In this document: positions 1 to 50,093 of the stretch, one piece after another | Layout: every line of letters starts with the position of its first letter | Numbering within the stretch: the stretch's first letter is position 1 | IMG/VR virus record: IMGVR_UViG_3300020122_000466 | Location: 1 to 50,093 of that record | Reading direction: 5' to 3' (one strand) | Source: a virus | Taxonomy: Duplodnaviria > Caudoviricetes | DNA length: 50,093 nucleotides | The notes under the pieces: generated by a model | The model's database searches: none | What the model was told of the DNA's origin: nothing | The model's input: the letters and a program-made list of their open reading frames with translations, nothing else | Position numbers and translations under genes: made by a program

Positions 1-138
1 GGAGCGGTTGCTGGAGTCGAGGAACCTGAAGTGGACTACACCGCTGGCGCGAAAGGGCTGAAGGGCCGCGCGCTAGATGATTATTGGAGTGGTGTCAAAG
101 AGAAGGAATGGAAGCGACTCTCCACACTCGAATCTTGA
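1..138 (+). CDS. C-terminal end of putative capsid scaffolding protein (continues from 49338 across the window junction)
   Basis: Frame 1 from base 1 is open (GAVAGVEEPEVDYTAG...WKRLSTLES, TGA 136-138), in frame with the ORF running off the 3' end, and lies just upstream of the capsid gene. Confidence 0.75.
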   Translation, partial: GAVAGVEEPEVDYTAGAKGLKGRALDDYWSGVKEKEWKRLSTLES

Positions 139-183
139 AGGGTTCGTGGGTGAGCGCTCACATACAAATAGATAGGAGCTAAC

Positions 184-1476
184 ATGGCGCAATCACTCAC
201 GAATTTCGCCGCTATGCTGAAGCAGGTGTACCGGCAGATGGTCATTAACCTAATGAACAACGAGATCGCGTTGTACAATAGGTTCAAGCGCGCCCCCAGT
301 GAAACCTGGGAAGGCCGTGATGTCATCAAATGGCCCCTCATCACCGGCCGCAGCCAGGCATTCGGCTCTGGACGCCCTGGTGGCCCCCTCCCCGATCCTC
401 AGCATACACCGACTGCGGACATGGAAGTCCCTTTGCGGTTCATCTGGGGCTCAATCGGCATTGATGCCCCCACCATGAAAGTGGCGCGCTCGGATAAGGG
501 CAGCTTTGCCCGCGCGCTCGACTTTGAGATGGATCGCTTCAAGGAGGCGTACTTTGACTACCTCAACGAGATTTGTTGGGCGGATGGTCGAGGGGTCCTC
601 GCGCTCGTCAATGTTGCAGGCACAAGCTCAACAACTCTCACCGTCGATTCTCCAATGGGAGTTGCCGGGTCGATCAATGGCGCTCGTTTCCTTCAACCTT
701 CCATGCGGATCGCGATCCTCAGTGCTGATGGAACGGCCATCACCGCCGTCCGACGAGTGGAAGCTATTGCGGCGGACGGTAACTCCGTCACCCTGAACAG
801 CGCGGTCACCTCTGGTCAGGCGCCTGACAATGGGCTCGTGGTCCGTTGCCCCTCACTGCTCACCACGGATGTGGCCGATGTCAGTTACCTCACCGACCCC
901 ATGGGCCTCATCGGCATGATCGATGATGGCACCTTCGTGAATGACTACTTCGGCTTCAACCGCACCACTCAGCCCTTGGCGCGCGCGAGTGTGTTCCCGA
1001 ACACTGGCGCCCTGAACCTCGATTTCATCCAACAGATGCGTGATGTCATCGAGCAGGTTGGGCGTGGGCGCCCGAGTGAGAGCTGGATGCACCACTCCAC
1101 TCGCCGAGCCTACCTGGCGCTGACGGTGGCGAACCGCCAGTTTGTCAGCACCGGCGGGGCTGCGGACAACGATGCGGGCTTCAAGGGCAACGCCCTCGAT
1201 GATAAGAACCCCGAGTTCGGTGGGGTGCCTTGCATGGTCGATAAGGATGCCCCCTATCAGATCTGGTTTGATGTCGATTGGAAGGAAGCGGTCAAGTTCC
1301 CCAACACGGAGTTTGAGTGGGCGGCTGAGAGTGGCGCTATCCTGAAGCAGGTGCCAGGGGTGGATGCGTTCACTGCGTATGCTCGGATGTTCTATAACCT
1401 GTGCCATGGTAAGCCACTTTCCTGCGGCCGCTTAGATGGTATTAATACGAATATAGTTGTTGCTCACGTTCGGTAA
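184..1476 (+). CDS. Major capsid protein (HK97-fold expected)
   Basis: 430 aa, RBS AGGAG, follows scaffold; MLKQVY start, KGSFARALDFEM, GDGxG-like WADGRG and PMGLIGMID segments typical of phage capsid proteins. Confidence 0.85.
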   Translation: MAQSLTNFAAMLKQVYRQMVINLMNNEIALYNRFKRAPSETWEGRDVIKWPLITGRSQAFGSGRPGGPLPDPQHTPTADMEVPLRFIWGSIGIDAPTMKVARSDKGSFARALDFEMDRFKEAYFDYLNEICWADGRGVLALVNVAGTSSTTLTVDSPMGVAGSINGARFLQPSMRIAILSADGTAITAVRRVEAIAADGNSVTLNSAVTSGQAPDNGLVVRCPSLLTTDVADVSYLTDPMGLIGMIDDGTFVNDYFGFNRTTQPLARASVFPNTGALNLDFIQQMRDVIEQVGRGRPSESWMHHSTRRAYLALTVANRQFVSTGGAADNDAGFKGNALDDKNPEFGGVPCMVDKDAPYQIWFDVDWKEAVKFPNTEFEWAAESGAILKQVPGVDAFTAYARMFYNLCHGKPLSCGRLDGINTNIVVAHVR

Positions 1477-1492
1477 TTGTCGTCCTAGTGTG

Positions 1493-1526
1493 GGGGTCTG
1501 GATGCTCATAGTGAGCATTCAGCCCC
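1493..1526 (+). terminator. Hairpin after capsid gene (terminator or mRNA stabiliser)
   Basis: GGGGTCTGGATGCTCA-TAG-TGAGCATTCAGCCCC inverted repeat, about 15 bp with a bulge and G:U; no U tract. Confidence 0.5.
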
Positions 1527-1565
1527 TCCCTAACACGCCATCGGGCGTATAGAGGGGAAACAAAA

Positions 1566-2105
1566 GTGTCTCTACGTACGAAAGCAAGGGAACAAGCCTA
1601 CGAACTCCATCTCTATCGAGGTGGGCGTTGCCCCGTTGAGGGCCTGCGGGGGCTCCTACACGCTTGGGAAAATGTCCAAGGCCACAGTGTCAGCCTTCCA
1701 GACCTCAAATTCGCCTTTTTCCCCGCCCAGAATGCCACCCCAGCAGCCGCCACCGTCACGGGTCCCGGCCGCCTCTATGGCATCTGGGTCTTGTCAGGAA
1801 GTCTGAGCGCGGCGGGGATCGCGACCAGCACTCCTGCCGTGTTGGATTCCATCGTCCGCATCACCGACAACAGCGTGGTCTTCGCTAGTGTGCGCGTGCG
1901 TGCCAATAAAGCCGCAGAAGTCTACTTCTTCGACTCTGGTGATGGCGTAGGCGATGCGTTCACCACAAACATTCAGGTCTCTGCAGTGGCCGCCAGTGGG
2001 TCCGGCAACCCCAATACCGCAGATTTGCCGGACATCGTGCTTCTCTATGGTGATGACGCCACGAACACCGCTGACAGCAACGTGATTAACGTCAACTACG
2101 GTTGA
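1566..2105 (+). CDS. Putative capsid decoration/virion protein
   Basis: 179 aa, beta-rich C-terminal half, directly after capsid gene; RBS GAGGGG; resembles 4597..5022. Confidence 0.55.
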   Translation: MSLRTKAREQAYELHLYRGGRCPVEGLRGLLHAWENVQGHSVSLPDLKFAFFPAQNATPAAATVTGPGRLYGIWVLSGSLSAAGIATSTPAVLDSIVRITDNSVVFASVRVRANKAAEVYFFDSGDGVGDAFTTNIQVSAVAASGSGNPNTADLPDIVLLYGDDATNTADSNVINVNYG

Positions 2106-2146
2106 TCCCTCTAGGGCCAGCCCTCCTCCGTGGGGCGAACCCTTGT

Positions 2147-2181
2147 GCCCCCTCTCTCATTCCCGTCGTGGGAGAGGGGGC
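2147..2181 (+). terminator. 13-bp GC-rich hairpin
   Basis: GCCCCCTCTCTCA pairs with TGGGAGAGGGGGC in the intergenic gap; no U tract. Confidence 0.5.
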
Positions 2182-2231
2182 CTGCTCTCCCTTGACGGCA
2201 CCGCTTGGCAGGGCGGTGGAAGGAGTGAACG

Positions 2232-2804
2232 ATGGGTAAGGCCGAATTCAGCATCCATCAGTTGATGGATAACTGTGAAGTCCGTAATCGCATCATCGAT
2301 AATGCGGTGCGCATCACCTTTGATAGCAGGGAAGTGCGCTGGGAACCAGGTGAGGTGAAGACCATGCCCAGGTCACTGGCAGAGTGGTTCCGGGATAAGT
2401 CCCTTTATCACTTTCGGCCAGGGGATGTGAACGAGGGCATCAGCGCCATGTCCTGTTACAAGCTTCACATCACTGGTGATACCGCTCATGAGGACCATGA
2501 TCTTACTAAGGATGAGGTGAATGCGGTGAAGGAGCTACTGGATGTGAGTAACATGCCCGAGCTGACCCGCATTGACCCTCAGACTGGGAAGCCCCTGCGC
2601 CGGGTGTACATTGACCCCCGCTCCACTGGTGCGCGTGACAACTTCGCGCAGCGTGAGCGCGCCGCTACCAAAACCGTGTCCAGCGCCATCGTGAAGGATG
2701 CCGCTGAGCGCCTGGCGGATGCCGCTCAAGGCGCGAGTGAAGCCGACATTCAGGCAGCGGTGGATGAGCTGACCATGGTGAATGCGCTCCCCCCCACGAA
2801 CTAA
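2232..2804 (+). CDS. Hypothetical head-module protein
   Basis: 190 aa, RBS GAAGGAG, in late operon. Confidence 0.6.
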   Translation: MGKAEFSIHQLMDNCEVRNRIIDNAVRITFDSREVRWEPGEVKTMPRSLAEWFRDKSLYHFRPGDVNEGISAMSCYKLHITGDTAHEDHDLTKDEVNAVKELLDVSNMPELTRIDPQTGKPLRRVYIDPRSTGARDNFAQRERAATKTVSSAIVKDAAERLADAAQGASEADIQAAVDELTMVNALPPTN

Positions 2805-2807
2805 GCC

Positions 2808-3281
2808 ATGGACTTGCCTAGAGGTTATCAGAAGAAGCTTCAACGCGCGTATCCTGATTGCCGGATGCGCTGGGCCCAAGATGGCTCTGAGCGCTGGCTC
2901 CTTGAGCGCAAAGCCAATTTTCGCCGGGTTGAACCTGATCCTAACAAGTATCCCCGTGAAGCAATCGATACCTTCATAAGGCACCGCGATGGGTATTACT
3001 TGGCTGGATTTTATGCCGCCGCTCATCTTCCTCGTATTGATCGTCTCATTCCCTTTCTACGCAGTCAGGATACAGCGCGCATGGATCTGGGTGGGGGCTC
3101 GGATGCCGATAAGGCTGCGCGGTTGGCTGACCGCCTGGAAGCGAAGGAGAACGAGGTGAAGGCCCGGGCGCGCGCCAGTCAGACTTTTGTAGCCACCGGG
3201 GCTGGTGCTGAACTCTACGACCAACTGGCGTGGGATGAGGGGCGCCGGGTCAGTGTGCCTAGGGATGCTAAGGGGCTCTAA
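2808..3281 (+). CDS. Hypothetical late protein
   Basis: 157 aa, tightly packed with neighbours. Confidence 0.6.
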   Translation: MDLPRGYQKKLQRAYPDCRMRWAQDGSERWLLERKANFRRVEPDPNKYPREAIDTFIRHRDGYYLAGFYAAAHLPRIDRLIPFLRSQDTARMDLGGGSDADKAARLADRLEAKENEVKARARASQTFVATGAGAELYDQLAWDEGRRVSVPRDAKGL

Positions 3282-3451
3282 TGATTGATTACCTCATCTA
3301 TAGTTTGAGCCTCCCCCTCTTTCATGGGCACTATTGGGATCAGGCTCCGTGGCCTGGTTTTGCGCAAGGAGTGATCACTTCGCTACCGAGATGTCGGCCC
3401 ATCTTCATGGACCAACGCCATCTCGATGGCAACGCTTACTGTGGGTCCTAA
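3281..3451 (+). CDS. Small hypothetical protein (56 aa, not in ORF track)
   Basis: TAATG overlap with previous stop; MIDYLIYSL...NAYCGS; fills the gap to ATG 3454. Confidence 0.45.
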   Translation: MIDYLIYSLSLPLFHGHYWDQAPWPGFAQGVITSLPRCRPIFMDQRHLDGNAYCGS

Positions 3452-3453
3452 AC

Positions 3454-4248
3454 ATGTACTCCGCTGAAACCGTCCAATCCTTCCTCAACCGAGCCAGACT
3501 ACGGCTCGATCAGGAACTGGATAACCAAACCAACTTCTGGTCCGATGCCGAAATGCTGGAGTACATGAACGAGGGCATGCGAGAAGTCTGGCAGAGTGTC
3601 CGTGAAAATCACCAAAACTGGTTCATGCGCCAGGTTACCAGCCGAGATGGGGTGCTCACCATTGGGAGTAAGAAGTATGATACTCAACTACTACAGTTGG
3701 TCTCTGGTCGCACACGCTTGTTACTTCCACCTGATTTCTATGAATTGACTCTCCTTGAGGGGCTTAGGCCCACCGTGAGTGCGCTCGCTGATCTGAACAA
3801 CCCCTTCTTCCCTCAAGTGGTCTTTGAATACGCCAATATCACGCAGCATGCCTTCCGTAATCGGATCGTGGATACCGTCACCCAAGGGATCAGGCGCTAT
3901 CGCTATGACATCATCTTTGGCCCTGAAGGCCCCTACATCTATGTGGCCCCCAACCTGAGCGTAGTGGAGACCATTGATACCCAGATCGCCTACGTGAGCA
4001 TGCCCCAAGAGCTACCCTTCCAAGGCTCCTTTGAAGGCACGGGGTTCACCGGGCTGATGGTTGACGCAGTGCTCGCTTACACCACTTATGCGGCCGTCAA
4101 GAAGGAAGATCTCACTGAGAACTTGGCCACCTTCAAGGAACATTGGCGCATCAAGCAGGAATTGTGCTCGCGGGCAGCGGGACCCAAGCAAACCCGAGAT
4201 GTAGAGACGGTAGAGAATAGTTATATCTACCAGGAAGAAGATATCTGA
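3454..4248 (+). CDS. Head-tail adaptor / tail tubular protein A-like
   Basis: Start moved to ATG 3454; N-terminal helical motif FLNRARLRLDQ...FWSDAEMLEYMNEG typical of phage adaptor proteins. Confidence 0.7.
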   Translation: MYSAETVQSFLNRARLRLDQELDNQTNFWSDAEMLEYMNEGMREVWQSVRENHQNWFMRQVTSRDGVLTIGSKKYDTQLLQLVSGRTRLLLPPDFYELTLLEGLRPTVSALADLNNPFFPQVVFEYANITQHAFRNRIVDTVTQGIRRYRYDIIFGPEGPYIYVAPNLSVVETIDTQIAYVSMPQELPFQGSFEGTGFTGLMVDAVLAYTTYAAVKKEDLTENLATFKEHWRIKQELCSRAAGPKQTRDVETVENSYIYQEEDI

Positions 4249-4596
4249 GTGGCCAACTTTGCCGACATTGTTGGCCCTTCCCGCCGCCCTGCGGGTGGCC
4301 CAGCCCCCATGGTCCCTGCGTACACGGGTCCCGCCCCCGCGCTTGGTGGGGCACCCAAACCCACCTTCAACCCTGGTGCCCCAGGGCCGACGCAAATGCC
4401 CGCTCCCATGCCTCCACCTCAACAGGTTCCTGGGACAATTGGGATGACCACCTCCCCCTTTGCGAATAGTCCACCTCCACAAATGCCTGGCACTGCTACC
4501 TCTCCATTCGGACGCCTGAGCAGTCCGCGACCGCCAGTGAATGCAGGCCCTGCTGCCTATCATCAGTGGATGTTGCAGCAGCGGAAAGGATTCTAA
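4249..4596 (+). CDS. Small Pro/Gly-rich disordered protein with MANFADI N-terminus
   Basis: 115 aa, abuts both neighbours with no gap. Confidence 0.6.
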   Translation: MANFADIVGPSRRPAGGPAPMVPAYTGPAPALGGAPKPTFNPGAPGPTQMPAPMPPPQQVPGTIGMTTSPFANSPPPQMPGTATSPFGRLSSPRPPVNAGPAAYHQWMLQQRKGF

Positions 4597-5022
4597 ATGC
4601 CTTCCTTTATCATTGGCCCCACCGACCGAAACCCTGACTTCGCTCGTAATGAACATCAGTATGCCAGGATCAACGGCACCCAAACCGCTGTCCTCGTCGC
4701 CAATGGTGGTGGGATGATCCATGGGATCACCGTGGGCGTGGCTGGGACTACCCTCAAGTTCTACGATGTGGCCACTGGAGGCCTTACGGATGACACCACG
4801 GAGATCATGACCCTCGCCACCGCTTCCATTACCGCAGGGTCCTTCGTCAACCTTGATGTGGCGTTCAGTAAGGGGCTCACCGTGGTGGCTGTCGGTGGGG
4901 ATGCCACCGTGTACTTCCGTGGGGCCCTCATCAAGTCAGGGCGCTTCTATGGCACCCAACTCGATGGGAATGATGCGCGTGGGGCTGCGGGCACCTCCGC
5001 TGACAAGGCCATGGCTAGCTAG
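4597..5022 (+). CDS. Putative virion decoration protein
   Basis: 141 aa beta-rich; GGGMIHGITV...LKFYD...VAFSKGLTV. Confidence 0.6.
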   Translation: MPSFIIGPTDRNPDFARNEHQYARINGTQTAVLVANGGGMIHGITVGVAGTTLKFYDVATGGLTDDTTEIMTLATASITAGSFVNLDVAFSKGLTVVAVGGDATVYFRGALIKSGRFYGTQLDGNDARGAAGTSADKAMAS

Positions 5023-5031
5023 AGCGCGCAT

Positions 5032-6447
5032 GTGGCCAAGCGCTTCACACAAACCTTTGATGCGTACTTTAGAGGCATCCTTCAGCGGAAGGCTCCGCGA
5101 GCGCGCGACCCCGGCTATGTCGATGAAGCGCTGAACGTCGCCTTCATCGGGGGCGCCATCCAAGGGCGACCAGGGATGCGCCCCTTCAATGGGGTCGCCT
5201 TCACTGACGTGGTGCGAGGGATGGGGTGGCATGTCGCCCCAGATGGCACCCGGGAGTTGCTCGTAGCGGCAGGCAACACCCTTCAGCGGTGTTCACTCGG
5301 TGGGGATCCCATCGATATGCCCCTTACTGGGCGGGTGCCCACAGAGGGTGGAGCGAGCACCCGTGTGGATGTGCAGAAGGTCAACTTCCTCTCCCTCTCA
5401 GGTGGAGCGAACGTCACCTTCATCTACGATGGGGTCAATGCCAACCTGAAGTGGGATGGTACCAACCTCAGCAAGATGGGGGTGCCAGGGGGCTCGGGTG
5501 ATAACAACCACATTGGTAAGAGTCCTCGCCCTGCTGTGCCCACTCCAAGTCCAGGGGCCATTACCAAAGGTACCCGCACCTACGTCCAAACCCTTGTCAG
5601 CGGGGCGAGTGGGCATGAGGGGGACTGCGGGAGCGTAGACCCCAACGATAACCAAAGCCGTGATGTGATCTGTACGGGGGCGCAACAGTTCACCTTTGCC
5701 TCCCCTGTGCAGGTGCCCACCACCCCTAACTTTCTGAACAATGAGTTTGATGACCCCCAAGTAACGAGTTGGCGCCTCTACCGCACGGAAGCATTCCCTG
5801 GCGCGAAGTTGCGGTTTGTAGGTGAGTCCAACATTGGCGCGGTCATCGTTGATAATGTGACTGATCTCGATATCATCGCGCAGAATCAGGTTGAGCAACT
5901 GGTGAATGGGCAGCCTCAAGCGCCCATCGTTGCTATGGTCGAACACCGGGGGCAGCTCATCGCTGCCATGGCCGATGACGCGAGCTTGGTGCGCTTCAGC
6001 AACTTCGACCCAGACTATATGGTGCCTGAAGGGTGGCCTCGTAATTACGTGCAACCGGTGGCGCATGGAGATGGAGATACGATCACCGCGCTCAAGTCCT
6101 TCACCGAGAGTTGCGTAGTCTTTAAGCAAAAGTCCACCTACGCCATCACGGGGGATACCTTTAGTGAATACAAGATCGAACCCCTGCTGGCAGGGGGGAC
6201 GCGCATTGGCATCGGATGCGGGTTTCCAGGGAGTATCCTCCAAATTGAAAACGCGCTGTTCTTTGCCGCTCGTGATGGTATCTATCGCCTCGACCGATTT
6301 GCGAGCGCCTATGGCGGGCGCGGGCTGCAAGCAGTGCGTATGACCCAAGCCATTGATGATCTCTATGCCGCGGCCAACTTCAGCTTGGGGAGTGCGTGTT
6401 TCTTTGATCGGAAGAAGCGCATCTTCGCTTTTTTGGGTCATGGATAA
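5032..6447 (+). CDS. P22 gp10 / tail tubular protein B-like hub, N-terminal part
   Basis: ALNV..GGAIQGRPG N-terminus, VRFS..PEGWP, GDGDTITAL, VVFKQKSTYAITG, GIGC..PGSI, LFFAARDGIY propeller-like motifs; ends abruptly at RIFAFLGHG. Confidence 0.75.
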   Translation: MAKRFTQTFDAYFRGILQRKAPRARDPGYVDEALNVAFIGGAIQGRPGMRPFNGVAFTDVVRGMGWHVAPDGTRELLVAAGNTLQRCSLGGDPIDMPLTGRVPTEGGASTRVDVQKVNFLSLSGGANVTFIYDGVNANLKWDGTNLSKMGVPGGSGDNNHIGKSPRPAVPTPSPGAITKGTRTYVQTLVSGASGHEGDCGSVDPNDNQSRDVICTGAQQFTFASPVQVPTTPNFLNNEFDDPQVTSWRLYRTEAFPGAKLRFVGESNIGAVIVDNVTDLDIIAQNQVEQLVNGQPQAPIVAMVEHRGQLIAAMADDASLVRFSNFDPDYMVPEGWPRNYVQPVAHGDGDTITALKSFTESCVVFKQKSTYAITGDTFSEYKIEPLLAGGTRIGIGCGFPGSILQIENALFFAARDGIYRLDRFASAYGGRGLQAVRMTQAIDDLYAAANFSLGSACFFDRKKRIFAFLGHG

Positions 6448-6613
6448 AGCCTACTCAGTCTTACAGTTTATCTCTGCGGTGTTCGACGCTCGGGACGCCG
6501 GAGTGCCTATAGAAGAATTAGAGGAGTTGCTCGCGTGTGCCATTATCACCGCCGATAACGACAACGAGAAAGGATCCGCCAATGACCCTAGCAAAAGAAG
6601 ACTTCTTTCCTGA
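6440..6613 (+). CDS. Small hypothetical protein
   Basis: 57 aa from ATG 6440, overlapping the previous gene end. Confidence 0.45.
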   Translation: MDKAYSVLQFISAVFDARDAGVPIEELEELLACAIITADNDNEKGSANDPSKRRLLS

Positions 6614-6938
6614 ACGCCTATGGAATGCTGAGAGCGTTCCACCTAAGGGTGTGGTGCTCACCATCAAGCATGTGGAAGAGGAGCGCTTGGGCATCGATCG
6701 TGAACTCCGTGCAGTGCTCTACTTTGAAGAGGACCACCGAGGGCTCCCCTTGAGTAAGACTCGGTGGCTCTCCCTCGAATCCTTCGCAGGAGGCAATCCT
6801 GCCCGATGGGTTGGCCAGAAGGTCTTCCTGCGTACCGCGCAGATCTCCTTCAAAGGGAAAGCAGTCCCAAGCATCCACATCTCTCGACCACCCCCTACGC
6901 CTGAACCTGCTCCACAGGAGAAACCTGATGTCGAGTGA
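6582..6938 (+). CDS. Conserved phage protein, probable OB-fold ssDNA-binding type
   Basis: Start ATG 6582 with AAAGGA; LTIKHVEEE..VLYF..LSKT..WVGQKVFL..FKG pattern recalls a common phage replication-module family. Confidence 0.55.
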   Translation: MTLAKEDFFPERLWNAESVPPKGVVLTIKHVEEERLGIDRELRAVLYFEEDHRGLPLSKTRWLSLESFAGGNPARWVGQKVFLRTAQISFKGKAVPSIHISRPPPTPEPAPQEKPDVE

Positions 6939-7110
6939 TGCTGTGGAGGTACGGGCGACACAAGAATTTGTCCTTGCAGCGCTTAGGCTTAAGAGAGATT
7001 TCGGTGCATCCACTGATGATCTCATTGGCCTTCTACAGATGCTGGATGATCCTGAGAGTATGCGTCGTACCGTGCAACGTATGGATGCATTCAAACGTGG
7101 AGATACCTAA
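6928..7110 (+). CDS. Small hypothetical protein
   Basis: 60 aa from ATG 6928 with AGGAG RBS. Confidence 0.5.
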   Translation: MSSDAVEVRATQEFVLAALRLKRDFGASTDDLIGLLQMLDDPESMRRTVQRMDAFKRGDT

Positions 7111-7445
7111 TGGCAAACTTCAGTAAGCTCGCGACTCTTGGGACAGCGACTGGTCCCCAGCCGAACATCAGGCCCCCTATGCAAGTGGGAGGGATGGAAG
7201 CGCCGGGGCCTGAGCCTGGTGAGGGTTCCCCGCAAGAGGAGGCGGAGGATCGCGCCTCAGGTGAGCGGGAACCTCCTCCCACTCCGCGTGATCATAAGCA
7301 AGCCATCACCCATGAACTCAGTAGTATTAGCTATAATGCGAAACATGCGGCGGCCCACCATCAGGAGACCGCCAAGCACTCCACCAAACTCCTCAACCTG
7401 CTGAAGAATGTGCCGGGGTTTGCGGAGCACGCCCGTAAGGTCTAA
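7110..7445 (+). CDS. Small disordered protein with MANFSKLA N-terminus
   Basis: 111 aa, GGAG RBS, TAATG coupling on both sides. Confidence 0.65.
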   Translation: MANFSKLATLGTATGPQPNIRPPMQVGGMEAPGPEPGEGSPQEEAEDRASGEREPPPTPRDHKQAITHELSSISYNAKHAAAHHQETAKHSTKLLNLLKNVPGFAEHARKV

Positions 7446-7552
7446 TGGCCCTCCTTGGTTATATACTAGGTGTGGGATTCATCATCTTCATCTTCTGCAT
7501 CATCCTGAGTATGATGGATTGGTATGGAGATGGGGAGTCAAAGGGTCATTGA
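7445..7552 (+). CDS. 35-aa single-pass membrane protein (not in ORF track)
   Basis: MALLGYILGVGFIIFIFCIILSMMDWYGDGESKGH; TAATG coupling, stop abuts GTG 7553. Confidence 0.5.
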   Translation: MALLGYILGVGFIIFIFCIILSMMDWYGDGESKGH

Positions 7553-9283
7553 GTGGGCCGCATCCTGCGCATCGGAGTGGATACCGTTACCAACTATACC
7601 CTGTTGGCGACGAGTGCGTATGATGCGGGAAATCCGGCTGCCACTACGAGCCCGTGGCCCAACAGCGCTGCCATGGATCAATTGTTCACTCAAGCGAGTC
7701 CCACTGAGGTGAGTGCGCAAGGGGCCCTCGTCACCTTTAGTCGCTTCCCCGATAGCTACAGCGGCGCCCAAGTCAAACTCCATCCCACTTATGATGTGAG
7801 CACCAATGAAAACCCCTTCTTTGAGATGTGGGTGCATGACAGCGTGGCGCTCACCTGGACCCTGCGCGCTTCCATCCAACTCAGTAACCCCTTTGTCGGG
7901 ATCGCGAGTGGCGCGCGAAAGGTGCTGGACTTCACCTTCTTCCCCTTCCTCCGTCACATCGACATGGTGTGGCTCACCCTCAATCCTGGTGTGGTGGGGG
8001 CGCCCACTGTGCAGTTCGATGCCATCCAGCTTTTTGGGCAGTGTGAGGGGGCCCTCCGTAGTGGGAGTGGGCCTGGTGGTATTCAATACACCTGTGACCC
8101 CTCCAAAGCCGATCCCACGGCCATCCCTCCTATCGTCTATACTGGCTTCAAGGTGATCTATTCGAGTACTCCTCCTTTCATCACTCATGTGCCCTGTGAT
8201 GACTTTGCCGGTGATCCGGGCTGTGCCTTCCCCGACCTCTGCAATCCCGCGAGTATTGCGGTCTATCGAGAGTGTCTCCGTGGGATTGGCGATGGAGGAA
8301 CGAGTCTCAACAACTTTGACGGATGGTTCACACTAAATAACGCACTAATCACGAGTAACTGTAATGGGAATACGAACACCGCACTCCCTGATCCCCCACC
8401 TGTGAAGGCGCCCAAACTTCCCCCGGTGGATTTTTGTGATCCAACCTCGATTGACGCGCATCGTGCCGCTATCGCGGGGGATGCGGATTTGCTCGCGAGT
8501 TTTAACGCACTCATTGATACCCTCACGGAGGCGGGGTTTTTCACCTTGGTGTGCCCCCCCGCAGACCCTCCCGCCACCTATGTGGACCCAGTGACCTTAC
8601 AACCTGCTGCTGATCCCACTGACCAGCCCGTGCGCCCCTTTCATGCGGGCCCCGGTGGGGATCCTGCGCCCAATCCTCCTGTGCAAAAGAGTGTGCCCCC
8701 CAAGGCGCCCGGTACTGGAGGTGGTGGGCAGCAAGAGTTCATCGCCTTCTTTTTCCCTGGAAATATTACCTACAACATTCCTGTTCCAGGCTCGACACCA
8801 CAACAACTCCTTGAATTTCTTGTGAATAGTGGGCCACCTGAACTACTTGCTGCATGGAATGCTCGGGATCAAATTGTCAATGTGCCGAATTTCACGTTTC
8901 CCACTCCACGTCGCGTGCAATTGACTTTTACAGGCTTAGTGAGTGGTACAGTGGTCGGCGTTCGGGTCATGCAGTTTGACCCAAATGGGCCCTTCACCGC
9001 AGAAACCCTTACTACTCTCTTTTCTGGTGCGATTCAAACTACCTGTGTAGTCAATACTAGTGCAGGAACCTTTGGAACTCCTCATCCAACACTAACAGAT
9101 CCCTTCTACGTACTCTTTCGAGATGGTACGTCCACCACCCCTCTCTTACGTTTAGCCTCAGATAATACCATTACTTGCGCAATGCCTGGCGGTGGAGGTT
9201 TCCAAGGAATTTTTGTGGATGTGCGGGCCACTCCTCCCGCAGGTACTGGGGTGGTGATAACAGTTGTGGCGAGCGTGGTGTAA
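7553..9283 (+). CDS. Putative tail/appendage protein with Cys-containing internal repeat and Pro-rich linkers
   Basis: 576 aa; beta-rich ends, duplicated DxCxPxSI..R helix unit. Confidence 0.6.
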   Translation: MGRILRIGVDTVTNYTLLATSAYDAGNPAATTSPWPNSAAMDQLFTQASPTEVSAQGALVTFSRFPDSYSGAQVKLHPTYDVSTNENPFFEMWVHDSVALTWTLRASIQLSNPFVGIASGARKVLDFTFFPFLRHIDMVWLTLNPGVVGAPTVQFDAIQLFGQCEGALRSGSGPGGIQYTCDPSKADPTAIPPIVYTGFKVIYSSTPPFITHVPCDDFAGDPGCAFPDLCNPASIAVYRECLRGIGDGGTSLNNFDGWFTLNNALITSNCNGNTNTALPDPPPVKAPKLPPVDFCDPTSIDAHRAAIAGDADLLASFNALIDTLTEAGFFTLVCPPADPPATYVDPVTLQPAADPTDQPVRPFHAGPGGDPAPNPPVQKSVPPKAPGTGGGGQQEFIAFFFPGNITYNIPVPGSTPQQLLEFLVNSGPPELLAAWNARDQIVNVPNFTFPTPRRVQLTFTGLVSGTVVGVRVMQFDPNGPFTAETLTTLFSGAIQTTCVVNTSAGTFGTPHPTLTDPFYVLFRDGTSTTPLLRLASDNTITCAMPGGGGFQGIFVDVRATPPAGTGVVITVVASVV

Positions 9284-9285
9284 CG

Positions 9286-9966
9286 ATGGCTGCGATCCCC
9301 TGCCAAGATTATGTCACTGAGGCCCCAGGGCTGGTGCCCAAGCGCATCGAGCGCACCAACCCGGATGCGCTCCGTAATCGCTGGGTGAACTTCATCCTCT
9401 CCCTTGATCTCAGCCCGGAGCAGAAGGATGCGCTTGGTGAAGGAGTGGGTGCGTGGAGCCTGTGGGACGTGCCCGCCACCCACTGCGCGCAAATCGATGA
9501 TGACCGTGGAGAAGACCTGATTGCGTTCAGCATCATGGACAATGTGTTTTGGTTCGACTGGACTCGCACCCAAGATGAGTGGAGCTGGAATGCGTTTGCG
9601 CCCATCCACCACCTCATTCGGATTGGTCCCCTCCCTTCCAATCCTACTGAGACTCAACCTCAGGGTGGCTTTGACCTCGCAGCGCTCAAGCGCATGGTGG
9701 AGTTCACCTTCACTCTGAAGGATGGGGATACGGGGGCACCTGGCGCCATTTGGACGGTGACGGTTGGGGAATGGGACCGGGAGGAAGCCACCTCCCGTAC
9801 CGGGCGCCGGGCCACTGCTGAGAGGATGCGCACCCAGATTAGTGTGAAAGGGCGCGCCTTCATCATTACCCTAGAGCACAGCGCCAATGAGCCCGTGCAC
9901 ATCGACCACTGGCACGCCGCCTGGGACCTCGTGGGCAGGCGGGTGCGCGAGGCAGGGATCGTCTAA
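9286..9966 (+). CDS. gp10 / tubular protein B-like hub, putative C-terminal part
   Basis: Start ATG 9286; ILSLDL..GAWSLW then IRIGPL..GFDLAALKRM..KGRAFIITLEH resembles the last propeller blade and C-terminal sandwich of this family. Confidence 0.55.
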   Translation: MAAIPCQDYVTEAPGLVPKRIERTNPDALRNRWVNFILSLDLSPEQKDALGEGVGAWSLWDVPATHCAQIDDDRGEDLIAFSIMDNVFWFDWTRTQDEWSWNAFAPIHHLIRIGPLPSNPTETQPQGGFDLAALKRMVEFTFTLKDGDTGAPGAIWTVTVGEWDREEATSRTGRRATAERMRTQISVKGRAFIITLEHSANEPVHIDHWHAAWDLVGRRVREAGIV

Positions 9967-10409
9967 TGGCCATCAACCATCGCGATGAGGTGCGCACTGC
10001 GCGCCGGATCCTCAACAATAAGGCCACGACGCTGGGCATCACCATGGACAGCGAGCGCCAGCAACCTGGCGCCAACCAACGCACCCTCTCCTTTCAAGCG
10101 CTCAAGTTAGTTAATGATGCCACCCCTCGTGCCGACCGCGAGCAACTCCAGCTTGATGATCCCCCTGCTGGCGCCTTCAACGGGGGGAACACCGCCTTCA
10201 CCCTCTCGCGTCCCGTCACAGGCCTAAACATTCACGTGATTTGGGGGGATAGCGCCACCCCCCAAACCCTCCCGCTCATCAAATCCAACACCAACCCTCC
10301 CACCACAGGGGAGTTCTTCTTCGATCCGGGCGACCCCACCCACATTGTGGTTGGAAACCCCCCGCTTGCGACTGATAGACTGATCGCCATCTACCGAGTC
10401 GATCAATAG
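9966..10409 (+). CDS. Putative tail-associated protein
   Basis: 147 aa; GAFNGGNTAFTL motif common in phage tail structural modules. Confidence 0.55.
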   Translation: MAINHRDEVRTARRILNNKATTLGITMDSERQQPGANQRTLSFQALKLVNDATPRADREQLQLDDPPAGAFNGGNTAFTLSRPVTGLNIHVIWGDSATPQTLPLIKSNTNPPTTGEFFFDPGDPTHIVVGNPPLATDRLIAIYRVDQ

Positions 10410-10418
10410 GAGTATGCC

Positions 10419-11402
10419 ATGGCACTCTTTCAAGGTGGTCCCCTCATCCAAGGTAGCAACACTGGGGGTGGGTTTGGTGGCACTGGCCAACTGGGCTCCA
10501 TTTTCAGCCAGTTCTTGAAGGCACCCAACGCGCCCATCAGGCCTGCCCAAGTGGGCCTCCCTTCACCCGGGGATTATGGGACCCCTGGGACCGCACCCAC
10601 CATCGCGGATCCCTCCAAAGGGAACTATGGCCTGGATCCCACCGATAAGGCGAACGCGCAACGGGGGATTGAGGAAGCGGCAGCCAACGCTGCTGAAGCC
10701 CATTTTGGGTTCGATAACCCCATGAAAACGGGAGCTTTCGCCACCCTCATGAACCAAGCGAATGAGTTGACGGGGGGTGCGCAACAAGCGGCTGCCATGC
10801 AAGCGAAGGATGCCGCGCAGCGCCGGGGCTATGCAGGGGGATTTGAGGATAGCTCCCGTTCAGCTTCCATCGACAAAATGAATGCCCTCGCCACCGCAGG
10901 GTTCGCGGGCGCTGATTCCATCCGCAAAACTGAAGGGGATATGTATGGGAAGGCCATTGGCGCCTTCACTGCCCTTCAAGACTCCTACAATCAAGCGGAA
11001 GCGGCTGGGAACACCGCCTTCGCCCATGATCTCACCACCACCCACATTGAGAATGCCGCCAATCAGTTGAAGACCATGGATCTAAACCAGCAACAACGCG
11101 CCCACTATGGGGATGCGCTCAATCAAGCCCGTCAGCTCCAAGCCCAGCTCAATGAGCAATTCAATAAAGATCAGATTGATAACTCTCGGTTCATTCAAGG
11201 GAATGCGCAGATTGCCGCCCAATTGCAGGCGACCATGGCCACCCTCGGTGAGAAAGCCCGTGAGTTCAACATCAGCGCTGGGCAGCAGCAGCAACAGTTT
11301 GGCGAGGGCCAGCGCGAGTTCAATGTGACCCACCAAGATGCGGTGGATCGCTCCCAGCGCCCCCGTGGGGGGCCTGGTGATCAATTCCTTGGCTTAGCGT
11401 AA
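10419..11402 (+). CDS. Putative internal virion/ejection protein
   Basis: 327 aa Gln/Ala/Gly-rich coiled coil, AAQRRGYAGG segment, repeated GExxREFN. Confidence 0.6.
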   Translation: MALFQGGPLIQGSNTGGGFGGTGQLGSIFSQFLKAPNAPIRPAQVGLPSPGDYGTPGTAPTIADPSKGNYGLDPTDKANAQRGIEEAAANAAEAHFGFDNPMKTGAFATLMNQANELTGGAQQAAAMQAKDAAQRRGYAGGFEDSSRSASIDKMNALATAGFAGADSIRKTEGDMYGKAIGAFTALQDSYNQAEAAGNTAFAHDLTTTHIENAANQLKTMDLNQQQRAHYGDALNQARQLQAQLNEQFNKDQIDNSRFIQGNAQIAAQLQATMATLGEKAREFNISAGQQQQQFGEGQREFNVTHQDAVDRSQRPRGGPGDQFLGLA

Positions 11403-11411
11403 GCCAGTGGT

Positions 11412-13235
11412 GTGCGCCCCCTTGCCCTCCTCTGTTTAGTCATTCTCCTCATCCTCGCGAGCCCAGCATGGGCAACGGTGGATGGTGGAGCTACCTACAC
11501 CACCTCTGGTGGGAGCACGAGTAGCACTGTCACCGTGGCCTGTGGGCAATCCAATTGCGTCGATAACTCTGCGCCCACTGACTCTACCTATTGGGGGCTG
11601 AGTGACACCCTGACGGATTGTGATGTCAGCGTCGAACTGAGCAATCCTCCTGGTGTAGGGAAGTCCTACACGGTGGCCGTTGCGTATGGCACCAGTGCCC
11701 TGCTCGCTGCGAGTGACTGCGTGATTGACGACAGTCTCATGTCGAGCGCGTCTGTTGGCAGCATTGCCAATACTCAACAAGAGTTAACAGGTAATGTCAC
11801 CTTATCAGGCAATGCGGCGGCGGGCGCCTGCATGAAACTTACCTTTGCACCAGTCAGTACACCCGCAACTGGGGTCGTACGCGCGACCCTCACTTGTCAC
11901 ACCACCGCCTCTGGCGCTGATGGCTTGATGGGGTTCAACACCGCTTCCACCTCAAGCTTTAGCTCTAGTGGTGGGTTCCTTGGGCCTGCGCAAACCGGCG
12001 CGACCGCTACACTTCGCAACTATTGGATCGCCCCACGAGATATCACCAAGTGTGCGGGGTCTCTCGCGATTTCCACCAATAACTTTAGTGGGAGTCCGCG
12101 CAAGTTCCAGTCACATGTCTCTTCCACTGCTCTTACTACTGCACAGAATTGCTTAGATATCGTCACCTACAATGATGTCGATCAGTGTAGTGTGGCGACA
12201 AACCAACGCTCCTGTAAGTTTACTTCTACGGCGCTCGCGATTACTGCCCATAAATGTTTCGATGTCAGCCTTGTTGTCCCTGCTAACGCAACCACAGCGC
12301 AAGTCGCCTCCTTCTCATGTACAACCGATGCCGCTGGCACACCACAAACTGGCGCAAATATCTATGCGTTCGCGGCGAATGAGACGAATACAGGGACCAC
12401 CTTTTGTGGCCTTAATTTTAATAATGGAGATCAGTGTGCCACGACCAATACCGATGCCACCACCTTCACCCTCGCCAAAGCTATCTCCACACTGCATGGA
12501 GGTGTAGCCCTCACGACTGCTCCGGATGGAGTGAAGACGATTGCGGTCGCGTTGCGCTGTTCGAGTGCTGCGGCCAGTTCCCAAACCTGTGCGGCTGCTA
12601 TTGCAGCGAGTTCTACGGACACCGCGCTTTGTACAATCGCGGCGGGCAATAAGAGTTGCTTTTGGACAGGTGTCGCGGGTTCGAGTCAAAAAGGGGCGTG
12701 TTGTACCTTTGTGCTGACACCATCCGCCGCCTTGGCTGTCGCGCCGGGTAATCTCACTCTAACGTTGGAAGCGGAGAATGGACCAGATACCACACCCACT
12801 CCTACTCTGACGCCGACGCCTACGCTGACTCCCACGCCGACTGTCACCCCAACCTCAACATTGACACCAACTCCAACGGTAACTCCGACCCCAACCCCTA
12901 CACGCACCCCTACGCCCACTTTGACCCCTACTCCGACAGTCACGGCGACCCTAACCCCAACGCCCACGGTGACAGCCGTGTTGACCGCCACGCCAACCCT
13001 CACGCCCACACCGACCGTGACCGCAACCTTAACCCCAACCCCGTCAGTCACGCGTACGCTCACTCCGACCCCTACACCCACTTCAACGCCAACGGTGACC
13101 CCAACCCGCACCGTCACGCCTACTGCCACCTGTCCCTTTCCCACCCCCTGTTTCTTTGGCAATAGCGTCTGTGTCGCCACCCCAACGCCAAGCATGACCG
13201 GGTTGACCCCCACTGCCACGCCCACGGTCCAATAA
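11412..13235 (+). CDS. Signal-peptide-bearing Cys-rich protein, three repeated beta domains plus Thr/Pro tail
   Basis: [21 protein letters not shown] signal peptide; many Cys; TP tract from about 12787. Confidence 0.75.
12787..13232 (+). repeat. Thr/Pro low-complexity coding repeat
   Basis: [13 protein letters not shown] units with varied codons. Confidence 0.85.
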
Positions 13236-13236
13236 G

Positions 13237-16200
13237 ATGAGCCGCGCCCGCACCCTCGTCATCCAACTGCTCACTTATGTGGTGTGGCTCGTCTTCCTTG
13301 GGGTGCTGGTGCACTGGGTGCTGAGCCCCATGGCCGCTGTGGGGGAAGTGATCACCCCCAGCGAGCTACAGGCACCAGGGCAGGTGCCCGGCCTGTTTGA
13401 CTGCCCCACCTATAACAAGAACGAGTTTAAGTGGCAGAACTTCTGTGGAGGGCCCACTGGCCCCGGCCAATGCTTCAGCCTCCCCTGTGTGAACAAGTTC
13501 TGCTTCCAACCCCGCCCCTGCGCCAGTGGCCAGTTTGCCTACGCGGTGGGGAAGAATGGGGATGCGATCTGTGCCCCTGTGATACAGGTGACGGCTACAG
13601 GGACCACCCCCACGGCAACACCAACCATTACGAGCACCGCTCCTACGGTGACCCCTACACCAACGGTAACCCCAACCTTCACCCCTCAACTCACGCCCAC
13701 ACCGACCGCAACTCCTACCGTGAATGTGTGTGTAGACATCCTCGCGTGTGTCACTCCCACACCAACGCCTACTGTTACGGTGACCCCAACCGCGACGAAG
13801 ACAGCCACCCCTACGGTCACCATCACCCCGACACCCACGATCACCGCAACCCCCACCGTCACCCCGACGCAGACTACAGTGGCCACGCCCACCACGGGCC
13901 CAGTGTTGGGCATCAGTGGGAATGATCTGGTCTTCACTTTCCAGAACTATGTAGAGTTATTAAGTAACTCTCTCTATATTAAGTTTGATGCCGCTGATCT
14001 TGGGAAACCTGCGGACATCATCCACATTGAGTTGATCCCGAGCGCCACTCCAACCCCCACACCCACTCCTACACGTACGGTCACCTTCACTCCTTCCCCT
14101 ACGGTGACCCCAACGAAGACCCTGATTGGCACCAGCACCCCTACGGTCAGCTCGACACCTGCGGCCACTCCCACCCCTACGTTTACGCCCAACACCGTGA
14201 GCATTCCCATCATGTTTGGGGTGTTCAATGCCTCCAATAGCATCACCCAGTTCTTCTCGTTGAATGGCTCATCGAGCGCGACCGAGAATAATCTCCGCCA
14301 TGCGCTCCAACTCGACACCTTCAGTGGCGCGGCCACCGAGTTCTGGTGTGAGGTGGGCACCGCTCCCGGTACGGGCACCAAGTGGACCTTCACCCTACGC
14401 GTGAACAACGCGGATAGTGCGATGAGCTGCGAGATCGCCAACGCCGACACCACCTGCCGGAACACGGTGCCGGTGGTTCCAGTCAACGATCAAGATACCA
14501 TTGATATTTCGAGTGTGCCTTTTCAGAGCCCAGTAGGAGCAGCGGGCACCAAGTGTGGATTCACCCTTCGGTTGAAGGTGCAGCAGGCCACCCCCACACC
14601 CAGTCCGACGGTTACCCCTACACTGACGCCAACACCGACAGTAACGGCGACGAAAACCGTTACCCCTACGATCACCGCTACCCCAACAGTGTCGGCAACG
14701 GCCACCTTGCGCCCTACGGCCACCCTCACCGTGCGCCCTACGGCCACCGCTGTAGGGACCACTGGCACCCCACTACCCACTCCTGCGATTGTGGTCCCTC
14801 TCCTCGAATCCAGTGGGTACATTTTCAGTGCCACCAACACCCAATTCATGTGGGGCACCTCTGACACTGATCTAAGCAGTGGGCATCATGTGGTTTCCAC
14901 TTCTGAGGCCCTTGTTCAAGCGCAGATTGCGCTCGCGGGCACGACCGGCACCCTCACCGATCTGACCTGTAACATGCCCCTCGGGGCGCCAGGCGTTGGG
15001 GGCCGCTTTACCATGACCGTGCGCATCAATGGGGTCTCCTCCACCTTGGTGTGTGCCATTGCTAATCTGGACACCACCTGCACCTCCGATGTGTTCGCGG
15101 AGAAGTCCGTGGTGGATAGCGATAAGCTCGCGATTCAGATTGTGCCGAGTGCGGTTAATAGCGCCAATCTGCCCTTGTTGATTAACTGTGGAGTGGCGCT
15201 GAAGGTCGCGAATCCCACGCCCACGGTCACCACGAGTCCCACACCCACGGTGACGGTGACGCCAACAGCTACCCTTACGCCAACACTAACAGTGACGCCC
15301 ACAGTCACCGCAACTCCAACGGTTACTCTAACCGCAACCCCCACCGTGACGCCTACACGGAGCCCAACCCCTACATTGACACCCACGAAGACGGTCACTC
15401 CTACCCTAACGATTGGGGTGACCCCTACAGGGCCTGCAGCGACGCGTACCGTCACGCCATCCCCAACCCCAACTGTGACGGCGACGAAGACTGCGACGGC
15501 CACCCGCTCGCCTACTCCTAGCTTGACCCCTACGCCTGAGAGCAGCCCGGTGGCACCCACCTACATGGCGCTCCCTGCAGGCAATGGTGCAGTGGGGGTG
15601 CTCTACGCTAACAATAACCAGGATGGCGCCACCATCAGTCGCCACTTGAAGTGCAGCGCGTTCATCCCCCAATACACTTTGACGAACATCCAAACCATTC
15701 AGTTCCGTATTGGGCTTGGAGGCACCACCGTCAATAACAACTGTGGCATCGCCATCTACGCGCAGCAGTCCACAGACCTTGATGAATATCAGGTAGCGAC
15801 GACGGGGATGAAGAGCTGTATGGACATGTCCCAGACATGGACCCAATCCTTTGCCGCAGTCTCTGTTCCTCCCTGTACAAGTGATAGCGATTGCACTCCG
15901 TTGTCTGGGACTGGACCGATGCTCTGCCAACCCAACTGTTATGATCCTAGTGGAGTTGCCCCTCCAAATAATCTTACATATGTGCGGACAATCTCCCCAT
16001 TAAATGGTCCTTTCACCCTCTATCAAGGTGTGAAGTATTTCTATTGCTGGACCGCTGTGGGCACCTCTAGTAGCAACCAGTTCTTCGTGAGCCCCGCTAC
16101 CTCTGGTTTTGAATTGCTTGGTAATCCCAACGGTACGAGTGCTACGGATGTCAACAACAATGGTGAGGCTACCAATCTTGCGACTACAACCAATATGCCA

Positions 16201-16275
16201 GGCCAGCTCGCAGGGATTGCCGCCACTGCTGGCACCCCGCCAGCTAGCTCAGCCCTTGTGGTGTTAAGTCAATGA
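13237..16275 (+). CDS. Large exported/anchored Cys-rich fibre-like protein with four Thr/Pro tracts
   Basis: Hydrophobic N-terminus; [18 protein letters not shown] fibre-type motif; two APG...C.IA..DTTC domains; TP tracts near 13600-13900, 14040-14190, 14590-14785, 15210-15540. Confidence 0.75.
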
Positions 16276-18518
16276 AAATACTTCTATTCCTTCTATTGCT
16301 ACTCATCCCCACCACAAGTTGGGCGACGGCACCCTTCCTCCATCCACCAGGGACGGGTAACAACTATGCCCCCTGCTTTCCTGGTGCTGATCATGGTTTG
16401 TACTTTGGCAACACCTGCCTCAATGACTTCAGTCAAGGCGGCCCTGGGGAGTTTTTCTTCGTCAACATGGATCTGGCGATGGCGGCGGAGCAATACACCC
16501 AAACGGGTTCCACGGGCATTGTAAACTATCGGCTGAATGTAGATCTGAGTAAGGCGACCCCTAATCCGACCAACGATGCCCAAATGAACATCTTTGGGTT
16601 TCAGTCGCTGTTGACTGGGGGAGCCACGAACCTTCCGGACACCCGCCCATTCTTCCTTGATTTCACCTATAACAATGCGACCACTGATGGGCATGTAGGG
16701 GGCGTGGTGCCGAGCATGTTTGCCATTCGCTCGACGATCACGACGGGGCGCTTAGCGGGCCTCACGGGGGTGCATATTGAGAGTCCGGTGTATCGTTTTG
16801 TGCAATGTTTAGCGGGCGCAAATGCGGGGGTGGCGTGCACCGATGATAGTGAGTGTCCTGGATCATTCTGTTCAAGTCCTGAACTGGCGTGTGTGGGAGG
16901 GCCGAATCAGGGTGCTTCGTGTAGCATCGATCAACAAGGAGGCATCGCGGATTCCATCTGCCCCTCCAGTTTCTGTGGAAAAGCCTTCGTCAATAGCCTC
17001 CCCGCAGGCCTTATCATTGAGCAACAAGCCATCAGTCCAGCCGCAGGTGAGCGGGGGTTTGGAATCAAAACCCTAGGCTCCACCGATGATTCCTACTTTC
17101 TTGGGCGCATGGCCATCGGAGCATTCCTCAATGAAGGAGGAGACACTACTCTTACTGCTGCCCCCAACGCGCATTTTCTCGTAGAGGGTGGGATTGCGCC
17201 TGGAGATGTACCTGTGGTCAATAGCACCCGCCCCCTCCCGTATCTTCAATATTTCAGTAATCGCACCGAACTCGTCCCCGCCATCGGGAATGTAGTGGTG
17301 CAGGATCTCGCGGTGAACGCGAACTATGGCACGACCACCACCCTTGCGGATCCGCATGTACTGGGTGTGGAACAGAGCACGGTCGCAGGCTCTGCGGTCG
17401 GCGCCATCGCCACTGAGGGCATGGTCAATGTGAACTGTGATGCGACCGCCATCACCCGTGGAGATTATCTGATCACCTCCACCACCGCAGGGTTGTGCAC
17501 CACCAATGGCACCACTCCGCCTCCACCTGGCGCACTCCTTGGGCGCGCCATCACCTCCAAGGGCGCTGGGGTTGGAACAGTGGATGTGTTGCTGAATGTT
17601 GGGGGGGTGAGTGTGCCCACCACTCCAACCGCCACGGTGACTGCAACCCCTACTCCTACGATTACCGTGACACCGACTCCTACGGTGACCGTCACCCCTA
17701 CCGCTACCTACCCTGTATATATTCTTAACACTCCCACGCGCACCCCAACTGTCACGCCAACACCCACTTCAACAGCAACCCTTACCCTTGGTCCTACCCC
17801 AACTGGACCCGCTGCCACACGGACTGCCACCCCTTCACCCACACCCACCAGCACCCTCTCTCCCACACCAAGCCCAAGTCCTACGGCTCCGGTAGAGATT
17901 GGCACTAGCCTTCGTATTGATGGGCAATATCTCTTAGTGCGTGGGGAAAACCAGTTCGCCCTCCTCCAACAAGACACCTATGCCGCCCCTGGAGGGGTGC
18001 TAATTCAAGCAGCTAATGGACTGACCCCGCTGGGTAATGTTGGGAATAATGGTGGAGCGGTGACGCTCCAAAGTGGTGGAGGGACTGGGGTAGCAACTAG
18101 TGGGGCTATCAGCCTCTTGTGTGGCACCCCTGGTTCAAACTGGGTTGGGGGAGACATTGACCTCAAGCCCTCGAAAGGTACGATCACTCCCTTTGGGAAT
18201 CGCATCTACTTTGATAATGCGGCACACCTCGTTGCAAAAGGTGGCAGTGTGCCCACCCTCTCTAGCTGTGGGACTAGTCCGAGTGTGGTCGTTGGCACGG
18301 ATAGCGCGGGCAGTTTCACGGTAGGCTCCGTGGCCACCGGGTGCGTCCTCACCTTCAACCAAACCTGGATCAACGCCCCGCATTGCTTCGCGAACGATCA
18401 TACCTCGGTGATTGCCGTCGGGACCACCACGACGACCACCACCATTACCTTCGACACCGCCACCCTCGCCGCCATTTCGAGCCAAGCCCTTGATTACTTC
18501 TGTATTGGAAATGAATAA
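16272..18518 (+). CDS. Signal-peptide-bearing fibre/receptor-binding-like protein
   Basis: [18 protein letters not shown]; two C.GG.N.G..C...CP.SFC repeats; GMVNV..ITRGDYL..LLGRA module; TP tract about 17616-17890; C-terminal SSCGTSPS..GTDSAG..LTF..APHC module seen in phage fibres. Confidence 0.75.
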   Translation: MKILLFLLLLLIPTTSWATAPFLHPPGTGNNYAPCFPGADHGLYFGNTCLNDFSQGGPGEFFFVNMDLAMAAEQYTQTGSTGIVNYRLNVDLSKATPNPTNDAQMNIFGFQSLLTGGATNLPDTRPFFLDFTYNNATTDGHVGGVVPSMFAIRSTITTGRLAGLTGVHIESPVYRFVQCLAGANAGVACTDDSECPGSFCSSPELACVGGPNQGASCSIDQQGGIADSICPSSFCGKAFVNSLPAGLIIEQQAISPAAGERGFGIKTLGSTDDSYFLGRMAIGAFLNEGGDTTLTAAPNAHFLVEGGIAPGDVPVVNSTRPLPYLQYFSNRTELVPAIGNVVVQDLAVNANYGTTTTLADPHVLGVEQSTVAGSAVGAIATEGMVNVNCDATAITRGDYLITSTTAGLCTTNGTTPPPPGALLGRAITSKGAGVGTVDVLLNVGGVSVPTTPTATVTATPTPTITVTPTPTVTVTPTATYPVYILNTPTRTPTVTPTPTSTATLTLGPTPTGPAATRTATPSPTPTSTLSPTPSPSPTAPVEIGTSLRIDGQYLLVRGENQFALLQQDTYAAPGGVLIQAANGLTPLGNVGNNGGAVTLQSGGGTGVATSGAISLLCGTPGSNWVGGDIDLKPSKGTITPFGNRIYFDNAAHLVAKGGSVPTLSSCGTSPSVVVGTDSAGSFTVGSVATGCVLTFNQTWINAPHCFANDHTSVIAVGTTTTTTTITFDTATLAAISSQALDYFCIGNE

Positions 18519-19306
18519 TGTATAGATATATATTCATTCTATTACTTCTTCCTACTGTGGGCTGGGCCGCCCCCCCAGGCCAAGACACCCTCATCCCCAA
18601 TGCCAAGCGCTTTGGGGATGCGCCCTCCCACCTCTGGCAAACTCAACTCGCTCCTCACCACTATCGATTGTGTTACAACACCGCCCCAGATGGGGGCGGC
18701 ACACGGGAGGATGCCAGCTCTCTGAGTGATGTGCAGTGTGTGGACTTCAATGGGGAGCCCGCTACCAATACCCTGTGCTTAGTAGAAGGGCATGGCATTG
18801 ATAGCGCGGATGGGGCCCGAAACCTACTCTGTGTAGATGTGGTGCGCACCAGTTTTGGCCCTGATCTAGCGCTTGGAGGGGGTGAGGATGCCCGCCTTCT
18901 GAGTCCCTCAGCGAAGGGCACCAGTCCTGAGCGCCAAACCCAAGCGTATGAGCTGCTCTTTCGTACCGAGGACACCCGTATCGCCCTCCAAGCGCCCACT
19001 GCCCTCTGTTTAGGGGTGACCCCCTGGCACGTCCACGCCTGCACCGCCAGTGACGGGGCGCTGGGCACCTTCATTGGTTATGACACCGTGGAAATTGGGT
19101 GGGTGGCAGAAACCCTCGTCTATGCCAGCACCCGGGGGATTGTGCGTGGGGCGCCCTGCACCGGCACCATCAACACCGGAGACCCGGTGACCTTGGGCCA
19201 TACCCTCTTCACCACAGGGCTCTTGGTGCCCCCCTCGTCTACCCCGCTGGTGGGTCATGCCTTGACCCCCTGTGATGGTGCTACCTTAGACTTCCTTCAG
19301 CAATGA
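18518..19306 (+). CDS. Signal-peptide-bearing protein
   Basis: MYRYIFILLLLPTVGWA; C-terminal GIV..INTGDPV..LVGHAL module like that in the previous gene. Confidence 0.7.
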   Translation: MYRYIFILLLLPTVGWAAPPGQDTLIPNAKRFGDAPSHLWQTQLAPHHYRLCYNTAPDGGGTREDASSLSDVQCVDFNGEPATNTLCLVEGHGIDSADGARNLLCVDVVRTSFGPDLALGGGEDARLLSPSAKGTSPERQTQAYELLFRTEDTRIALQAPTALCLGVTPWHVHACTASDGALGTFIGYDTVEIGWVAETLVYASTRGIVRGAPCTGTINTGDPVTLGHTLFTTGLLVPPSSTPLVGHALTPCDGATLDFLQQ

Positions 19307-19332
19307 CAACGCCCCATCAACTGCGCTAGGAT
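19303..19332 (+). promoter_or_regulatory. Possible sigma70 promoter for lysis cassette
   Basis: ATGACA-18 nt-TAGGAT upstream of AAGGAG RBS and ATG 19351. Confidence 0.3.
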
Positions 19333-19350
19333 GCGCGCAAAGGAGACCCC

Positions 19351-19698
19351 ATGCCCAAAGCTCTCGCGGACTGGTGGAACGATCCCACCCACAAAGCGCT
19401 CATCGCGCGCTTCCTCATCTTCATTTTTGGCGCGCTCGTCAAAGCAGGCAAAATTCCCACGGGGTATGAGGGGCTCGGGGATTTCATTGGACCCTTCATC
19501 ATGGGCAGTGCGCTGCTTGTGCCGGCGGGGCAGATGAATGCGAGTGGGGTGGTGACGCACACCACCACTACCACCACGAAGGTGGAAGCGCTCGAACCCC
19601 CCAAGGTGGCGCCCATCGTTGTGCCCGTGAACGCACCTACCCTCCAGCCCACAGTGGTGCGGGGGCCCACCATGCCTCAAACCACTCCCCATCCCTAA
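19351..19698 (+). CDS. Holin-like two-TM membrane protein
   Basis: Two hydrophobic segments and a Thr/Pro-rich tail; upstream of endolysin. Confidence 0.5.
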   Translation: MPKALADWWNDPTHKALIARFLIFIFGALVKAGKIPTGYEGLGDFIGPFIMGSALLVPAGQMNASGVVTHTTTTTTKVEALEPPKVAPIVVPVNAPTLQPTVVRGPTMPQTTPHP

Positions 19699-19931
19699 TG
19701 GACGCCGCTACCATCACCGTCCTGATGCAAAGTATCACCACCCTCGGGGTGGCCTTCATCACCTACATGGGTATCCGGTTCACCAGCACCATTAAGAAAC
19801 TGGAGACCAACACGAATTCAATCAAAGATGCGCTGGTGGAGGTCACCCGCAAGTCCAGTTTTGCCGAAGGGATTCTGGAGGAGAAGCGCCGTCGTCGGGA
19901 ACTTCCCGACGACACAAAGGAGGACAAATGA
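19698..19931 (+). CDS. Membrane-anchored coiled-coil protein (lysis-associated?)
   Basis: N-terminal TM then charged helix. Confidence 0.55.
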   Translation: MDAATITVLMQSITTLGVAFITYMGIRFTSTIKKLETNTNSIKDALVEVTRKSSFAEGILEEKRRRRELPDDTKEDK

Positions 19932-20152
19932 GTCTCATTGCCTTTCTCATCACACTAATTGTGGTGGTATGCATCATCTATTGTGTCCGCTTATTGCTAC
20001 CGATGCTGGGCCTCCCTGAGCCCATCAACACCGTGATCATGATCATCATTGGGCTCATCTGCTTGCTCTGGTTACTCAACTCGTTAGGTGTGGTGGGGAG
20101 TGGCCCATTCTTGCGTATAGGAGGGGGCAATGGCCAAGTGTTTGCTCGTTAG
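19928..20152 (+). CDS. Two-TM membrane protein (Thivi_2564-like)
   Basis: MSLIAFLITLIVV..LPEPINTVI..LLWLL pattern. Confidence 0.6.
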   Translation: MSLIAFLITLIVVVCIIYCVRLLLPMLGLPEPINTVIMIIIGLICLLWLLNSLGVVGSGPFLRIGGGNGQVFAR

Positions 20153-20366
20153 CATCTTCGCCACCCTCCTCGTGGGATGCTGCGCGGATATGAAACTGGG
20201 CATCATGGCCTATGGAAAGAGCGTGGAGCAGCAAGCGGGCACCAGCCAGCTCCTCCTCCAGCGCTGCCGGAAGGGGGATGACCCCGCGTGTAGCGCCCTC
20301 AACCAAAGTCTGATTACGCAGCAGCAAGCAGCCCGTCTGCTCCAAGGGTTGGCTGCTAAACCTTAG
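20130..20366 (+). CDS. Small lipoprotein (spanin candidate)
   Basis: Lipobox-like LLVGC after a hydrophobic stretch; GGAGG RBS. Confidence 0.55.
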   Translation: MAKCLLVSIFATLLVGCCADMKLGIMAYGKSVEQQAGTSQLLLQRCRKGDDPACSALNQSLITQQQAARLLQGLAAKP

Positions 20367-20380
20367 TGAAAGGAGTATAT

Positions 20381-20521
20381 ATGAAGTATATCTATTATAG
20401 TATTCTACTTAGTCTGGTGATCGCCGGGTGCACTACCATCTGCAAGATTCCTGGCGTGAGCATGCTTGGCGTTCCTTGTCCATCTCCCACCGCCACCTTG
20501 CTTCCACCTATCCTGAGCTAA
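20381..20521 (+). CDS. 46-aa Pro-rich lipoprotein (not in ORF track)
   Basis: AAGGAG RBS; MKYIYYSILLSLVIAGCTTICKIPG...PPILS with IAGC lipobox. Confidence 0.6.
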   Translation: MKYIYYSILLSLVIAGCTTICKIPGVSMLGVPCPSPTATLLPPILS

Positions 20522-20524
20522 GTC

Positions 20525-20902
20525 ATGGCTGCCCTCAATACTGGAGCACTGCTTCAGCAACTGTGGGATTGGGCGCGCAAACTCGCTGCGGATCCCAAGA
20601 ACTCTAACCTGTTGGATAGTGTGGTGGCGTTCCTGAAGGGGCTGCAACGCAGTGACATCACCGCTGCCATCGCGGATATCCAAGCGAAACAGGCAGCGTT
20701 GGTGGGCACTGGCTCCCTTGCAGACCTCTCCACCCCAAACTTGATCCTCTACGCCACCTTGGGGGATGCCGCCGTCATGCTCACCGCTACTGATCTGGCA
20801 GGGGCAGCGGCAGCGGATGTGCAAAGCTGGTTTGTGGAGCACGCCATTCCTGTGTTGGAAGACTTGGCACGGCTCGCCCTTCCATTACTCGTGATGCTGT
20901 AA
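20525..20902 (+). CDS. Hypothetical helical protein in lysis region
   Basis: 125 aa, Ala/Leu-rich, hydrophobic C-terminus. Confidence 0.6.
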   Translation: MAALNTGALLQQLWDWARKLAADPKNSNLLDSVVAFLKGLQRSDITAAIADIQAKQAALVGTGSLADLSTPNLILYATLGDAAVMLTATDLAGAAAADVQSWFVEHAIPVLEDLARLALPLLVML

Positions 20903-20911
20903 GGAGTCCCT

Positions 20912-21103
20912 ATGGCCACCTTTTCAAGTGTACTCGACCTTGCCCACAAACTCTTTGATGCGCACGCAGCAAGTGCGGATGAAGATGCTCCTGCTCCGCA
21001 ATCGACACCAAAGAAGGACCCAACCTATGGCCTGCATCCAGGTGAAGGCCAACAAATTAAGGACCAACATCTGTTGGATGATCCCAACGATCCCAGTAAA
21101 TGA
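20912..21103 (+). CDS. Small disordered protein with MATFSSV N-terminus
   Basis: 63 aa, AAGGAG RBS. Confidence 0.6.
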   Translation: MATFSSVLDLAHKLFDAHAASADEDAPAPQSTPKKDPTYGLHPGEGQQIKDQHLLDDPNDPSK

Positions 21104-21447
21104 GCGCTCCTCCTTCCAGCCTCCAGCAACACTTTGCCCTGACTCTCGCCCAATTCATCGTGCGCATCAATGCGCTGGGGTGGAAGGTCACATTGGGGGA
21201 AGCCTATCGACCCCCTGAGTTAGCGCAGCTCTATGCGCAGCAAGGGCGAGGGATTGCCAATAGCCTGCACACCGTGCGTTTAGCCATCGATCTCAATATC
21301 TTTGATCACGAGAATAACTATCTAAGTGACACCAAGGATCTCGAAACCGTTGGGGCGATTTGGGAAGCGCAGGACCCCTTAGCCGCGTGGGGGGGTCGAT
21401 TTGGTGATGGAAACCACTTTAGCTTCGGATATGAGGGACGCCGCTGA
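21100..21447 (+). CDS. Endolysin, M15-family Zn peptidase
   Basis: EAYR, SLH..RLAIDL, WGGRF.DGNHFS motifs. Confidence 0.88.
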   Translation: MSAPPSSLQQHFALTLAQFIVRINALGWKVTLGEAYRPPELAQLYAQQGRGIANSLHTVRLAIDLNIFDHENNYLSDTKDLETVGAIWEAQDPLAAWGGRFGDGNHFSFGYEGRR

Positions 21448-21662
21448 TGGCCACATTTAAGAAACTCGCTGGGGCTCCTCCTTCTGATGATACGGATGAC
21501 CCCATTGCCCAGTCCTTCCGCAACATCGGGGCGCCTGCACCTCCCAGTGCGGATTACACTGCTAACGCCAACCGCACCGCCCCTAAGCCTGGCGGGATGC
21601 CCACACGCAAGCCTAATGAGACACTTGAGGACTATGCCGCACGCATTGCAGGAGGTGGGTGA
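21447..21662 (+). CDS. Small disordered protein with MATFKKLA N-terminus
   Basis: 71 aa, TGATG coupling on both sides. Confidence 0.65.
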   Translation: MATFKKLAGAPPSDDTDDPIAQSFRNIGAPAPPSADYTANANRTAPKPGGMPTRKPNETLEDYAARIAGGG

Positions 21663-23062
21663 TGGCCGCTGGAGATGGATTTGCCAACCTGTTGGAAGCG
21701 GATGATCCAACCTACAAACCTCCAGATGAGGTTGCCCCGACAGGGAGTGAAGGGGGGCCTGGGTCGCTCAGTGAGGACATCGCGACTGGCAAGCAGGTGG
21801 CGGCTGCGAGCAAAGTGAAGGGGTTCGCGGGGTTTGACCGCCCACTCCAAGCGCAGGAGTTGATGCACAGTGGAGAGGAAGCCCAAGCCCTCCAGGCGAA
21901 TGACGCCCGCCGTCATGCGCTCGCGGAAAAGGAGCGGGCCTCCATCAACTTAGGTGAGGCGGCAGCCCGCCAAGATGATCTCCGTCGCGCTGAGTTCGGG
22001 ACCGCTGATCCCCTGAAGGCTGCCCAGTTGAAGGCCACTGGGGTGTTTGATGCGGACTTTGGGGAGCGTTTCAAAGCAGACCCTGAAGGCAGTGCAGCGG
22101 CAGCGGCTCGTGCCCTCAGCATCTTAGGGAAAGGAGGCATGCAGGATGCCCCTACTGGTCCAAGTGGCCCCGAGGCCCTCACGGGAGGTCGCAAATACAG
22201 TGTAGGCACTGGGCAGCATGGGGAACCCTACTTTACCAACCTCTCCCCAAGTGAGTTGAAGGAGGAAGCGCATCAGCGCAGTGCCCTCACCGGGGAGTCC
22301 TATCAACCCAGCGTCACTGATCTGCACCGCATTCCAGGGATGCAAGATCAACCCGCTGGAGCCCCTGGCACTTCTTCAACTGACCCCGCAGATATTCTGT
22401 TTCAAGGGAAACTCACCAAAGTGCAGGAGATCATTGGTCAACCCGCGCGGGATATTAAGCAATTAGAGGCGAAACAGGATCTCAAGAATCGTATGATTCA
22501 AGTGGGGCATGATCAAGGGCTCGATGCTGCGCGCAGTCAGTTGGTGGATGAGATGCGGAAGAACCCCTTACTTGGGATCGCGGCCTTTAAGGACGCGGAC
22601 AATACCCTCCTCAAGTATGGTCAGCACACCGCCCGAGAGATTAAGAATAAGCACTTGGATCCCACCCTCTACTTCCCTTCACAGAAGGCCAATGTGGTGC
22701 CAGGTACCGATGCCAATCCAGCGGAGCAAGCGAGTGTGACCAATCCTGGTGGCCGCTTGAACGACACCACCTTTCAGCAGGAACAACAGCAGCATGTCGC
22801 TAATCAGACTACCCAGCAGATTGATCAAGCAGCGGCGAAGGAACAACCCACCACTGCGCAATATGCGCGTGGAGGGGTGAAGTCTGTGGCACCCACCCAA
22901 CTTGACCCTGGGGACCCTACTGCTGGGGCAGGGCCCCGCTCAGATCTTGGCATCCTTGGGGGCCTGATTAAGGAGAAGTTGAAGCGCAAGCAACGGGAAG
23001 CTGACGCGCGTGGCTATGACCCCAACGCCCAATCCGACATCGCGAAACTGTTTGGATTCTAA
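21659..23062 (+). CDS. Putative internal virion/ejection protein
   Basis: 467 aa (ATG 21662 likely), Ala/Gln/Gly-rich, no Cys or Trp in the translation, precedes the largest ORF. Confidence 0.55.
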   Translation: MMAAGDGFANLLEADDPTYKPPDEVAPTGSEGGPGSLSEDIATGKQVAAASKVKGFAGFDRPLQAQELMHSGEEAQALQANDARRHALAEKERASINLGEAAARQDDLRRAEFGTADPLKAAQLKATGVFDADFGERFKADPEGSAAAAARALSILGKGGMQDAPTGPSGPEALTGGRKYSVGTGQHGEPYFTNLSPSELKEEAHQRSALTGESYQPSVTDLHRIPGMQDQPAGAPGTSSTDPADILFQGKLTKVQEIIGQPARDIKQLEAKQDLKNRMIQVGHDQGLDAARSQLVDEMRKNPLLGIAAFKDADNTLLKYGQHTAREIKNKHLDPTLYFPSQKANVVPGTDANPAEQASVTNPGGRLNDTTFQQEQQQHVANQTTQQIDQAAAKEQPTTAQYARGGVKSVAPTQLDPGDPTAGAGPRSDLGILGGLIKEKLKRKQREADARGYDPNAQSDIAKLFGF

Positions 23063-26000
23063 TGGCTGGCGTTGGCATCTTTGATGATCTCTCTGAAGGG
23101 ATTGGTGCCGCAGGGCGGTATCTCGATCCCACCGCTGCCCAAGGCCGCGACCCTGACGCGGAAGGGGAGAATGAGCGCGGCACTTATAGTGAGGACCCTG
23201 AGGTGGGGGCGCGCGCCATCCAGCTCGCCCAGCCTGATCTTGAAGGGCACTCTATTGGGGGGTTCTTCAGCAATCTCCTCGACAATGTAAAGGAGTTTGC
23301 GCAAGGGAGCGCGCACCTCATTACCTATCCCATCGCGCACCCCGTTAACACTGCTGAGGCGCTGATCCATCCCATCGATACCGCTGAGACCATTGGTGGG
23401 GCACTCGTCCAGAACTACAAGCAGGCGTATACCCCGCAACCCAACGAGTCCATTCCTGGGATGATCCTCCGCAGGCTTTACGAGAAGCCGGTGGATACTC
23501 TCATGGATGCCAGTCTCCTTGGACAAGCGGCATTTGGGGGCGCTGGCCTTGCCACCCGTATCGCCACTGCTGGCACCCGTGGCTTAGCAGAGGGGGCTGA
23601 GGCGGCTGGGCGCATTGGGGATGCGCTCAAGCTGGGCTCAGGGGTGGTGGGCCCTGACCTCGCTGCCGCTGGTGAGATAGGGGCGGATGCTGAGTCTGTC
23701 GCTAGGCGGGCTGCCACCGCCAATAAGTATATTGATCTCTTTGATAGTTTAAGTGAGCGTGCGAAGCGCTTAGACCCCCTCAGTATTGCGCAAGATATTG
23801 GTGGGGTCGCTCTCAAAACCACTGCTCCTGACCTGTATGCGGCATGGCAATCCACTAAGCAGATGACGGATGCCACCGCTGCCCGCAACGCCCAGTTACT
23901 GGCAGTGGATGCTCAGCAGAAGCGGATGACCACCCAAGCCTTCGCGCACCTCAACGATGCGGAGAAGCTGGTGGTACAGCCCTACATTGAGGGGCGGGTG
24001 AACTTTGATCGCCCTGTGGGTGAGCAGCTCATCAACTCCACTGGGCAATGGGTGCCTATTAAGGGGGATGTCATTAGGCCGGATGCGCTTGAACAGGCTC
24101 GCCAGAACTATATCCCTATTCAACAATGGATGCTCCAACAACAAGGTCGCACCACTGCCCAAGTCGCCGAGACCGCTGGTATCAAAGCCGCGAACTTTGC
24201 CCGAGAACAACTCGGAGACAAGTTTGATCCCCTTGACCCCGTGACCAGTGACTTTGTGCAGAAGTTTGCTCAGAGCGCGGTGCAACAGAACAATGAATAT
24301 CTCAAGTCTCGGGCTCTTGGGACGATGAGGACCGCCCTGGATATTGGGAAGGAGAAGGAGTGGGAGCGCCAGATTGAGTCCATGGTCGCGGACAACACTT
24401 ATGCGACCGCAAAGGATGCCGCTGCCAACTTCCCTCGACCACAGCAAACCACGCCTGAGGAGGCGCTCGCCCTCATGGGCCCGCAAGGGGGTATCTATTT
24501 CCCTCACTCCGCGGAGAGTGGCTCTGCTGCCCAATCCACCATTGCGCATCTGCTTACCAAGTTTGGGGAGGCGAGTACCTTTAAAGAGAACACCTATGCA
24601 CTCTTCCGCAGTGGGTTCATTGATAACAATGACCCCATTAAAGCGGTGCAGCGTGCACTCTCCACCTACAATAAGGGGCAGAGCTGGCAATCCATCGCGC
24701 AAGATGCGGTGGAGAAAAGTGTGGCGATGGGCACTGGTGCTCAAGTGATGGAGAAGGGGTGGAACCCCAACCTCGATGCGGATGTGATTGCGCGCACCCA
24801 CCAACCCTGGAGTCCTGGGGATTTGATGACCGACAGTATGGTCACCGAGGATCTCCAGCATATGCTGACCCGTGGCTTGGAAACCAGCGCGGAGAGTGGG
24901 GACATGAACATGATGGAGATGGCCAAGCGGGCCCTCCAAGGGGCTGAGGATGGCCCCATGTACAAGCCCCGCGCGGATGCCAAGGTCTACAAGATTCCCA
25001 CCGCCATGGGCCACGCCATCGATGAGTTGAAGGATGCGCATGCGCCAGTCACCAACCCCCTCTTTCGCACCCTCGATAGCGCGATGGGGTATTGGAATTG
25101 GGGCACCCTCAATCTGCGTGCTACTCGGCTCATCAACCGGGTCACTGGGCATAGCTTGTTTGCGGCGATGCAGGGAGTGCACCCCTTCAGTGTGCAAGGG
25201 GCCAGCGCCCTCGTGGCCACTGGGCGCGCCCTCCTTGGTGCTGCTGGCTTGGGTGGGGAGCGTGAGGCCCAACTGGCTAAGGTGTTTGATCTCCCTGGTA
25301 TCCGCACGGGTGGCCTAGAGACCAGCCTCCTTGAAGCTTCAGGTGGTGTTGGAGGGCGCTTGGCAGCGAGTGATAACCCAGTCGCTCGCTTCTTTGGCAA
25401 GGGCTCCAATGTGATTGCCAACACCGCTACTAACATTGATGCGGCCTTCCGCGCGGCCAGCCTGTTCTATGAGCTGAGCCCCAACTCCATCGGCCGAGTG
25501 CAACGGATGATGGGGCATATGGCCGCAGCCCCTAGTCTAGGGGAGACCATCGAGCGCTTCAGTGAAGCGGGTGGGGATGTGATGAAGCTCCCCGAGTTCA
25601 CCCAAGCCCTCAAGGGAGTCAACCGGTATTTTGGTGATTATAACAGGCAAACTCCCTTGGAGCGTAAGTTGGTGCGCAGGATCACCCCCTATTACCAATT
25701 CATTAAACATTCTACTGAATTATTCACCCGTTATCCCTTTGAGCACCCCTTGATGGGTGCGGGTGCCCGTGCCTTAGGTCAGGCCGTCACCCAGGATCTC
25801 AAAGACCAAGTGGCCCACATGGGCTTCAATTGGGACACCGATGTGAAAGATTACCTGAAGGATGGGATCCCTATTCAGAGTGACATTGATGGGGAGACTG
25901 GGCAGAAACGCCTGCTGATCATGCCCACCAAGGTGTATTATCCCTTCAGCCATCTTACGGGGAATGCGAGTGAGGAGATGATCAACTCTATCGCGCCTTG

Positions 26001-26517
26001 GCTCCGCATCGCCATCGAACAAACTACTGGGGTCAACTTGTTTAAGAAGGAGAAGTATCGGGGCGCTATCTCCAGCTTCGATGGCCAAGAGGTGGATGAG
26101 CACACCGGGGAGATCAAGCAGACCTTCACCCATCCCTCAGTAGGAGAGGCAGTGCTGCGCCAATTCTGGCCTTACAACATGGTGAAGGATCTGGTGGCGA
26201 ATGGGCGCATCCCCACGGATACCGCTGACTTGATTGACATGGCCACGAATGCGCCAGGAGCCTGGCAGTATGACCAGCGAGGGCTCCCCTCTCGCAAGCC
26301 GCAGTATGGTGGGACTGCCAATCCCTTGCTCAAGCTGCTCGGGAGGGCGCCCACCTACGTGACCGAGCCCACTGACAAGCAGCTCCAAAAGCGCAAAGCC
26401 ACCACCAACAGCCAGCTCAACACCCTCTATCAGCGCTATAGCAGCCCCCAGCAGCGTGACCTTCTGCAAGCGAAGGTGGATCAGGCCAACGCGGAGGAGG
26501 ACGCCCGCCAGCCATGA
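23062..26517 (+). CDS. Large internal virion/ejection protein
   Basis: 1151 aa helical Ala/Gly-rich; C-terminal RYFGDY..ERK.VRRITPYY.F..and IAIEQTTGVNLF segments typical of large podophage internal proteins. Confidence 0.7.
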   Translation: MAGVGIFDDLSEGIGAAGRYLDPTAAQGRDPDAEGENERGTYSEDPEVGARAIQLAQPDLEGHSIGGFFSNLLDNVKEFAQGSAHLITYPIAHPVNTAEALIHPIDTAETIGGALVQNYKQAYTPQPNESIPGMILRRLYEKPVDTLMDASLLGQAAFGGAGLATRIATAGTRGLAEGAEAAGRIGDALKLGSGVVGPDLAAAGEIGADAESVARRAATANKYIDLFDSLSERAKRLDPLSIAQDIGGVALKTTAPDLYAAWQSTKQMTDATAARNAQLLAVDAQQKRMTTQAFAHLNDAEKLVVQPYIEGRVNFDRPVGEQLINSTGQWVPIKGDVIRPDALEQARQNYIPIQQWMLQQQGRTTAQVAETAGIKAANFAREQLGDKFDPLDPVTSDFVQKFAQSAVQQNNEYLKSRALGTMRTALDIGKEKEWERQIESMVADNTYATAKDAAANFPRPQQTTPEEALALMGPQGGIYFPHSAESGSAAQSTIAHLLTKFGEASTFKENTYALFRSGFIDNNDPIKAVQRALSTYNKGQSWQSIAQDAVEKSVAMGTGAQVMEKGWNPNLDADVIARTHQPWSPGDLMTDSMVTEDLQHMLTRGLETSAESGDMNMMEMAKRALQGAEDGPMYKPRADAKVYKIPTAMGHAIDELKDAHAPVTNPLFRTLDSAMGYWNWGTLNLRATRLINRVTGHSLFAAMQGVHPFSVQGASALVATGRALLGAAGLGGEREAQLAKVFDLPGIRTGGLETSLLEASGGVGGRLAASDNPVARFFGKGSNVIANTATNIDAAFRAASLFYELSPNSIGRVQRMMGHMAAAPSLGETIERFSEAGGDVMKLPEFTQALKGVNRYFGDYNRQTPLERKLVRRITPYYQFIKHSTELFTRYPFEHPLMGAGARALGQAVTQDLKDQVAHMGFNWDTDVKDYLKDGIPIQSDIDGETGQKRLLIMPTKVYYPFSHLTGNASEEMINSIAPWLRIAIEQTTGVNLFKKEKYRGAISSFDGQEVDEHTGEIKQTFTHPSVGEAVLRQFWPYNMVKDLVANGRIPTDTADLIDMATNAPGAWQYDQRGLPSRKPQYGGTANPLLKLLGRAPTYVTEPTDKQLQKRKATTNSQLNTLYQRYSSPQQRDLLQAKVDQANAEEDARQP

Positions 26518-26747
26518 CGCACTGTGAGATTCACCACCTCCCCCTCGCGCATCACACGGTGTTGGGGCAGGACTTGTGCCCAGTCAGGGGGTGCTTCCGG
26601 GGGACGCTAGAGAGCAGGGTGCTCACCCCTACGGGCATGATGGTCAGGACGATGAGTCGGGAGGGCAAATACGCTTGGAAGCCCCTGCGCGAGAGCAAGG
26701 GGAGGTGCCGACCTTGTGAGGAACGCAAGCGCCTATACAGCGTCTAA
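26514..26747 (+). CDS. Small Cys/His protein
   Basis: 77 aa, ATGA coupling, CxxH/CxxxxC/CxxC. Confidence 0.45.
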   Translation: MTHCEIHHLPLAHHTVLGQDLCPVRGCFRGTLESRVLTPTGMMVRTMSREGKYAWKPLRESKGRCRPCEERKRLYSV

Positions 26748-26771
26748 CCACTCTGCTATGCTGAGATCCAC

Positions 26772-27128
26772 ATGAAGATTGAGGTGACTGTGCACCATCA
26801 CAACGAGGAGTGCTGCGCCCGCATCGAGTGCAAGGTGGATCAAGCCCTTGTGCAACTCGATCGAGTGCTCGCTCAACAGGAACGCATCCTTGAAAGGGAG
26901 GCTCAGATGGCCGCAACAATTGATGATATCCTTGCTGGTGTGCAGCAAGAGAGCACGGTGGATGACTCCATTATCACCCTGCTGAATAACATTGCCGCGC
27001 AGCTCGCCAATGCAGGCGTACCACAGGACAAGATCGATGCGATTATGGCGGTGATCACCGCGAATCAGGCGAAGGTGACCGCTGCGGTGACCGCGAATAC
27101 CCCGGCAGCGCCTCCGCCCACTCCGTAA
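26772..27128 (+). CDS. Coiled-coil phage protein
   Basis: 118 aa ending VTANTPAAP; upstream TGCTATGCT extended -10-like element; possible internal start at 26908 after GGGAGG. Confidence 0.65.
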   Translation: MKIEVTVHHHNEECCARIECKVDQALVQLDRVLAQQERILEREAQMAATIDDILAGVQQESTVDDSIITLLNNIAAQLANAGVPQDKIDAIMAVITANQAKVTAAVTANTPAAPPPTP

Positions 27129-27143
27129 TCAGGCGAACCCCCC

Positions 27144-27220
27144 GAGGGCTCCTTCCGCGCCCCTCATCTCAGCAATGTGGTTTGGTGCGGGGAGCCCTCC
27201 CCACCTCGCTGCGCGAGGTG
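27144..27220. terminator. Two hairpins at the convergence of the two arms
   Basis: GAGGGCTCC/GGAGCCCTC plus CCGCGCC/GGTGCGG (27144-27199) and CACCTCGC-TGC-GCGAGGTG (27202-27220). Confidence 0.55.
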
Positions 27221-27221
27221 C

Positions 27222-27485
27222 TCACACCAGCGCCAACGCCATCAGCGCCCGTGTCGCACAGTGGGCAAGTTCACGGCGCATCGCCACCCGATGGTCCTCA
27301 TCATAGTCGTCAAGGGCCTTACTGGCGTGATCAAACAAGTGCTCCACATGTTCCTTCACGGACTGGGTGAGCCACTTGGAGCCCTTGGCAGCATCATAGC
27401 GTTCCAGCACCATCTCCACTTCACGGAGGGCGACCGCTAAGTCTGAGAGATACGAACGGGTGGGGTGCATAGGATCAATGACCAC
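27222..27485 (-). CDS. DUF5664-like (dATP/dGTP diphosphohydrolase-type) small helical protein
   Basis: KW....EH..H...H ... ELAHCATRALMAL pattern. Confidence 0.45.
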   Translation of the reverse strand: MVIDPMHPTRSYLSDLAVALREVEMVLERYDAAKGSKWLTQSVKEHVEHLFDHASKALDDYDEDHRVAMRRELAHCATRALMALALV

Positions 27486-27627
27486 GACGCCACTCCTGTT
27501 GTTTCAATGATTGATAGAGCCGGTGCTGGGCACAGGTCACATACCCTCGCGAGGCGGGCTGCCGACAATCACGACACTTCCCCTCCCTCCACTGTCTCCT
27601 GCGCCACTGCTGCATGTATGGTCCCAT
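27475..27627 (-). CDS. Small zinc-finger protein
   Basis: GKCRDC...TCAQH; AAGGGG RBS before ATG 27627. Confidence 0.5.
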   Translation of the reverse strand: MGPYMQQWRRRQWREGKCRDCRQPASRGYVTCAQHRLYQSLKQQEWRRGH

Positions 27628-28630
27628 GTTCCCCTTCTGGGTTGAGGGTAAGGGTGCGCGCATCGCCATCGCCTCCATTTGCCACAAGTAATTTGAGTTC
27701 TAGACACTTAGTGATGAGGAGGCGCGCCACGCGCATCCGCTTGGTTTCATACCCCCACTTCTCACAGATCACCTGGGCGAGGTTGAGGACAGTGGAGGAA
27801 CTACCCATCCCTTGCAGAATCTGCACCACACCTTGCGGTTCCCCGCGCCCGGGGGCGCAGCGCTCAAACCAGAGGGTGCGCTCGTTGAGGATGATGGTGG
27901 TGGGCTCAATGCTGGGGCCGTAGCGTCCATCAAATTCGAGTCTTGATTTGGGGCCGCCTCCGCTGTCTTTGCCCAAAGGTACAAGAGAAAGTACGCTATC
28001 GGGGGCAGCAGAAAGAACATCAGCTCCTCTCGTACGCTGGAGAGCGCGACGATGGATAGATGCTTCAGAAGGCTTGCTATCATGATGTACAAGCACGATT
28101 GCACAACCGGGGTCATCCACCATCGTTGAGAGTCTCTTAAACATCCTGCCAACGATCGCGTTATCATTCTCATTCTCCGTCAGGACATGGGAGACCGGGT
28201 CAAGTATGACAAGGGTTGGCCGCATCCATCGCACAAACTTGACGAACTCGTTGAAGGCCGTAAGGTCATCAAGTCGAACGTCTCGGGTTTCGTTAACCAG
28301 GATGCGACTGAGCTGGGTGTCAGTGAAATCTCCACTCGCCCGCATGTGCGACACCATCGCACTCGCTCGGTCGAACACGCCCCGTTCATGAATCTCCCCT
28401 TGATAAATCAGCACACTGTGCTCCCCACGATGGAGGGGTATGCCCAAGAACTCGGGCTTGTCGGCCGCTAGTGCCAGCGCAAGGTTGAGGGTGAGCATGG
28501 ACTTCCCTTGTTTGGCAGCGCTGTGCAGCATGGTAATGCCTCTCATAGGGACAAGCGCATCCCCCCAGAGGGAGGGGACCGTTGGCACCTCGCGATTGAG
28601 GAGCAGGGAGAGGGTCTCGACCTTGATCAT
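27569..28630 (-). CDS. RepA/AAA_25-type replicative helicase
   Basis: Walker A-like SAAKQGKS, IYQGE, Walker B VILDP, ENDN, LVHHDSK, RGAD motifs; possible C-terminal wHTH. Confidence 0.85.
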   Translation of the reverse strand: MIKVETLSLLLNREVPTVPSLWGDALVPMRGITMLHSAAKQGKSMLTLNLALALAADKPEFLGIPLHRGEHSVLIYQGEIHERGVFDRASAMVSHMRASGDFTDTQLSRILVNETRDVRLDDLTAFNEFVKFVRWMRPTLVILDPVSHVLTENENDNAIVGRMFKRLSTMVDDPGCAIVLVHHDSKPSEASIHRRALQRTRGADVLSAAPDSVLSLVPLGKDSGGGPKSRLEFDGRYGPSIEPTTIILNERTLWFERCAPGRGEPQGVVQILQGMGSSSTVLNLAQVICEKWGYETKRMRVARLLITKCLELKLLVANGGDGDARTLTLNPEGEHGTIHAAVAQETVEGGEVS

Positions 28631-28854
28631 TCATCGCTGGTGATAAGTTGGTGTAACACATCTTCAAGGGAGGGCTCGGCGAGTTTAGCTCGGATCGCGT
28701 TGATCACCGCATCATGCACCATCATGTGAGGGAAATTGATATAGTAGACTGCATCGCGCAGGATGCTCCCAAGTGGCTCCTGTGGGATGAGTATCCCACC
28801 TTCTGGATGATAGATCACTCCCCACTTACTCACGTGCCAGATATCAAGCGGCAT
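28627..28854 (-). CDS. Hypothetical protein
   Basis: 75 aa, overlaps both neighbours. Confidence 0.5.
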   Translation of the reverse strand: MPLDIWHVSKWGVIYHPEGGILIPQEPLGSILRDAVYYINFPHMMVHDAVINAIRAKLAEPSLEDVLHQLITSDE

Positions 28855-30148
28855 AAGCCTTCATGTTATCCCAACTGGAGCCCACCTTAATCTCCACTGG
28901 GAACTTCACGAACCGCTGCCCTAGCCATACCGCGCGTTCCATGATCTCCTTCACCTCAGCAGCGAGCGCTGGTAAGCGCTCGGTGGGCGCATGCCCAAGA
29001 AACGCATCATGAATCTGAATGGAGAGGTGACGGAAGATGGACTCAGGGAAGCGGAGGAGGTTGAAACTCATGATGTCCGCTGCTGTACCTGAATTGATGG
29101 TGGCCAGACCCTCTTTATGTGGCTCACTTCCAAGAAGTACACGGACCCGTCCGAAAGCGTTACGTACAAACACTGGAACTCGTTGGGCACGGGCCTGATC
29201 CATGCTTGCCCCCACGCTAATTTGCCACGCCGCGATCTCTGGGTAGACTTGGAAGAGTTTACTTTGGAGTTCTTCGATGAGCGCTTGCTCAAGGTAGATC
29301 CCTTTGCGACTGAGCGCGATTTGGATGGCAACCTTTCCTCCCCCGTATAGAGATGCGAATACAAAGTTCTTAGCAAGGGTCCGGTTAACACCTTGGGTGT
29401 TGAAGAGGGCCTTCTCATTCTCCGCGTGGATATCCGCGCCTTCTTCTAAGCGCTCGATGAGCCTGCGCACATTCGCTAGGTAAGCTAGAGTACGTAACTC
29501 TAACATATGATAATCCCACTCGATTAACTGTTCACCTTCTGGAGCTACGAACACCTCCCGCAAGTGATGCTCCACACCAGTGTTATCCACAATAGGAAAG
29601 GTCTCATCCTTCTTCGCAATGTTCTGAAGGTTAGTGCCATGCCCCGCTTGATTACACACCTGGCACCAGCCTAGTTTGGCGCTGGAATACCGGCCAGTCT
29701 CTGTCCCAGTTGAACGGAGAGCAGTCCGCAGGCGCCCATCCTTGCAAGGGATCATACTCGTTAGGTTTGCGCGGGTCTTCTCCACCTTCTTCCGTTTGAT
29801 CAGCAGTGGCAGGAATGGGAACCGTGGATCACTGGGGCGCACCTCATTGAAGTGGTGGTGGATGCGCCTGAGCACATCGAGGTCAGTGACAAACTCCCCC
29901 CCTGGAGTTTTCTTCTCCAGAGGGACACCGAGCGCTCGTAGATCCCGGCTGAGCTGCTTACCACTGCCCGCGTCCATGATGCCCGCAGCGGTCAGCTCCA
30001 TGTCCAAGTCTGCGAGCATCTGGGCGCTCCACTGAATGAGCTGCAGCCTGCGCGCGTTATCCATGGGTAAGCCTTGGAGGCCCAAGCGCTGCACCCTTGG
30101 CAGCAGTGCTAGGCCCATGCGGTGGATGTAGGCGACTCCTAAGCTCAT
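28844..30148 (-). CDS. polA: Family A DNA polymerase, polymerase domain only
   Basis: TETGRYSS, NLQNI, motif A DYHMLELR, motif B RTLAKNFVFASLYG, motif C QIHDA; start set to ATG 30148 by TAATG coupling. Confidence 0.9.
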   Translation of the reverse strand: MSLGVAYIHRMGLALLPRVQRLGLQGLPMDNARRLQLIQWSAQMLADLDMELTAAGIMDAGSGKQLSRDLRALGVPLEKKTPGGEFVTDLDVLRRIHHHFNEVRPSDPRFPFLPLLIKRKKVEKTRANLTSMIPCKDGRLRTALRSTGTETGRYSSAKLGWCQVCNQAGHGTNLQNIAKKDETFPIVDNTGVEHHLREVFVAPEGEQLIEWDYHMLELRTLAYLANVRRLIERLEEGADIHAENEKALFNTQGVNRTLAKNFVFASLYGGGKVAIQIALSRKGIYLEQALIEELQSKLFQVYPEIAAWQISVGASMDQARAQRVPVFVRNAFGRVRVLLGSEPHKEGLATINSGTAADIMSFNLLRFPESIFRHLSIQIHDAFLGHAPTERLPALAAEVKEIMERAVWLGQRFVKFPVEIKVGSSWDNMKAYAA

Positions 30149-30282
30149 TACCACACGAGATGCCAATGCCGTGGGCAATAAGCCCATCCCACTTGCGCAC
30201 ATTGACAAGGGGGATCAGGGGCGAACCAGAGCCAATAAATCCAGCGCCAGAGCGCGGCGGCGATGGTGGCGGGGGTGGTCAT
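30148..30282 (-). CDS. 44-aa Trp/Cys-rich protein (not in ORF track)
   Basis: MTTPATIAAALWRWIYWLWFAPDPPCQCAQVGWAYCPRHWHLVW; coupled ATGA upstream and TAATG downstream. Confidence 0.55.
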   Translation of the reverse strand: MTTPATIAAALWRWIYWLWFAPDPPCQCAQVGWAYCPRHWHLVW

Positions 30283-30491
30283 CGTGGCTTCCACTCAAAA
30301 TCGTGATGCGACGGGGAAGGGTCCACCTTCGCGCACTCCCCAATCGCCTTCGTGAACTTCGTCTCGCAGTCCGCAAAGTACTGCTGACCAAGCGCATAGT
30401 CGGGGATGCCCGGATGGAGGCAACCTTGATGGTCGTCGATGGCGCCTCGGAGACACACGAACAACATCACGGCGGCGAGATCGCTGCTCAT
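30279..30491 (-). CDS. Hypothetical protein
   Basis: 70 aa, GGAGGAG RBS. Confidence 0.5.
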   Translation of the reverse strand: MSSDLAAVMLFVCLRGAIDDHQGCLHPGIPDYALGQQYFADCETKFTKAIGECAKVDPSPSHHDFEWKPR

Positions 30492-30567
30492 TTCGTCTCC
30501 TCCTGCGCGTCCGTCCGCCGCTTCTGCCCGGCTTCAATCAAGTTCGCGATCTTCCGCAGATTGGTGA

Positions 30568-30948
30568 TCATCTCGTCGGTGGTCGTAGGGCGGCGTCGAG
30601 GGCGGTGGCGGCTCCTTTCGCGGCCCATCCCGGTTCACAAGGTGGGTCGTAATCACCACAGTGCTGATCATGCAGCTTCCGGGCCTGATCCCGCTCCCTT
30701 CGCAGCCGCGCCACCTCGGCCCGTACTTCTCGCAAGGTAGTGGCGTCGTTGGTCAGCGCTTCAATCAACCCTTGCGCACCCGCGACCATTTGTTCCGGTG
30801 TTGCGTGCGGCCCGAGGCTCAGCGCCTCACCAATCGCAATGAGCGCGTCCCGCAGGGCGGTGACGAGCCCCGCGCGACCGTCCGAACCATCTTCTAAGAG
30901 TTGCGTTATGAAGCGTGTGGCCTGCGCGATCAGGTCGTCAGGCGCCAT
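30568..30948 (-). CDS. Hypothetical protein
   Basis: Start ATG 30948 after GGAGGAGG; coiled-coil C-terminus. Confidence 0.55.
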   Translation of the reverse strand: MAPDDLIAQATRFITQLLEDGSDGRAGLVTALRDALIAIGEALSLGPHATPEQMVAGAQGLIEALTNDATTLREVRAEVARLRRERDQARKLHDQHCGDYDPPCEPGWAAKGAATALDAALRPPTR

Positions 30949-31180
30949 CGGGTGCCTCCTCCACTCTCCGTCGTGCAGCTTTCCGCCGCTGCTTGCGTGC
31001 GCTCGCCACATCCTGACACCGCCGCGTACAGTAAATGCGTAGACGATTCGTGGTCATAAACCACGCCTTGCAGACCGCGCAGGACTTCCGCCCCTCAACG
31101 GTGATACCGAGCGTCGCTTCAATGCGCTCGATGCGTGCCTCCAGCGTGGTGAGCGTGGTTGCCTTCGTTGCCCACGTCAT
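30938..31180 (-). CDS. Small zinc-binding protein
   Basis: CAVCKAWF...YCTRRC. Confidence 0.6.
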   Translation of the reverse strand: MTWATKATTLTTLEARIERIEATLGITVEGRKSCAVCKAWFMTTNRLRIYCTRRCQDVASARKQRRKAARRRVEEAPDGA

Positions 31181-31482
31181 TCCCGGTCCTCCGGCGACGG
31201 GGGGAAGGTCCGATCAAGCAAGCACGCGAGTCGTTCCTGTTCTTGTCGTGATAAGCCGTACCCACCCCTGACGCGCGTCTGCAAAATACGATCTTCAGCG
31301 GAGAGCTGTGGCGCCTGTGCGACCAGGGCGATTAGCTCGAAGATCGTGCGCGACGCCAAGTCCTCATTGTACGCCGCGAGCATTTCCGCCGTCGCCTTCG
31401 CCCGGCGCAGCACCGCCGCGTGCTCAGGGCTCACCCCACCACGCTTAGGTTGGAAACAATGCTCACAAAACTCCTTACTCAT
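31177..31482 (-). CDS. Hypothetical protein
   Basis: 101 aa, ATGA-type coupling. Confidence 0.55.
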   Translation of the reverse strand: MSKEFCEHCFQPKRGGVSPEHAAVLRRAKATAEMLAAYNEDLASRTIFELIALVAQAPQLSAEDRILQTRVRGGYGLSRQEQERLACLLDRTFPPSPEDRE

Positions 31483-32165
31483 GGCACCACCACAAACTGA
31501 AAACTCACCTTCACAGGCCCAAACGCACTCGCCAGCGCCCTCCCTTGCTGATCATTGACCAGCCGCCCCAGCTTATGTGCAGTCAGGGTCTCTACTCGCG
31601 TGATCACCGGGATCCCCGTCGCGCCAGCCCTCATCTGCAGCTCATGCACCAGCGCATCCTCTGGGGTCTGATACCACAGATGGTTCAACACGGTGGCGAT
31701 CTCAGTGAGCTGATACTTGCTCACCCCATAATCCGGTTGATCCGCGCGCTTACTCTCACAATCGAGGGTGAGACACACATTCTGCTGCAAATACCATTGT
31801 AGCTCATTCACATCTGGCCCTTCATTGTTGGCCCAAATTTGGGCGATGGGCGCGCTATCCATAGGCTGAAAGAGGACCATGCTCGCATGCACTCCGCTGA
31901 GCCAGGGGAGCACACTGGTGGGGCCCACCCCCTCGCTGATCGCCAAGGTGAGCAAGCCCTTCACTCGTTTCCCACTCTCAAAGGTCAGGGTGCATTCAGG
32001 GGGCAGACCTAGGCGGGTGCAGAGCGCATTCTGCCGATCCGGGATGGTATTCCCTCCCCCATGTGCGGTGGTCACGAGCACCAAAGGGAGGAGGGCCAGC
32101 AACCAGTACACCCAGCGAGGGATGCGCACACTGTTCATCATCACGACGGTGCCGAGGGAGCCCAT
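31479..32165 (-). CDS. Exported protein with signal peptide
   Basis: Start ATG 32165 after AGGAGG; WVYWLLALLPLVLVTTAHG; paired Cys. The longer start at 32306 runs through a strong hairpin region. Confidence 0.6.
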   Translation of the reverse strand: MGSLGTVVMMNSVRIPRWVYWLLALLPLVLVTTAHGGGNTIPDRQNALCTRLGLPPECTLTFESGKRVKGLLTLAISEGVGPTSVLPWLSGVHASMVLFQPMDSAPIAQIWANNEGPDVNELQWYLQQNVCLTLDCESKRADQPDYGVSKYQLTEIATVLNHLWYQTPEDALVHELQMRAGATGIPVITRVETLTAHKLGRLVNDQQGRALASAFGPVKVSFQFVVVP

Positions 32166-32302
32166 AGGACCCTCCTGTTGAGGGAAGTTGACACCCACCC
32201 CTGCCTTTGCCGTGGACAAGGGTGGGTGCCTTCCTTCCTCGTTCAGCTCCCGATTGTCAAAGAGCGTGGGAGGAGCCCCGGGTGAAGGGGGGCCAAGGGT
32301 GT

Positions 32303-33100
32303 TCATGCCATCAACCTCTCAAGTGAGAGCGCCGCGCCTGCCTGCGCAAAGCAGTCTCGGAGGCAATAAATGCGCAAGCGCTCATCCGCCATCTCCTGCA
32401 AGTTCTCAAACTTCACGAGGTCATCGGCCTCTTCCTCGGTCCCTTCCGTTTGATGCACTTCCTCCTTATAAGCAGGAAGGTCTGTATCCATACTTGCTTG
32501 GTGGGCCAGCGAGTGTGGTAGCTCTGGACAGACGCAATGGTGAGCGACCATCGTGTCGATCTCAAGGCCCTTAGGTTTAATTCCCCATGCACGCCGGGTG
32601 AGAGCGTAATGTGTTTCATCCCATCCTTCATCGCTAAAACCTCCATCAAATCCCACCCAATTCTGGCCCACCTTCTTCCATGAAGGGTCCTCTAGAAACT
32701 CGCGGATGAGCCCAAGAACCTGGCGTTCCTCACCAGCGGGCCAGTATGGGTGCCCCCCACGACACCGAAAGGGGATACACAACCCTTGGGCATCGAGCCA
32801 ACTGTCAACAGGCCACATGCCCATACACCAAATCTCCCCCGCAAAGGTGGCCTCAAAGTCCACACTCATGCGCTGCCCATGCATGAACCCCATAAAGGTG
32901 GCCACTTCCTCTAGGGTGGGATAGAGACTGGCCTTGGGATACCCAGCACCAGTGCGCTCACACTTGGGGATCAAGGTGGGCCCTTCCTTCTGAATCCTCA
33001 CGAGCTTCTTGAGATCCCTGAGCACACAGATTTGCATCTTTTGGGAGCGCAGGAGGGCAGCCGGGTGGATCGTTGGTACTACGTATGCAGGGTATTTCAT
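32303..33100 (-). CDS. 3'-5' exonuclease (DEDDy) preceded by the C-terminal fragment of a family 4 uracil-DNA glycosylase
   Basis: VVPTIHPAALLR (UDG motif B) at residues 7-18; ExoI VDFE, ExoII GQN..FD, DTM..H..PELPHSL, ExoIII YCLRD. Confidence 0.85.
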   Translation of the reverse strand: MKYPAYVVPTIHPAALLRSQKMQICVLRDLKKLVRIQKEGPTLIPKCERTGAGYPKASLYPTLEEVATFMGFMHGQRMSVDFEATFAGEIWCMGMWPVDSWLDAQGLCIPFRCRGGHPYWPAGEERQVLGLIREFLEDPSWKKVGQNWVGFDGGFSDEGWDETHYALTRRAWGIKPKGLEIDTMVAHHCVCPELPHSLAHQASMDTDLPAYKEEVHQTEGTEEEADDLVKFENLQEMADERLRIYCLRDCFAQAGAALSLERLMA

Positions 33101-33163
33101 GGAGTCTTCACTGGAGTGGGAATAGTCTCCACTACCTGTGTGAGTACTTCATTGACATTCCCT

Positions 33164-33550
33164 CTACGGTGTAAGAGCTTGAACCGTAACACCTGTTGGC
33201 GGAGTCGGGATTGCTGGATTAAGAAAGGTTACCGCATTGGATGCGGCACCTCCTTGTCCTAGGGAGTTGATGGCCACCAACGTGACCCCGTAGGTGGTGC
33301 CTGGTGTGAGGGTTGAGGGGTAGGGTTGGGTGGAGCAGCGCTTGGTACCACTCACCACACTCCCTGCGAGCACATCGGCATAGAGGAGCACCGCTGGACC
33401 ACTGGGCGGGGTCGCGTCAGCGCGGATGGTGGCCGCGCTGGGATCAACGCTCCCATTATCATAACAAATCTTTAGACTCGCGGCGTGCGCGGGTGACCAG
33501 CTCACCATCAGTGAGATCAATAGGATCCACAGGAATGTCCACCACCGCAT
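33164..33550 (-). CDS. Exported fibronectin type III-like protein
   Basis: Signal peptide ending PAHA; LTPGTTYGVTLVAINSLG..SNAV..PTPPTGVTV. Confidence 0.65.
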   Translation of the reverse strand: MRWWTFLWILLISLMVSWSPAHAASLKICYDNGSVDPSAATIRADATPPSGPAVLLYADVLAGSVVSGTKRCSTQPYPSTLTPGTTYGVTLVAINSLGQGGAASNAVTFLNPAIPTPPTGVTVQALTP

Positions 33551-34268
33551 GTTCCTTCTCCCTTCGTTTGGCTAACTTTCGGATGCCGATGCGCTGCCAT
33601 CCCATAATCTTCCGCAACCGCCGCTCAAACTCCTTCCACCATGGTTCATCAAAGGGCACATCCTTCATTGTCCATGGTTTGAGTCCCCGTAGGGCGATCT
33701 TGGCGACGGCATCGAATCCATAGAGAGGTAAATCATCCACATCGATGAGCTGGGGGCGCCCCCTGTATAAGCCAATCTTGTCGTGCCCGGTGAGCAGCTC
33801 CAGCGCCACGCCTCCCTGTGGCCCGATAGCGCGATTGGAATTCCGCTTAAACAACTCTTTAAGCAAATTGACCGCACTGTCATGACAACACGCGAGGGCC
33901 TTTCTGCCAATCGGCGAGTTGGCCTTGTTCTTCGGGGGCTGACACATGGCCGCATTCATAATGAACGCATTGATCGACTTGACACGGGCATACTTGAGCC
34001 CTGGTTGCATGGTCACCAAGCCCGCTTTCGCTAACAACTCTCTCTTCCACATTTCACCTGAGCGCCCCACAAAGGGTTCCCCATAAGGCTGGCGATGCTC
34101 ATTGTACTCGGTCTCATCCTTCCCAGGCATCTCCCCGATGAGGATGAGGGGGGCGTCGAGGGGCCCAGCACACCCAACCTTTCGCTTATGATTCAACGGG
34201 CACAGCGCACATTGCGAACCGTGCTCTAGTCGCCACTGGACTAGATCCCCCTCGAAGGGCGCGCTCAC
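33459..34268 (-). CDS. Family 4-like uracil-DNA glycosylase, N-terminal part
   Basis: CALCPL, IGEMPG, PFVGRSG, NAAMCQP, ACC, GGVA, IGLYRG; lacks the HP motif. Confidence 0.85.
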   Translation of the reverse strand: MSAPFEGDLVQWRLEHGSQCALCPLNHKRKVGCAGPLDAPLILIGEMPGKDETEYNEHRQPYGEPFVGRSGEMWKRELLAKAGLVTMQPGLKYARVKSINAFIMNAAMCQPPKNKANSPIGRKALACCHDSAVNLLKELFKRNSNRAIGPQGGVALELLTGHDKIGLYRGRPQLIDVDDLPLYGFDAVAKIALRGLKPWTMKDVPFDEPWWKEFERRLRKIMGWQRIGIRKLAKRREKEHAVVDIPVDPIDLTDGELVTRARRESKDLL

Positions 34269-34828
34269 TGGCCTTTAGGAATCCACGCCGTAATAGCTTG
34301 CTTATCGTTAAACTGGGTCTTCTCCCCAGTGGCTTTGTTGACCCCTGACCCACCCTTCTCCACACCCACTTCAGCGCTGAATTGCATCCCAGCCATGGAG
34401 CGCGCTTTGCTGATCAAGTCCTCCAGAGCGGTCTGCTTGCTGACGATCACATTCTGGTAGAAGTTCTCCGCAACGTCGCTGCCATGCACCGCCACCGCCA
34501 AGCCCGCGAGGAAGGGCATGGCCATCGACTTATACGCGCTCTGTTTCTTCCCCTCACCAATCCTCGGATCAGCATAGGTGATGATAGGAAACTCGCGCCC
34601 ATCGTTCTCCCCACCAATGACCCCAAAGATCGAGGTGATGAACACCCCCTTCGCATCCTGCGCCCCATTCCCCTTGGGTTCATTGGTGAGCTTCATGCTC
34701 ACCAGTTGCAGCTTCTCTCGCTTGGGGCGTGCCTGGTTCATCAACGGCAGCCGAACTTGGATATCCTTGAGCGACCCAATCTCACTAAGGTCATCTTCTC
34801 CGACATAGACCTGATCAGCCATCGACAT
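34265..34828 (-). CDS. Putative ssDNA-binding protein (DUF669-like)
   Basis: AGGAGG RBS; GENDGREF..GMQFSAEVGVEK..; sits in the nuclease-ATPase-SSB cluster. Confidence 0.5.
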   Translation of the reverse strand: MSMADQVYVGEDDLSEIGSLKDIQVRLPLMNQARPKREKLQLVSMKLTNEPKGNGAQDAKGVFITSIFGVIGGENDGREFPIITYADPRIGEGKKQSAYKSMAMPFLAGLAVAVHGSDVAENFYQNVIVSKQTALEDLISKARSMAGMQFSAEVGVEKGGSGVNKATGEKTQFNDKQAITAWIPKGQ

Positions 34829-35150
34829 TCTCCTCCTGAGTTGTGTCAGCACCGTTGATGGGCTGAGCAGGTTTGGCCTTCCCTACTTTGCGCTTCTTGA
34901 CCACCTTGGTGCCCTCACTGGCGGCCTTCCGGCCAGGTTTGCGGGGCATCACCCCATGATCTTGGGCGAGGCCAATGATGCCCTCCGCGAACTTCACCAT
35001 CTTCTGAATATACTCAAATGAATCACTCATCCACTTATCTCCTTTACCATATGGTAGTTCACATAACTCTTCGAAATAGTTATCCAATGACCTTTGTATC
35101 CACCGTGTTAGGAGTCGTCTTGACCTCGCTCGTTGTATTCTTGGGTGCAT
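34815..35150 (-). CDS. Basic hypothetical protein
   Basis: 111 aa, Lys-rich tail; start uncertain. Confidence 0.45.
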   Translation of the reverse strand: MHPRIQRARSRRLLTRWIQRSLDNYFEELCELPYGKGDKWMSDSFEYIQKMVKFAEGIIGLAQDHGVMPRKPGRKAASEGTKVVKKRKVGKAKPAQPINGADTTQEENVDG

Positions 35151-36018
35151 AGATACCTAACTTGTTCAGCAACCGATCCCCATCAGCGGGTTCCACATCC
35201 TTCAGCTTCTTCCCAAACCGGTGCTTGGCACGGTAAGGACTACTAGAGCTAGCCAGTTTAGGATCATTGCTAGTAAGCCATACAAAGTCTCCACTGGGTG
35301 ACCTTTCACAGTGAAAACAAGCATCAAACCAAGAAGGGATGTGACCAGGCAGTTTGCGGCCAACAGCGTCAGGCCCAGCTCCTGTTTTGATATTTGTGTC
35401 CTTCTCATCATAGGCTTGTCCTTCCAAGAATGACCAAATGAGCACAAACGGGAGTGATTTGGTCACATCCAGCGCGGCCTTAAAGCGCAGATACATCATC
35501 CCATAGTCACTCATCTCCAGGGTGCGCCCCGCAAACCCGGTGATATCGGGGACAAGGGTGAGCAGCCGGTTGCGCTTTCCATTGTCGTCACTCCCCATAA
35601 TGGACTCAGCATTGGGGGTGGTGAACGCCACCTCCAGCATCCTGCTCAGCTCAGTCCCCCCATCGACAAACAGGGTGGTGTACCCCTCTCCGATCAACTT
35701 TTGCAAGTTCGCCTTGATCCAGCGCACTTGATCGCACATATCGGCCCAACTACGCACAGTTATCAATCGCACTTGATCAGGGGTGAGGCACTCATGGATG
35801 CCCGCCAGGTGGAGCAAGGGGGTGGCACCACCAGCCCCCTCTTCAGGGCCACTCTCAATGTTGAGATAGAGCAGCTTGCCACGAGCACCCCCAGCGAAAC
35901 TGGCGCCATTGGTGGACTTCCCGGAGCCACTGGGGCCATAGAGCGCGATGGACAAGCGCTCACCTTTAAGGGCGGAGAGCTGCTGGCCACCAATCACACT
36001 ACCCATCGCTAGGCTCAT
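35080..36018 (-). CDS. AAA_24/Sak4-like ATPase (recombination)
   Basis: LYGPSGSGKST, YLNIE, TLFVDG, DYG, PSWFD, AKHR motifs. Confidence 0.82.
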   Translation of the reverse strand: MSLAMGSVIGGQQLSALKGERLSIALYGPSGSGKSTNGASFAGGARGKLLYLNIESGPEEGAGGATPLLHLAGIHECLTPDQVRLITVRSWADMCDQVRWIKANLQKLIGEGYTTLFVDGGTELSRMLEVAFTTPNAESIMGSDDNGKRNRLLTLVPDITGFAGRTLEMSDYGMMYLRFKAALDVTKSLPFVLIWSFLEGQAYDEKDTNIKTGAGPDAVGRKLPGHIPSWFDACFHCERSPSGDFVWLTSNDPKLASSSSPYRAKHRFGKKLKDVEPADGDRLLNKLGIYAPKNTTSEVKTTPNTVDTKVIG

Positions 36019-36193
36019 CCGCAGGAAATAGCGTTAGGATCAATGTCTTCTCCCCCTTCAAGACCACCCAATGATTCAGTTTCACCGAAATGCTGCCGTT
36101 AGGATTGATCCACGCGCATCCTACTTCTGCTTTCGCATCCGTCGCGGTGTCCATCGCTTTCAAGCGGTAATCAGGCTTACGACTGGCAGCCAT
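35999..36193 (-). CDS. Small conserved phage protein
   Basis: VGCAW...GSISVKL pattern. Confidence 0.55.
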   Translation of the reverse strand: MAASRKPDYRLKAMDTATDAKAEVGCAWINPNGSISVKLNHWVVLKGEKTLILTLFPADEPSDG

Positions 36194-36195
36194 AC

Positions 36196-36456
36196 TTAGA
36201 GATACTTCCTCAACGCCCGCGCATTCTCTTTGATCACCGTCATGGCCTTGGTGATCTCCGCATGCGCTTTCACCGTCAGGCCCGCGAGGTGCAGATCCTT
36301 GATGATGCGCTGCACGACCTGCTCACCCGTTTCCACCACCTTCACCTTTCGGCGACGTTTCCGGCGTAGTGATCGAGGCCGTTTTGGGCGCTTGGGTGCC
36401 AACTTGGGCTTATTCTTCTTGTGCACGGTGATAGGCATATCCTTCACTTTCTCCAT
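36196..36456 (-). CDS. Very basic small protein
   Basis: Lys/Arg-rich; start uncertain. Confidence 0.5.
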   Translation of the reverse strand: MEKVKDMPITVHKKNKPKLAPKRPKRPRSLRRKRRRKVKVVETGEQVVQRIIKDLHLAGLTVKAHAEITKAMTVIKENARALRKYL

Positions 36457-37474
36457 TGGGCGCTATCAAGTTGGGGTGAAGGTGGGGCTCCTCACACAGC
36501 CTGTAAAAGGGGCACTGTTCCCCAAACTTCGCACAATTGCTAGTGTTCTGGTGCCACCATTCTTTGGGCTTGTCCCACCGTGCGCTGAGATCAGCGCGCA
36601 GGCTGCACAAGCGCTCGTAGTAATCCAGCAATTGCTCCGTGTTGGTGGGCCTGCTCTCTCGGTGGAGCGACTTGGGGCTCAGCGTTCCTAACCTGATAAG
36701 GTTGTATTCGATCTCATCAGCCTTTTCCCATGTAATCTGCTTATCATCTCCACGAATATCAAGGATATAGTCCGTAATCCCCAGCCCCTCAGCGATCACT
36801 TCCGCTTGTGCTGCTCCACGAGAATGCCCTTGCCACACCCCACAGATGGGGGCGAGATTCCACCCAAACACATACCCAAGGTGCTGATCACTGCGCAGCA
36901 AATCTCGCACATAGTAGGTCAAGCTGGAGGCTTTGGTGGCTTTGTGGTCTTGCACCGTGAGGCCCACACTATCAAGCCTATCGAGAGCGAGAGGATCATT
37001 GCGTTTAAACACACGATCAATGCGACCTGTGACCAGTCTAAGGTGCTCAGCAATAGGGCCATAAGGGGTCTCCGCTGGCAGCTTATAGCTAAAGCTGACT
37101 TCGACTGCGATGGTGCGCTCCACCCCCGCTTCCAGGCGGGCTAGCTGGCCCTCGGCCCAGACGGGGAGCACTTGGCGGGCCAGTTTCACGCGCTCCTCTA
37201 GATAAGGATCATCAAGCGCCCACTCCACTTCTTGTTCATCAAGGAAGTTGTTGAAGGCGACGACCGCCTCACCCATACAACTATCTTTGGGCGCCCCGAG
37301 GAGCTGACATTCATAGAGTGATTGGGCGTAGATGTGGACCGCTTCCCCTACCACTAGGGCAGGGCTCAGCCCTTGAGCCGTAGGCTCAAGGCGCTGCACA
37401 TGCGCATGAAACCCCTTGCGCATGCACTGGGTGAAGTCCCCATTCCAATGGCCACCTTGCCCACTACTCGGCAT
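36410..37474 (-). CDS. PD-(D/E)XK nuclease (Cas4/RecB-like)
   Basis: N-terminal QCMRK, GEAVH, AVE, GRIDRV, QDHKAT, QH..Y and C-terminal C..C.FY.LC; start ATG 37474 preferred. Confidence 0.85.
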   Translation of the reverse strand: MPSSGQGGHWNGDFTQCMRKGFHAHVQRLEPTAQGLSPALVVGEAVHIYAQSLYECQLLGAPKDSCMGEAVVAFNNFLDEQEVEWALDDPYLEERVKLARQVLPVWAEGQLARLEAGVERTIAVEVSFSYKLPAETPYGPIAEHLRLVTGRIDRVFKRNDPLALDRLDSVGLTVQDHKATKASSLTYYVRDLLRSDQHLGYVFGWNLAPICGVWQGHSRGAAQAEVIAEGLGITDYILDIRGDDKQITWEKADEIEYNLIRLGTLSPKSLHRESRPTNTEQLLDYYERLCSLRADLSARWDKPKEWWHQNTSNCAKFGEQCPFYRLCEEPHLHPNLIAPNGESEGYAYHRAQEE

Positions 37475-37673
37475 CTGGCCCAATCCCTTGTGCTTCGAGC
37501 GCACGCTCAACACAGTCGAGCATACGAATAAGCTCATCATCGTGAAAACAATAACGCTTGGTCACAATGCTTACTTGTTGAAGTGCAACTTGGAGCCAAC
37601 GCTGAAGTCCGAGAAGGGTGAGTGGATCACCAGTCCGAGGAACGCTGATCCATCCAGGCTCATTTACCATCAT
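37464..37673 (-). CDS. Hypothetical protein
   Basis: 69 aa, coupled to neighbours. Confidence 0.5.
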   Translation of the reverse strand: MMVNEPGWISVPRTGDPLTLLGLQRWLQVALQQVSIVTKRYCFHDDELIRMLDCVERALEAQGIGPDAE

Positions 37674-37870
37674 TGCCTCGCAAAGAATCGCAGTTGGAAT
37701 GCCCGTACACAGGCTGCCACGGGACGCGCTCCATCAGAGCTACCGACAAAGCGAACTAACGCTGCCTCTATACAGTCCTCAAGAGTCGGGAGTTCATTCG
37801 ATTCATTATTAAATAGATACTCCACCACCTCATGCACTGCATGAGTGTAGCGCTCATCATTACTTGGCAT
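37670..37870 (-). CDS. Hypothetical protein
   Basis: 66 aa, coupled to neighbours. Confidence 0.5.
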   Translation of the reverse strand: MPSNDERYTHAVHEVVEYLFNNESNELPTLEDCIEAALVRFVGSSDGARPVAACVRAFQLRFFARQ

Positions 37871-38108
37871 CAGCGCGCGCCTTCAACATCGCATCCGCCA
37901 TCTCGTACGCAATCTGCGCAGCCGTCGCTGGGGTGTCTTGACTCACATCCCCACCATTTTGCGCAATGAGTAGTTGGCCGCGCTGAATCATGGGGAGGGC
38001 CTGCCCCGCAAACCAATCTCGCAAGCTCATCCCATGGCAATGACCATTCTCGGCAGCGTGCCCAAACGCCGCACCACCATCGCGCTCATCTGGATGATCA
38101 TTCGGCAT
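37860..38108 (-). CDS. Conserved phage hypothetical protein
   Basis: GGxAF..GMSLRDWFAGQAL..AY..ADAML.AR, a widespread phage motif. Confidence 0.75.
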   Translation of the reverse strand: MPNDHPDERDGGAAFGHAAENGHCHGMSLRDWFAGQALPMIQRGQLLIAQNGGDVSQDTPATAAQIAYEMADAMLKARADAK

Positions 38109-38358
38109 ACTTCTCCACCCGTTTCATAATGAGGAACGCCATCTCCACAATCCGATTCTGAATATCCCCCATGAGCTGCCGGTGCACATGGGCGATGTCA
38201 TCCTTGATGTCACTCACCAGTTCTTCGTACTCCGATTGGGTCACAAGGGTCCTGACTGGCGGGGGCACGGCTCCGCCCTTGGTGTGTGGGGTGTGCTTGA
38301 GCATCTGCGTGGTGACCTCGTGTGCAGCAAGCCCTATCGTACGCAAGGGTTGGGCCAC
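38098..38358 (-). CDS. Hypothetical protein
   Basis: 86 aa, AAGGGG RBS. Confidence 0.5.
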   Translation of the reverse strand: MAQPLRTIGLAAHEVTTQMLKHTPHTKGGAVPPPVRTLVTQSEYEELVSDIKDDIAHVHRQLMGDIQNRIVEMAFLIMKRVEKYAE

Positions 38359-38405
38359 CTTGCCCCCTTAATATCGCTCAGTTTACGCGGCGCAACACTG
38401 CATGA

Positions 38406-38843
38406 TCATGCATCCGCACCCGTTCGAGGGCGCACCACGGTCCCTACTGGAGGGGGCCCGAGGTCTGGGGCCCCAGGTGCGCGTCCAAAGCGCGCGGAGC
38501 AGATCGTGCACCCGCGCTTCCAGTTCGAGCACTTCCGATACTCAGTGCCATGCGCTTTCTCGTTGTCTGCCAAGAGCGCGGTCACTTCCGCCATCGTGGG
38601 TTTGCGCTTGGGAGGCTCGTCAGGTCCCGCCTCGGGAGTTGCAGCTTGGATGGAACGCGCAGCCTGTTGCGCTTCTTGACCAGCCTCCAACGCCATCTGC
38701 CCTACCTCTGACCTGAACAACCCCCTCAACGCATCCCGCATGACCTCCGCCGCGCTCAGATAATGGCCGCTCGCGACGGCTTGCTCAACCTGTTGAAGCA
38801 ATATGCCTCTTAATGGGAGTTGCAGTAGTTTTGATGTAGCCAT
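38406..38843 (-). CDS. Ribbon-helix-helix regulator (ParD/Arc-like N-terminus) with C-terminal Cys/His knuckle
   Basis: VEQAVASGHYLSAAEVMRDALR; HG...CSNW..GCTIC. Confidence 0.75.
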   Translation of the reverse strand: MATSKLLQLPLRGILLQQVEQAVASGHYLSAAEVMRDALRGLFRSEVGQMALEAGQEAQQAARSIQAATPEAGPDEPPKRKPTMAEVTALLADNEKAHGTEYRKCSNWKRGCTICSARFGRAPGAPDLGPPPVGTVVRPRTGADA

Positions 38844-38860
38844 CGAATTTCCCCTTTCCT

Positions 38861-38911
38861 ATGGTGATTCGATGGTGTTATCATTGGCACCATAGAATGT
38901 CAAGCATGGTG
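38861..38911 (-). promoter_or_regulatory. Promoter/operator of the RHH gene
   Basis: Minus strand TTGACA (38903-38898), 17 nt, TAACAC with upstream TG; four ATGGTG/CACCAT copies and an 11-bp inverted repeat. Confidence 0.6.
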
Positions 38912-39152
38912 GTTTGGTCCCATACAGAGAGTGCCACCACCACTCTCTGGCACTGCGCTGGGCTACGTGCCACCCGAGTGGCGCTCGGTCACTCGTATGC
39001 GCGCCAGCACCACCAGAGCCCTTGACTATACCCTACACCAGCGTTCTACTCACTGAGATGAAGCACTTGTGTAATGAGAGTTGGGAACGGTGGCAGCTCC
39101 ATGAGGAGCTGCGGCAGGCGTATCAGAATGCTCAGCGAGGGGCTCAGGAGGC

Positions 39153-39338
39153 TCAGGGGCGCGTTGCAGTAGTCCAGAACACTCGCCAACCCATCACACG
39201 CAGAAATGGCACCCTGTGCCCTTCTCGCTCGCTGAATAGGGGTTTATTGCGTGTCCAAGCGAGCCCTACCCCACATACTCGAAACCACCCATTCCCATGG
39301 AGCATGGTACCACGCACATAACCTTCATAGAATCGCAT
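39153..39338 (-). CDS. Hypothetical protein
   Basis: 61 aa WFR..G.GL.W..PLFSER.G pattern. Confidence 0.55.
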   Translation of the reverse strand: MRFYEGYVRGTMLHGNGWFRVCGVGLAWTRNKPLFSEREGHRVPFLRVMGWRVFWTTATRP

Positions 39339-39340
39339 AC

Positions 39341-39589
39341 TTATTGAACCGACGCTCGTTTGGTGCTTCTACAGAGGGGACACGCCTCCCCATGCTTCAA
39401 GGGCTGCCCCAGCTTATCCACCTTCTGGGGACTGGTGGGCTCTAGGGTCAAGAAGAGCTGCCATTCCTCCTCCGTACTCGCCTCAGCCACCTTGGTCGCG
39501 ATGCCATCTTTCAGCTCATAGCAGTCATATCTGCGGCCATTGTGGGTGTCATAGCTTCTCACGTACCTGTTACCCTCGTGTCTTACCAT
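39341..39589 (-). CDS. Hypothetical protein
   Basis: 82 aa, AAGGGAG RBS. Confidence 0.55.
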   Translation of the reverse strand: MVRHEGNRYVRSYDTHNGRRYDCYELKDGIATKVAEASTEEEWQLFLTLEPTSPQKVDKLGQPLKHGEACPLCRSTKRASVQ

Positions 39590-39662
39590 AAGCGGTTTAC
39601 TCCCTTAACTATAGAGTATATATAGAGTATTACTACTATTGATATACTACTCACTAACATAC

Positions 39663-40061
39663 TCATGCTCTCCGTCGTGCGATGCGCCTGCGCTGCCGCC
39701 CACTCAGCGGGGGCCGCTCACTCGGCCACCGCGCCACTTGCTTGAGTTTGGTGCGCAGCCACCCTTCGTCAATGTTGAGCGTTTCACACATGTGCTTGAA
39801 CTGTGCGGCTTCCGCGTCAAATGAGCCATTGACAAAATCCATGGCCATATCCCACAGGCGCAGCCTGGCAGGGCGCTGCAGGTCCATGTAGGTGGTTTCG
39901 AGGAGCGCCATCGCGAGGCGGCGCTCGGGCAGGCTACTGGCGCTATGAGGGGGATCATTCAGCCCAAGGATGGGTAAGAGCGCGCCTTCATAGGCCATCT
40001 CACGAGAGGGCTTGCGGGGGCCTGCTAAGCCTGGTGAGGGGCGATATTGACCGAGCCTCAT
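39663..40061 (-). CDS. Conserved helical protein (ERRL..ALL..F..MCE.L.ID..LR family)
   Basis: Motif pattern recognised from bacterial and phage hypothetical proteins; start uncertain. Confidence 0.6.
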   Translation of the reverse strand: MRLGQYRPSPGLAGPRKPSREMAYEGALLPILGLNDPPHSASSLPERRLAMALLETTYMDLQRPARLRLWDMAMDFVNGSFDAEAAQFKHMCETLNIDEGWLRTKLKQVARWPSERPPLSGRQRRRIARRRA

Positions 40062-40309
40062 TTGTACATCATCCGTGCCATCTCCTCCATAAACTGGAGA
40101 TATTCTCGTGTAGGACGCTCACACTCCGTCCGATAGCTTGCACTCAGCTCATAGCGGAGACGCTTGAGTGGGTGCAGGATGGGATCAGGCGCACAATCCG
40201 CGATCATATGCGCTGCCAACACATTCTTGGCGTTCCCAATACTATCGAGCAGGGCGTCAATCTGTGCGGGTTGCTGGGTATCGTGCGCACTCATGCTCAG
40301 CGCTCCCAC
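40058..40309 (-). CDS. Hypothetical protein
   Basis: 83 aa or shorter, coupled to next gene. Confidence 0.45.
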   Translation of the reverse strand: MGALSMSAHDTQQPAQIDALLDSIGNAKNVLAAHMIADCAPDPILHPLKRLRYELSASYRTECERPTREYLQFMEEMARMMYK

Positions 40310-40524
40310 GGCTCACGGGTGCGAGGGTGCGGATCCCGCTCATCATCATACACCCACTCCCCATCCATGCGTTCTCGCTCACAAAATGGGCACGTGGCAT
40401 GCTCACACTCATCATCCGCATGCTGATCAAAGGCCCGTTGCTCCTCGTCAATCACATCCTCGATGGGTGGCATGCAGAGGGGGCAGGTGCAATCAAAGGG
40501 GTGCATCCGCGTCCTCCTCATCAT
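40297..40524 (-). CDS. Small acidic Cys-rich protein
   Basis: HPFDCTCPLC and CEHATCPFC; true start probably MHPF. Confidence 0.5.
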   Translation of the reverse strand: MMRRTRMHPFDCTCPLCMPPIEDVIDEEQRAFDQHADDECEHATCPFCERERMDGEWVYDDERDPHPRTREPWER

Positions 40525-40897
40525 CAGCAGGCTCAGGCTCAGGATTGGGATCGTTCATGTCAAAATCCTCAATGCGGCCCATCACTTCCCACAAATCCTG
40601 CTCCATCGCCGCATACGCCATCGCGGCCCAATTGAGCCGCCCATCTCGCACCAGCCCCTCAGGGCCAAAATTCTCCACATATGCGCCGTCATTGTTCGAG
40701 ATGGCGAGCAGCTCTTGATTGTACGCGGTGTAAATCACGTACTGGTGCCTATCAATACGCTCATGCACCGTCTCAATCAGCCACTCACGAGCCTGCTCCC
40801 CTGTCCCATAGTCACCACTGCGCACCTCTTTGACCAACTCATCCGCCATCGTTTGCAGCTCACTGTAATACTCTCGTTCTGTCAATCGCTCGCTCAT
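40493..40897 (-). CDS. Ocr-like acidic DNA-mimic candidate
   Basis: GGAGG RBS; strongly acidic; HE.ID...VIY and QDLWE plus acidic tail recall T7 gp0.3; early position. Confidence 0.55.
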   Translation of the reverse strand: MSERLTEREYYSELQTMADELVKEVRSGDYGTGEQAREWLIETVHERIDRHQYVIYTAYNQELLAISNNDGAYVENFGPEGLVRDGRLNWAAMAYAAMEQDLWEVMGRIEDFDMNDPNPEPEPADDEEDADAPL

Positions 40898-40951
40898 GTG
40901 TAACACCTCCATTCCCCCACTCGCCTCCGTGCGAGCAGGTGGGTTGAGGGG

Positions 40952-41185
40952 CTACTTTGCGACTTTAATAACCTTGACCCCGCGCCAGTTTACCGCGCGT
41001 GCGATACGTGCCTCAGCTTCCTCGCGTGTCCATCGAGACGCCTTTGCAATCTCACTTGTGCTGGAGCACACCGTCCCATACGGATACCCACATTCCTTGT
41101 CGTACCCCGGAATACTATCCGCAAGCCGCTTCACATACACACGCTTGCTAGAGTCTTGCTGAGTGTATTCAATAACGTACGGCAT
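40952..41185 (-). CDS. Hypothetical early protein
   Basis: Start ATG 41185 (MPYVIEY). Confidence 0.5.
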   Translation of the reverse strand: MPYVIEYTQQDSSKRVYVKRLADSIPGYDKECGYPYGTVCSSTSEIAKASRWTREEAEARIARAVNWRGVKVIKVAK

Positions 41186-41186
41186 G

Positions 41187-41381
41187 TTAGGCGAGCTTGG
41201 GCTTCTGCGCCCGATGCACCCGACTCTGTAGCTCAGCAGGATCCGGGTGCAAGGGCGGATAACAGGCAGGCCCGCCATACACCTGGCACTTGATCTCTGG
41301 GCCGGTGGGCTTGTGCGCTAGCTTGGCGGGGGTGCAGCTCGCCAGCACAATACTCACGAGCGCCAAGGTTATGACGCGCAT
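41187..41381 (-). CDS. Small early lipoprotein
   Basis: AAGGAAGG RBS; MRVITLALVSIVLASC lipobox. Confidence 0.6.
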   Translation of the reverse strand: MRVITLALVSIVLASCTPAKLAHKPTGPEIKCQVYGGPACYPPLHPDPAELQSRVHRAQKPKLA

Positions 41382-41584
41382 GGGCGCACCTTCCTTAACT
41401 CCTCCCACGCTGCCAAAAGGAGCGCTGCCCGCCGGGTTGGGTGGTCTTCACGCTGGGCGCGTTCCTGGAGTCGCCCGGCGAGCTCAAGGCTCGCCTTGCG
41501 CGCTTGCAGCTCACTAATCTGCTGTTGAAGCCTGCTCACGGTTGCACTCATGGGATGTCCTCCTCTTATCACTCTCAATTGCAT
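41369..41584 (-). CDS. Small coiled-coil early protein
   Basis: GAGGAGG RBS before MSATVS. Confidence 0.5.
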   Translation of the reverse strand: MQLRVIRGGHPMSATVSRLQQQISELQARKASLELAGRLQERAQREDHPTRRAALLLAAWEELRKVRPCAS

Positions 41585-41645
41585 GCTGAGCGCTTAGAGC
41601 AAGGGTCAGGCCAAGACCACTTCCCACACCTAATCCACTAGATAC

Positions 41646-41737
41646 CTGAAAGCATTGAACAAATCGCATATAATGCGCTGATCACTTGTGTCGCACACCG
41701 GCACGATACTGTCACCGTGCAATGTGTCACTAGTGAC
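41646..41737 (+). promoter_or_regulatory. Promoter and repeat cluster in the divergent control region
   Basis: CTGAAA(41646)-17 nt-TATAAT(41669); TGTC[AG]C at 41689, 41710, 41725; palindrome GTCACTAGTGAC 41726-41737. Confidence 0.5.
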
Positions 41738-41914
41738 GCGCCCCACTAACCATACCGCTGCCCACGCCTAACCCGTTGGTATCGTTGATGATATAGATGA
41801 CGCTGTGCGTGACAACCCGAGTGACCCCCTTTGGGCTACCCGGCTGGTGGTGATATATCCATCCTCCCAAATATCTCCACAACTTTTGGACTTAACGCAG
41901 CGCATCATTATGGT

Positions 41915-42592
41915 ATGGAGTTGCTTAGAGATAACGCTGTGTGCGATGAGGAAGAGATGGTGAACGAGCGCGTCGCCAAGCGGAAGGCTCTCCTCCTTTC
42001 GAAAGCCAAGTTTGGTGAGGGAGAATTGAGCCCGAGCGATATGGAAAAGCTCGCGCTGACCAAGCAGATTCGTGCGCTCATGGGGCATGGGTCGAGTTGG
42101 GAGGAGATTGCGGCGGCAGTAGGGAAGAGCCGAGATGCCGTTATTAACTTTGCGCGCCGCGCTACCTTCCGCCGCTGTTGTGAGTATCTCGATATTGAAG
42201 AGAAGGCGGCGGCGCCTCCTCGCATGGATCTCAAGAAAGCCAAGAAGGAATTTGGGAAGGAATCTCAAGGGCCTGATCCAGAGGATATGGTGCAGATGGC
42301 GCGCCAAGCCTTCGCAGAGTTGGCCCCCGACACCATCGAGTTCTATCAAGATTGTTATCGAAGGAATCCTCCAGAGCTGTGGCCTACGCTTGGGAAATGG
42401 CATGATCCTGCCCTCGCCCAATGGGCGGCAGAGCGTGTGAGTAAGGGGTTGGGCTTGCTGGAACCCGAGCACGTGGCTCGCCCCATCATCACCATTCACC
42501 TGGGTGCTATTCATGGAGTGCTCGCGCAAGTGACCACCGAAGATCAACAGGTACGGCGCGCCATCGATGTTAGCCCCTCGCCCGAAGGTTGA
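41915..42592 (+). CDS. Putative terminase small subunit (HTH)
   Basis: GSSWEEIAAAVGKSRDAV HTH; overlaps the large subunit start; start may be 41958. Confidence 0.6.
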   Translation: MELLRDNAVCDEEEMVNERVAKRKALLLSKAKFGEGELSPSDMEKLALTKQIRALMGHGSSWEEIAAAVGKSRDAVINFARRATFRRCCEYLDIEEKAAAPPRMDLKKAKKEFGKESQGPDPEDMVQMARQAFAELAPDTIEFYQDCYRRNPPELWPTLGKWHDPALAQWAAERVSKGLGLLEPEHVARPIITIHLGAIHGVLAQVTTEDQQVRRAIDVSPSPEG

Positions 42593-44510
42593 ACCGCGCT
42601 TCACCTTCGCTCCTCCTCGCATTGGGGAGGAAGACTATTATCTATTCCCCCCTGATCCACCCCCACGTTTCTGGCTGAAAGGCCAGCGCCTCTGTGAATT
42701 ACAGGGTCGGGTGGATAGTGGGCAACTGGTGCAAAGTGGTCGTGATCCCACCCCAGACTTTTTGGAGTGGATGCGCCTCCGAGGTCTCCAAGACTTCTAC
42801 TTCTTTGCGAAGTACATCGCGGGGTTCACGTGGCTTGAACAAGACCTCCACCAACCGATTGCGTATGCGTGGAGCGCTCCGAATGGGGTGCGACATGGTG
42901 AGCGCACTTATGGTCGCTTTCGCTTAGGAGTGGTACCACGCGCCCACCTGAAAACCAGCCTCATGACCCAAGCCTACGCGATGTGGCGCTTGGTCCGTGA
43001 TCCTGAAGAACGCATCCTCATCTACACCATGCATTTTGATTTCGCTGCGGTCATCATGAATTACATCCGCACCACGTTCGCAGGGGGTGGCACGCATGGT
43101 GAGCTGTTCATGCAGTGTTATGGGGATTTGATCCCCGCTGACCGTGATAAGACGAAGTGGACCTCCAACGATCTGACCATTAACAGGCGAGGTGCCTACA
43201 GTGATCCCTCTATCAAAGCACGAGGTGTGGGGTCTCGTGTGGTGGGTGGTCATCATACTCTGCAGCTCATTGATGATCTGGTGGGTGAGGAGCTGAACCG
43301 CACCCAAATGGATAAGGTCATAAGGGAGCTAGATGGACTCGACCCGCTTTATCACAGCGTCGCCCTTGGTGAACGCCGCTACGTTGGAACACCTTGGGCC
43401 TTCTATGATCCGATTGTCTATATCACCCGTGGATGGAAGGACGCACTTGTCGTTAGAATACCATGGCAGACTGCAGATAAACGACCTGTCTTCACTTATC
43501 GCGAGGCTGACCGCGCTAAGGGACTCCCTGAAGGAGCCAGCCTAAAGGAATACTCTGCGTATGCGGAGGGCATGAAACGCCGCAATGCGTGGTTCTTCTC
43601 CTGCCAATATGAATGCTATCCCAAGAGTGAGGATGGGCTTGGTTTCAGGAAGGAGTGGTTCAAATACTTTAGGATGAACGGTGGAGTATTCAAGGAGCTG
43701 GATAACAATGAGCAAGAAACGGGGCGTAGCGTACGTGCTGCTGAATGTAATACCTTTGTGCTTATTGATCCTAACGTTATTGATCCTCCAGGCTCGCGAA
43801 CTGGTAATACTAATGTGGAGGTTCGCCGGAGTGGAGATTTCGCTGCTTGGGTCGTTCTGTGCGTCGCTCCTGATAACACTTGGTACATCCCGCGTGTTAT
43901 TCGGTGGCGTTGCAACGTCGATCAGTTCCTCGCCAAAACCCACGAACTCGTAGCGATCTGGAGCCCCAAGTGGGTCGCCATCGAGCAAGTCGCCGCCCAA
44001 CGCTTGTTCTTCCACCTGTTCACCCGGGACTTTCGGGATGGGAAACCGAAGTTTCAAATCCTCCCCTGGGTCGGGGGACACGCCAGCAAGCCCAGTAGGA
44101 TTAGGGGCCTGATCCCCAACTATAGCAACGGGTTTGTGCTGCACCGGGTGGCGGATCAGCCCGAGGTGATGCAGGGCATCAATGACCTTGAGGGGGAGTT
44201 ACTCGATGGTGAAGGGGCCGAGCATGACGATGCCAGTGATGCGCTCAGTGCTGCATTACCGCTGGTCTATCCTCCAGGGAAGGAACGTACTGGAGAGCTG
44301 GACGCGGCCCTCCGGCGTATCCGCCTTGACAGTGACTGGTCCAAACTGGGCCCCTTCGCCCGCGCCGAAGCCGAAGCCTGGGAACGCAAAAAACACCGTG
44401 GAGTGATCACTGGTGATAAGCTCCTTAAAGGAGTAAGCACAGATAGCTATGAGGATGAGGATGACTTTGATGGGCTCGTGAGTGAGCAAGATTGGGAGAC
44501 CCTGCAATAA
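42567..44510 (+). CDS. terL: Terminase large subunit
   Basis: PRAHLKTS Walker A, GGH..LIDDLV Walker B, VGTPW, FSCQY, nuclease LIDP, AIE, HDDASDAL. Confidence 0.93.
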   Translation: MLAPRPKVEPRFTFAPPRIGEEDYYLFPPDPPPRFWLKGQRLCELQGRVDSGQLVQSGRDPTPDFLEWMRLRGLQDFYFFAKYIAGFTWLEQDLHQPIAYAWSAPNGVRHGERTYGRFRLGVVPRAHLKTSLMTQAYAMWRLVRDPEERILIYTMHFDFAAVIMNYIRTTFAGGGTHGELFMQCYGDLIPADRDKTKWTSNDLTINRRGAYSDPSIKARGVGSRVVGGHHTLQLIDDLVGEELNRTQMDKVIRELDGLDPLYHSVALGERRYVGTPWAFYDPIVYITRGWKDALVVRIPWQTADKRPVFTYREADRAKGLPEGASLKEYSAYAEGMKRRNAWFFSCQYECYPKSEDGLGFRKEWFKYFRMNGGVFKELDNNEQETGRSVRAAECNTFVLIDPNVIDPPGSRTGNTNVEVRRSGDFAAWVVLCVAPDNTWYIPRVIRWRCNVDQFLAKTHELVAIWSPKWVAIEQVAAQRLFFHLFTRDFRDGKPKFQILPWVGGHASKPSRIRGLIPNYSNGFVLHRVADQPEVMQGINDLEGELLDGEGAEHDDASDALSAALPLVYPPGKERTGELDAALRRIRLDSDWSKLGPFARAEAEAWERKKHRGVITGDKLLKGVSTDSYEDEDDFDGLVSEQDWETLQ

Positions 44511-44511
44511 C

Positions 44512-44700
44512 ATGGCCACCTTTCAAAAGCTCGCGGAGCAAGGGCTGCAAGGGGATGATGATCTTGCCACCCCTAACAGTGCGCGCGCCAAAGGGCGGGA
44601 CGCCACCCAATATCTCAAGGACACTATGGAGAAGAAAGGGAAGCGTCTTCCTACTGAAGATGATCCCACCGTGCTCCAGCGGCAACAGGAACGCACATGA
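44512..44700 (+). CDS. Small disordered protein with MATFQKLA N-terminus
   Basis: 62 aa from ATG 44512, one base after the terminase stop. Confidence 0.6.
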   Translation: MATFQKLAEQGLQGDDDLATPNSARAKGRDATQYLKDTMEKKGKRLPTEDDPTVLQRQQERT

Positions 44701-44724
44701 TCTTCAACCTGAAATGGGGGTTGT

Positions 44725-45090
44725 GTGGCTGAGAAGTACGGGCCTCAAAAGGCATGGAAGAAACGCAATTGGAAGCGTACACTCGCCATCAATATGAAGC
44801 AGAAGACCAATCGGCGTCAGCACTTCCGCGCCCTTCTACTCACCGAGTTTGGGCCCTGCGTACGGTGTGGGTATGACGACCGCCGTGCTCTTCAGTTCGA
44901 CCATGTGCAAGCTGGTGGAAATAAGGAGCGTACCGTGAACGGTAAGGATTGGGTATCACCGTTTACAGAACCGATGTATGTCGCGACTCGTGATCGCTTC
45001 GTAGCGGGTGAGTTGCAGGTTCTCTGTGCGAACTGTAACTGGATTAAACGCTATGAACAGAATGAACATGGTACAAGGGGCACGATATGA
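44725..45090 (+). CDS. HNH-type endonuclease
   Basis: CVRCG..LQFDH..GG..ER..QVLCANCNW.K. Confidence 0.8.
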   Translation: MAEKYGPQKAWKKRNWKRTLAINMKQKTNRRQHFRALLLTEFGPCVRCGYDDRRALQFDHVQAGGNKERTVNGKDWVSPFTEPMYVATRDRFVAGELQVLCANCNWIKRYEQNEHGTRGTI

Positions 45091-45437
45091 AGTGGGGGTA
45101 TTATCGTGGCTACGCAGATGGACTTGCCGTTTCCCATCGCAAAGCTGACGACGACTGGGAGCGCACACTCGCTGTGCTTCGGGAGGAGCTGTGCGAAGTG
45201 CGGCGCGACCGTGACCTACAAATGGCCCGCGCCGATGCCGCCGCTGACTTGCTCCTGCAACACCTCGGAACACGAGCGATCAGCCTTGCGGGCGCTCAGC
45301 AAGAGCAAGCCGCCTTTGAGCGCAAAGTGAAGAACGTGCAGACCATCACCGCCCTCCCCGATCCCACCGAGGAGATCCCCTATGGGCACCCCAATGGCAC
45401 CTATAAGGATGAGAAGGAAGCGAGCTTGTTCGGCTAA
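45087..45437 (+). CDS. Coiled-coil hypothetical protein upstream of portal
   Basis: 116 aa, coupled on both sides. Confidence 0.6.
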   Translation: MKWGYYRGYADGLAVSHRKADDDWERTLAVLREELCEVRRDRDLQMARADAAADLLLQHLGTRAISLAGAQQEQAAFERKVKNVQTITALPDPTEEIPYGHPNGTYKDEKEASLFG

Positions 45438-47536
45438 TGGACAAAGCTAAAGTTATTGATGCGCACCGCAAAGCGGTTGATCGACTCTGTCGTGGGCGGG
45501 AAGCGGTCCTTCGCAACGCGTATGAAAATGCATTGTTTTGGTTAGACGCCCAATGGATCAGATGGTCAGGGGCTGAACAAACCTTTCTGCGCGCCAATGT
45601 CGCTAAGGGCTCACCACGTCCTGTGGAGAACCTCTTTAAGCCCAAGCTGATGAAGGCCATCAGCAGGCTGAGCGCCACCGAGCCCTCCCTCACGTTCGCT
45701 CCCGGCAGCGAGAATGATGATGACCGGGTGACCGCTGATAACGGGCGCCTTGTCCTCAGGTACATTGAGGATGTGGTGCGCATGGATGCGCTCCGCAATA
45801 GCCTCGCCTATCAAACCGCCTTGTTTGGGAACGCCTGGCTCATCGGTGGCTATGACCCTGATGGTGGGCCCATGGTTGATGTGGGTGGGAAGCAGGAACC
45901 TCAGGGTGAAATTACCGCTGAGGTGGCCTCCATCTTTGAAGTGCTGTGTGATTACACCATCCCCCAAATGCGGCGCCAACCCGTGCTGATCTGGCGCAAG
46001 ATGAGGACCCTGGAATGGGCGTACGAACACTATCCGAGCAGCGAGACGGCAACCAGGCGCGAGGGGGACAGCAACTCAGCCTCTTCGGACCTCGGCTTGA
46101 CGATGATCCAGAACATTATCCGACTCCAGCCAACCTTATTCTCTGTGATTGGCTCAAGTGCCCAATATGCGCGGAGCGTAGTCGTCGACGATATGTATAT
46201 GCTTCCTTGTCGGGACTTCCCAGACGGCCTGCTAGCGAGAATAGTGAATGATGGTGAGGAGGTACTGGAAGCGAAACCGCTGCCCTTCCACGATGGCACC
46301 ACTGACCAAAAGGGGCGGGTATTCATCCCCGCCACTCACTTTGGGTATGATGAGGTCCCAGGGGCATTGCTGTGCACGACACCCGCCAACTCCCTCAAGG
46401 AACCCCAACGGCAGCGCAACCGCCTCATCGCGCACATCCTTCTCTATTTTGCCCGTACGGCCAACGGCGTTTGGGCTATTCCAGAGAATGCAGATGTGAG
46501 TACCATGAATGGTACCGAAGGGATTGTGATTCGGTTCACCGCGAACTCAACGGGAGGGGGCGAGCCGCGTAGGATTGAAGGAGGCAGCCTCCCCAACTCC
46601 TTCGCGGAGCGCTTGGTGCAGATTGAGAAGGTGATGGATGACATCATCACTGTGGGTGACTTGGCGGATAAGTTCCCTCGTGCGGACTCAGCGGTCTTCA
46701 TCAACACTGTTATAGAGCAGCAGCAACAGCAACTTGGTCCAGTATTCAAGCGTTGGGGAGAGAGCTGGGCACAGGCCGCTAAATCGCTTTTCTATATCTT
46801 CCGTAACTTTGCACCAGAGGAAGTCTATTATGCGATTAAGGGCGAGGAAGCCCGTTGGTCCTTCAAGAAGATTGCGCAAGCGGAGCTGCGGGGTGGCGTA
46901 GACATCCGTATAGAAGCAGGGTCCTTGATGCCCAAGACCCTCCTCCAACGCCGCGCGGCATACGAGCAGATGGCTTCGCTTCATATCGTGGACCTCACTG
47001 ATCCTGATGTGCAGCTCAAGTATGCCCGTGCCATCGGTGCGGTTGAGTTGATGGAAGGACTGGAAGCGGATGACAACCAAATCGCCCGCGAGCACGACGC
47101 CCTCATCGAGTGGGCGAAGCAGTTCTTCGACCTTGATACTGGACAGCTCCTCCCTGGAGTTGACCCTAATGATCCAGCCCTCACCCTCCCTATCCATGTT
47201 GACCCTGACTTCGACAATCAACAACTCCACATCCAGCGCCACCGGGAGTTCTGCTTAAGCGAGCAATTCCAAGCCCTCCCCCTGAGCGTGCAGGAAGCCT
47301 TCCGCACTTACCACTACCGCGTGCACGTCCAACTGGCCCAACAAGCTCAGCAAAATCAGATGATGCAGCAAGCCCAAGTGCAAGCCATGGCCAAGGGTGG
47401 CCCCCAAGGTGGGCCAGGCGGCCAGCCCAAAAATGGTCCCGTGAACCCCGAAAACCCTGCTGAAGGGGGTGGGCCCAGTGATGAGGGTAATGTGACCGAT
47501 AGGGCGGAGAAGCGCATGCATCGGAAGGTCGCATAG
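45437..47536 (+). CDS. Portal protein
   Basis: 699 aa after terminase; LKEPQRQRN, DIRIEAGS.MP, FDN..LHI..H, Gln/Pro/Gly tail typical of podophage-type portals. Confidence 0.88.
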   Translation: MDKAKVIDAHRKAVDRLCRGREAVLRNAYENALFWLDAQWIRWSGAEQTFLRANVAKGSPRPVENLFKPKLMKAISRLSATEPSLTFAPGSENDDDRVTADNGRLVLRYIEDVVRMDALRNSLAYQTALFGNAWLIGGYDPDGGPMVDVGGKQEPQGEITAEVASIFEVLCDYTIPQMRRQPVLIWRKMRTLEWAYEHYPSSETATRREGDSNSASSDLGLTMIQNIIRLQPTLFSVIGSSAQYARSVVVDDMYMLPCRDFPDGLLARIVNDGEEVLEAKPLPFHDGTTDQKGRVFIPATHFGYDEVPGALLCTTPANSLKEPQRQRNRLIAHILLYFARTANGVWAIPENADVSTMNGTEGIVIRFTANSTGGGEPRRIEGGSLPNSFAERLVQIEKVMDDIITVGDLADKFPRADSAVFINTVIEQQQQQLGPVFKRWGESWAQAAKSLFYIFRNFAPEEVYYAIKGEEARWSFKKIAQAELRGGVDIRIEAGSLMPKTLLQRRAAYEQMASLHIVDLTDPDVQLKYARAIGAVELMEGLEADDNQIAREHDALIEWAKQFFDLDTGQLLPGVDPNDPALTLPIHVDPDFDNQQLHIQRHREFCLSEQFQALPLSVQEAFRTYHYRVHVQLAQQAQQNQMMQQAQVQAMAKGGPQGGPGGQPKNGPVNPENPAEGGGPSDEGNVTDRAEKRMHRKVA

Positions 47537-47594
47537 CATTCTCTAAGGCAAACCCTTGCTGAACATCATTATATAGGAGTAAAGAGGACCAAGG

Positions 47595-47762
47595 ATGCCA
47601 GCCACTTCGGAAGCCCAGCGCCGCTTTATGGGTGCTGAACTGGCGCGCAAGCGTGCCGGCGAGAAAACTCAAACGGGCATGTCTGAAGATCAGCTCGCGG
47701 ACTTCGCCCGCAAACCCAAAGCTGGGGGCACCTTCGCCAAGCTCGCCTCCAAGGAGAAGTAG
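47595..47762 (+). CDS. DUF3008-like 55-aa protein (not in ORF track)
   Basis: MPATSEAQRRFMGAELARKRAGEKTQTGMSEDQLADFARKPKAGGTFAKLASKEK; GAGG RBS. Confidence 0.7.
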   Translation: MPATSEAQRRFMGAELARKRAGEKTQTGMSEDQLADFARKPKAGGTFAKLASKEK

Positions 47763-48119
47763 ATGGCTGGAAACAATCTGACCATTAGCCAAGCGCGCAC
47801 CGACCCGATTACGCACAACCCGGCCACTGTGCTCACCGTTGACCAAGTGACCGGGGGTGTGGTGACCGCTGGGACTGCGGGTAGCGTGCAAGCCCGCCAG
47901 ACTGCGAGCGCCCGCCATGAAATGTATGAAGACTCCGGCGGAGCTGGAGGAGAGACCAAGATCATCCTTGATCCTTTGGGTGTGACGGCGGTCATCGGTC
48001 GCGGGGACACCGATCTGGACATCACCTACATCCAACTGTTCAACGCGAATGGTACTCCCGTGTACATCTACCCCAATGGGGCGGGCACTGGGGTGATCGC
48101 GACCACGGTGAAGCCATGA
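47763..48119 (+). CDS. Putative virion protein
   Basis: 118 aa Thr/Gly-rich, ends YIYPNGAGTGVIATTVKP. Confidence 0.6.
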   Translation: MAGNNLTISQARTDPITHNPATVLTVDQVTGGVVTAGTAGSVQARQTASARHEMYEDSGGAGGETKIILDPLGVTAVIGRGDTDLDITYIQLFNANGTPVYIYPNGAGTGVIATTVKP

Positions 48120-48496
48120 AGTGGCTCAAGTTACTGGGTTTGGTGCTGGTGATGAGCGCGTTGTGGGGCGCACCCAGTGCGCTTGCCCAAACCCTCACGC
48201 CCACTCCCACTCTCTCACCAACTCCTACTGTGACTGCAACTCCCACGGTTACCCCGACCCTCACGCCAACGCCTACCGTTACCGCAACCCCTACTCCCAC
48301 GGTGAGTCCAACACCTCGCCCGGATGCAGGGAACAAGATCGTGGGTGTCCCCATCACCGCGTCCACCGCCAGTTTCTGCAATGGCACGACGGTGGGAATC
48401 TATGGTGGTGTCGATGGATGCATCTACTCGTGTAATGGCGCAAAACGCGGATTGGTGAGTTCAGGGGGTGGCACCTGCACCCTCCCGACTCCGTAG
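48116..48496 (+). CDS. Small exported Thr/Pro-repeat protein with four-Cys C-terminal domain
   Basis: Signal peptide ending PSALA, then about 44 aa TP repeat. Confidence 0.75.
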   Translation: MKWLKLLGLVLVMSALWGAPSALAQTLTPTPTLSPTPTVTATPTVTPTLTPTPTVTATPTPTVSPTPRPDAGNKIVGVPITASTASFCNGTTVGIYGGVDGCIYSCNGAKRGLVSSGGGTCTLPTP

Positions 48497-48520
48497 GGGC
48501 GGAGAACTGTGAAAGGGGAT

Positions 48521-48763
48521 ATGTCACCAGGACCTCGCTTCACCGACCTGATGTCTGGGTCGGGGGGTCCGCAAGCGCCCGCTGGGCCGGGCGACCCGAA
48601 CGCGGGCATGGGCATGTCCCCTCCACAGACCCCCAATATGCAAGCCGCCATGCAAGCTAATCTCACCAACCCTGTTCATGCCGCCAGGCAAGCCGCTGAT
48701 CTTAGCAAGCAGCGCTTGCTGGCCATGGCTCAGCAAATCCGCCAAGCGCGTGAGGCCCTTTAG
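48521..48763 (+). CDS. Small Gly/Pro/Gln/Met-rich protein
   Basis: AAAGGGG RBS; MSPGPRFTDLMSG start. Confidence 0.6.
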   Translation: MSPGPRFTDLMSGSGGPQAPAGPGDPNAGMGMSPPQTPNMQAAMQANLTNPVHAARQAADLSKQRLLAMAQQIRQAREAL

Positions 48764-48826
48764 TGTGGCTTAGTCCTACTACTAAATTTAGTCTGACTAG
48801 TAACAACCTAGTAGGTTGGGGGCGCA

Positions 48827-49273
48827 ATGCCCTCTAGCATCCTCACCCGCTTCACCATCAATGTGGCTGGGTCACCGCTGGTGTTTGGGCAGCCCTTTGC
48901 CACCCCCACCTTGACCTTAGAGGAGGATCCTAACCTTTACACTGTGCAACTCGCCGCCTCAGCAACGGCAACCTTGTGGGCTGGCGCCCCCTTAGTGACC
49001 ACCTTTGATACGTTTGCGGCCACCGCTGACCAAGATTGTGACCTAGAGTTTGTGGTGGATGGAGGCGCTGGCGATGAGCACCACTTCACCCTCTTCCTCA
49101 GAGGTGGAGGGTTCCCCCTGTTCCTGTGTGGAGATGACTCCTATGCGGGCCAGACGGGTACGCAGAATAGCTTCACCAGTGGCACCCTGAAAGCTATCAC
49201 CAAGATCAACGCAAAGAACCGTAACACTACTACCGTATGTAATATAACTATTCTCATAGGTAAGGCTGCATGA
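48827..49273 (+). CDS. Putative virion beta-sandwich protein
   Basis: 148 aa Thr-rich, all-beta pattern. Confidence 0.6.
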   Translation: MPSSILTRFTINVAGSPLVFGQPFATPTLTLEEDPNLYTVQLAASATATLWAGAPLVTTFDTFAATADQDCDLEFVVDGGAGDEHHFTLFLRGGGFPLFLCGDDSYAGQTGTQNSFTSGTLKAITKINAKNRNTTTVCNITILIGKAA

Positions 49274-49337
49274 GTCCGCAGAACTCATCGCTGCCTTCGA
49301 CTGCGTGGTCGGTAAACACGCTGAAGGAGACGGGTTC

Positions 49338-50093
49338 ATGAGTGACGAACGGGATGATGTAGAGCGCGCCCCCGAAACGGGGGATGCCAGTGGCAATGCT
49401 GGGGTTAGTGAACGCACTGAACAGGAGATTGAGACTGGTGCCACCGAAATGGTGGACACCGAAGGGGATGCCGACCTTCTCGATTCCCTTGCCGAGGTAG
49501 ACCCCAAGCGGGCGGTCGCCGGATTGAAGAAACGCTTAGCCAAGCTCACCTCGCAGCGGAATGCTGCTCGGGAAGCGCAGACTGAGCGGGATCAACTCAA
49601 ATCGAAACTTGCAGAGTATGAACGCCGGGATGCGGATGCTGCCCGTAAGCGAGAGGAAGCCAAGCGCCGGACTCCAGAGGGGCAGGAGGCGGAAGCCCGT
49701 AGGCGTGCAGTTCGTGACACGATCGACGAAACCTATGGCCCCGGCACCAGTGAGTTGCTCGAAGAGCAACGGGCTGAGCGGCGCTTAGCCAAAGAGAACT
49801 ACGCGCAGCAAGGGATCAGCCACCTCCGCTCTGAACTAGAGGATCATGGCATTCCCGTGACCCCTGAGACCCTGATTCGCTATGAGCGCGCTGTTGGAAG
49901 TGAGATGGCCGAAGACCCCAACTTGCTCGCAGCGTTCAGGCGCCCAGCGAGCCAAAAGGAAGCCATCCAAGAAGCCTTCAACCGGGTCCGAGATGGAGTC
50001 ATTAACCCGGTCCTCAAAACCCAAGGGGCCAAATCCCTGGCTCGCATTCAACGGAACAGAGAAGCGGTCCTCGGTGGTGGCCGTTCACAAGGA
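49338..50093 (+). CDS. Putative capsid scaffolding protein, N-terminal part (not in ORF track)
   Basis: GAAGGAG RBS; acidic N-terminus, GLKKRLAKLT and long coiled coil; 252 codons to the window end. Confidence 0.8.
   Translation, partial: MSDERDDVERAPETGDASGNAGVSERTEQEIETGATEMVDTEGDADLLDSLAEVDPKRAVAGLKKRLAKLTSQRNAAREAQTERDQLKSKLAEYERRDADAARKREEAKRRTPEGQEAEARRRAVRDTIDETYGPGTSELLEEQRAERRLAKENYAQQGISHLRSELEDHGIPVTPETLIRYERAVGSEMAEDPNLLAAFRRPASQKEAIQEAFNRVRDGVINPVLKTQGAKSLARIQRNREAVLGGGRSQG

Follow-up and report, generated by a model that had tools for sequence, protein, structure and literature searches.

Four signal-bearing, cysteine-rich genes between the tail and lysis modules of an uncultured podovirus-like phage: a putative exported host-recognition cassette

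Results

The window, that is, the whole stretch of 50,093 nucleotides analysed here, is the near-complete (96%) genome of an uncultured, podovirus-like phage; its source setting is soil. Four late genes, g1 to g4, lie on the + strand at 11412-19306 with tail genes on one side and a lysis cassette on the other (Table 1), exactly as the initial annotation had placed them. Genes on the upstream side encode the major capsid protein, an SU10-like adaptor, virion proteins and, by a weak tblastn match, a P22 gp10-like protein, while those downstream encode TM proteins, two lipobox proteins and an M15 endolysin; gene content points to a tailed particle with a portal- and terminase-packaged capsid. The two lipobox proteins may be spanins, judging from their lipoboxes, small size and Pro content. 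The start of g1 falls 9 nt past the upstream gene, a single base separates g1 from g2, and g2/g3 and g3/g4 overlap by 4 nt and 1 nt, respectively, the four products amounting to 2,629 aa, or 16% of the genome. Eight promoter-like sites occur in the cassette, compared with 5.4 ± 2.5 in shuffled sequences, and no + strand terminator was found within it. Because of this close packing and the lack of separate promoter or terminator signals, g1-g4 are probably co-transcribed with the virion and lysis genes.

Table 1 Positions of the features discussed; a slash marks the predicted cleavage site
Feature	Position	Strand	Basis or remark
Virion-module protein, 576 aa, without signal	7553..9283	+	sister-phage comparison
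g1, 607 aa	11412..13235	+	ORF, homologues, alignment
g1 signal peptide, aa 1-21, ...ASPAWA/T	11412..11474	+	sequence and heuristic
g2, 1012 aa	13237..16275	+	ORF, homologues
g2 leader or signal-anchor, aa 1-34	13237..13338	+	sequence and heuristic
g3, 748 aa	16272..18518	+	ORF, homologues
g3 signal peptide, aa 1-18, ...PTTSWA/T	16272..16325	+	kept in homologues
g3 C-terminal domain, ~95 aa, 4 conserved Cys, unannotated family	18225..18515	+	profile search, model
g4, 262 aa	18518..19306	+	signal peptide aa 1-17, ...PTVGWA/A
Lysis cassette	19351..21447	+	immediately 3' of g4
TM proteins	19351-20152		lysis cassette
Two lipobox proteins, spanin-like	20130-20366 and 20366-20521		lysis cassette
M15 endolysin	21100-21447		lysis cassette
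Fifth exported-type protein, 126 aa	48116..48496	+	between portal and capsid genes

The proteins are modular. Behind its signal peptide, g1 has a Cys-rich body of ~430 aa, in which three similar PG-x-G-K/C-containing segments can be seen by eye, a Thr/Pro tract (aa 454-581) and a conserved C-terminal TCPFPTPC motif. In g2 a hydrophobic leader or anchor precedes a Cys-rich N-module of ~75 aa; the rest of the protein comprises Thr/Pro tracts, five or six in number, a beta-rich domain with 3-4 Cys that by eye is present twice (about aa 330-450 and aa 535-655) and, at the C terminus, another Cys-rich domain. The signal peptide of g3 is followed by a ~425-aa body that includes a Cys-rich insert and, at aa 363-443, a weakly decoration-like stretch; next come a Thr/Pro tract (aa 446-540), a beta region rich in Gly and a C-terminal 4-Cys knob, whereas g4, which begins MYRYIFILLLLPTVGWA with Ala after the predicted cleavage site, carries 8 Cys and no Thr/Pro tract. 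Cysteine makes up 74 of the 2014 residues of g1-g4 outside the Thr/Pro tracts (3.67%) compared with 85 of 9143 (0.93%) in 27 other large genes, an enrichment of about fourfold, and the tracts account for 24%, 33%, 17% and 0% of g1, g2, g3 and g4, so the original description of Cys-rich proteins, three with long Thr/Pro tracts, holds. Long linkers and Cys-rich modules of this sort are a usual feature of secreted bacterial proteins and not of classical trimeric fibres. The fifth exported-type protein of the window likewise combines a signal peptide (...PSALA/Q) with a 50-aa Thr/Pro tract and a small Cys-containing tail.

Each of the four leaders is, by sequence, of the canonical Sec/SPase-I type, with a positive n-region, an h-region without charged residues and, at -3/-1, small residues. 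Our own rule, an uncharged hydrophobic run plus small residues at -3/-1, flagged 4/4 targets and 7/69 other ORFs of a greedy gene list, and the export call comes from this home-made heuristic, not from SignalP or experiment; the N-terminal sequences agree with the Sec-type signal or anchor first proposed for each gene. The seven other flagged ORFs are four lysis-cassette membrane proteins or lipoproteins, the Thr/Pro-linker protein at 48116-48496 and two weak cases; five of the seven are expected envelope proteins. The N terminus of g2 consists of MSRAR, a 24-residue hydrophobic run and SPMAA/V, and the length of the run suggests a signal-anchor. The same N-module, 44-45% identical in the sister phages G002 and G003, stands behind ordinary cleavable leaders in G002 (L028:5822-8467) and in another homologue, P0007.

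Across homologues the leaders drift in sequence yet remain hydrophobic. They are kept in g3 homologues P0002, P0003 and P0004 (86, 81 and 29% identity), in 5/6 members of the g1 family, in homologues of the g2 N-module and in the 86%-identical homologue of g4, and are also present in P0006 and P0007. The g1 homologues comprise P0194, P0195 and proteins of three sister phages (G001-G003), and their alignment (A3) contains six invariant Cys and an invariant D24-G25 just past the cleavage site; the leader, found in all three sister phages, always lies just N-terminal to this DG motif. The exception is P0195, which by its start as called begins at the mature N terminus without a leader, so that the conservation of signals proposed as a check was seen in most homologues but not in all. 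The g4 homologue P0196 is 86% identical overall with a far more diverged, still hydrophobic leader (about 11/16 aligned positions differ, by our count), and a leader that diverges faster than the rest of its protein is usual for signal peptides. Variant positions seen in a soil run within g3 are mostly third codon positions of the g3 frame, by our own arithmetic. Taken by sequence, the N-termini look like real, conserved export signals, from which we infer actual export and cleavage of g1-g4.

The cassette is far more variable than the capsid. The capsid proteins of the sister phages are 77-84% identical, whereas identity drops to 25-30% for g1 (tblastn), similarity to g2 is confined to the first ~110 aa, and nothing there matches g3 or g4; a g1-type gene occupies the same position in 3/3 sister phages. 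Modules are also shuffled, P0007 joining a g2-type N-module to a g3-type C-terminal part. This pattern resembles the variability of receptor-binding genes. Signal-bearing fibre homologues also occur inside the tail modules of unrelated phages: a myovirus contig carries an 821-aa signal-bearing member between gp25-like and gp6/J-like baseplate wedge genes, and podovirus MW202554.1, whose capsid is 37.6% identical, encodes a protein that starts MIVLVLLFLLLSISSADA and bears a tail-collar domain for which 486 phage records contain matching minor tail or tail fibre proteins, its gene directly following that of a 'phage stabilization protein'. On a further contig (L007), five consecutive signal-bearing Cys-rich genes are followed by small TM genes.

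Searches with g1-g4 found no known virion or fibre family in Pfam or NCBIfam, and in PHROGs only one family of unknown function and one weak decoration match (g3 aa 363-443 to phrog_122 'head decoration', E 5e-4). Pfam gave no match at E <= 0.1, so that of the fibre- or cement-like modules first suspected, cement is only weakly indicated, while a fibre likeness is suggested by the C-terminal knob of g3. The knob belongs to a family of 2,905 representative protein clusters at E <= 1e-3. Among the best 150 of these 2,905, the match reaches the protein end or within about 10 residues of it in 150/150, the four Cys are conserved in 134, and a signal-like N terminus is found in 125 (4/114 for an internal control segment); of the remaining 25, ten do not begin with Met, which may reflect fragments or alternative starts. 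The AF2 model of the domain (pLDDT 85.8) is an all-beta sandwich, whose top fold matches are the cyanophage Pam1 tailspike receptor-binding domain (Z 7.2) and the lactococcal phage bIL170 receptor-binding head (Z 6.8), followed by AP22 gp53 and the R2 pyocin fibre. The best matches are thus phage receptor-binding heads and tailspike C-domains, at middling Z values of 6-7 that are common by chance; Foldseek gave no match to the model at E <= 1e-3, and the profile matched no PDB chain of any kind. The structural comparison suggested at the outset hence returned a beta-sandwich that only weakly resembles such heads. The domain is predicted to form a homotrimer, scoring 0.89 against 0.00 for the best of three controls, with runs agreeing in at least 82% of contacts and a partner pLDDT of at least 85; in calibration 20/30 solved homomers and 1/23 monomers reached the mark, which is rough here (own alignment, three copies). 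Since g3 ends in this predicted trimeric knob and a signal peptide precedes a true tail-collar domain in a related podovirus, the reading of g1-g4 as fibre- or adhesin-like is supported.

Discussion

Export signals are unexpected for tailed-phage fibres, which are thought to be built inside the cell, and we found no description in the literature of an exported fibre-like cassette in a tailed phage. One way to retain the textbook route of cytoplasmic assembly is to suppose that the leaders stay uncleaved and serve as a tether, timing device or handle, with the proteins in the cytoplasm or held at the cytoplasmic face of the membrane for usual tail assembly. The anchor-like run of g2 and the leaderless minority of the family fit this idea, but it is rendered improbable by the same n-region, h-region and -3/-1 layout in all four targets, in homologues from different phage types and in most of the best 150 knob-bearing proteins. 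The Cys enrichment and the four conserved knob Cys further argue for folding in an oxidising compartment.

We consider it similarly improbable that g1-g4 are a moron, host-derived surface-protein genes that benefit a lysogen or were acquired by chance and are unrelated to the mechanics of infection. The Thr/Pro linkers and Cys-rich modules do look bacterial, the weak database matches to g3 are bacterial surface proteins that have only the linker in common with it, and two MAG contigs (L010 and L011) carry members of the knob family in a non-phage context. Against this stand the constant position of the g1-type gene, the lack of promoter or terminator signals around the cassette, and the rarity of the domain in sampled genomes of the two phyla in which it occurred (only 1/101 and 2/101, seeds included). 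In addition, the phage encodes its own family A DNA polymerase and helicase, and no integrase was found among the 10 largest minus-strand ORFs.

We tentatively propose, at a probability of about 0.4, that g1-g4 form a hypervariable host-recognition cassette whose exported proteins join the virion. They would be modular fibre or adhesin proteins that depend on disulfides and are moved over the inner membrane late in infection by the Sec system of the host, the leader being cut at the AXA site. The Cys-rich domains would fold in the oxidising envelope, the Thr/Pro tracts would act as extended spacers, and at least g3 would end in a trimeric knob of the kind phages use for receptor binding. The exported proteins could meet head-tail particles assembled in the cytoplasm only once the holin opens the inner membrane, in the interval before the spanins break the outer membrane, when cytoplasm and periplasm would be one compartment. 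Docking might use the conserved end modules, namely the mature N terminus and C-terminal CPFPTPC motif of g1 and the Cys-rich N-module of g2, and the docked proteins would leave the cell as virion appendages. Here we infer disulfides, virion docking and a diderm host. We know of no tailed phage that adds exported proteins to its virions, assembly being cytoplasmic. Speaking against a place in the virion are the searches that found no known virion or fibre family, the middling fold scores, the signal-less candidates considered below and the leaderless P0195.

Of the two outcomes that the initial annotation had left side by side, appendages maturing in the envelope and remodelling of the host surface, the conserved signals and fibre likeness agree with the former, and the latter is a live, if somewhat unlikely, rival. 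It holds that the proteins are exported but never enter the virion, acting instead on the envelope or debris of the infected cell, possibly by masking or destroying the phage's own receptor, excluding superinfection, removing outer layers to aid release or rendering infected cells sticky, while the virion uses a signal-less receptor-binding protein. Exported phage proteins beside fibre genes are already known (lambda Lom, T5 Llp, phi80 Cor), export is clearly selected for in the family, and hypervariability would follow because a receptor mask must co-vary with host receptors. The virion-module protein encoded 2 kb upstream is, by sequence, the best candidate for a receptor-binding protein of the conventional, cytoplasmic kind: across sister phages, conservation over the N-terminal ~400 aa gives way to divergence in the C-terminal ~170 aa (identity in G002, 48% over aa 3-404; in G001, 37% over aa 1-351; in G003, 29% over aa 2-510), and the protein has a weak PHROG match to 'virion structural protein' and no match among phage records. 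The following gene (~227 aa here, 465 aa for the homologue in G002) is likewise a candidate. The first impression that no conventional fibre is present thus stands in that no recognisable signal-less fibre family was found in the 96%-complete genome, but must allow for this protein. Moreover, G002 and MW202554.1 pair signal-less beta-propeller-like and beta-helix-like proteins with signal-bearing ones, and on L007 one N-terminal module occurs with and without a leader in adjacent genes. Weighing against action on the envelope are the sheer size of the cassette, known receptor masks having about 60-80 aa, its translational packing into the late virion operon, the homologues within baseplate and tail gene blocks, and the conserved terminal modules and trimeric knob, which resemble parts of attached fibres. 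Domain searches also found no enzyme domain in g1-g4.

Conventional podovirus receptor-binding proteins and tailspikes (Pam1 7EEA, bIL170 2FSD, AP22 gp53 4MTM, R2 pyocin 6CL6) resemble g1-g4 in lying behind the tail genes, in exchanging modules, in varying strongly between close relatives and in carrying a small C-terminal trimeric beta-sandwich, the last as predicted for g3 and with only the limited structural likeness described above. To our knowledge, signal peptides are absent from the known examples and structural disulfides are few. PblA and PblB of phage SM1 and pneumococcal PblB are reportedly tail-fibre-type proteins that end on the bacterial surface as adhesins, lacking signal peptides and reaching the surface after phage-mediated lysis, a route opposite to that proposed here. 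T5 Llp and phi80 Cor are exported proteins that are encoded next to the fibre genes and mask the phage's own receptor, and lambda Lom is an exported protein encoded beside the tail-fibre genes (PMC12309495). All are signal-bearing products of the fibre region acting in the envelope; however, each is a small outer-membrane protein or lipoprotein of a single domain, and some have their own expression in lysogens, in contrast to g1-g4, which are large, modular and fibre-like, have signals of the SPase-I rather than the lipoprotein type, and are translationally packed with late genes.

A parallel in layout is the mosaic adhesive trimer (MAT) fibre of Bdellovibrio, described as a signal peptide followed by a tail-fibre-like trimeric protein that is exported and acts outside the cytoplasm, with a conserved anchoring end and exchangeable adhesive tips (PMC10769870). 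A signal peptide, a predicted fibre-like trimer, a conserved end and exchangeable parts recur here, but MATs are chromosomal genes of a predatory bacterium rather than part of a phage late operon, conservation in MATs lies in a ~130-aa domain that directly follows the signal whereas the widespread part of g3 is C-terminal, and the passages on MATs considered here describe no Thr/Pro linkers like those of g1-g3 (PMC10769870). A further difference is that Pfam found no Peptidase_S74 domain in g1-g4, and no MAT entry is among the fold matches listed for the g3 C-domain.

A further precedent is g3p of the filamentous (Ff) phages, which binds the receptor and has a Sec signal, domains held by disulfide bonds, and flexible linkers of low complexity; it matures in the periplasm before joining the virion. 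No sequence similarity to g3p was found in g1-g4, and Ff virions assemble at and extrude through the envelope, which makes an exported receptor-binding protein a natural fit in their case, in contrast to the tailed particle considered here, whose capsid is assembled in the cytoplasm; the Sec signal, Cys domains, low-complexity linkers and proposed periplasmic maturation are common to both.

Genome and gene context

The four ORFs g1-g4, together referred to as the cassette, lie close-packed on the plus strand at the positions given in the table, within a linear IMG/VR virus record of 50,093 bp with a completeness rating of 96%. The closest deposited genome, sampled at a spring, belongs to an uncultured 'Podoviridae sp.' whose capsid protein is 37.6% identical, and cultured relatives fall below 26% capsid identity; other runs, labelled soil metagenome, contain near-identical pieces of the cassette, with no RNA data set among the runs listed. 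No integrase was present among the ten largest minus-strand ORFs of the window, and no tRNA was found in it. A membrane-containing virion was considered and dropped, since an HK97-type capsid protein, portal, terminase and adaptor are all present.

Features of the window discussed in the text (the arrow follows the residue at -1 of the putative cleavage site)
Feature	Position	Strand	Basis or remarks
Major capsid protein	184-1476		PHROG and Pfam scans
SU10-type adaptor	3334-4248		PHROG and Pfam scans
Virion protein	5032-6447		Weak likeness to P22 gp10 'stabilization' proteins
576-aa signal-less protein	7553-9283	+	11 Cys; repeated C-(N/D)-P-x-S-I motif
g1	11412-13235	+	n-region MR; AWA↓T
g2	13237-16275	+	n-region MSRAR; MAA↓V
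g3	16272-18518	+	n-region MK; SWA↓T
g4	18518-19306	+	n-region MYRY; GWA↓A
Small lipobox protein	20130-20366	+	Lipobox LLVGC
Small lipobox protein, adjacent	20366-20521	+	Lipobox VIAGC
M15 endolysin	21100-21447		PHROG and Pfam scans
467-aa and 1151-aa proteins	21659-26517	+	
Family A DNA polymerase and helicase-type ATPases		-	
Large terminase	42567-44510		PHROG and Pfam scans
Portal	45437-47536		PHROG and Pfam scans
Thr/Pro-linker protein	48116-48496	+	
ORF at the 3' end of the record	49305-50093	+	

The two lipobox proteins, the second of which is Pro-rich and about 30 aa long when mature, look like a spanin pair judging by their sequences, and taken together with the small M15 endolysin they suggest that the host is diderm and has a periplasm. 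The lysis genes are followed by two large proteins of 467 and 1151 aa, with zero Cys in 1,618 residues and no family match. Both are kept in G002, a sister phage, at identities of 36% and 47%, and the related podovirus MW202554.1 holds a parallel in a Cys-free protein of 1416 aa; an internal or ejection role is probable for them, in an odd place after the lysis genes. The last ORF of the record runs off its 3' end, right before the capsid gene on a circular map, and this may be where ~4% of the genome is missing, so that a gene could be out of view.

One explanation of the cassette would be a moron of the Lom, Llp or Cor type, that is, a small single-domain envelope protein, often equipped with a lipobox or a promoter of its own. 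This is improbable: the products of g1-g4 range from 262 to 1012 aa and are without a lipobox, and promoter-like sites within the cassette are no more than in shuffled sequence. A plus-strand terminator was likewise not found within the cassette.

Putative export signals

The initial annotation proposed that each of the four genes begins with a Sec-type signal or anchor, and the N-termini bear this out at the level of sequence, each combining a positively charged n-region, a hydrophobic run and small residues of the AXA type at -3/-1. The uncharged h-regions of g1, g3 and g4 measure 14, 10 and ~8 residues, against a norm of about 7-15 for Sec/SPase I substrates, and that of g2, at 24 residues, is anchor-like. 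Our own simple leader rule is positive for 4/4 of these genes vs 7/69 other ORFs, namely four in the lysis cassette, the Thr/Pro-linker protein and two weak cases. The Thr/Pro-linker protein, encoded between the portal and capsid genes, is a fifth small protein (126 aa) of exported type, in which a signal peptide is followed by 50 aa of Thr/Pro tract and a tail that contains Cys; large signal-bearing, lectin-like proteins occupy the same genome position in MW202554.1.

Conservation of the leaders was largely, though not universally, observed. Homologues of g1-g4 mostly keep them, with similar AXA-type sites, whereas two related proteins, P0195 and P0005, are without one. In P0194, which is 45% identical to g1, and in the g1-type gene of each of three sister phages, the leader ends just before an invariant Asp-Gly, which is exactly the point at which P0195, a g1 homologue taken at its database start, begins. 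In both the G002 homologue and the homologous protein P0007, the Cys-rich N-terminal module of g2 is preceded by an ordinary cleavable leader. Equivalent leaders are found at the start of g3 homologues with 86, 81 and 29% identity, and two proteins that share only the C-terminal part of g3 also begin with leaders, which P0005 does not. The only homologue of g4 is 86% identical overall, with a leader that is far more diverged yet still hydrophobic. By this comparison of sequences the leaders are a conserved trait rather than an accident of annotation, and mis-called starts were dropped as an explanation because the preceding genes reach right up to the leaders, which are also kept in homologues.

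Since the leaders are canonical, are retained over deep divergence and accompany domains rich in conserved Cys, it is very likely that g1-g4 are exported. That the leaders do not export is improbable.

Composition and family membership

The Cys-richness and the long Thr/Pro tracts of the initial annotation were both recovered. Outside the linkers, 3.67% of residues in g1-g4 are Cys (74/2014) vs 0.93% (85/9143) in 27 other large genes, and the tracts, which are Thr/Pro-rich, of low complexity and placed between folded domains in the manner of mucin-like or PT linkers, account for 24% of g1, 33% of g2 and 17% of g3 (g4, 0%). Opposite-strand ORFs over the tracts, such as 12686-13225, were rejected as their Gly/Val mirror images. 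GC skew is strongly negative at 12000-16000 (-0.19 to -0.22), and contigs from other metagenome runs are interrupted at the tracts; these are assembly breaks and not findings. All-against-all BLAST of g1-g4 with the 126-aa and 576-aa proteins gave no match at 1e-2; internal repeats in g1 and g2 were recognised by eye only.

By sequence, g1-g4 belong to no known fibre or tailspike family in Pfam (no matches at E <= 0.1), NCBIfam (no matches), PHROGs or tblastn. PHROGs returned only phrog_15511, of unknown function, and a weak phrog_122, and tblastn against 50,697 phage records returned nothing for g1 aa 1-453, g2 aa 780-1012, g3 aa 19-443, g3 aa 540-748 or g4. The cement-like module suggested at first was weakly supported at best, as PF09956 (Phage_cement_2) matched neither g3 nor g4 in Pfam at E <= 0.1; its only traces are the phrog_122 match (E 5e-4 on g3 aa 363-443) and a lead from the Atlas with a score of 0.79. 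All look-alikes in the ESM Atlas for g4 and g3 aa 19-445 score <0.9, and the Peptidase_G2, PTL_trimer and Acidobacteriota rows among them are leads only. The full-length AlphaFold2 model of g3 (7 sequences; mean pLDDT 29.8) was unusable, and we make no claim on the fold of its N-terminal body.

A C-terminal domain family with signal-like N-termini

The last ~95 residues of g3 contain four conserved Cys and represent a large family named in no library, the C-domain or knob. A full HMMER scan at E <= 1e-3 found it in 2,905 representative clusters, and in all of the best 150 the match reaches the protein end or comes within about 10 residues of it. A signal-like N-terminus is present in 125/150 of these best members vs 4/114 for an internal control segment, and exactly four Cys fall within the last 100 residues in 134/150. 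Among the 25/150 without a leader, ten start with a residue other than Met and two, P0060 and P0144, have signals apparently narrowly under the threshold.

The AlphaFold2 model of the domain is all-beta (pLDDT 85.8), and a trimer is predicted for three copies, scoring 0.89 vs 0.00 for the best control on a calibration that is only rough. Foldseek gave nothing at E <= 1e-3, and the top hits of an exhaustive aligner are phage receptor-binding heads and tailspike C-domains (Pam1, 7.2; bIL170, 6.8; AP22 gp53, K64-1 depolymerase and R2 pyocin fibre, 6.3), with Z values of 6.0-7.2 that are common by the tool's own warning.

A single-domain scan returned 4 MAG loci. Two MAG contigs carry the domain in a cellular context, and within the two phyla concerned it occurs in 1/101 and 2/101 sampled genomes, seeds included. 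A metagenome scan with A3, our alignment of the g1 family, caught 2 irrelevant loci only, through the Thr/Pro linker.

Variability and fibre homologues in other phages

Like fibre genes, the cassette lies in the tail module and varies among closely related phages. Capsid identity with the sister phages is 77-84% and most other virion proteins lie at 43-63%; g1 stands at 25-30% by tblastn, the match to g2 covers only the ~110 N-terminal residues, and neither g3 nor g4 has a counterpart in these phages. A g1-type gene always follows the homologue of 10419-11402. On these sequence comparisons the cassette behaves like a host-range module. Within g3, a strain variant co-occurring in run X5 differs over 16809-17579 mostly at third codon positions (own arithmetic), which fits purifying selection on the g3 frame.

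Signal-like N-termini are found in 6/6 viral loci with the C-domain, in L006 and L008 inside a longer ORF. The myovirus contig L004 (sheath, hub and wedge genes) encodes an 821-aa member flanked by a gp25-like and a gp6/J-like wedge gene, and a second signal-bearing protein that matches 'tail fiber protein' PHROGs; the first 400 aa of the 821-aa protein have no tblastn match in phage records. The contig L007 has five signal-bearing genes in a row, and also adjacent paralogues (10275-10766 and 10750-12144) with a common 45-aa N-terminal module (51% identity, E 2e-9); this lies at the very N-terminus in one and right behind a 19-aa signal peptide in the other, indicating that fibre-like paralogues gain or lose leaders. 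Three putative appendage proteins of MW202554.1 begin with leaders, and one of them has a tail-collar domain matching minor tail or tail fibre proteins in 486 phage records. Its beta-helix protein is without a leader and has no homologue in the window. On podovirus-like as well as myovirus-like contigs, fibre homologues carry a conserved, selected export signal.

Possible roles as virion appendages or host-surface proteins

We tentatively propose the following mechanism. Head and tail would assemble in the cytoplasm, and the receptor-binding appendages would leave by Sec to be oxidised, and perhaps glycosylated, in the envelope; they would join particles only after the holin has made cytoplasm and periplasm a single compartment. 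Docking of the exported proteins on virions after this merger is our favoured reading, at a probability of roughly 40%, because of the fibre homologues in tail modules, the late-operon packing, the receptor-binding-like variability and the conserved end modules. It is conceivable, if doubtful, that such two-compartment assembly with envelope-matured appendages is a route shared by many uncultured phages with the 4-Cys knob family.

The main rival, which we consider somewhat less likely, is that g1-g4 act on the host surface and that the virion receptor-binding protein is signal-less, the best candidate being the 576-aa protein. Among sister phages the N-terminal two thirds of this candidate are conserved and its C-terminal ~170 aa divergent. 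The gene after it encodes ~227 aa here vs 465 aa, about twice as many, in G002. The candidate has no tblastn match in phage records and no similarity to the 'stabilization protein' of MW202554.1. Signal-bearing fibre homologues in tail modules speak for docking on the virion.

Either way, an unannotated domain family of 2,905 clusters has been identified that is nearly always accompanied by an export signal, at least among its best 150 members. Should g1-g4 reach the virion, a second assembly route would exist, which would explain how phages get disulfide-stabilised, possibly glycosylated adhesins, and both host-range prediction and the virion-protein classifiers that discard signal-bearing proteins would need revision. 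Should they stay off it, they would represent surface effectors that phages make from parts of fibres, a large class and a new one.

Comparison with known systems

Tailed-phage assembly is wholly cytoplasmic in textbook accounts, and signal peptides are taken as the mark of non-structural accessory proteins. Fibres exported by Sec are not described for tailed phages in the accessible portions of the literature searched. Closest in location are Lom, Llp and Cor. In function, one of the closest systems is g3p of filamentous phages, which is exported by Sec. Although neither of their tip types, S74 or the solved NS74, was recognised here (no Peptidase_S74 in Pfam, and no PDB chain at E <= 1 with A2, our profile of the g3 C-domain), the MAT fibres of Bdellovibrio, in which a signal peptide precedes a conserved N-terminal domain of ~130 aa, are also among the closest in function, being exported tail-fibre-like trimers of a bacterium (PMC10769870).

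Follow-up and report, generated by a model that had tools for sequence, protein, structure and literature searches.

A tailed-phage replicative polymerase of the UDG-PolA kind encoded as three separate genes, with one cut inside the UDG fold

The window, meaning the whole 50,093-nucleotide stretch of DNA analyzed here, is a near-complete tailed-phage genome from soil, and its replicative polymerase, which is of the UDG-PolA kind, is spread over three minus-strand genes that we call P1, P2 and P3 (Table 1). The first cut interrupts the family-4 UDG fold at the loop that joins the post-RG hairpin strand to strand 4, and the second falls just after ExoIII. We consider it quite probable that an ancestral gene was cut twice, that the resulting three chains would reassemble non-covalently, and that the UDG site, judging from structural modelling, would be complete only when P1 and P2 join. 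The original prediction had placed the three genes at these positions, as the ORF listing confirms, and had proposed a three-chain replicase whose UDG site forms by fragment complementation; as far as computation goes this is supported, both by the incompleteness of P1 alone and by a model of the complex.

Table 1. Features of the split polymerase and its neighborhood (window coordinates)
Feature	Coordinates	Strand	Length	Description
Upstream replication genes	34265..36018	-		same transcription direction as P1
Sak4-like AAA_24 ATPase	35080-36018	-		AAA_24 E 4.3e-10; phrog_124 Sak4-like E 5.5e-23
P1	33459-34268	-	269 aa	N-terminal UDG piece
P1 core	33759..34268	-	residues 1-170	N-terminal three-quarters of a family-4 UDG-like fold
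P1 tail	33459..33758	-	residues 171-269	conserved, ~100 aa
Cargo gene, P1/P2 gap	33164..33550	-	128 aa	signal-peptide-like N-terminus
P2	32303-33100	-	265 aa	strand 4, HP motif and exonuclease
P2 N-terminal segment	32981..33100	-	residues 1-40	missing UDG strand 4, motif B (H12-P13), R18, linker helix
P2 body	32303..32980	-		complete 3'-5' exonuclease domain (phrog_17, invariant columns, AF2)
Cargo block, P2/P3 gap	30149..32306	-		
ORF, P2/P3 gap	31479-32306	-	275 aa	has hydrophobic segment
ORF, P2/P3 gap	31177-31482	-	101 aa	
ORF, P2/P3 gap	30938-31180	-	80 aa	weak NinG-like zinc-ribbon match, under cut-off
ORF, P2/P3 gap	30568-31011	-	147 aa	
Small ORFs, P2/P3 gap	around 30279-30628	-		
ORF, P2/P3 gap	30148-30294	-	48 aa	hydrophobic
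P3	28844..30148	-		family A polymerase domain (thumb, palm, fingers); longest ORF 28844-30208
AAA_25/primase-helicase-like ATPase	27569..28630	-		downstream of P3; Pfam AAA_25 E 1.5e-25; PHROG DNA primase families

Laid on fused UDG-exonuclease-polymerase proteins of ~800 aa, the three pieces run end to end with zero overlap. On one such homolog of 799 aa (L002:7593-9992), P1 residues 34-170 fall on 8-127, P2 residues 7-213 on 137-335 and P3 residues 133-386 on 478-713. When the pieces are aligned with 10 fused proteins using MAFFT, the conserved P1 core stops at the RG column, the rest of P1 being scattered further along; P2 begins 6 columns after the RG column and ends at column 429, where residue 21 of P3 also stands. 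P3 thus picks up without a gap after P2, as had been predicted, and only a short loop is missing between the pieces relative to the fused proteins. A 697-aa relative, P0034, is continuous across the P2/P3 junction. The original prediction likened the domain order UDG, exonuclease, polymerase to that of SPO1-type enzymes; the closest relatives, however, are not SPO1 itself but UDG-PolA phages from uncultured environmental material.

P1 holds much of a UDG and stops before the rest. Its core contains C20, C23, C109 and C128, motif A GEMPG (E46), PFVG, F66, N105 and strands 1-3, and its final residues are IGLYRG; no His-Pro dipeptide occurs anywhere in the P1 translation, which agrees with the original description of this gene. 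The Pfam UDG match reaches only profile positions 4-101 of 141 (E 7.7e-6), and the PDB profile match covers residues 13-149 of 192 of 1l9g (E 1.6e-17). The AF2 model of P1 alone, of fair confidence (pLDDT 78.9), matches residues 1-154 of 190 of the T. maritima UDG 1vk2 (Z 13.3, rmsd 2.8, 148 aligned) and lacks strand 4 and the His, so P1 is not predicted to fold as a complete UDG by itself. Compared with the phiLo polymerase, the model ends at residue 173, just short of the catalytic His, which is His178 (PMC13697223). Among eight full-length standalone P1-like proteins (237-281 aa, 41-80% identity), the alignment is invariant at G45, E46, P48, G49, F66, N105, C109 and C128.

The original account made no mention of the conserved P1 tail. 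In the AF2 model it forms a short strand (172-177) followed by helices (184-192 and 208-241), and it carries a clade-wide motif, h-K-x-h-L-R-G-x-K-P .. W, that is found in L088-L091 too and whose K190, G195, K197 and P198 are invariant in 9/9 aligned homologs. The 10 fused polymerases of the MAFFT alignment have no counterpart of it, and hhalign detected no similarity between the tail and either the P2 N-terminus or the strand-4/HP region of fused proteins (probability under 1%). The tail shares its final 30 codons with the next gene, and in the complex model described below the tail is without contact to P2. The tail may have some role.

What P1 lacks is found at the start of P2. The P2 N-terminus reads MKYPAY-VVPTIHPAALLR, and hhalign pairs the N-terminal segment with the RG-to-strand-4 region of the 10 fused proteins (probability 98%, E 1.7e-13). 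HP is present there in 15/19 aligned rows; the homologs P0025, P0028 and P0022 lack His, Pro or both, and P0027 is without the whole segment. When P2 is modelled alone, its N-terminal 20 residues are unstructured coil (pLDDT 53/63). Beyond the segment, ExoI (DFE, D81/E83), ExoII (QNxxGFD, N147/D152) and ExoIII (YxxxD, Y245/D249) are all in place, their columns invariant in 19 sequences, and the domain is modelled at pLDDT 87-98 and matches positions 606-818 of phrog_17 'DNA polymerase' (E 2.9e-14). The stop codon comes 16 residues past ExoIII, and all 18 standalone P2-like proteins (242-284 aa, 36-89% identity) likewise terminate just past it; P0003 and P0012 each come from a 49,358-base contig, probably one and the same. 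Motifs, phrog_17 and hhalign together bear out the earlier description of P2 as the missing HP motif joined to a complete exonuclease. P3 matches positions 851-1236 of phrog_17 and positions 26-380 of 381 of Pfam DNA_pol_A (E 8.2e-37). Its likely start is the ATG at 30148 in preference to the TTG at 30208 that opens the longest ORF, because relatives align only from residue 21 of that ORF and because the upstream 48-aa ORF ends in a TAATG overlap with the ATG.

All four related IMG/VR contigs with the three pieces (L088-L091; P3 identity 35-55%) retain both cuts, and a fifth, cut-off contig (L092) keeps the P2/P3 cut. The P1 gene is upstream of P2 in 5/5 genomes with upstream sequence, namely the window and L088-L091. 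Across relatives the P1/P2 gap holds 1-12 ORFs and spans 0.36-4.2 kb from ORF to ORF (some 0.66 kb in the window, counting the P1 tail), and the P2/P3 gap holds 0-5 or more ORFs (2.1 kb in the window). That the cuts are kept in related phages argues for a working multi-subunit enzyme and not a broken gene. Of the 150 nearest protein clusters, 32 likewise begin with the HP strand; judging from sequence comparison, the UDG-internal cut is therefore old and widespread and not unique to the window phage. Our literature searches returned no description of a cut within a UDG fold. The state of GE.PG on one piece and of HP on the other goes together in five genomes: the window and L088 keep both, L090 and L091 have lost both, and L089 is intermediate.

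In a model of the P1-P2 complex, P2 residues 1-17 lie in the P1 sheet and touch P1 residues 147-150 and 172-177. The pair scores 0.89 against 0.01 for the best of 3 controls, runs agree in at least 94% of contacts and partner pLDDT is at least 83; the mark for this score is reached by 58/80 solved complexes and 2/110 mismatched pairs, counts that hold only roughly here because our own alignments were used. The predictor can give a high score to two halves of a fold already solved as one chain simply by having learned it, and so the model shows likeness, not binding. We propose that P1 would supply the Fe-S cysteines, motif A (Glu46) and the uracil pocket, and that the P2 N-terminal strand would slot between P1 strand 3 and P1 residues 172-177, completing the sheet and bringing in motif B His12, so that a competent uracil site, and with it any glycosylase activity, would exist only in the P1-P2 heterodimer. 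P2 and P3 would pack against each other as their counterpart domains do in one-chain enzymes, exonuclease on polymerase. The phiLo and YerA41 UDG-PolA structures suggest by analogy that the assembled UDG module may check the template strand for deoxyuridine before the polymerase reaches it. Both cut sites are now stable intergenic slots that gather lineage-specific accessory genes.

A UDG-like module that is non-catalytic here, acting as a structural, processivity or template-guiding element and harmlessly split, is a possibility we regard as doubtful without dismissing it. L090 and L091 retain the split layout while the catalytic motifs of both their pieces have decayed, so the module's conserved role may be structural, with glycosylase activity optional; together with the losses in some P2 homologs, this indicates that glycosylase chemistry is dispensable in part of the clade. 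Fe-S cysteines are absent from the fused relative L002, and N4-like PolAs have inactive UDG domains for which a processivity role has been suggested (Czernecki et al., PMC10201439). Against this, E46, F66, N105 and the four Cys of P1 and H12-P13 of P2 are intact and invariant in the window phage and its nearest relatives, a pattern that is also that of the active phiLo and YerA41 enzymes. It is unlikely that P1 instead acts as an autonomous UDG-like or uracil-binding factor using its own tail, the P2 HP strand being a leftover exonuclease cap and no site being shared. P1 does fold alone with fair confidence, its tail is strongly conserved, and the PDB profile alignment to UdgX continues into that tail, pairing L-R-G-x-K with the L-L-R-G-P-K after UdgX motif B, which hints at a degenerate copy of its own; many phages also carry UDG in trans, according to PMC13697223. 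However, the P1 model is without strand 4 and covers only part of a solved UDG, the tail is modelled as helices and not a strand and shows no hhalign similarity to the strand-4/HP region, the P2 N-terminus is conserved, disordered alone and seated in the P1 sheet by the complex model, and motifs A and B decay together.

Rejoining of the pieces by intron, intein, ribosomal bypass or frameshift, such that the enzyme is really one chain, is highly improbable. Introns are known in SPO1-group polymerase genes, the P2 and P3 ORFs of L089 overlap by 41 nt in different frames, and in L095 a UDG-N ORF and a polymerase ORF share a frame and are separated by one stop codon and 68 codons. In the window, however, Rfam gave no family at threshold, relaxed filters over 28000-34600 gave one chance-level match (E 0.33) and no intron-like RNA was found in either search; the translations at the P1/P2 junction show no sign of an intein. 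The first residue of the P1 tail is not Cys, Ser or Thr, and only six P2 residues precede strand 4, leaving no room for intein halves. The gaps contain ordinary genes that have ribosome-binding sites of their own, and gap length (0.36-4.2 kb) and content vary among relatives. Barely credible is a dying polymerase gene or a chimeric contig. The window is one metagenomic contig, and frameshifts can arise in metagenome assemblies, but the same layout recurs on four further viral contigs and among protein clusters of other assemblies, and four additional soil runs yielded contigs that match at 99% or more and are free of indels. These contigs show no joints and run across the RG position, the P1 and P2 stops and the P3 start; at the P2 start (33100), none of the listed contigs bridges under the 31-letter rule. 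Exonuclease, polymerase and UDG catalytic motifs are all intact, and gene starts are translationally coupled: the P1 start overlaps the upstream gene by 4 nt, the P2 stop overlaps the next gene by 4 nt and the P3 stop lies in an 11-nt overlap, couplings that, with the conserved cuts, speak against decay as originally argued.

The three-chain polymerase shares with the phiLo and YerA41 UDG-PolAs the same three modules in the same order and the conserved motif A Glu and motif B His, and the P1 model matches the UDG domain of the phiLo polymerase 9qhs (Z 7.5, 115 residues). Those are one-chain enzymes of about 1100-1300 aa that contain large inserts, whereas the window enzyme is three genes with one cut five residues before the catalytic His position and an extra ~100-aa tail on P1; cultured UDG-PolA phages show low sequence similarity to it (24-31%). 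Free-standing family-4 UDGs and UdgX (PDB 1vk2, 1ui0, 6ail) have the fold, Fe-S cysteine pattern, GE.PG and Phe and Asn pocket of P1, but are complete chains of about 190-210 aa that include the strand 4, HP motif and last helix found here on P2. The nearest annotated phages to P2, Caulobacter phage Kuura and Manatee Spring Caudoviricetes MW202554 (27-30% identity), also have UDG-exonuclease and polymerase on separate CDSs, with two small ORFs between them in Kuura; their UDG is whole, on the exonuclease protein (369-420 aa), with no cut inside it and no P1-type tail. Other phage genes in pieces include the split nrdA of Aeromonas phage Aeh1 and the split T4-type topoisomerase and gp43 genes, where likewise inserted DNA interrupts an essential enzyme, whose fragments reassemble into a working form; the gaps in those genes hold a homing endonuclease gene, whereas Pfam and PHROG profile searches recognized no endonuclease among the window's gap genes, the NinG-like match being the only hint. 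The exonuclease/polymerase split of T7-like cyanophages (S-SBP1-like), reported as the first in PolAs by Czernecki et al. 2023 (PMC10201439), similarly puts the two domains in separate genes predicted to reassemble. This split concerns another PolA subfamily without UDG and two adjacent genes produced by a +1 frameshift, in contrast to the old, clade-shared exonuclease/polymerase cut with 0-5 or more cargo genes seen here and a second cut through a domain.

The single gene between P1 and P2, predicted to be exported and found to have a start of that kind, has a strong GGGAGAAGGA ribosome-binding site ahead of its ATG and overlaps the P1 end by 92 nt; its protein has a weak fn3-like match (Pfam fn3 E 0.0068, under cut-off), and homologs adjoin P1 in L089, L090 and L091. 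Ribosome-binding sites ahead of P2 and P3 are weak. Between P2 and P3 the original prediction counted about seven genes, which is an upper estimate, with four clear ORFs (275, 101, 80 and 147 aa) and two or three small ones present. L088-L091 carry no homolog of any of these ORFs in the corresponding gap, and the GC content of the block is 0.61, against 0.546 and 0.569 in neighboring 2-kb bins. The AAA_25 ATPase gene follows P3 in L088, L089, L090 and L092. On the other side, the upstream replication genes comprise a 195-aa gene coupled to the P1 start, a 111-aa gene and the Sak4-like ATPase, and their homologs sit upstream of P1 in L088.

The original prediction, that a UDG-exonuclease-polymerase is divided among three genes and once within the UDG domain, holds for the open reading frames (ORFs) themselves. 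P1 carries the N-terminal part of a UDG, P2 opens with the missing HP strand (UDG strand 4, motif B) and continues into an exonuclease, and P3 is the polymerase. Besides its Cys pattern and GEMPG (motif A, with the catalytic Glu, E46), P1 holds PFVG and an Asn before MCQPP, its UDG part ends at IGLYRG, and no His-Pro occurs in its 269 residues. Alignment to the family-4 structures 1l9g and 1ui0 finds C20, C23, C109, C128, GEMPG, F66 and N105 present; from the family-4 pattern, we take the four cysteines to be Fe-S ligands. The exonuclease motifs on P2 (D81/E83, N147/D152, Y245/D249) are invariant, and polymerase motifs A-C, read by eye, are intact on P3.

Locations of the three polymerase pieces and of recurrent genes in the gaps between them
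Feature	Sequence	Position (nt)	Strand	Remarks
P1	window	33459-34268	-	269 aa; Pfam UDG profile positions 4-101 of 141 only, E 7.7e-6
P1 tail	window	33459-33758	-	P1 residues 171-269
P2	window	32303-33100	-	265 aa; six residues, then VVPTIHPAALLR; full 3'-5' exonuclease; stop 16 residues past ExoIII
P3	window	28844-30148/30208	-	family A polymerase domain; DNA_pol_A E 8.2e-37, profile 26-380 of 381
Small exported-like protein (~117-133 aa)	window	33164-33550	-	adjoins P1
Small exported-like protein	L089	7599-8000		adjoins P1
Small exported-like protein	L090	4089-4442		adjoins P1
Small exported-like protein	L091	~6749-7120		adjoins P1
Second small gene family (116-130 aa)	L089	8037-8429		P1-P2 gap
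Second small gene family	L090	4907-5263		P1-P2 gap
Second small gene family	L091	9234-9584		P1-P2 gap

The pieces keep the UDG-PolA module order (UDG, 3'-5' exonuclease, polymerase) and, as predicted, are colinear and consecutive along fused family members. One PHROG polymerase profile (phrog_17) is matched by P2 at 606-818 and then by P3 at 851-1236, and on a fused 799-aa relative P1, P2 and P3 fall at 8-127, 137-335 and 478-713. When the pieces are aligned with ten fused proteins, the conserved P1 core ends at the RG column, P2 begins six columns on, and the end of P2 and residue 21 of P3 share column 429. Fused proteins have nothing that corresponds to the first 20 codons of the longest P3 ORF, and ATG 30148 shares a TAATG with the stop codon of a small ORF upstream, so the start proposed earlier, at 30148, is the likely one. 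An N-terminal family-4 UDG-like fold is indicated by Pfam UDG, by a PDB profile match to 1l9g (E 1.6e-17) and by structural similarity to 1vk2. Where UDG-PolA is a single polypeptide, we find three ORFs with gaps of ~0.66 kb and 2.1 kb that hold other genes. Where a single-chain family-4 UDG has motif B and strand 4 on the same chain, here the HP is on P2, not P1, and the fold is shared between P1 and the N-terminal ~40 residues of P2. Exonuclease and polymerase are likewise on separate genes, P2 stopping after ExoIII and P3 having its own ORF, and this cut is kept in five related IMG/VR contigs (L088-L092).

Structure prediction bears on how the UDG fold is completed. Modeled alone with AF2, P1 (mean pLDDT 78.9) has strands at 41-45, 102-105 and 147-150 and a helical tail, and the structures that match it best are those of family-4 UDGs. 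The original prediction would have failed had P1 folded as a complete UDG alone, and it does not: residues 1-179 of the model cover residues 1-154 of the 190 of T. maritima UDG (1vk2; Z 13.3, rmsd 2.8, 148 aligned), leaving that enzyme's last strand, HP loop and final helix unmatched. The match to phiLo UDG-PolA, whose catalytic residues are E53 and H178 according to PMC13697223, stops at residue 173. Modeled alone, P2 has a confident exonuclease domain and a low-confidence N-terminus that is coil (pLDDT 53 and 63, residues 1-20), and its first 40 residues align with the RG-to-strand-4 region of fused proteins at an hhalign probability of 98%. A complex model of P1 and P2 made from both alignments scored 0.89 against 0.01 for the best of three controls, with contact agreement of at least 94% between runs and partner pLDDT of at least 83; 58 of 80 solved complexes and 2 of 110 mismatched pairs attain that mark, counts that hold roughly because the P1-P2 model was built on our own alignments. 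In this model, P2 residues 4-8 pair with P1 147-150 and 172-177, and P1 45-46 and 66 lie at the interface. The modeling thus supports binding between P1 and P2. As to the earlier claim that the UDG site forms only when the two join, the model does place the HP strand in the P1 sheet, but its pass may reflect memory, since the split fold has already been solved whole.

The tail of P1 carries a motif (h-K-x-h-L-R-G-x-K-P, then E-E-W) that is kept even in relatives without the UDG catalytic motifs. The tail may serve in docking or in DNA binding, or may be left over from a C-terminus that was duplicated. The last is hinted at by a PDB profile alignment to UdgX that runs into the tail, pairing its L-R-G-x-K with the post-motif-B segment L-L-R-G-P-K-E-E; but hhalign finds no similarity between the tail and either the P2 N-terminus or the strand-4 region of fused proteins, and so gives this idea no support.

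A gene in three pieces could be a decaying gene, an assembly error, or a gene rejoined at the RNA or protein level. Against simple decay, which the original prediction also argued against, both cuts are kept in L088-L091 and the second in L092, and P1-like and P2-like proteins form standalone families. A P1 search of ~5.8 billion proteins (899 candidates) found 10: the window's own, a 155-aa fragment, and eight standalone proteins, 237-281 aa long and 41-80% identical to P1. In the alignment of nine (the fragment left out), motif A, the pocket Phe and Asn, two Cys, and four tail residues after RG are invariant. The same protein set searched with P2 (640 candidates) gave 19 proteins, 18 of them standalone (242-284 aa, 36-89% identity) and all 18 ending just past ExoIII; the other, a 439-aa UDG-exonuclease protein, was left out of the alignment. 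HP lies close to the N-terminus in 15 of the 19 aligned rows, window counted, and is replaced in P0022 (H-A), P0025 (D-P) and P0028 (L-P), while P0027 has the segment absent. A further P2 homolog, P0024 (284 aa), extends ~25 residues farther upstream and includes a G-G-A-A-L .. Y-R-G segment that the window carries on P1; the genome encoding P0024 may have the cut at another position or a second copy of the segment. One P1 homolog and one P2 homolog are both from contigs 49,358 bases long, probably a single contig. The five related loci were recovered from IMG/VR with the P2 alignment alone: viral-contig scans came back empty when run with P3, with P1 or with the three P1 proteins closest to it, and a metagenome scan with the P1 alignment, whose motifs are too general, returned 80 generic UDG loci at no more than 39% identity and no close relatives. 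By tblastn with the window's replication proteins, L088, L089 and L090 have the order P1, P2, P3, AAA_25; L091 has P1, P2 and P3 without an AAA_25 match, and L092 begins within P2 and continues with P3 and AAA_25. By these several lines of comparison, the split is a maintained architecture.

Misassembly is largely answered by contigs from four other soil runs, which match at 99% or more, have one substitution (32528) and are free of indels and joints. Of the junctions, the start of P3, the stop of P2, the stop of P1 together with the start of the exported gene, and the RG position are all bridged; at the start of P2 (33100) there is coverage, though among the listed pieces none reaches 31 letters to both sides. 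As for rejoining, Rfam gave zero hits across the window at the gathering threshold and, in a relaxed search of 28000-34600, just a chance-level Whalefall-1 match (E 0.33). Inteins were rejected by eye, there being no room for halves and no Cys/Ser/Thr or HN boundary residues. The gaps differ several-fold in length and contain ordinary genes that have ribosome-binding sites of their own. Promoter-like and terminator-like sites in 27400-38200 are at chance level (5 against 4.9 expected and 8 against 8.2), and the co-directional block, with its overlapping stops and starts, fits co-transcription and separate translation of the pieces.

The cut through the UDG fold extends well beyond these relatives. 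A HMMER search with P2 of 1.84 billion cluster representatives gave 827 hits at E of 0.001 or less, and we classified the best 150 by length and match start. Among these, 32 begin at the HP strand: 16 are short and P2-like, and 16 are long (692-1425 aa), joining the C-terminal UDG part to exonuclease and polymerase. The remainder are fully fused (57), UDG-exonuclease only (28), intermediate in length (14), partial at the N-terminus (9) or not classifiable (10). The six long HP-start proteins that were read begin with M, two residues, then V-P-T/S-L-H-P-A. In a FastTree phylogeny of the exonuclease region with 137 rows (the window and 136 of the 150 representatives; 10 late-start and four short or partial ones dropped), HP-start forms make up 7 of 7, 5 of 6 and 15 of 15 rows of three well-supported clades, with two others scattered. 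At least six state changes are needed, three forced by starred branches, in a tree that is quick, unrooted, built on a short region, and compatible with the UDG cut arising once or several times. With HP-start forms gathered in three clades of good support, this interruption of the fold appears to be old and repeatedly retained. The window's clade also holds P0034, a 697-aa protein joining P2 and P3, so the exonuclease-polymerase cut was gained or lost within that clade. P0039-type polymerases have no close relative among cultured phages; three distant records were found, the best of which (Rctr197k) is fused. In L095, a viral contig with a long HP-start protein, a UDG-N ORF lies immediately upstream and ends eight residues past RG, without the tail. 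Counting the window, L088-L091 and L095, a P1-type gene lies near the HP-start gene in 6 of 6 cases. The UDG-N and polymerase ORFs of L095 (8978-12214) share a frame, and between them stand one stop codon and then 68 codons without a stop, up to the HP-strand Met; the layout may be a recent nonsense mutation or read-through, and the shared frame may be chance in GC-rich DNA.

While the cuts stay in the same places in relatives, the inserted genes are almost all unshared between genomes, which points to fixed cuts and fluid cargo. The gap between P1 and P2 holds two to 12 ORFs in relatives (1.1-4.2 kb), and that between P2 and P3 from zero (L089, L092) to five. The exceptions to unshared cargo are a small exported-like protein and a family of 116-130 aa that is absent from the window. 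The exported-like protein opens with what resembles a signal peptide and gives a weak match of fn3 type, and its gene follows P1 in L089 and L090 and precedes it in L091; such a protein is an odd occupant of a replication operon. In L089, P2 and P3 share 41 nt (9561-9601) in different frames with no gene between, and in L092 38 nt separate them. The window's 2.1-kb cargo between P2 and P3 is thus a later filling of an existing cut. Its GC content (0.610 at 30001-32000, the highest 2-kb bin of the window; neighbours 0.546 and 0.569) fits foreign acquisition, and repeats flanking the gaps are limited to short chance-like matches.

Whether the assembled site is catalytic or structural is a separate matter from whether it assembles. 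Motifs A and B are both intact in the window and L088. L089 keeps the Glu and HP, with motif A Gly changed to Phe and the pocket Phe to Leu, and L090 and L091 have lost both motif A and the motif B His while retaining both genes, the Cys pattern and the tail motif. Since the two motifs are lost together and the genes and tail are kept, these five genomes are suggestive of one shared site in which chemistry is optional over a conserved structural role. For this phage, we would rate glycosylase activity as somewhere from an even chance to likely, and physical assembly of the pieces as much more probable. A fuller reading, which we hold tentatively and at a little under an even chance, is of a split glycosylase whose site would form only when a dissociable P1, with its Fe-S cluster, motif A and conserved basic tail, docks on P2, and whose two cuts would be fixed landing slots for accessory genes in mid-replicase. 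If it were true, uracil surveillance could be switched on and off, or titrated, apart from DNA synthesis.

The genome in which this occurs is the whole of an IMG/VR virus record, 50,093 bases long and of an estimated 96% completeness. On the plus strand, this tailed phage encodes a major head protein, portal, large terminase and internal virion protein. The minus strand from ~27.5 to 42 kb is its replication block, in which two ATPases are encoded, one Sak4-like (AAA_24) and one primase/helicase-like (AAA_25). The window has no tRNAs. Many soil metagenome runs hold near-identical DNA, with no RNA runs among the listed holders, and a genome-contig scan with the P2 alignment found no relative in species-representative prokaryote genomes, and thus no hint of a host.

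UDG-PolA fusions are established for SPO1-like, SP15-like and N4-like phages (PMC10201439 and PMC13697223), the latter showing that they couple replication to uracil removal, with activity seen for phiLo and YerA41. An exonuclease-polymerase split was described in 2023 in T7-like cyanophages, as the first case in PolAs according to PMC10201439. That S-SBP1-like split, in the T7-like cluster, involves adjacent genes and a recent frameshift; here P2 and P3 are 2.1 kb apart and their nearest relatives are UDG-bearing polymerases. We found no description of a cut inside the UDG: a full-text literature search brought up the 2023 paper alone, and searches within the available text of PMC10201439 and PMC13697223, whose supplementary alignments might show split forms, turned up none. 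What is new is a three-subunit UDG-PolA with the first cut through a catalytic fold, which leaves the motif A Glu and motif B His on different proteins; module order, folds and motifs are as known. Given how many P2-related clusters begin at the HP strand, annotation pipelines probably give many such polymerases the label ‘N-terminally truncated’, enter the partners as ‘UDG family 4’, and miss the link between the two. P1 and P2 offer a natural fragment-complementation pair for a glycosylase and a way to test docking of a trans-encoded UDG on a family A polymerase, and the locus exemplifies how gene fission sites could become stable insertion slots in phage genomes. Among GenBank phages, Kuura and MW202554 likewise have UDG-exonuclease and polymerase as separate coding sequences. 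Vibrio phage vB_VspS_VS-ABTNL-3, a distant relative, is annotated differently again (3554-6688): a 184-aa ORF stands between an ‘exonuclease and polymerase domain protein’ of 568 aa and a ‘DNA polymerase I’ of 298 aa, a layout that would mean a cut inside the polymerase domain.
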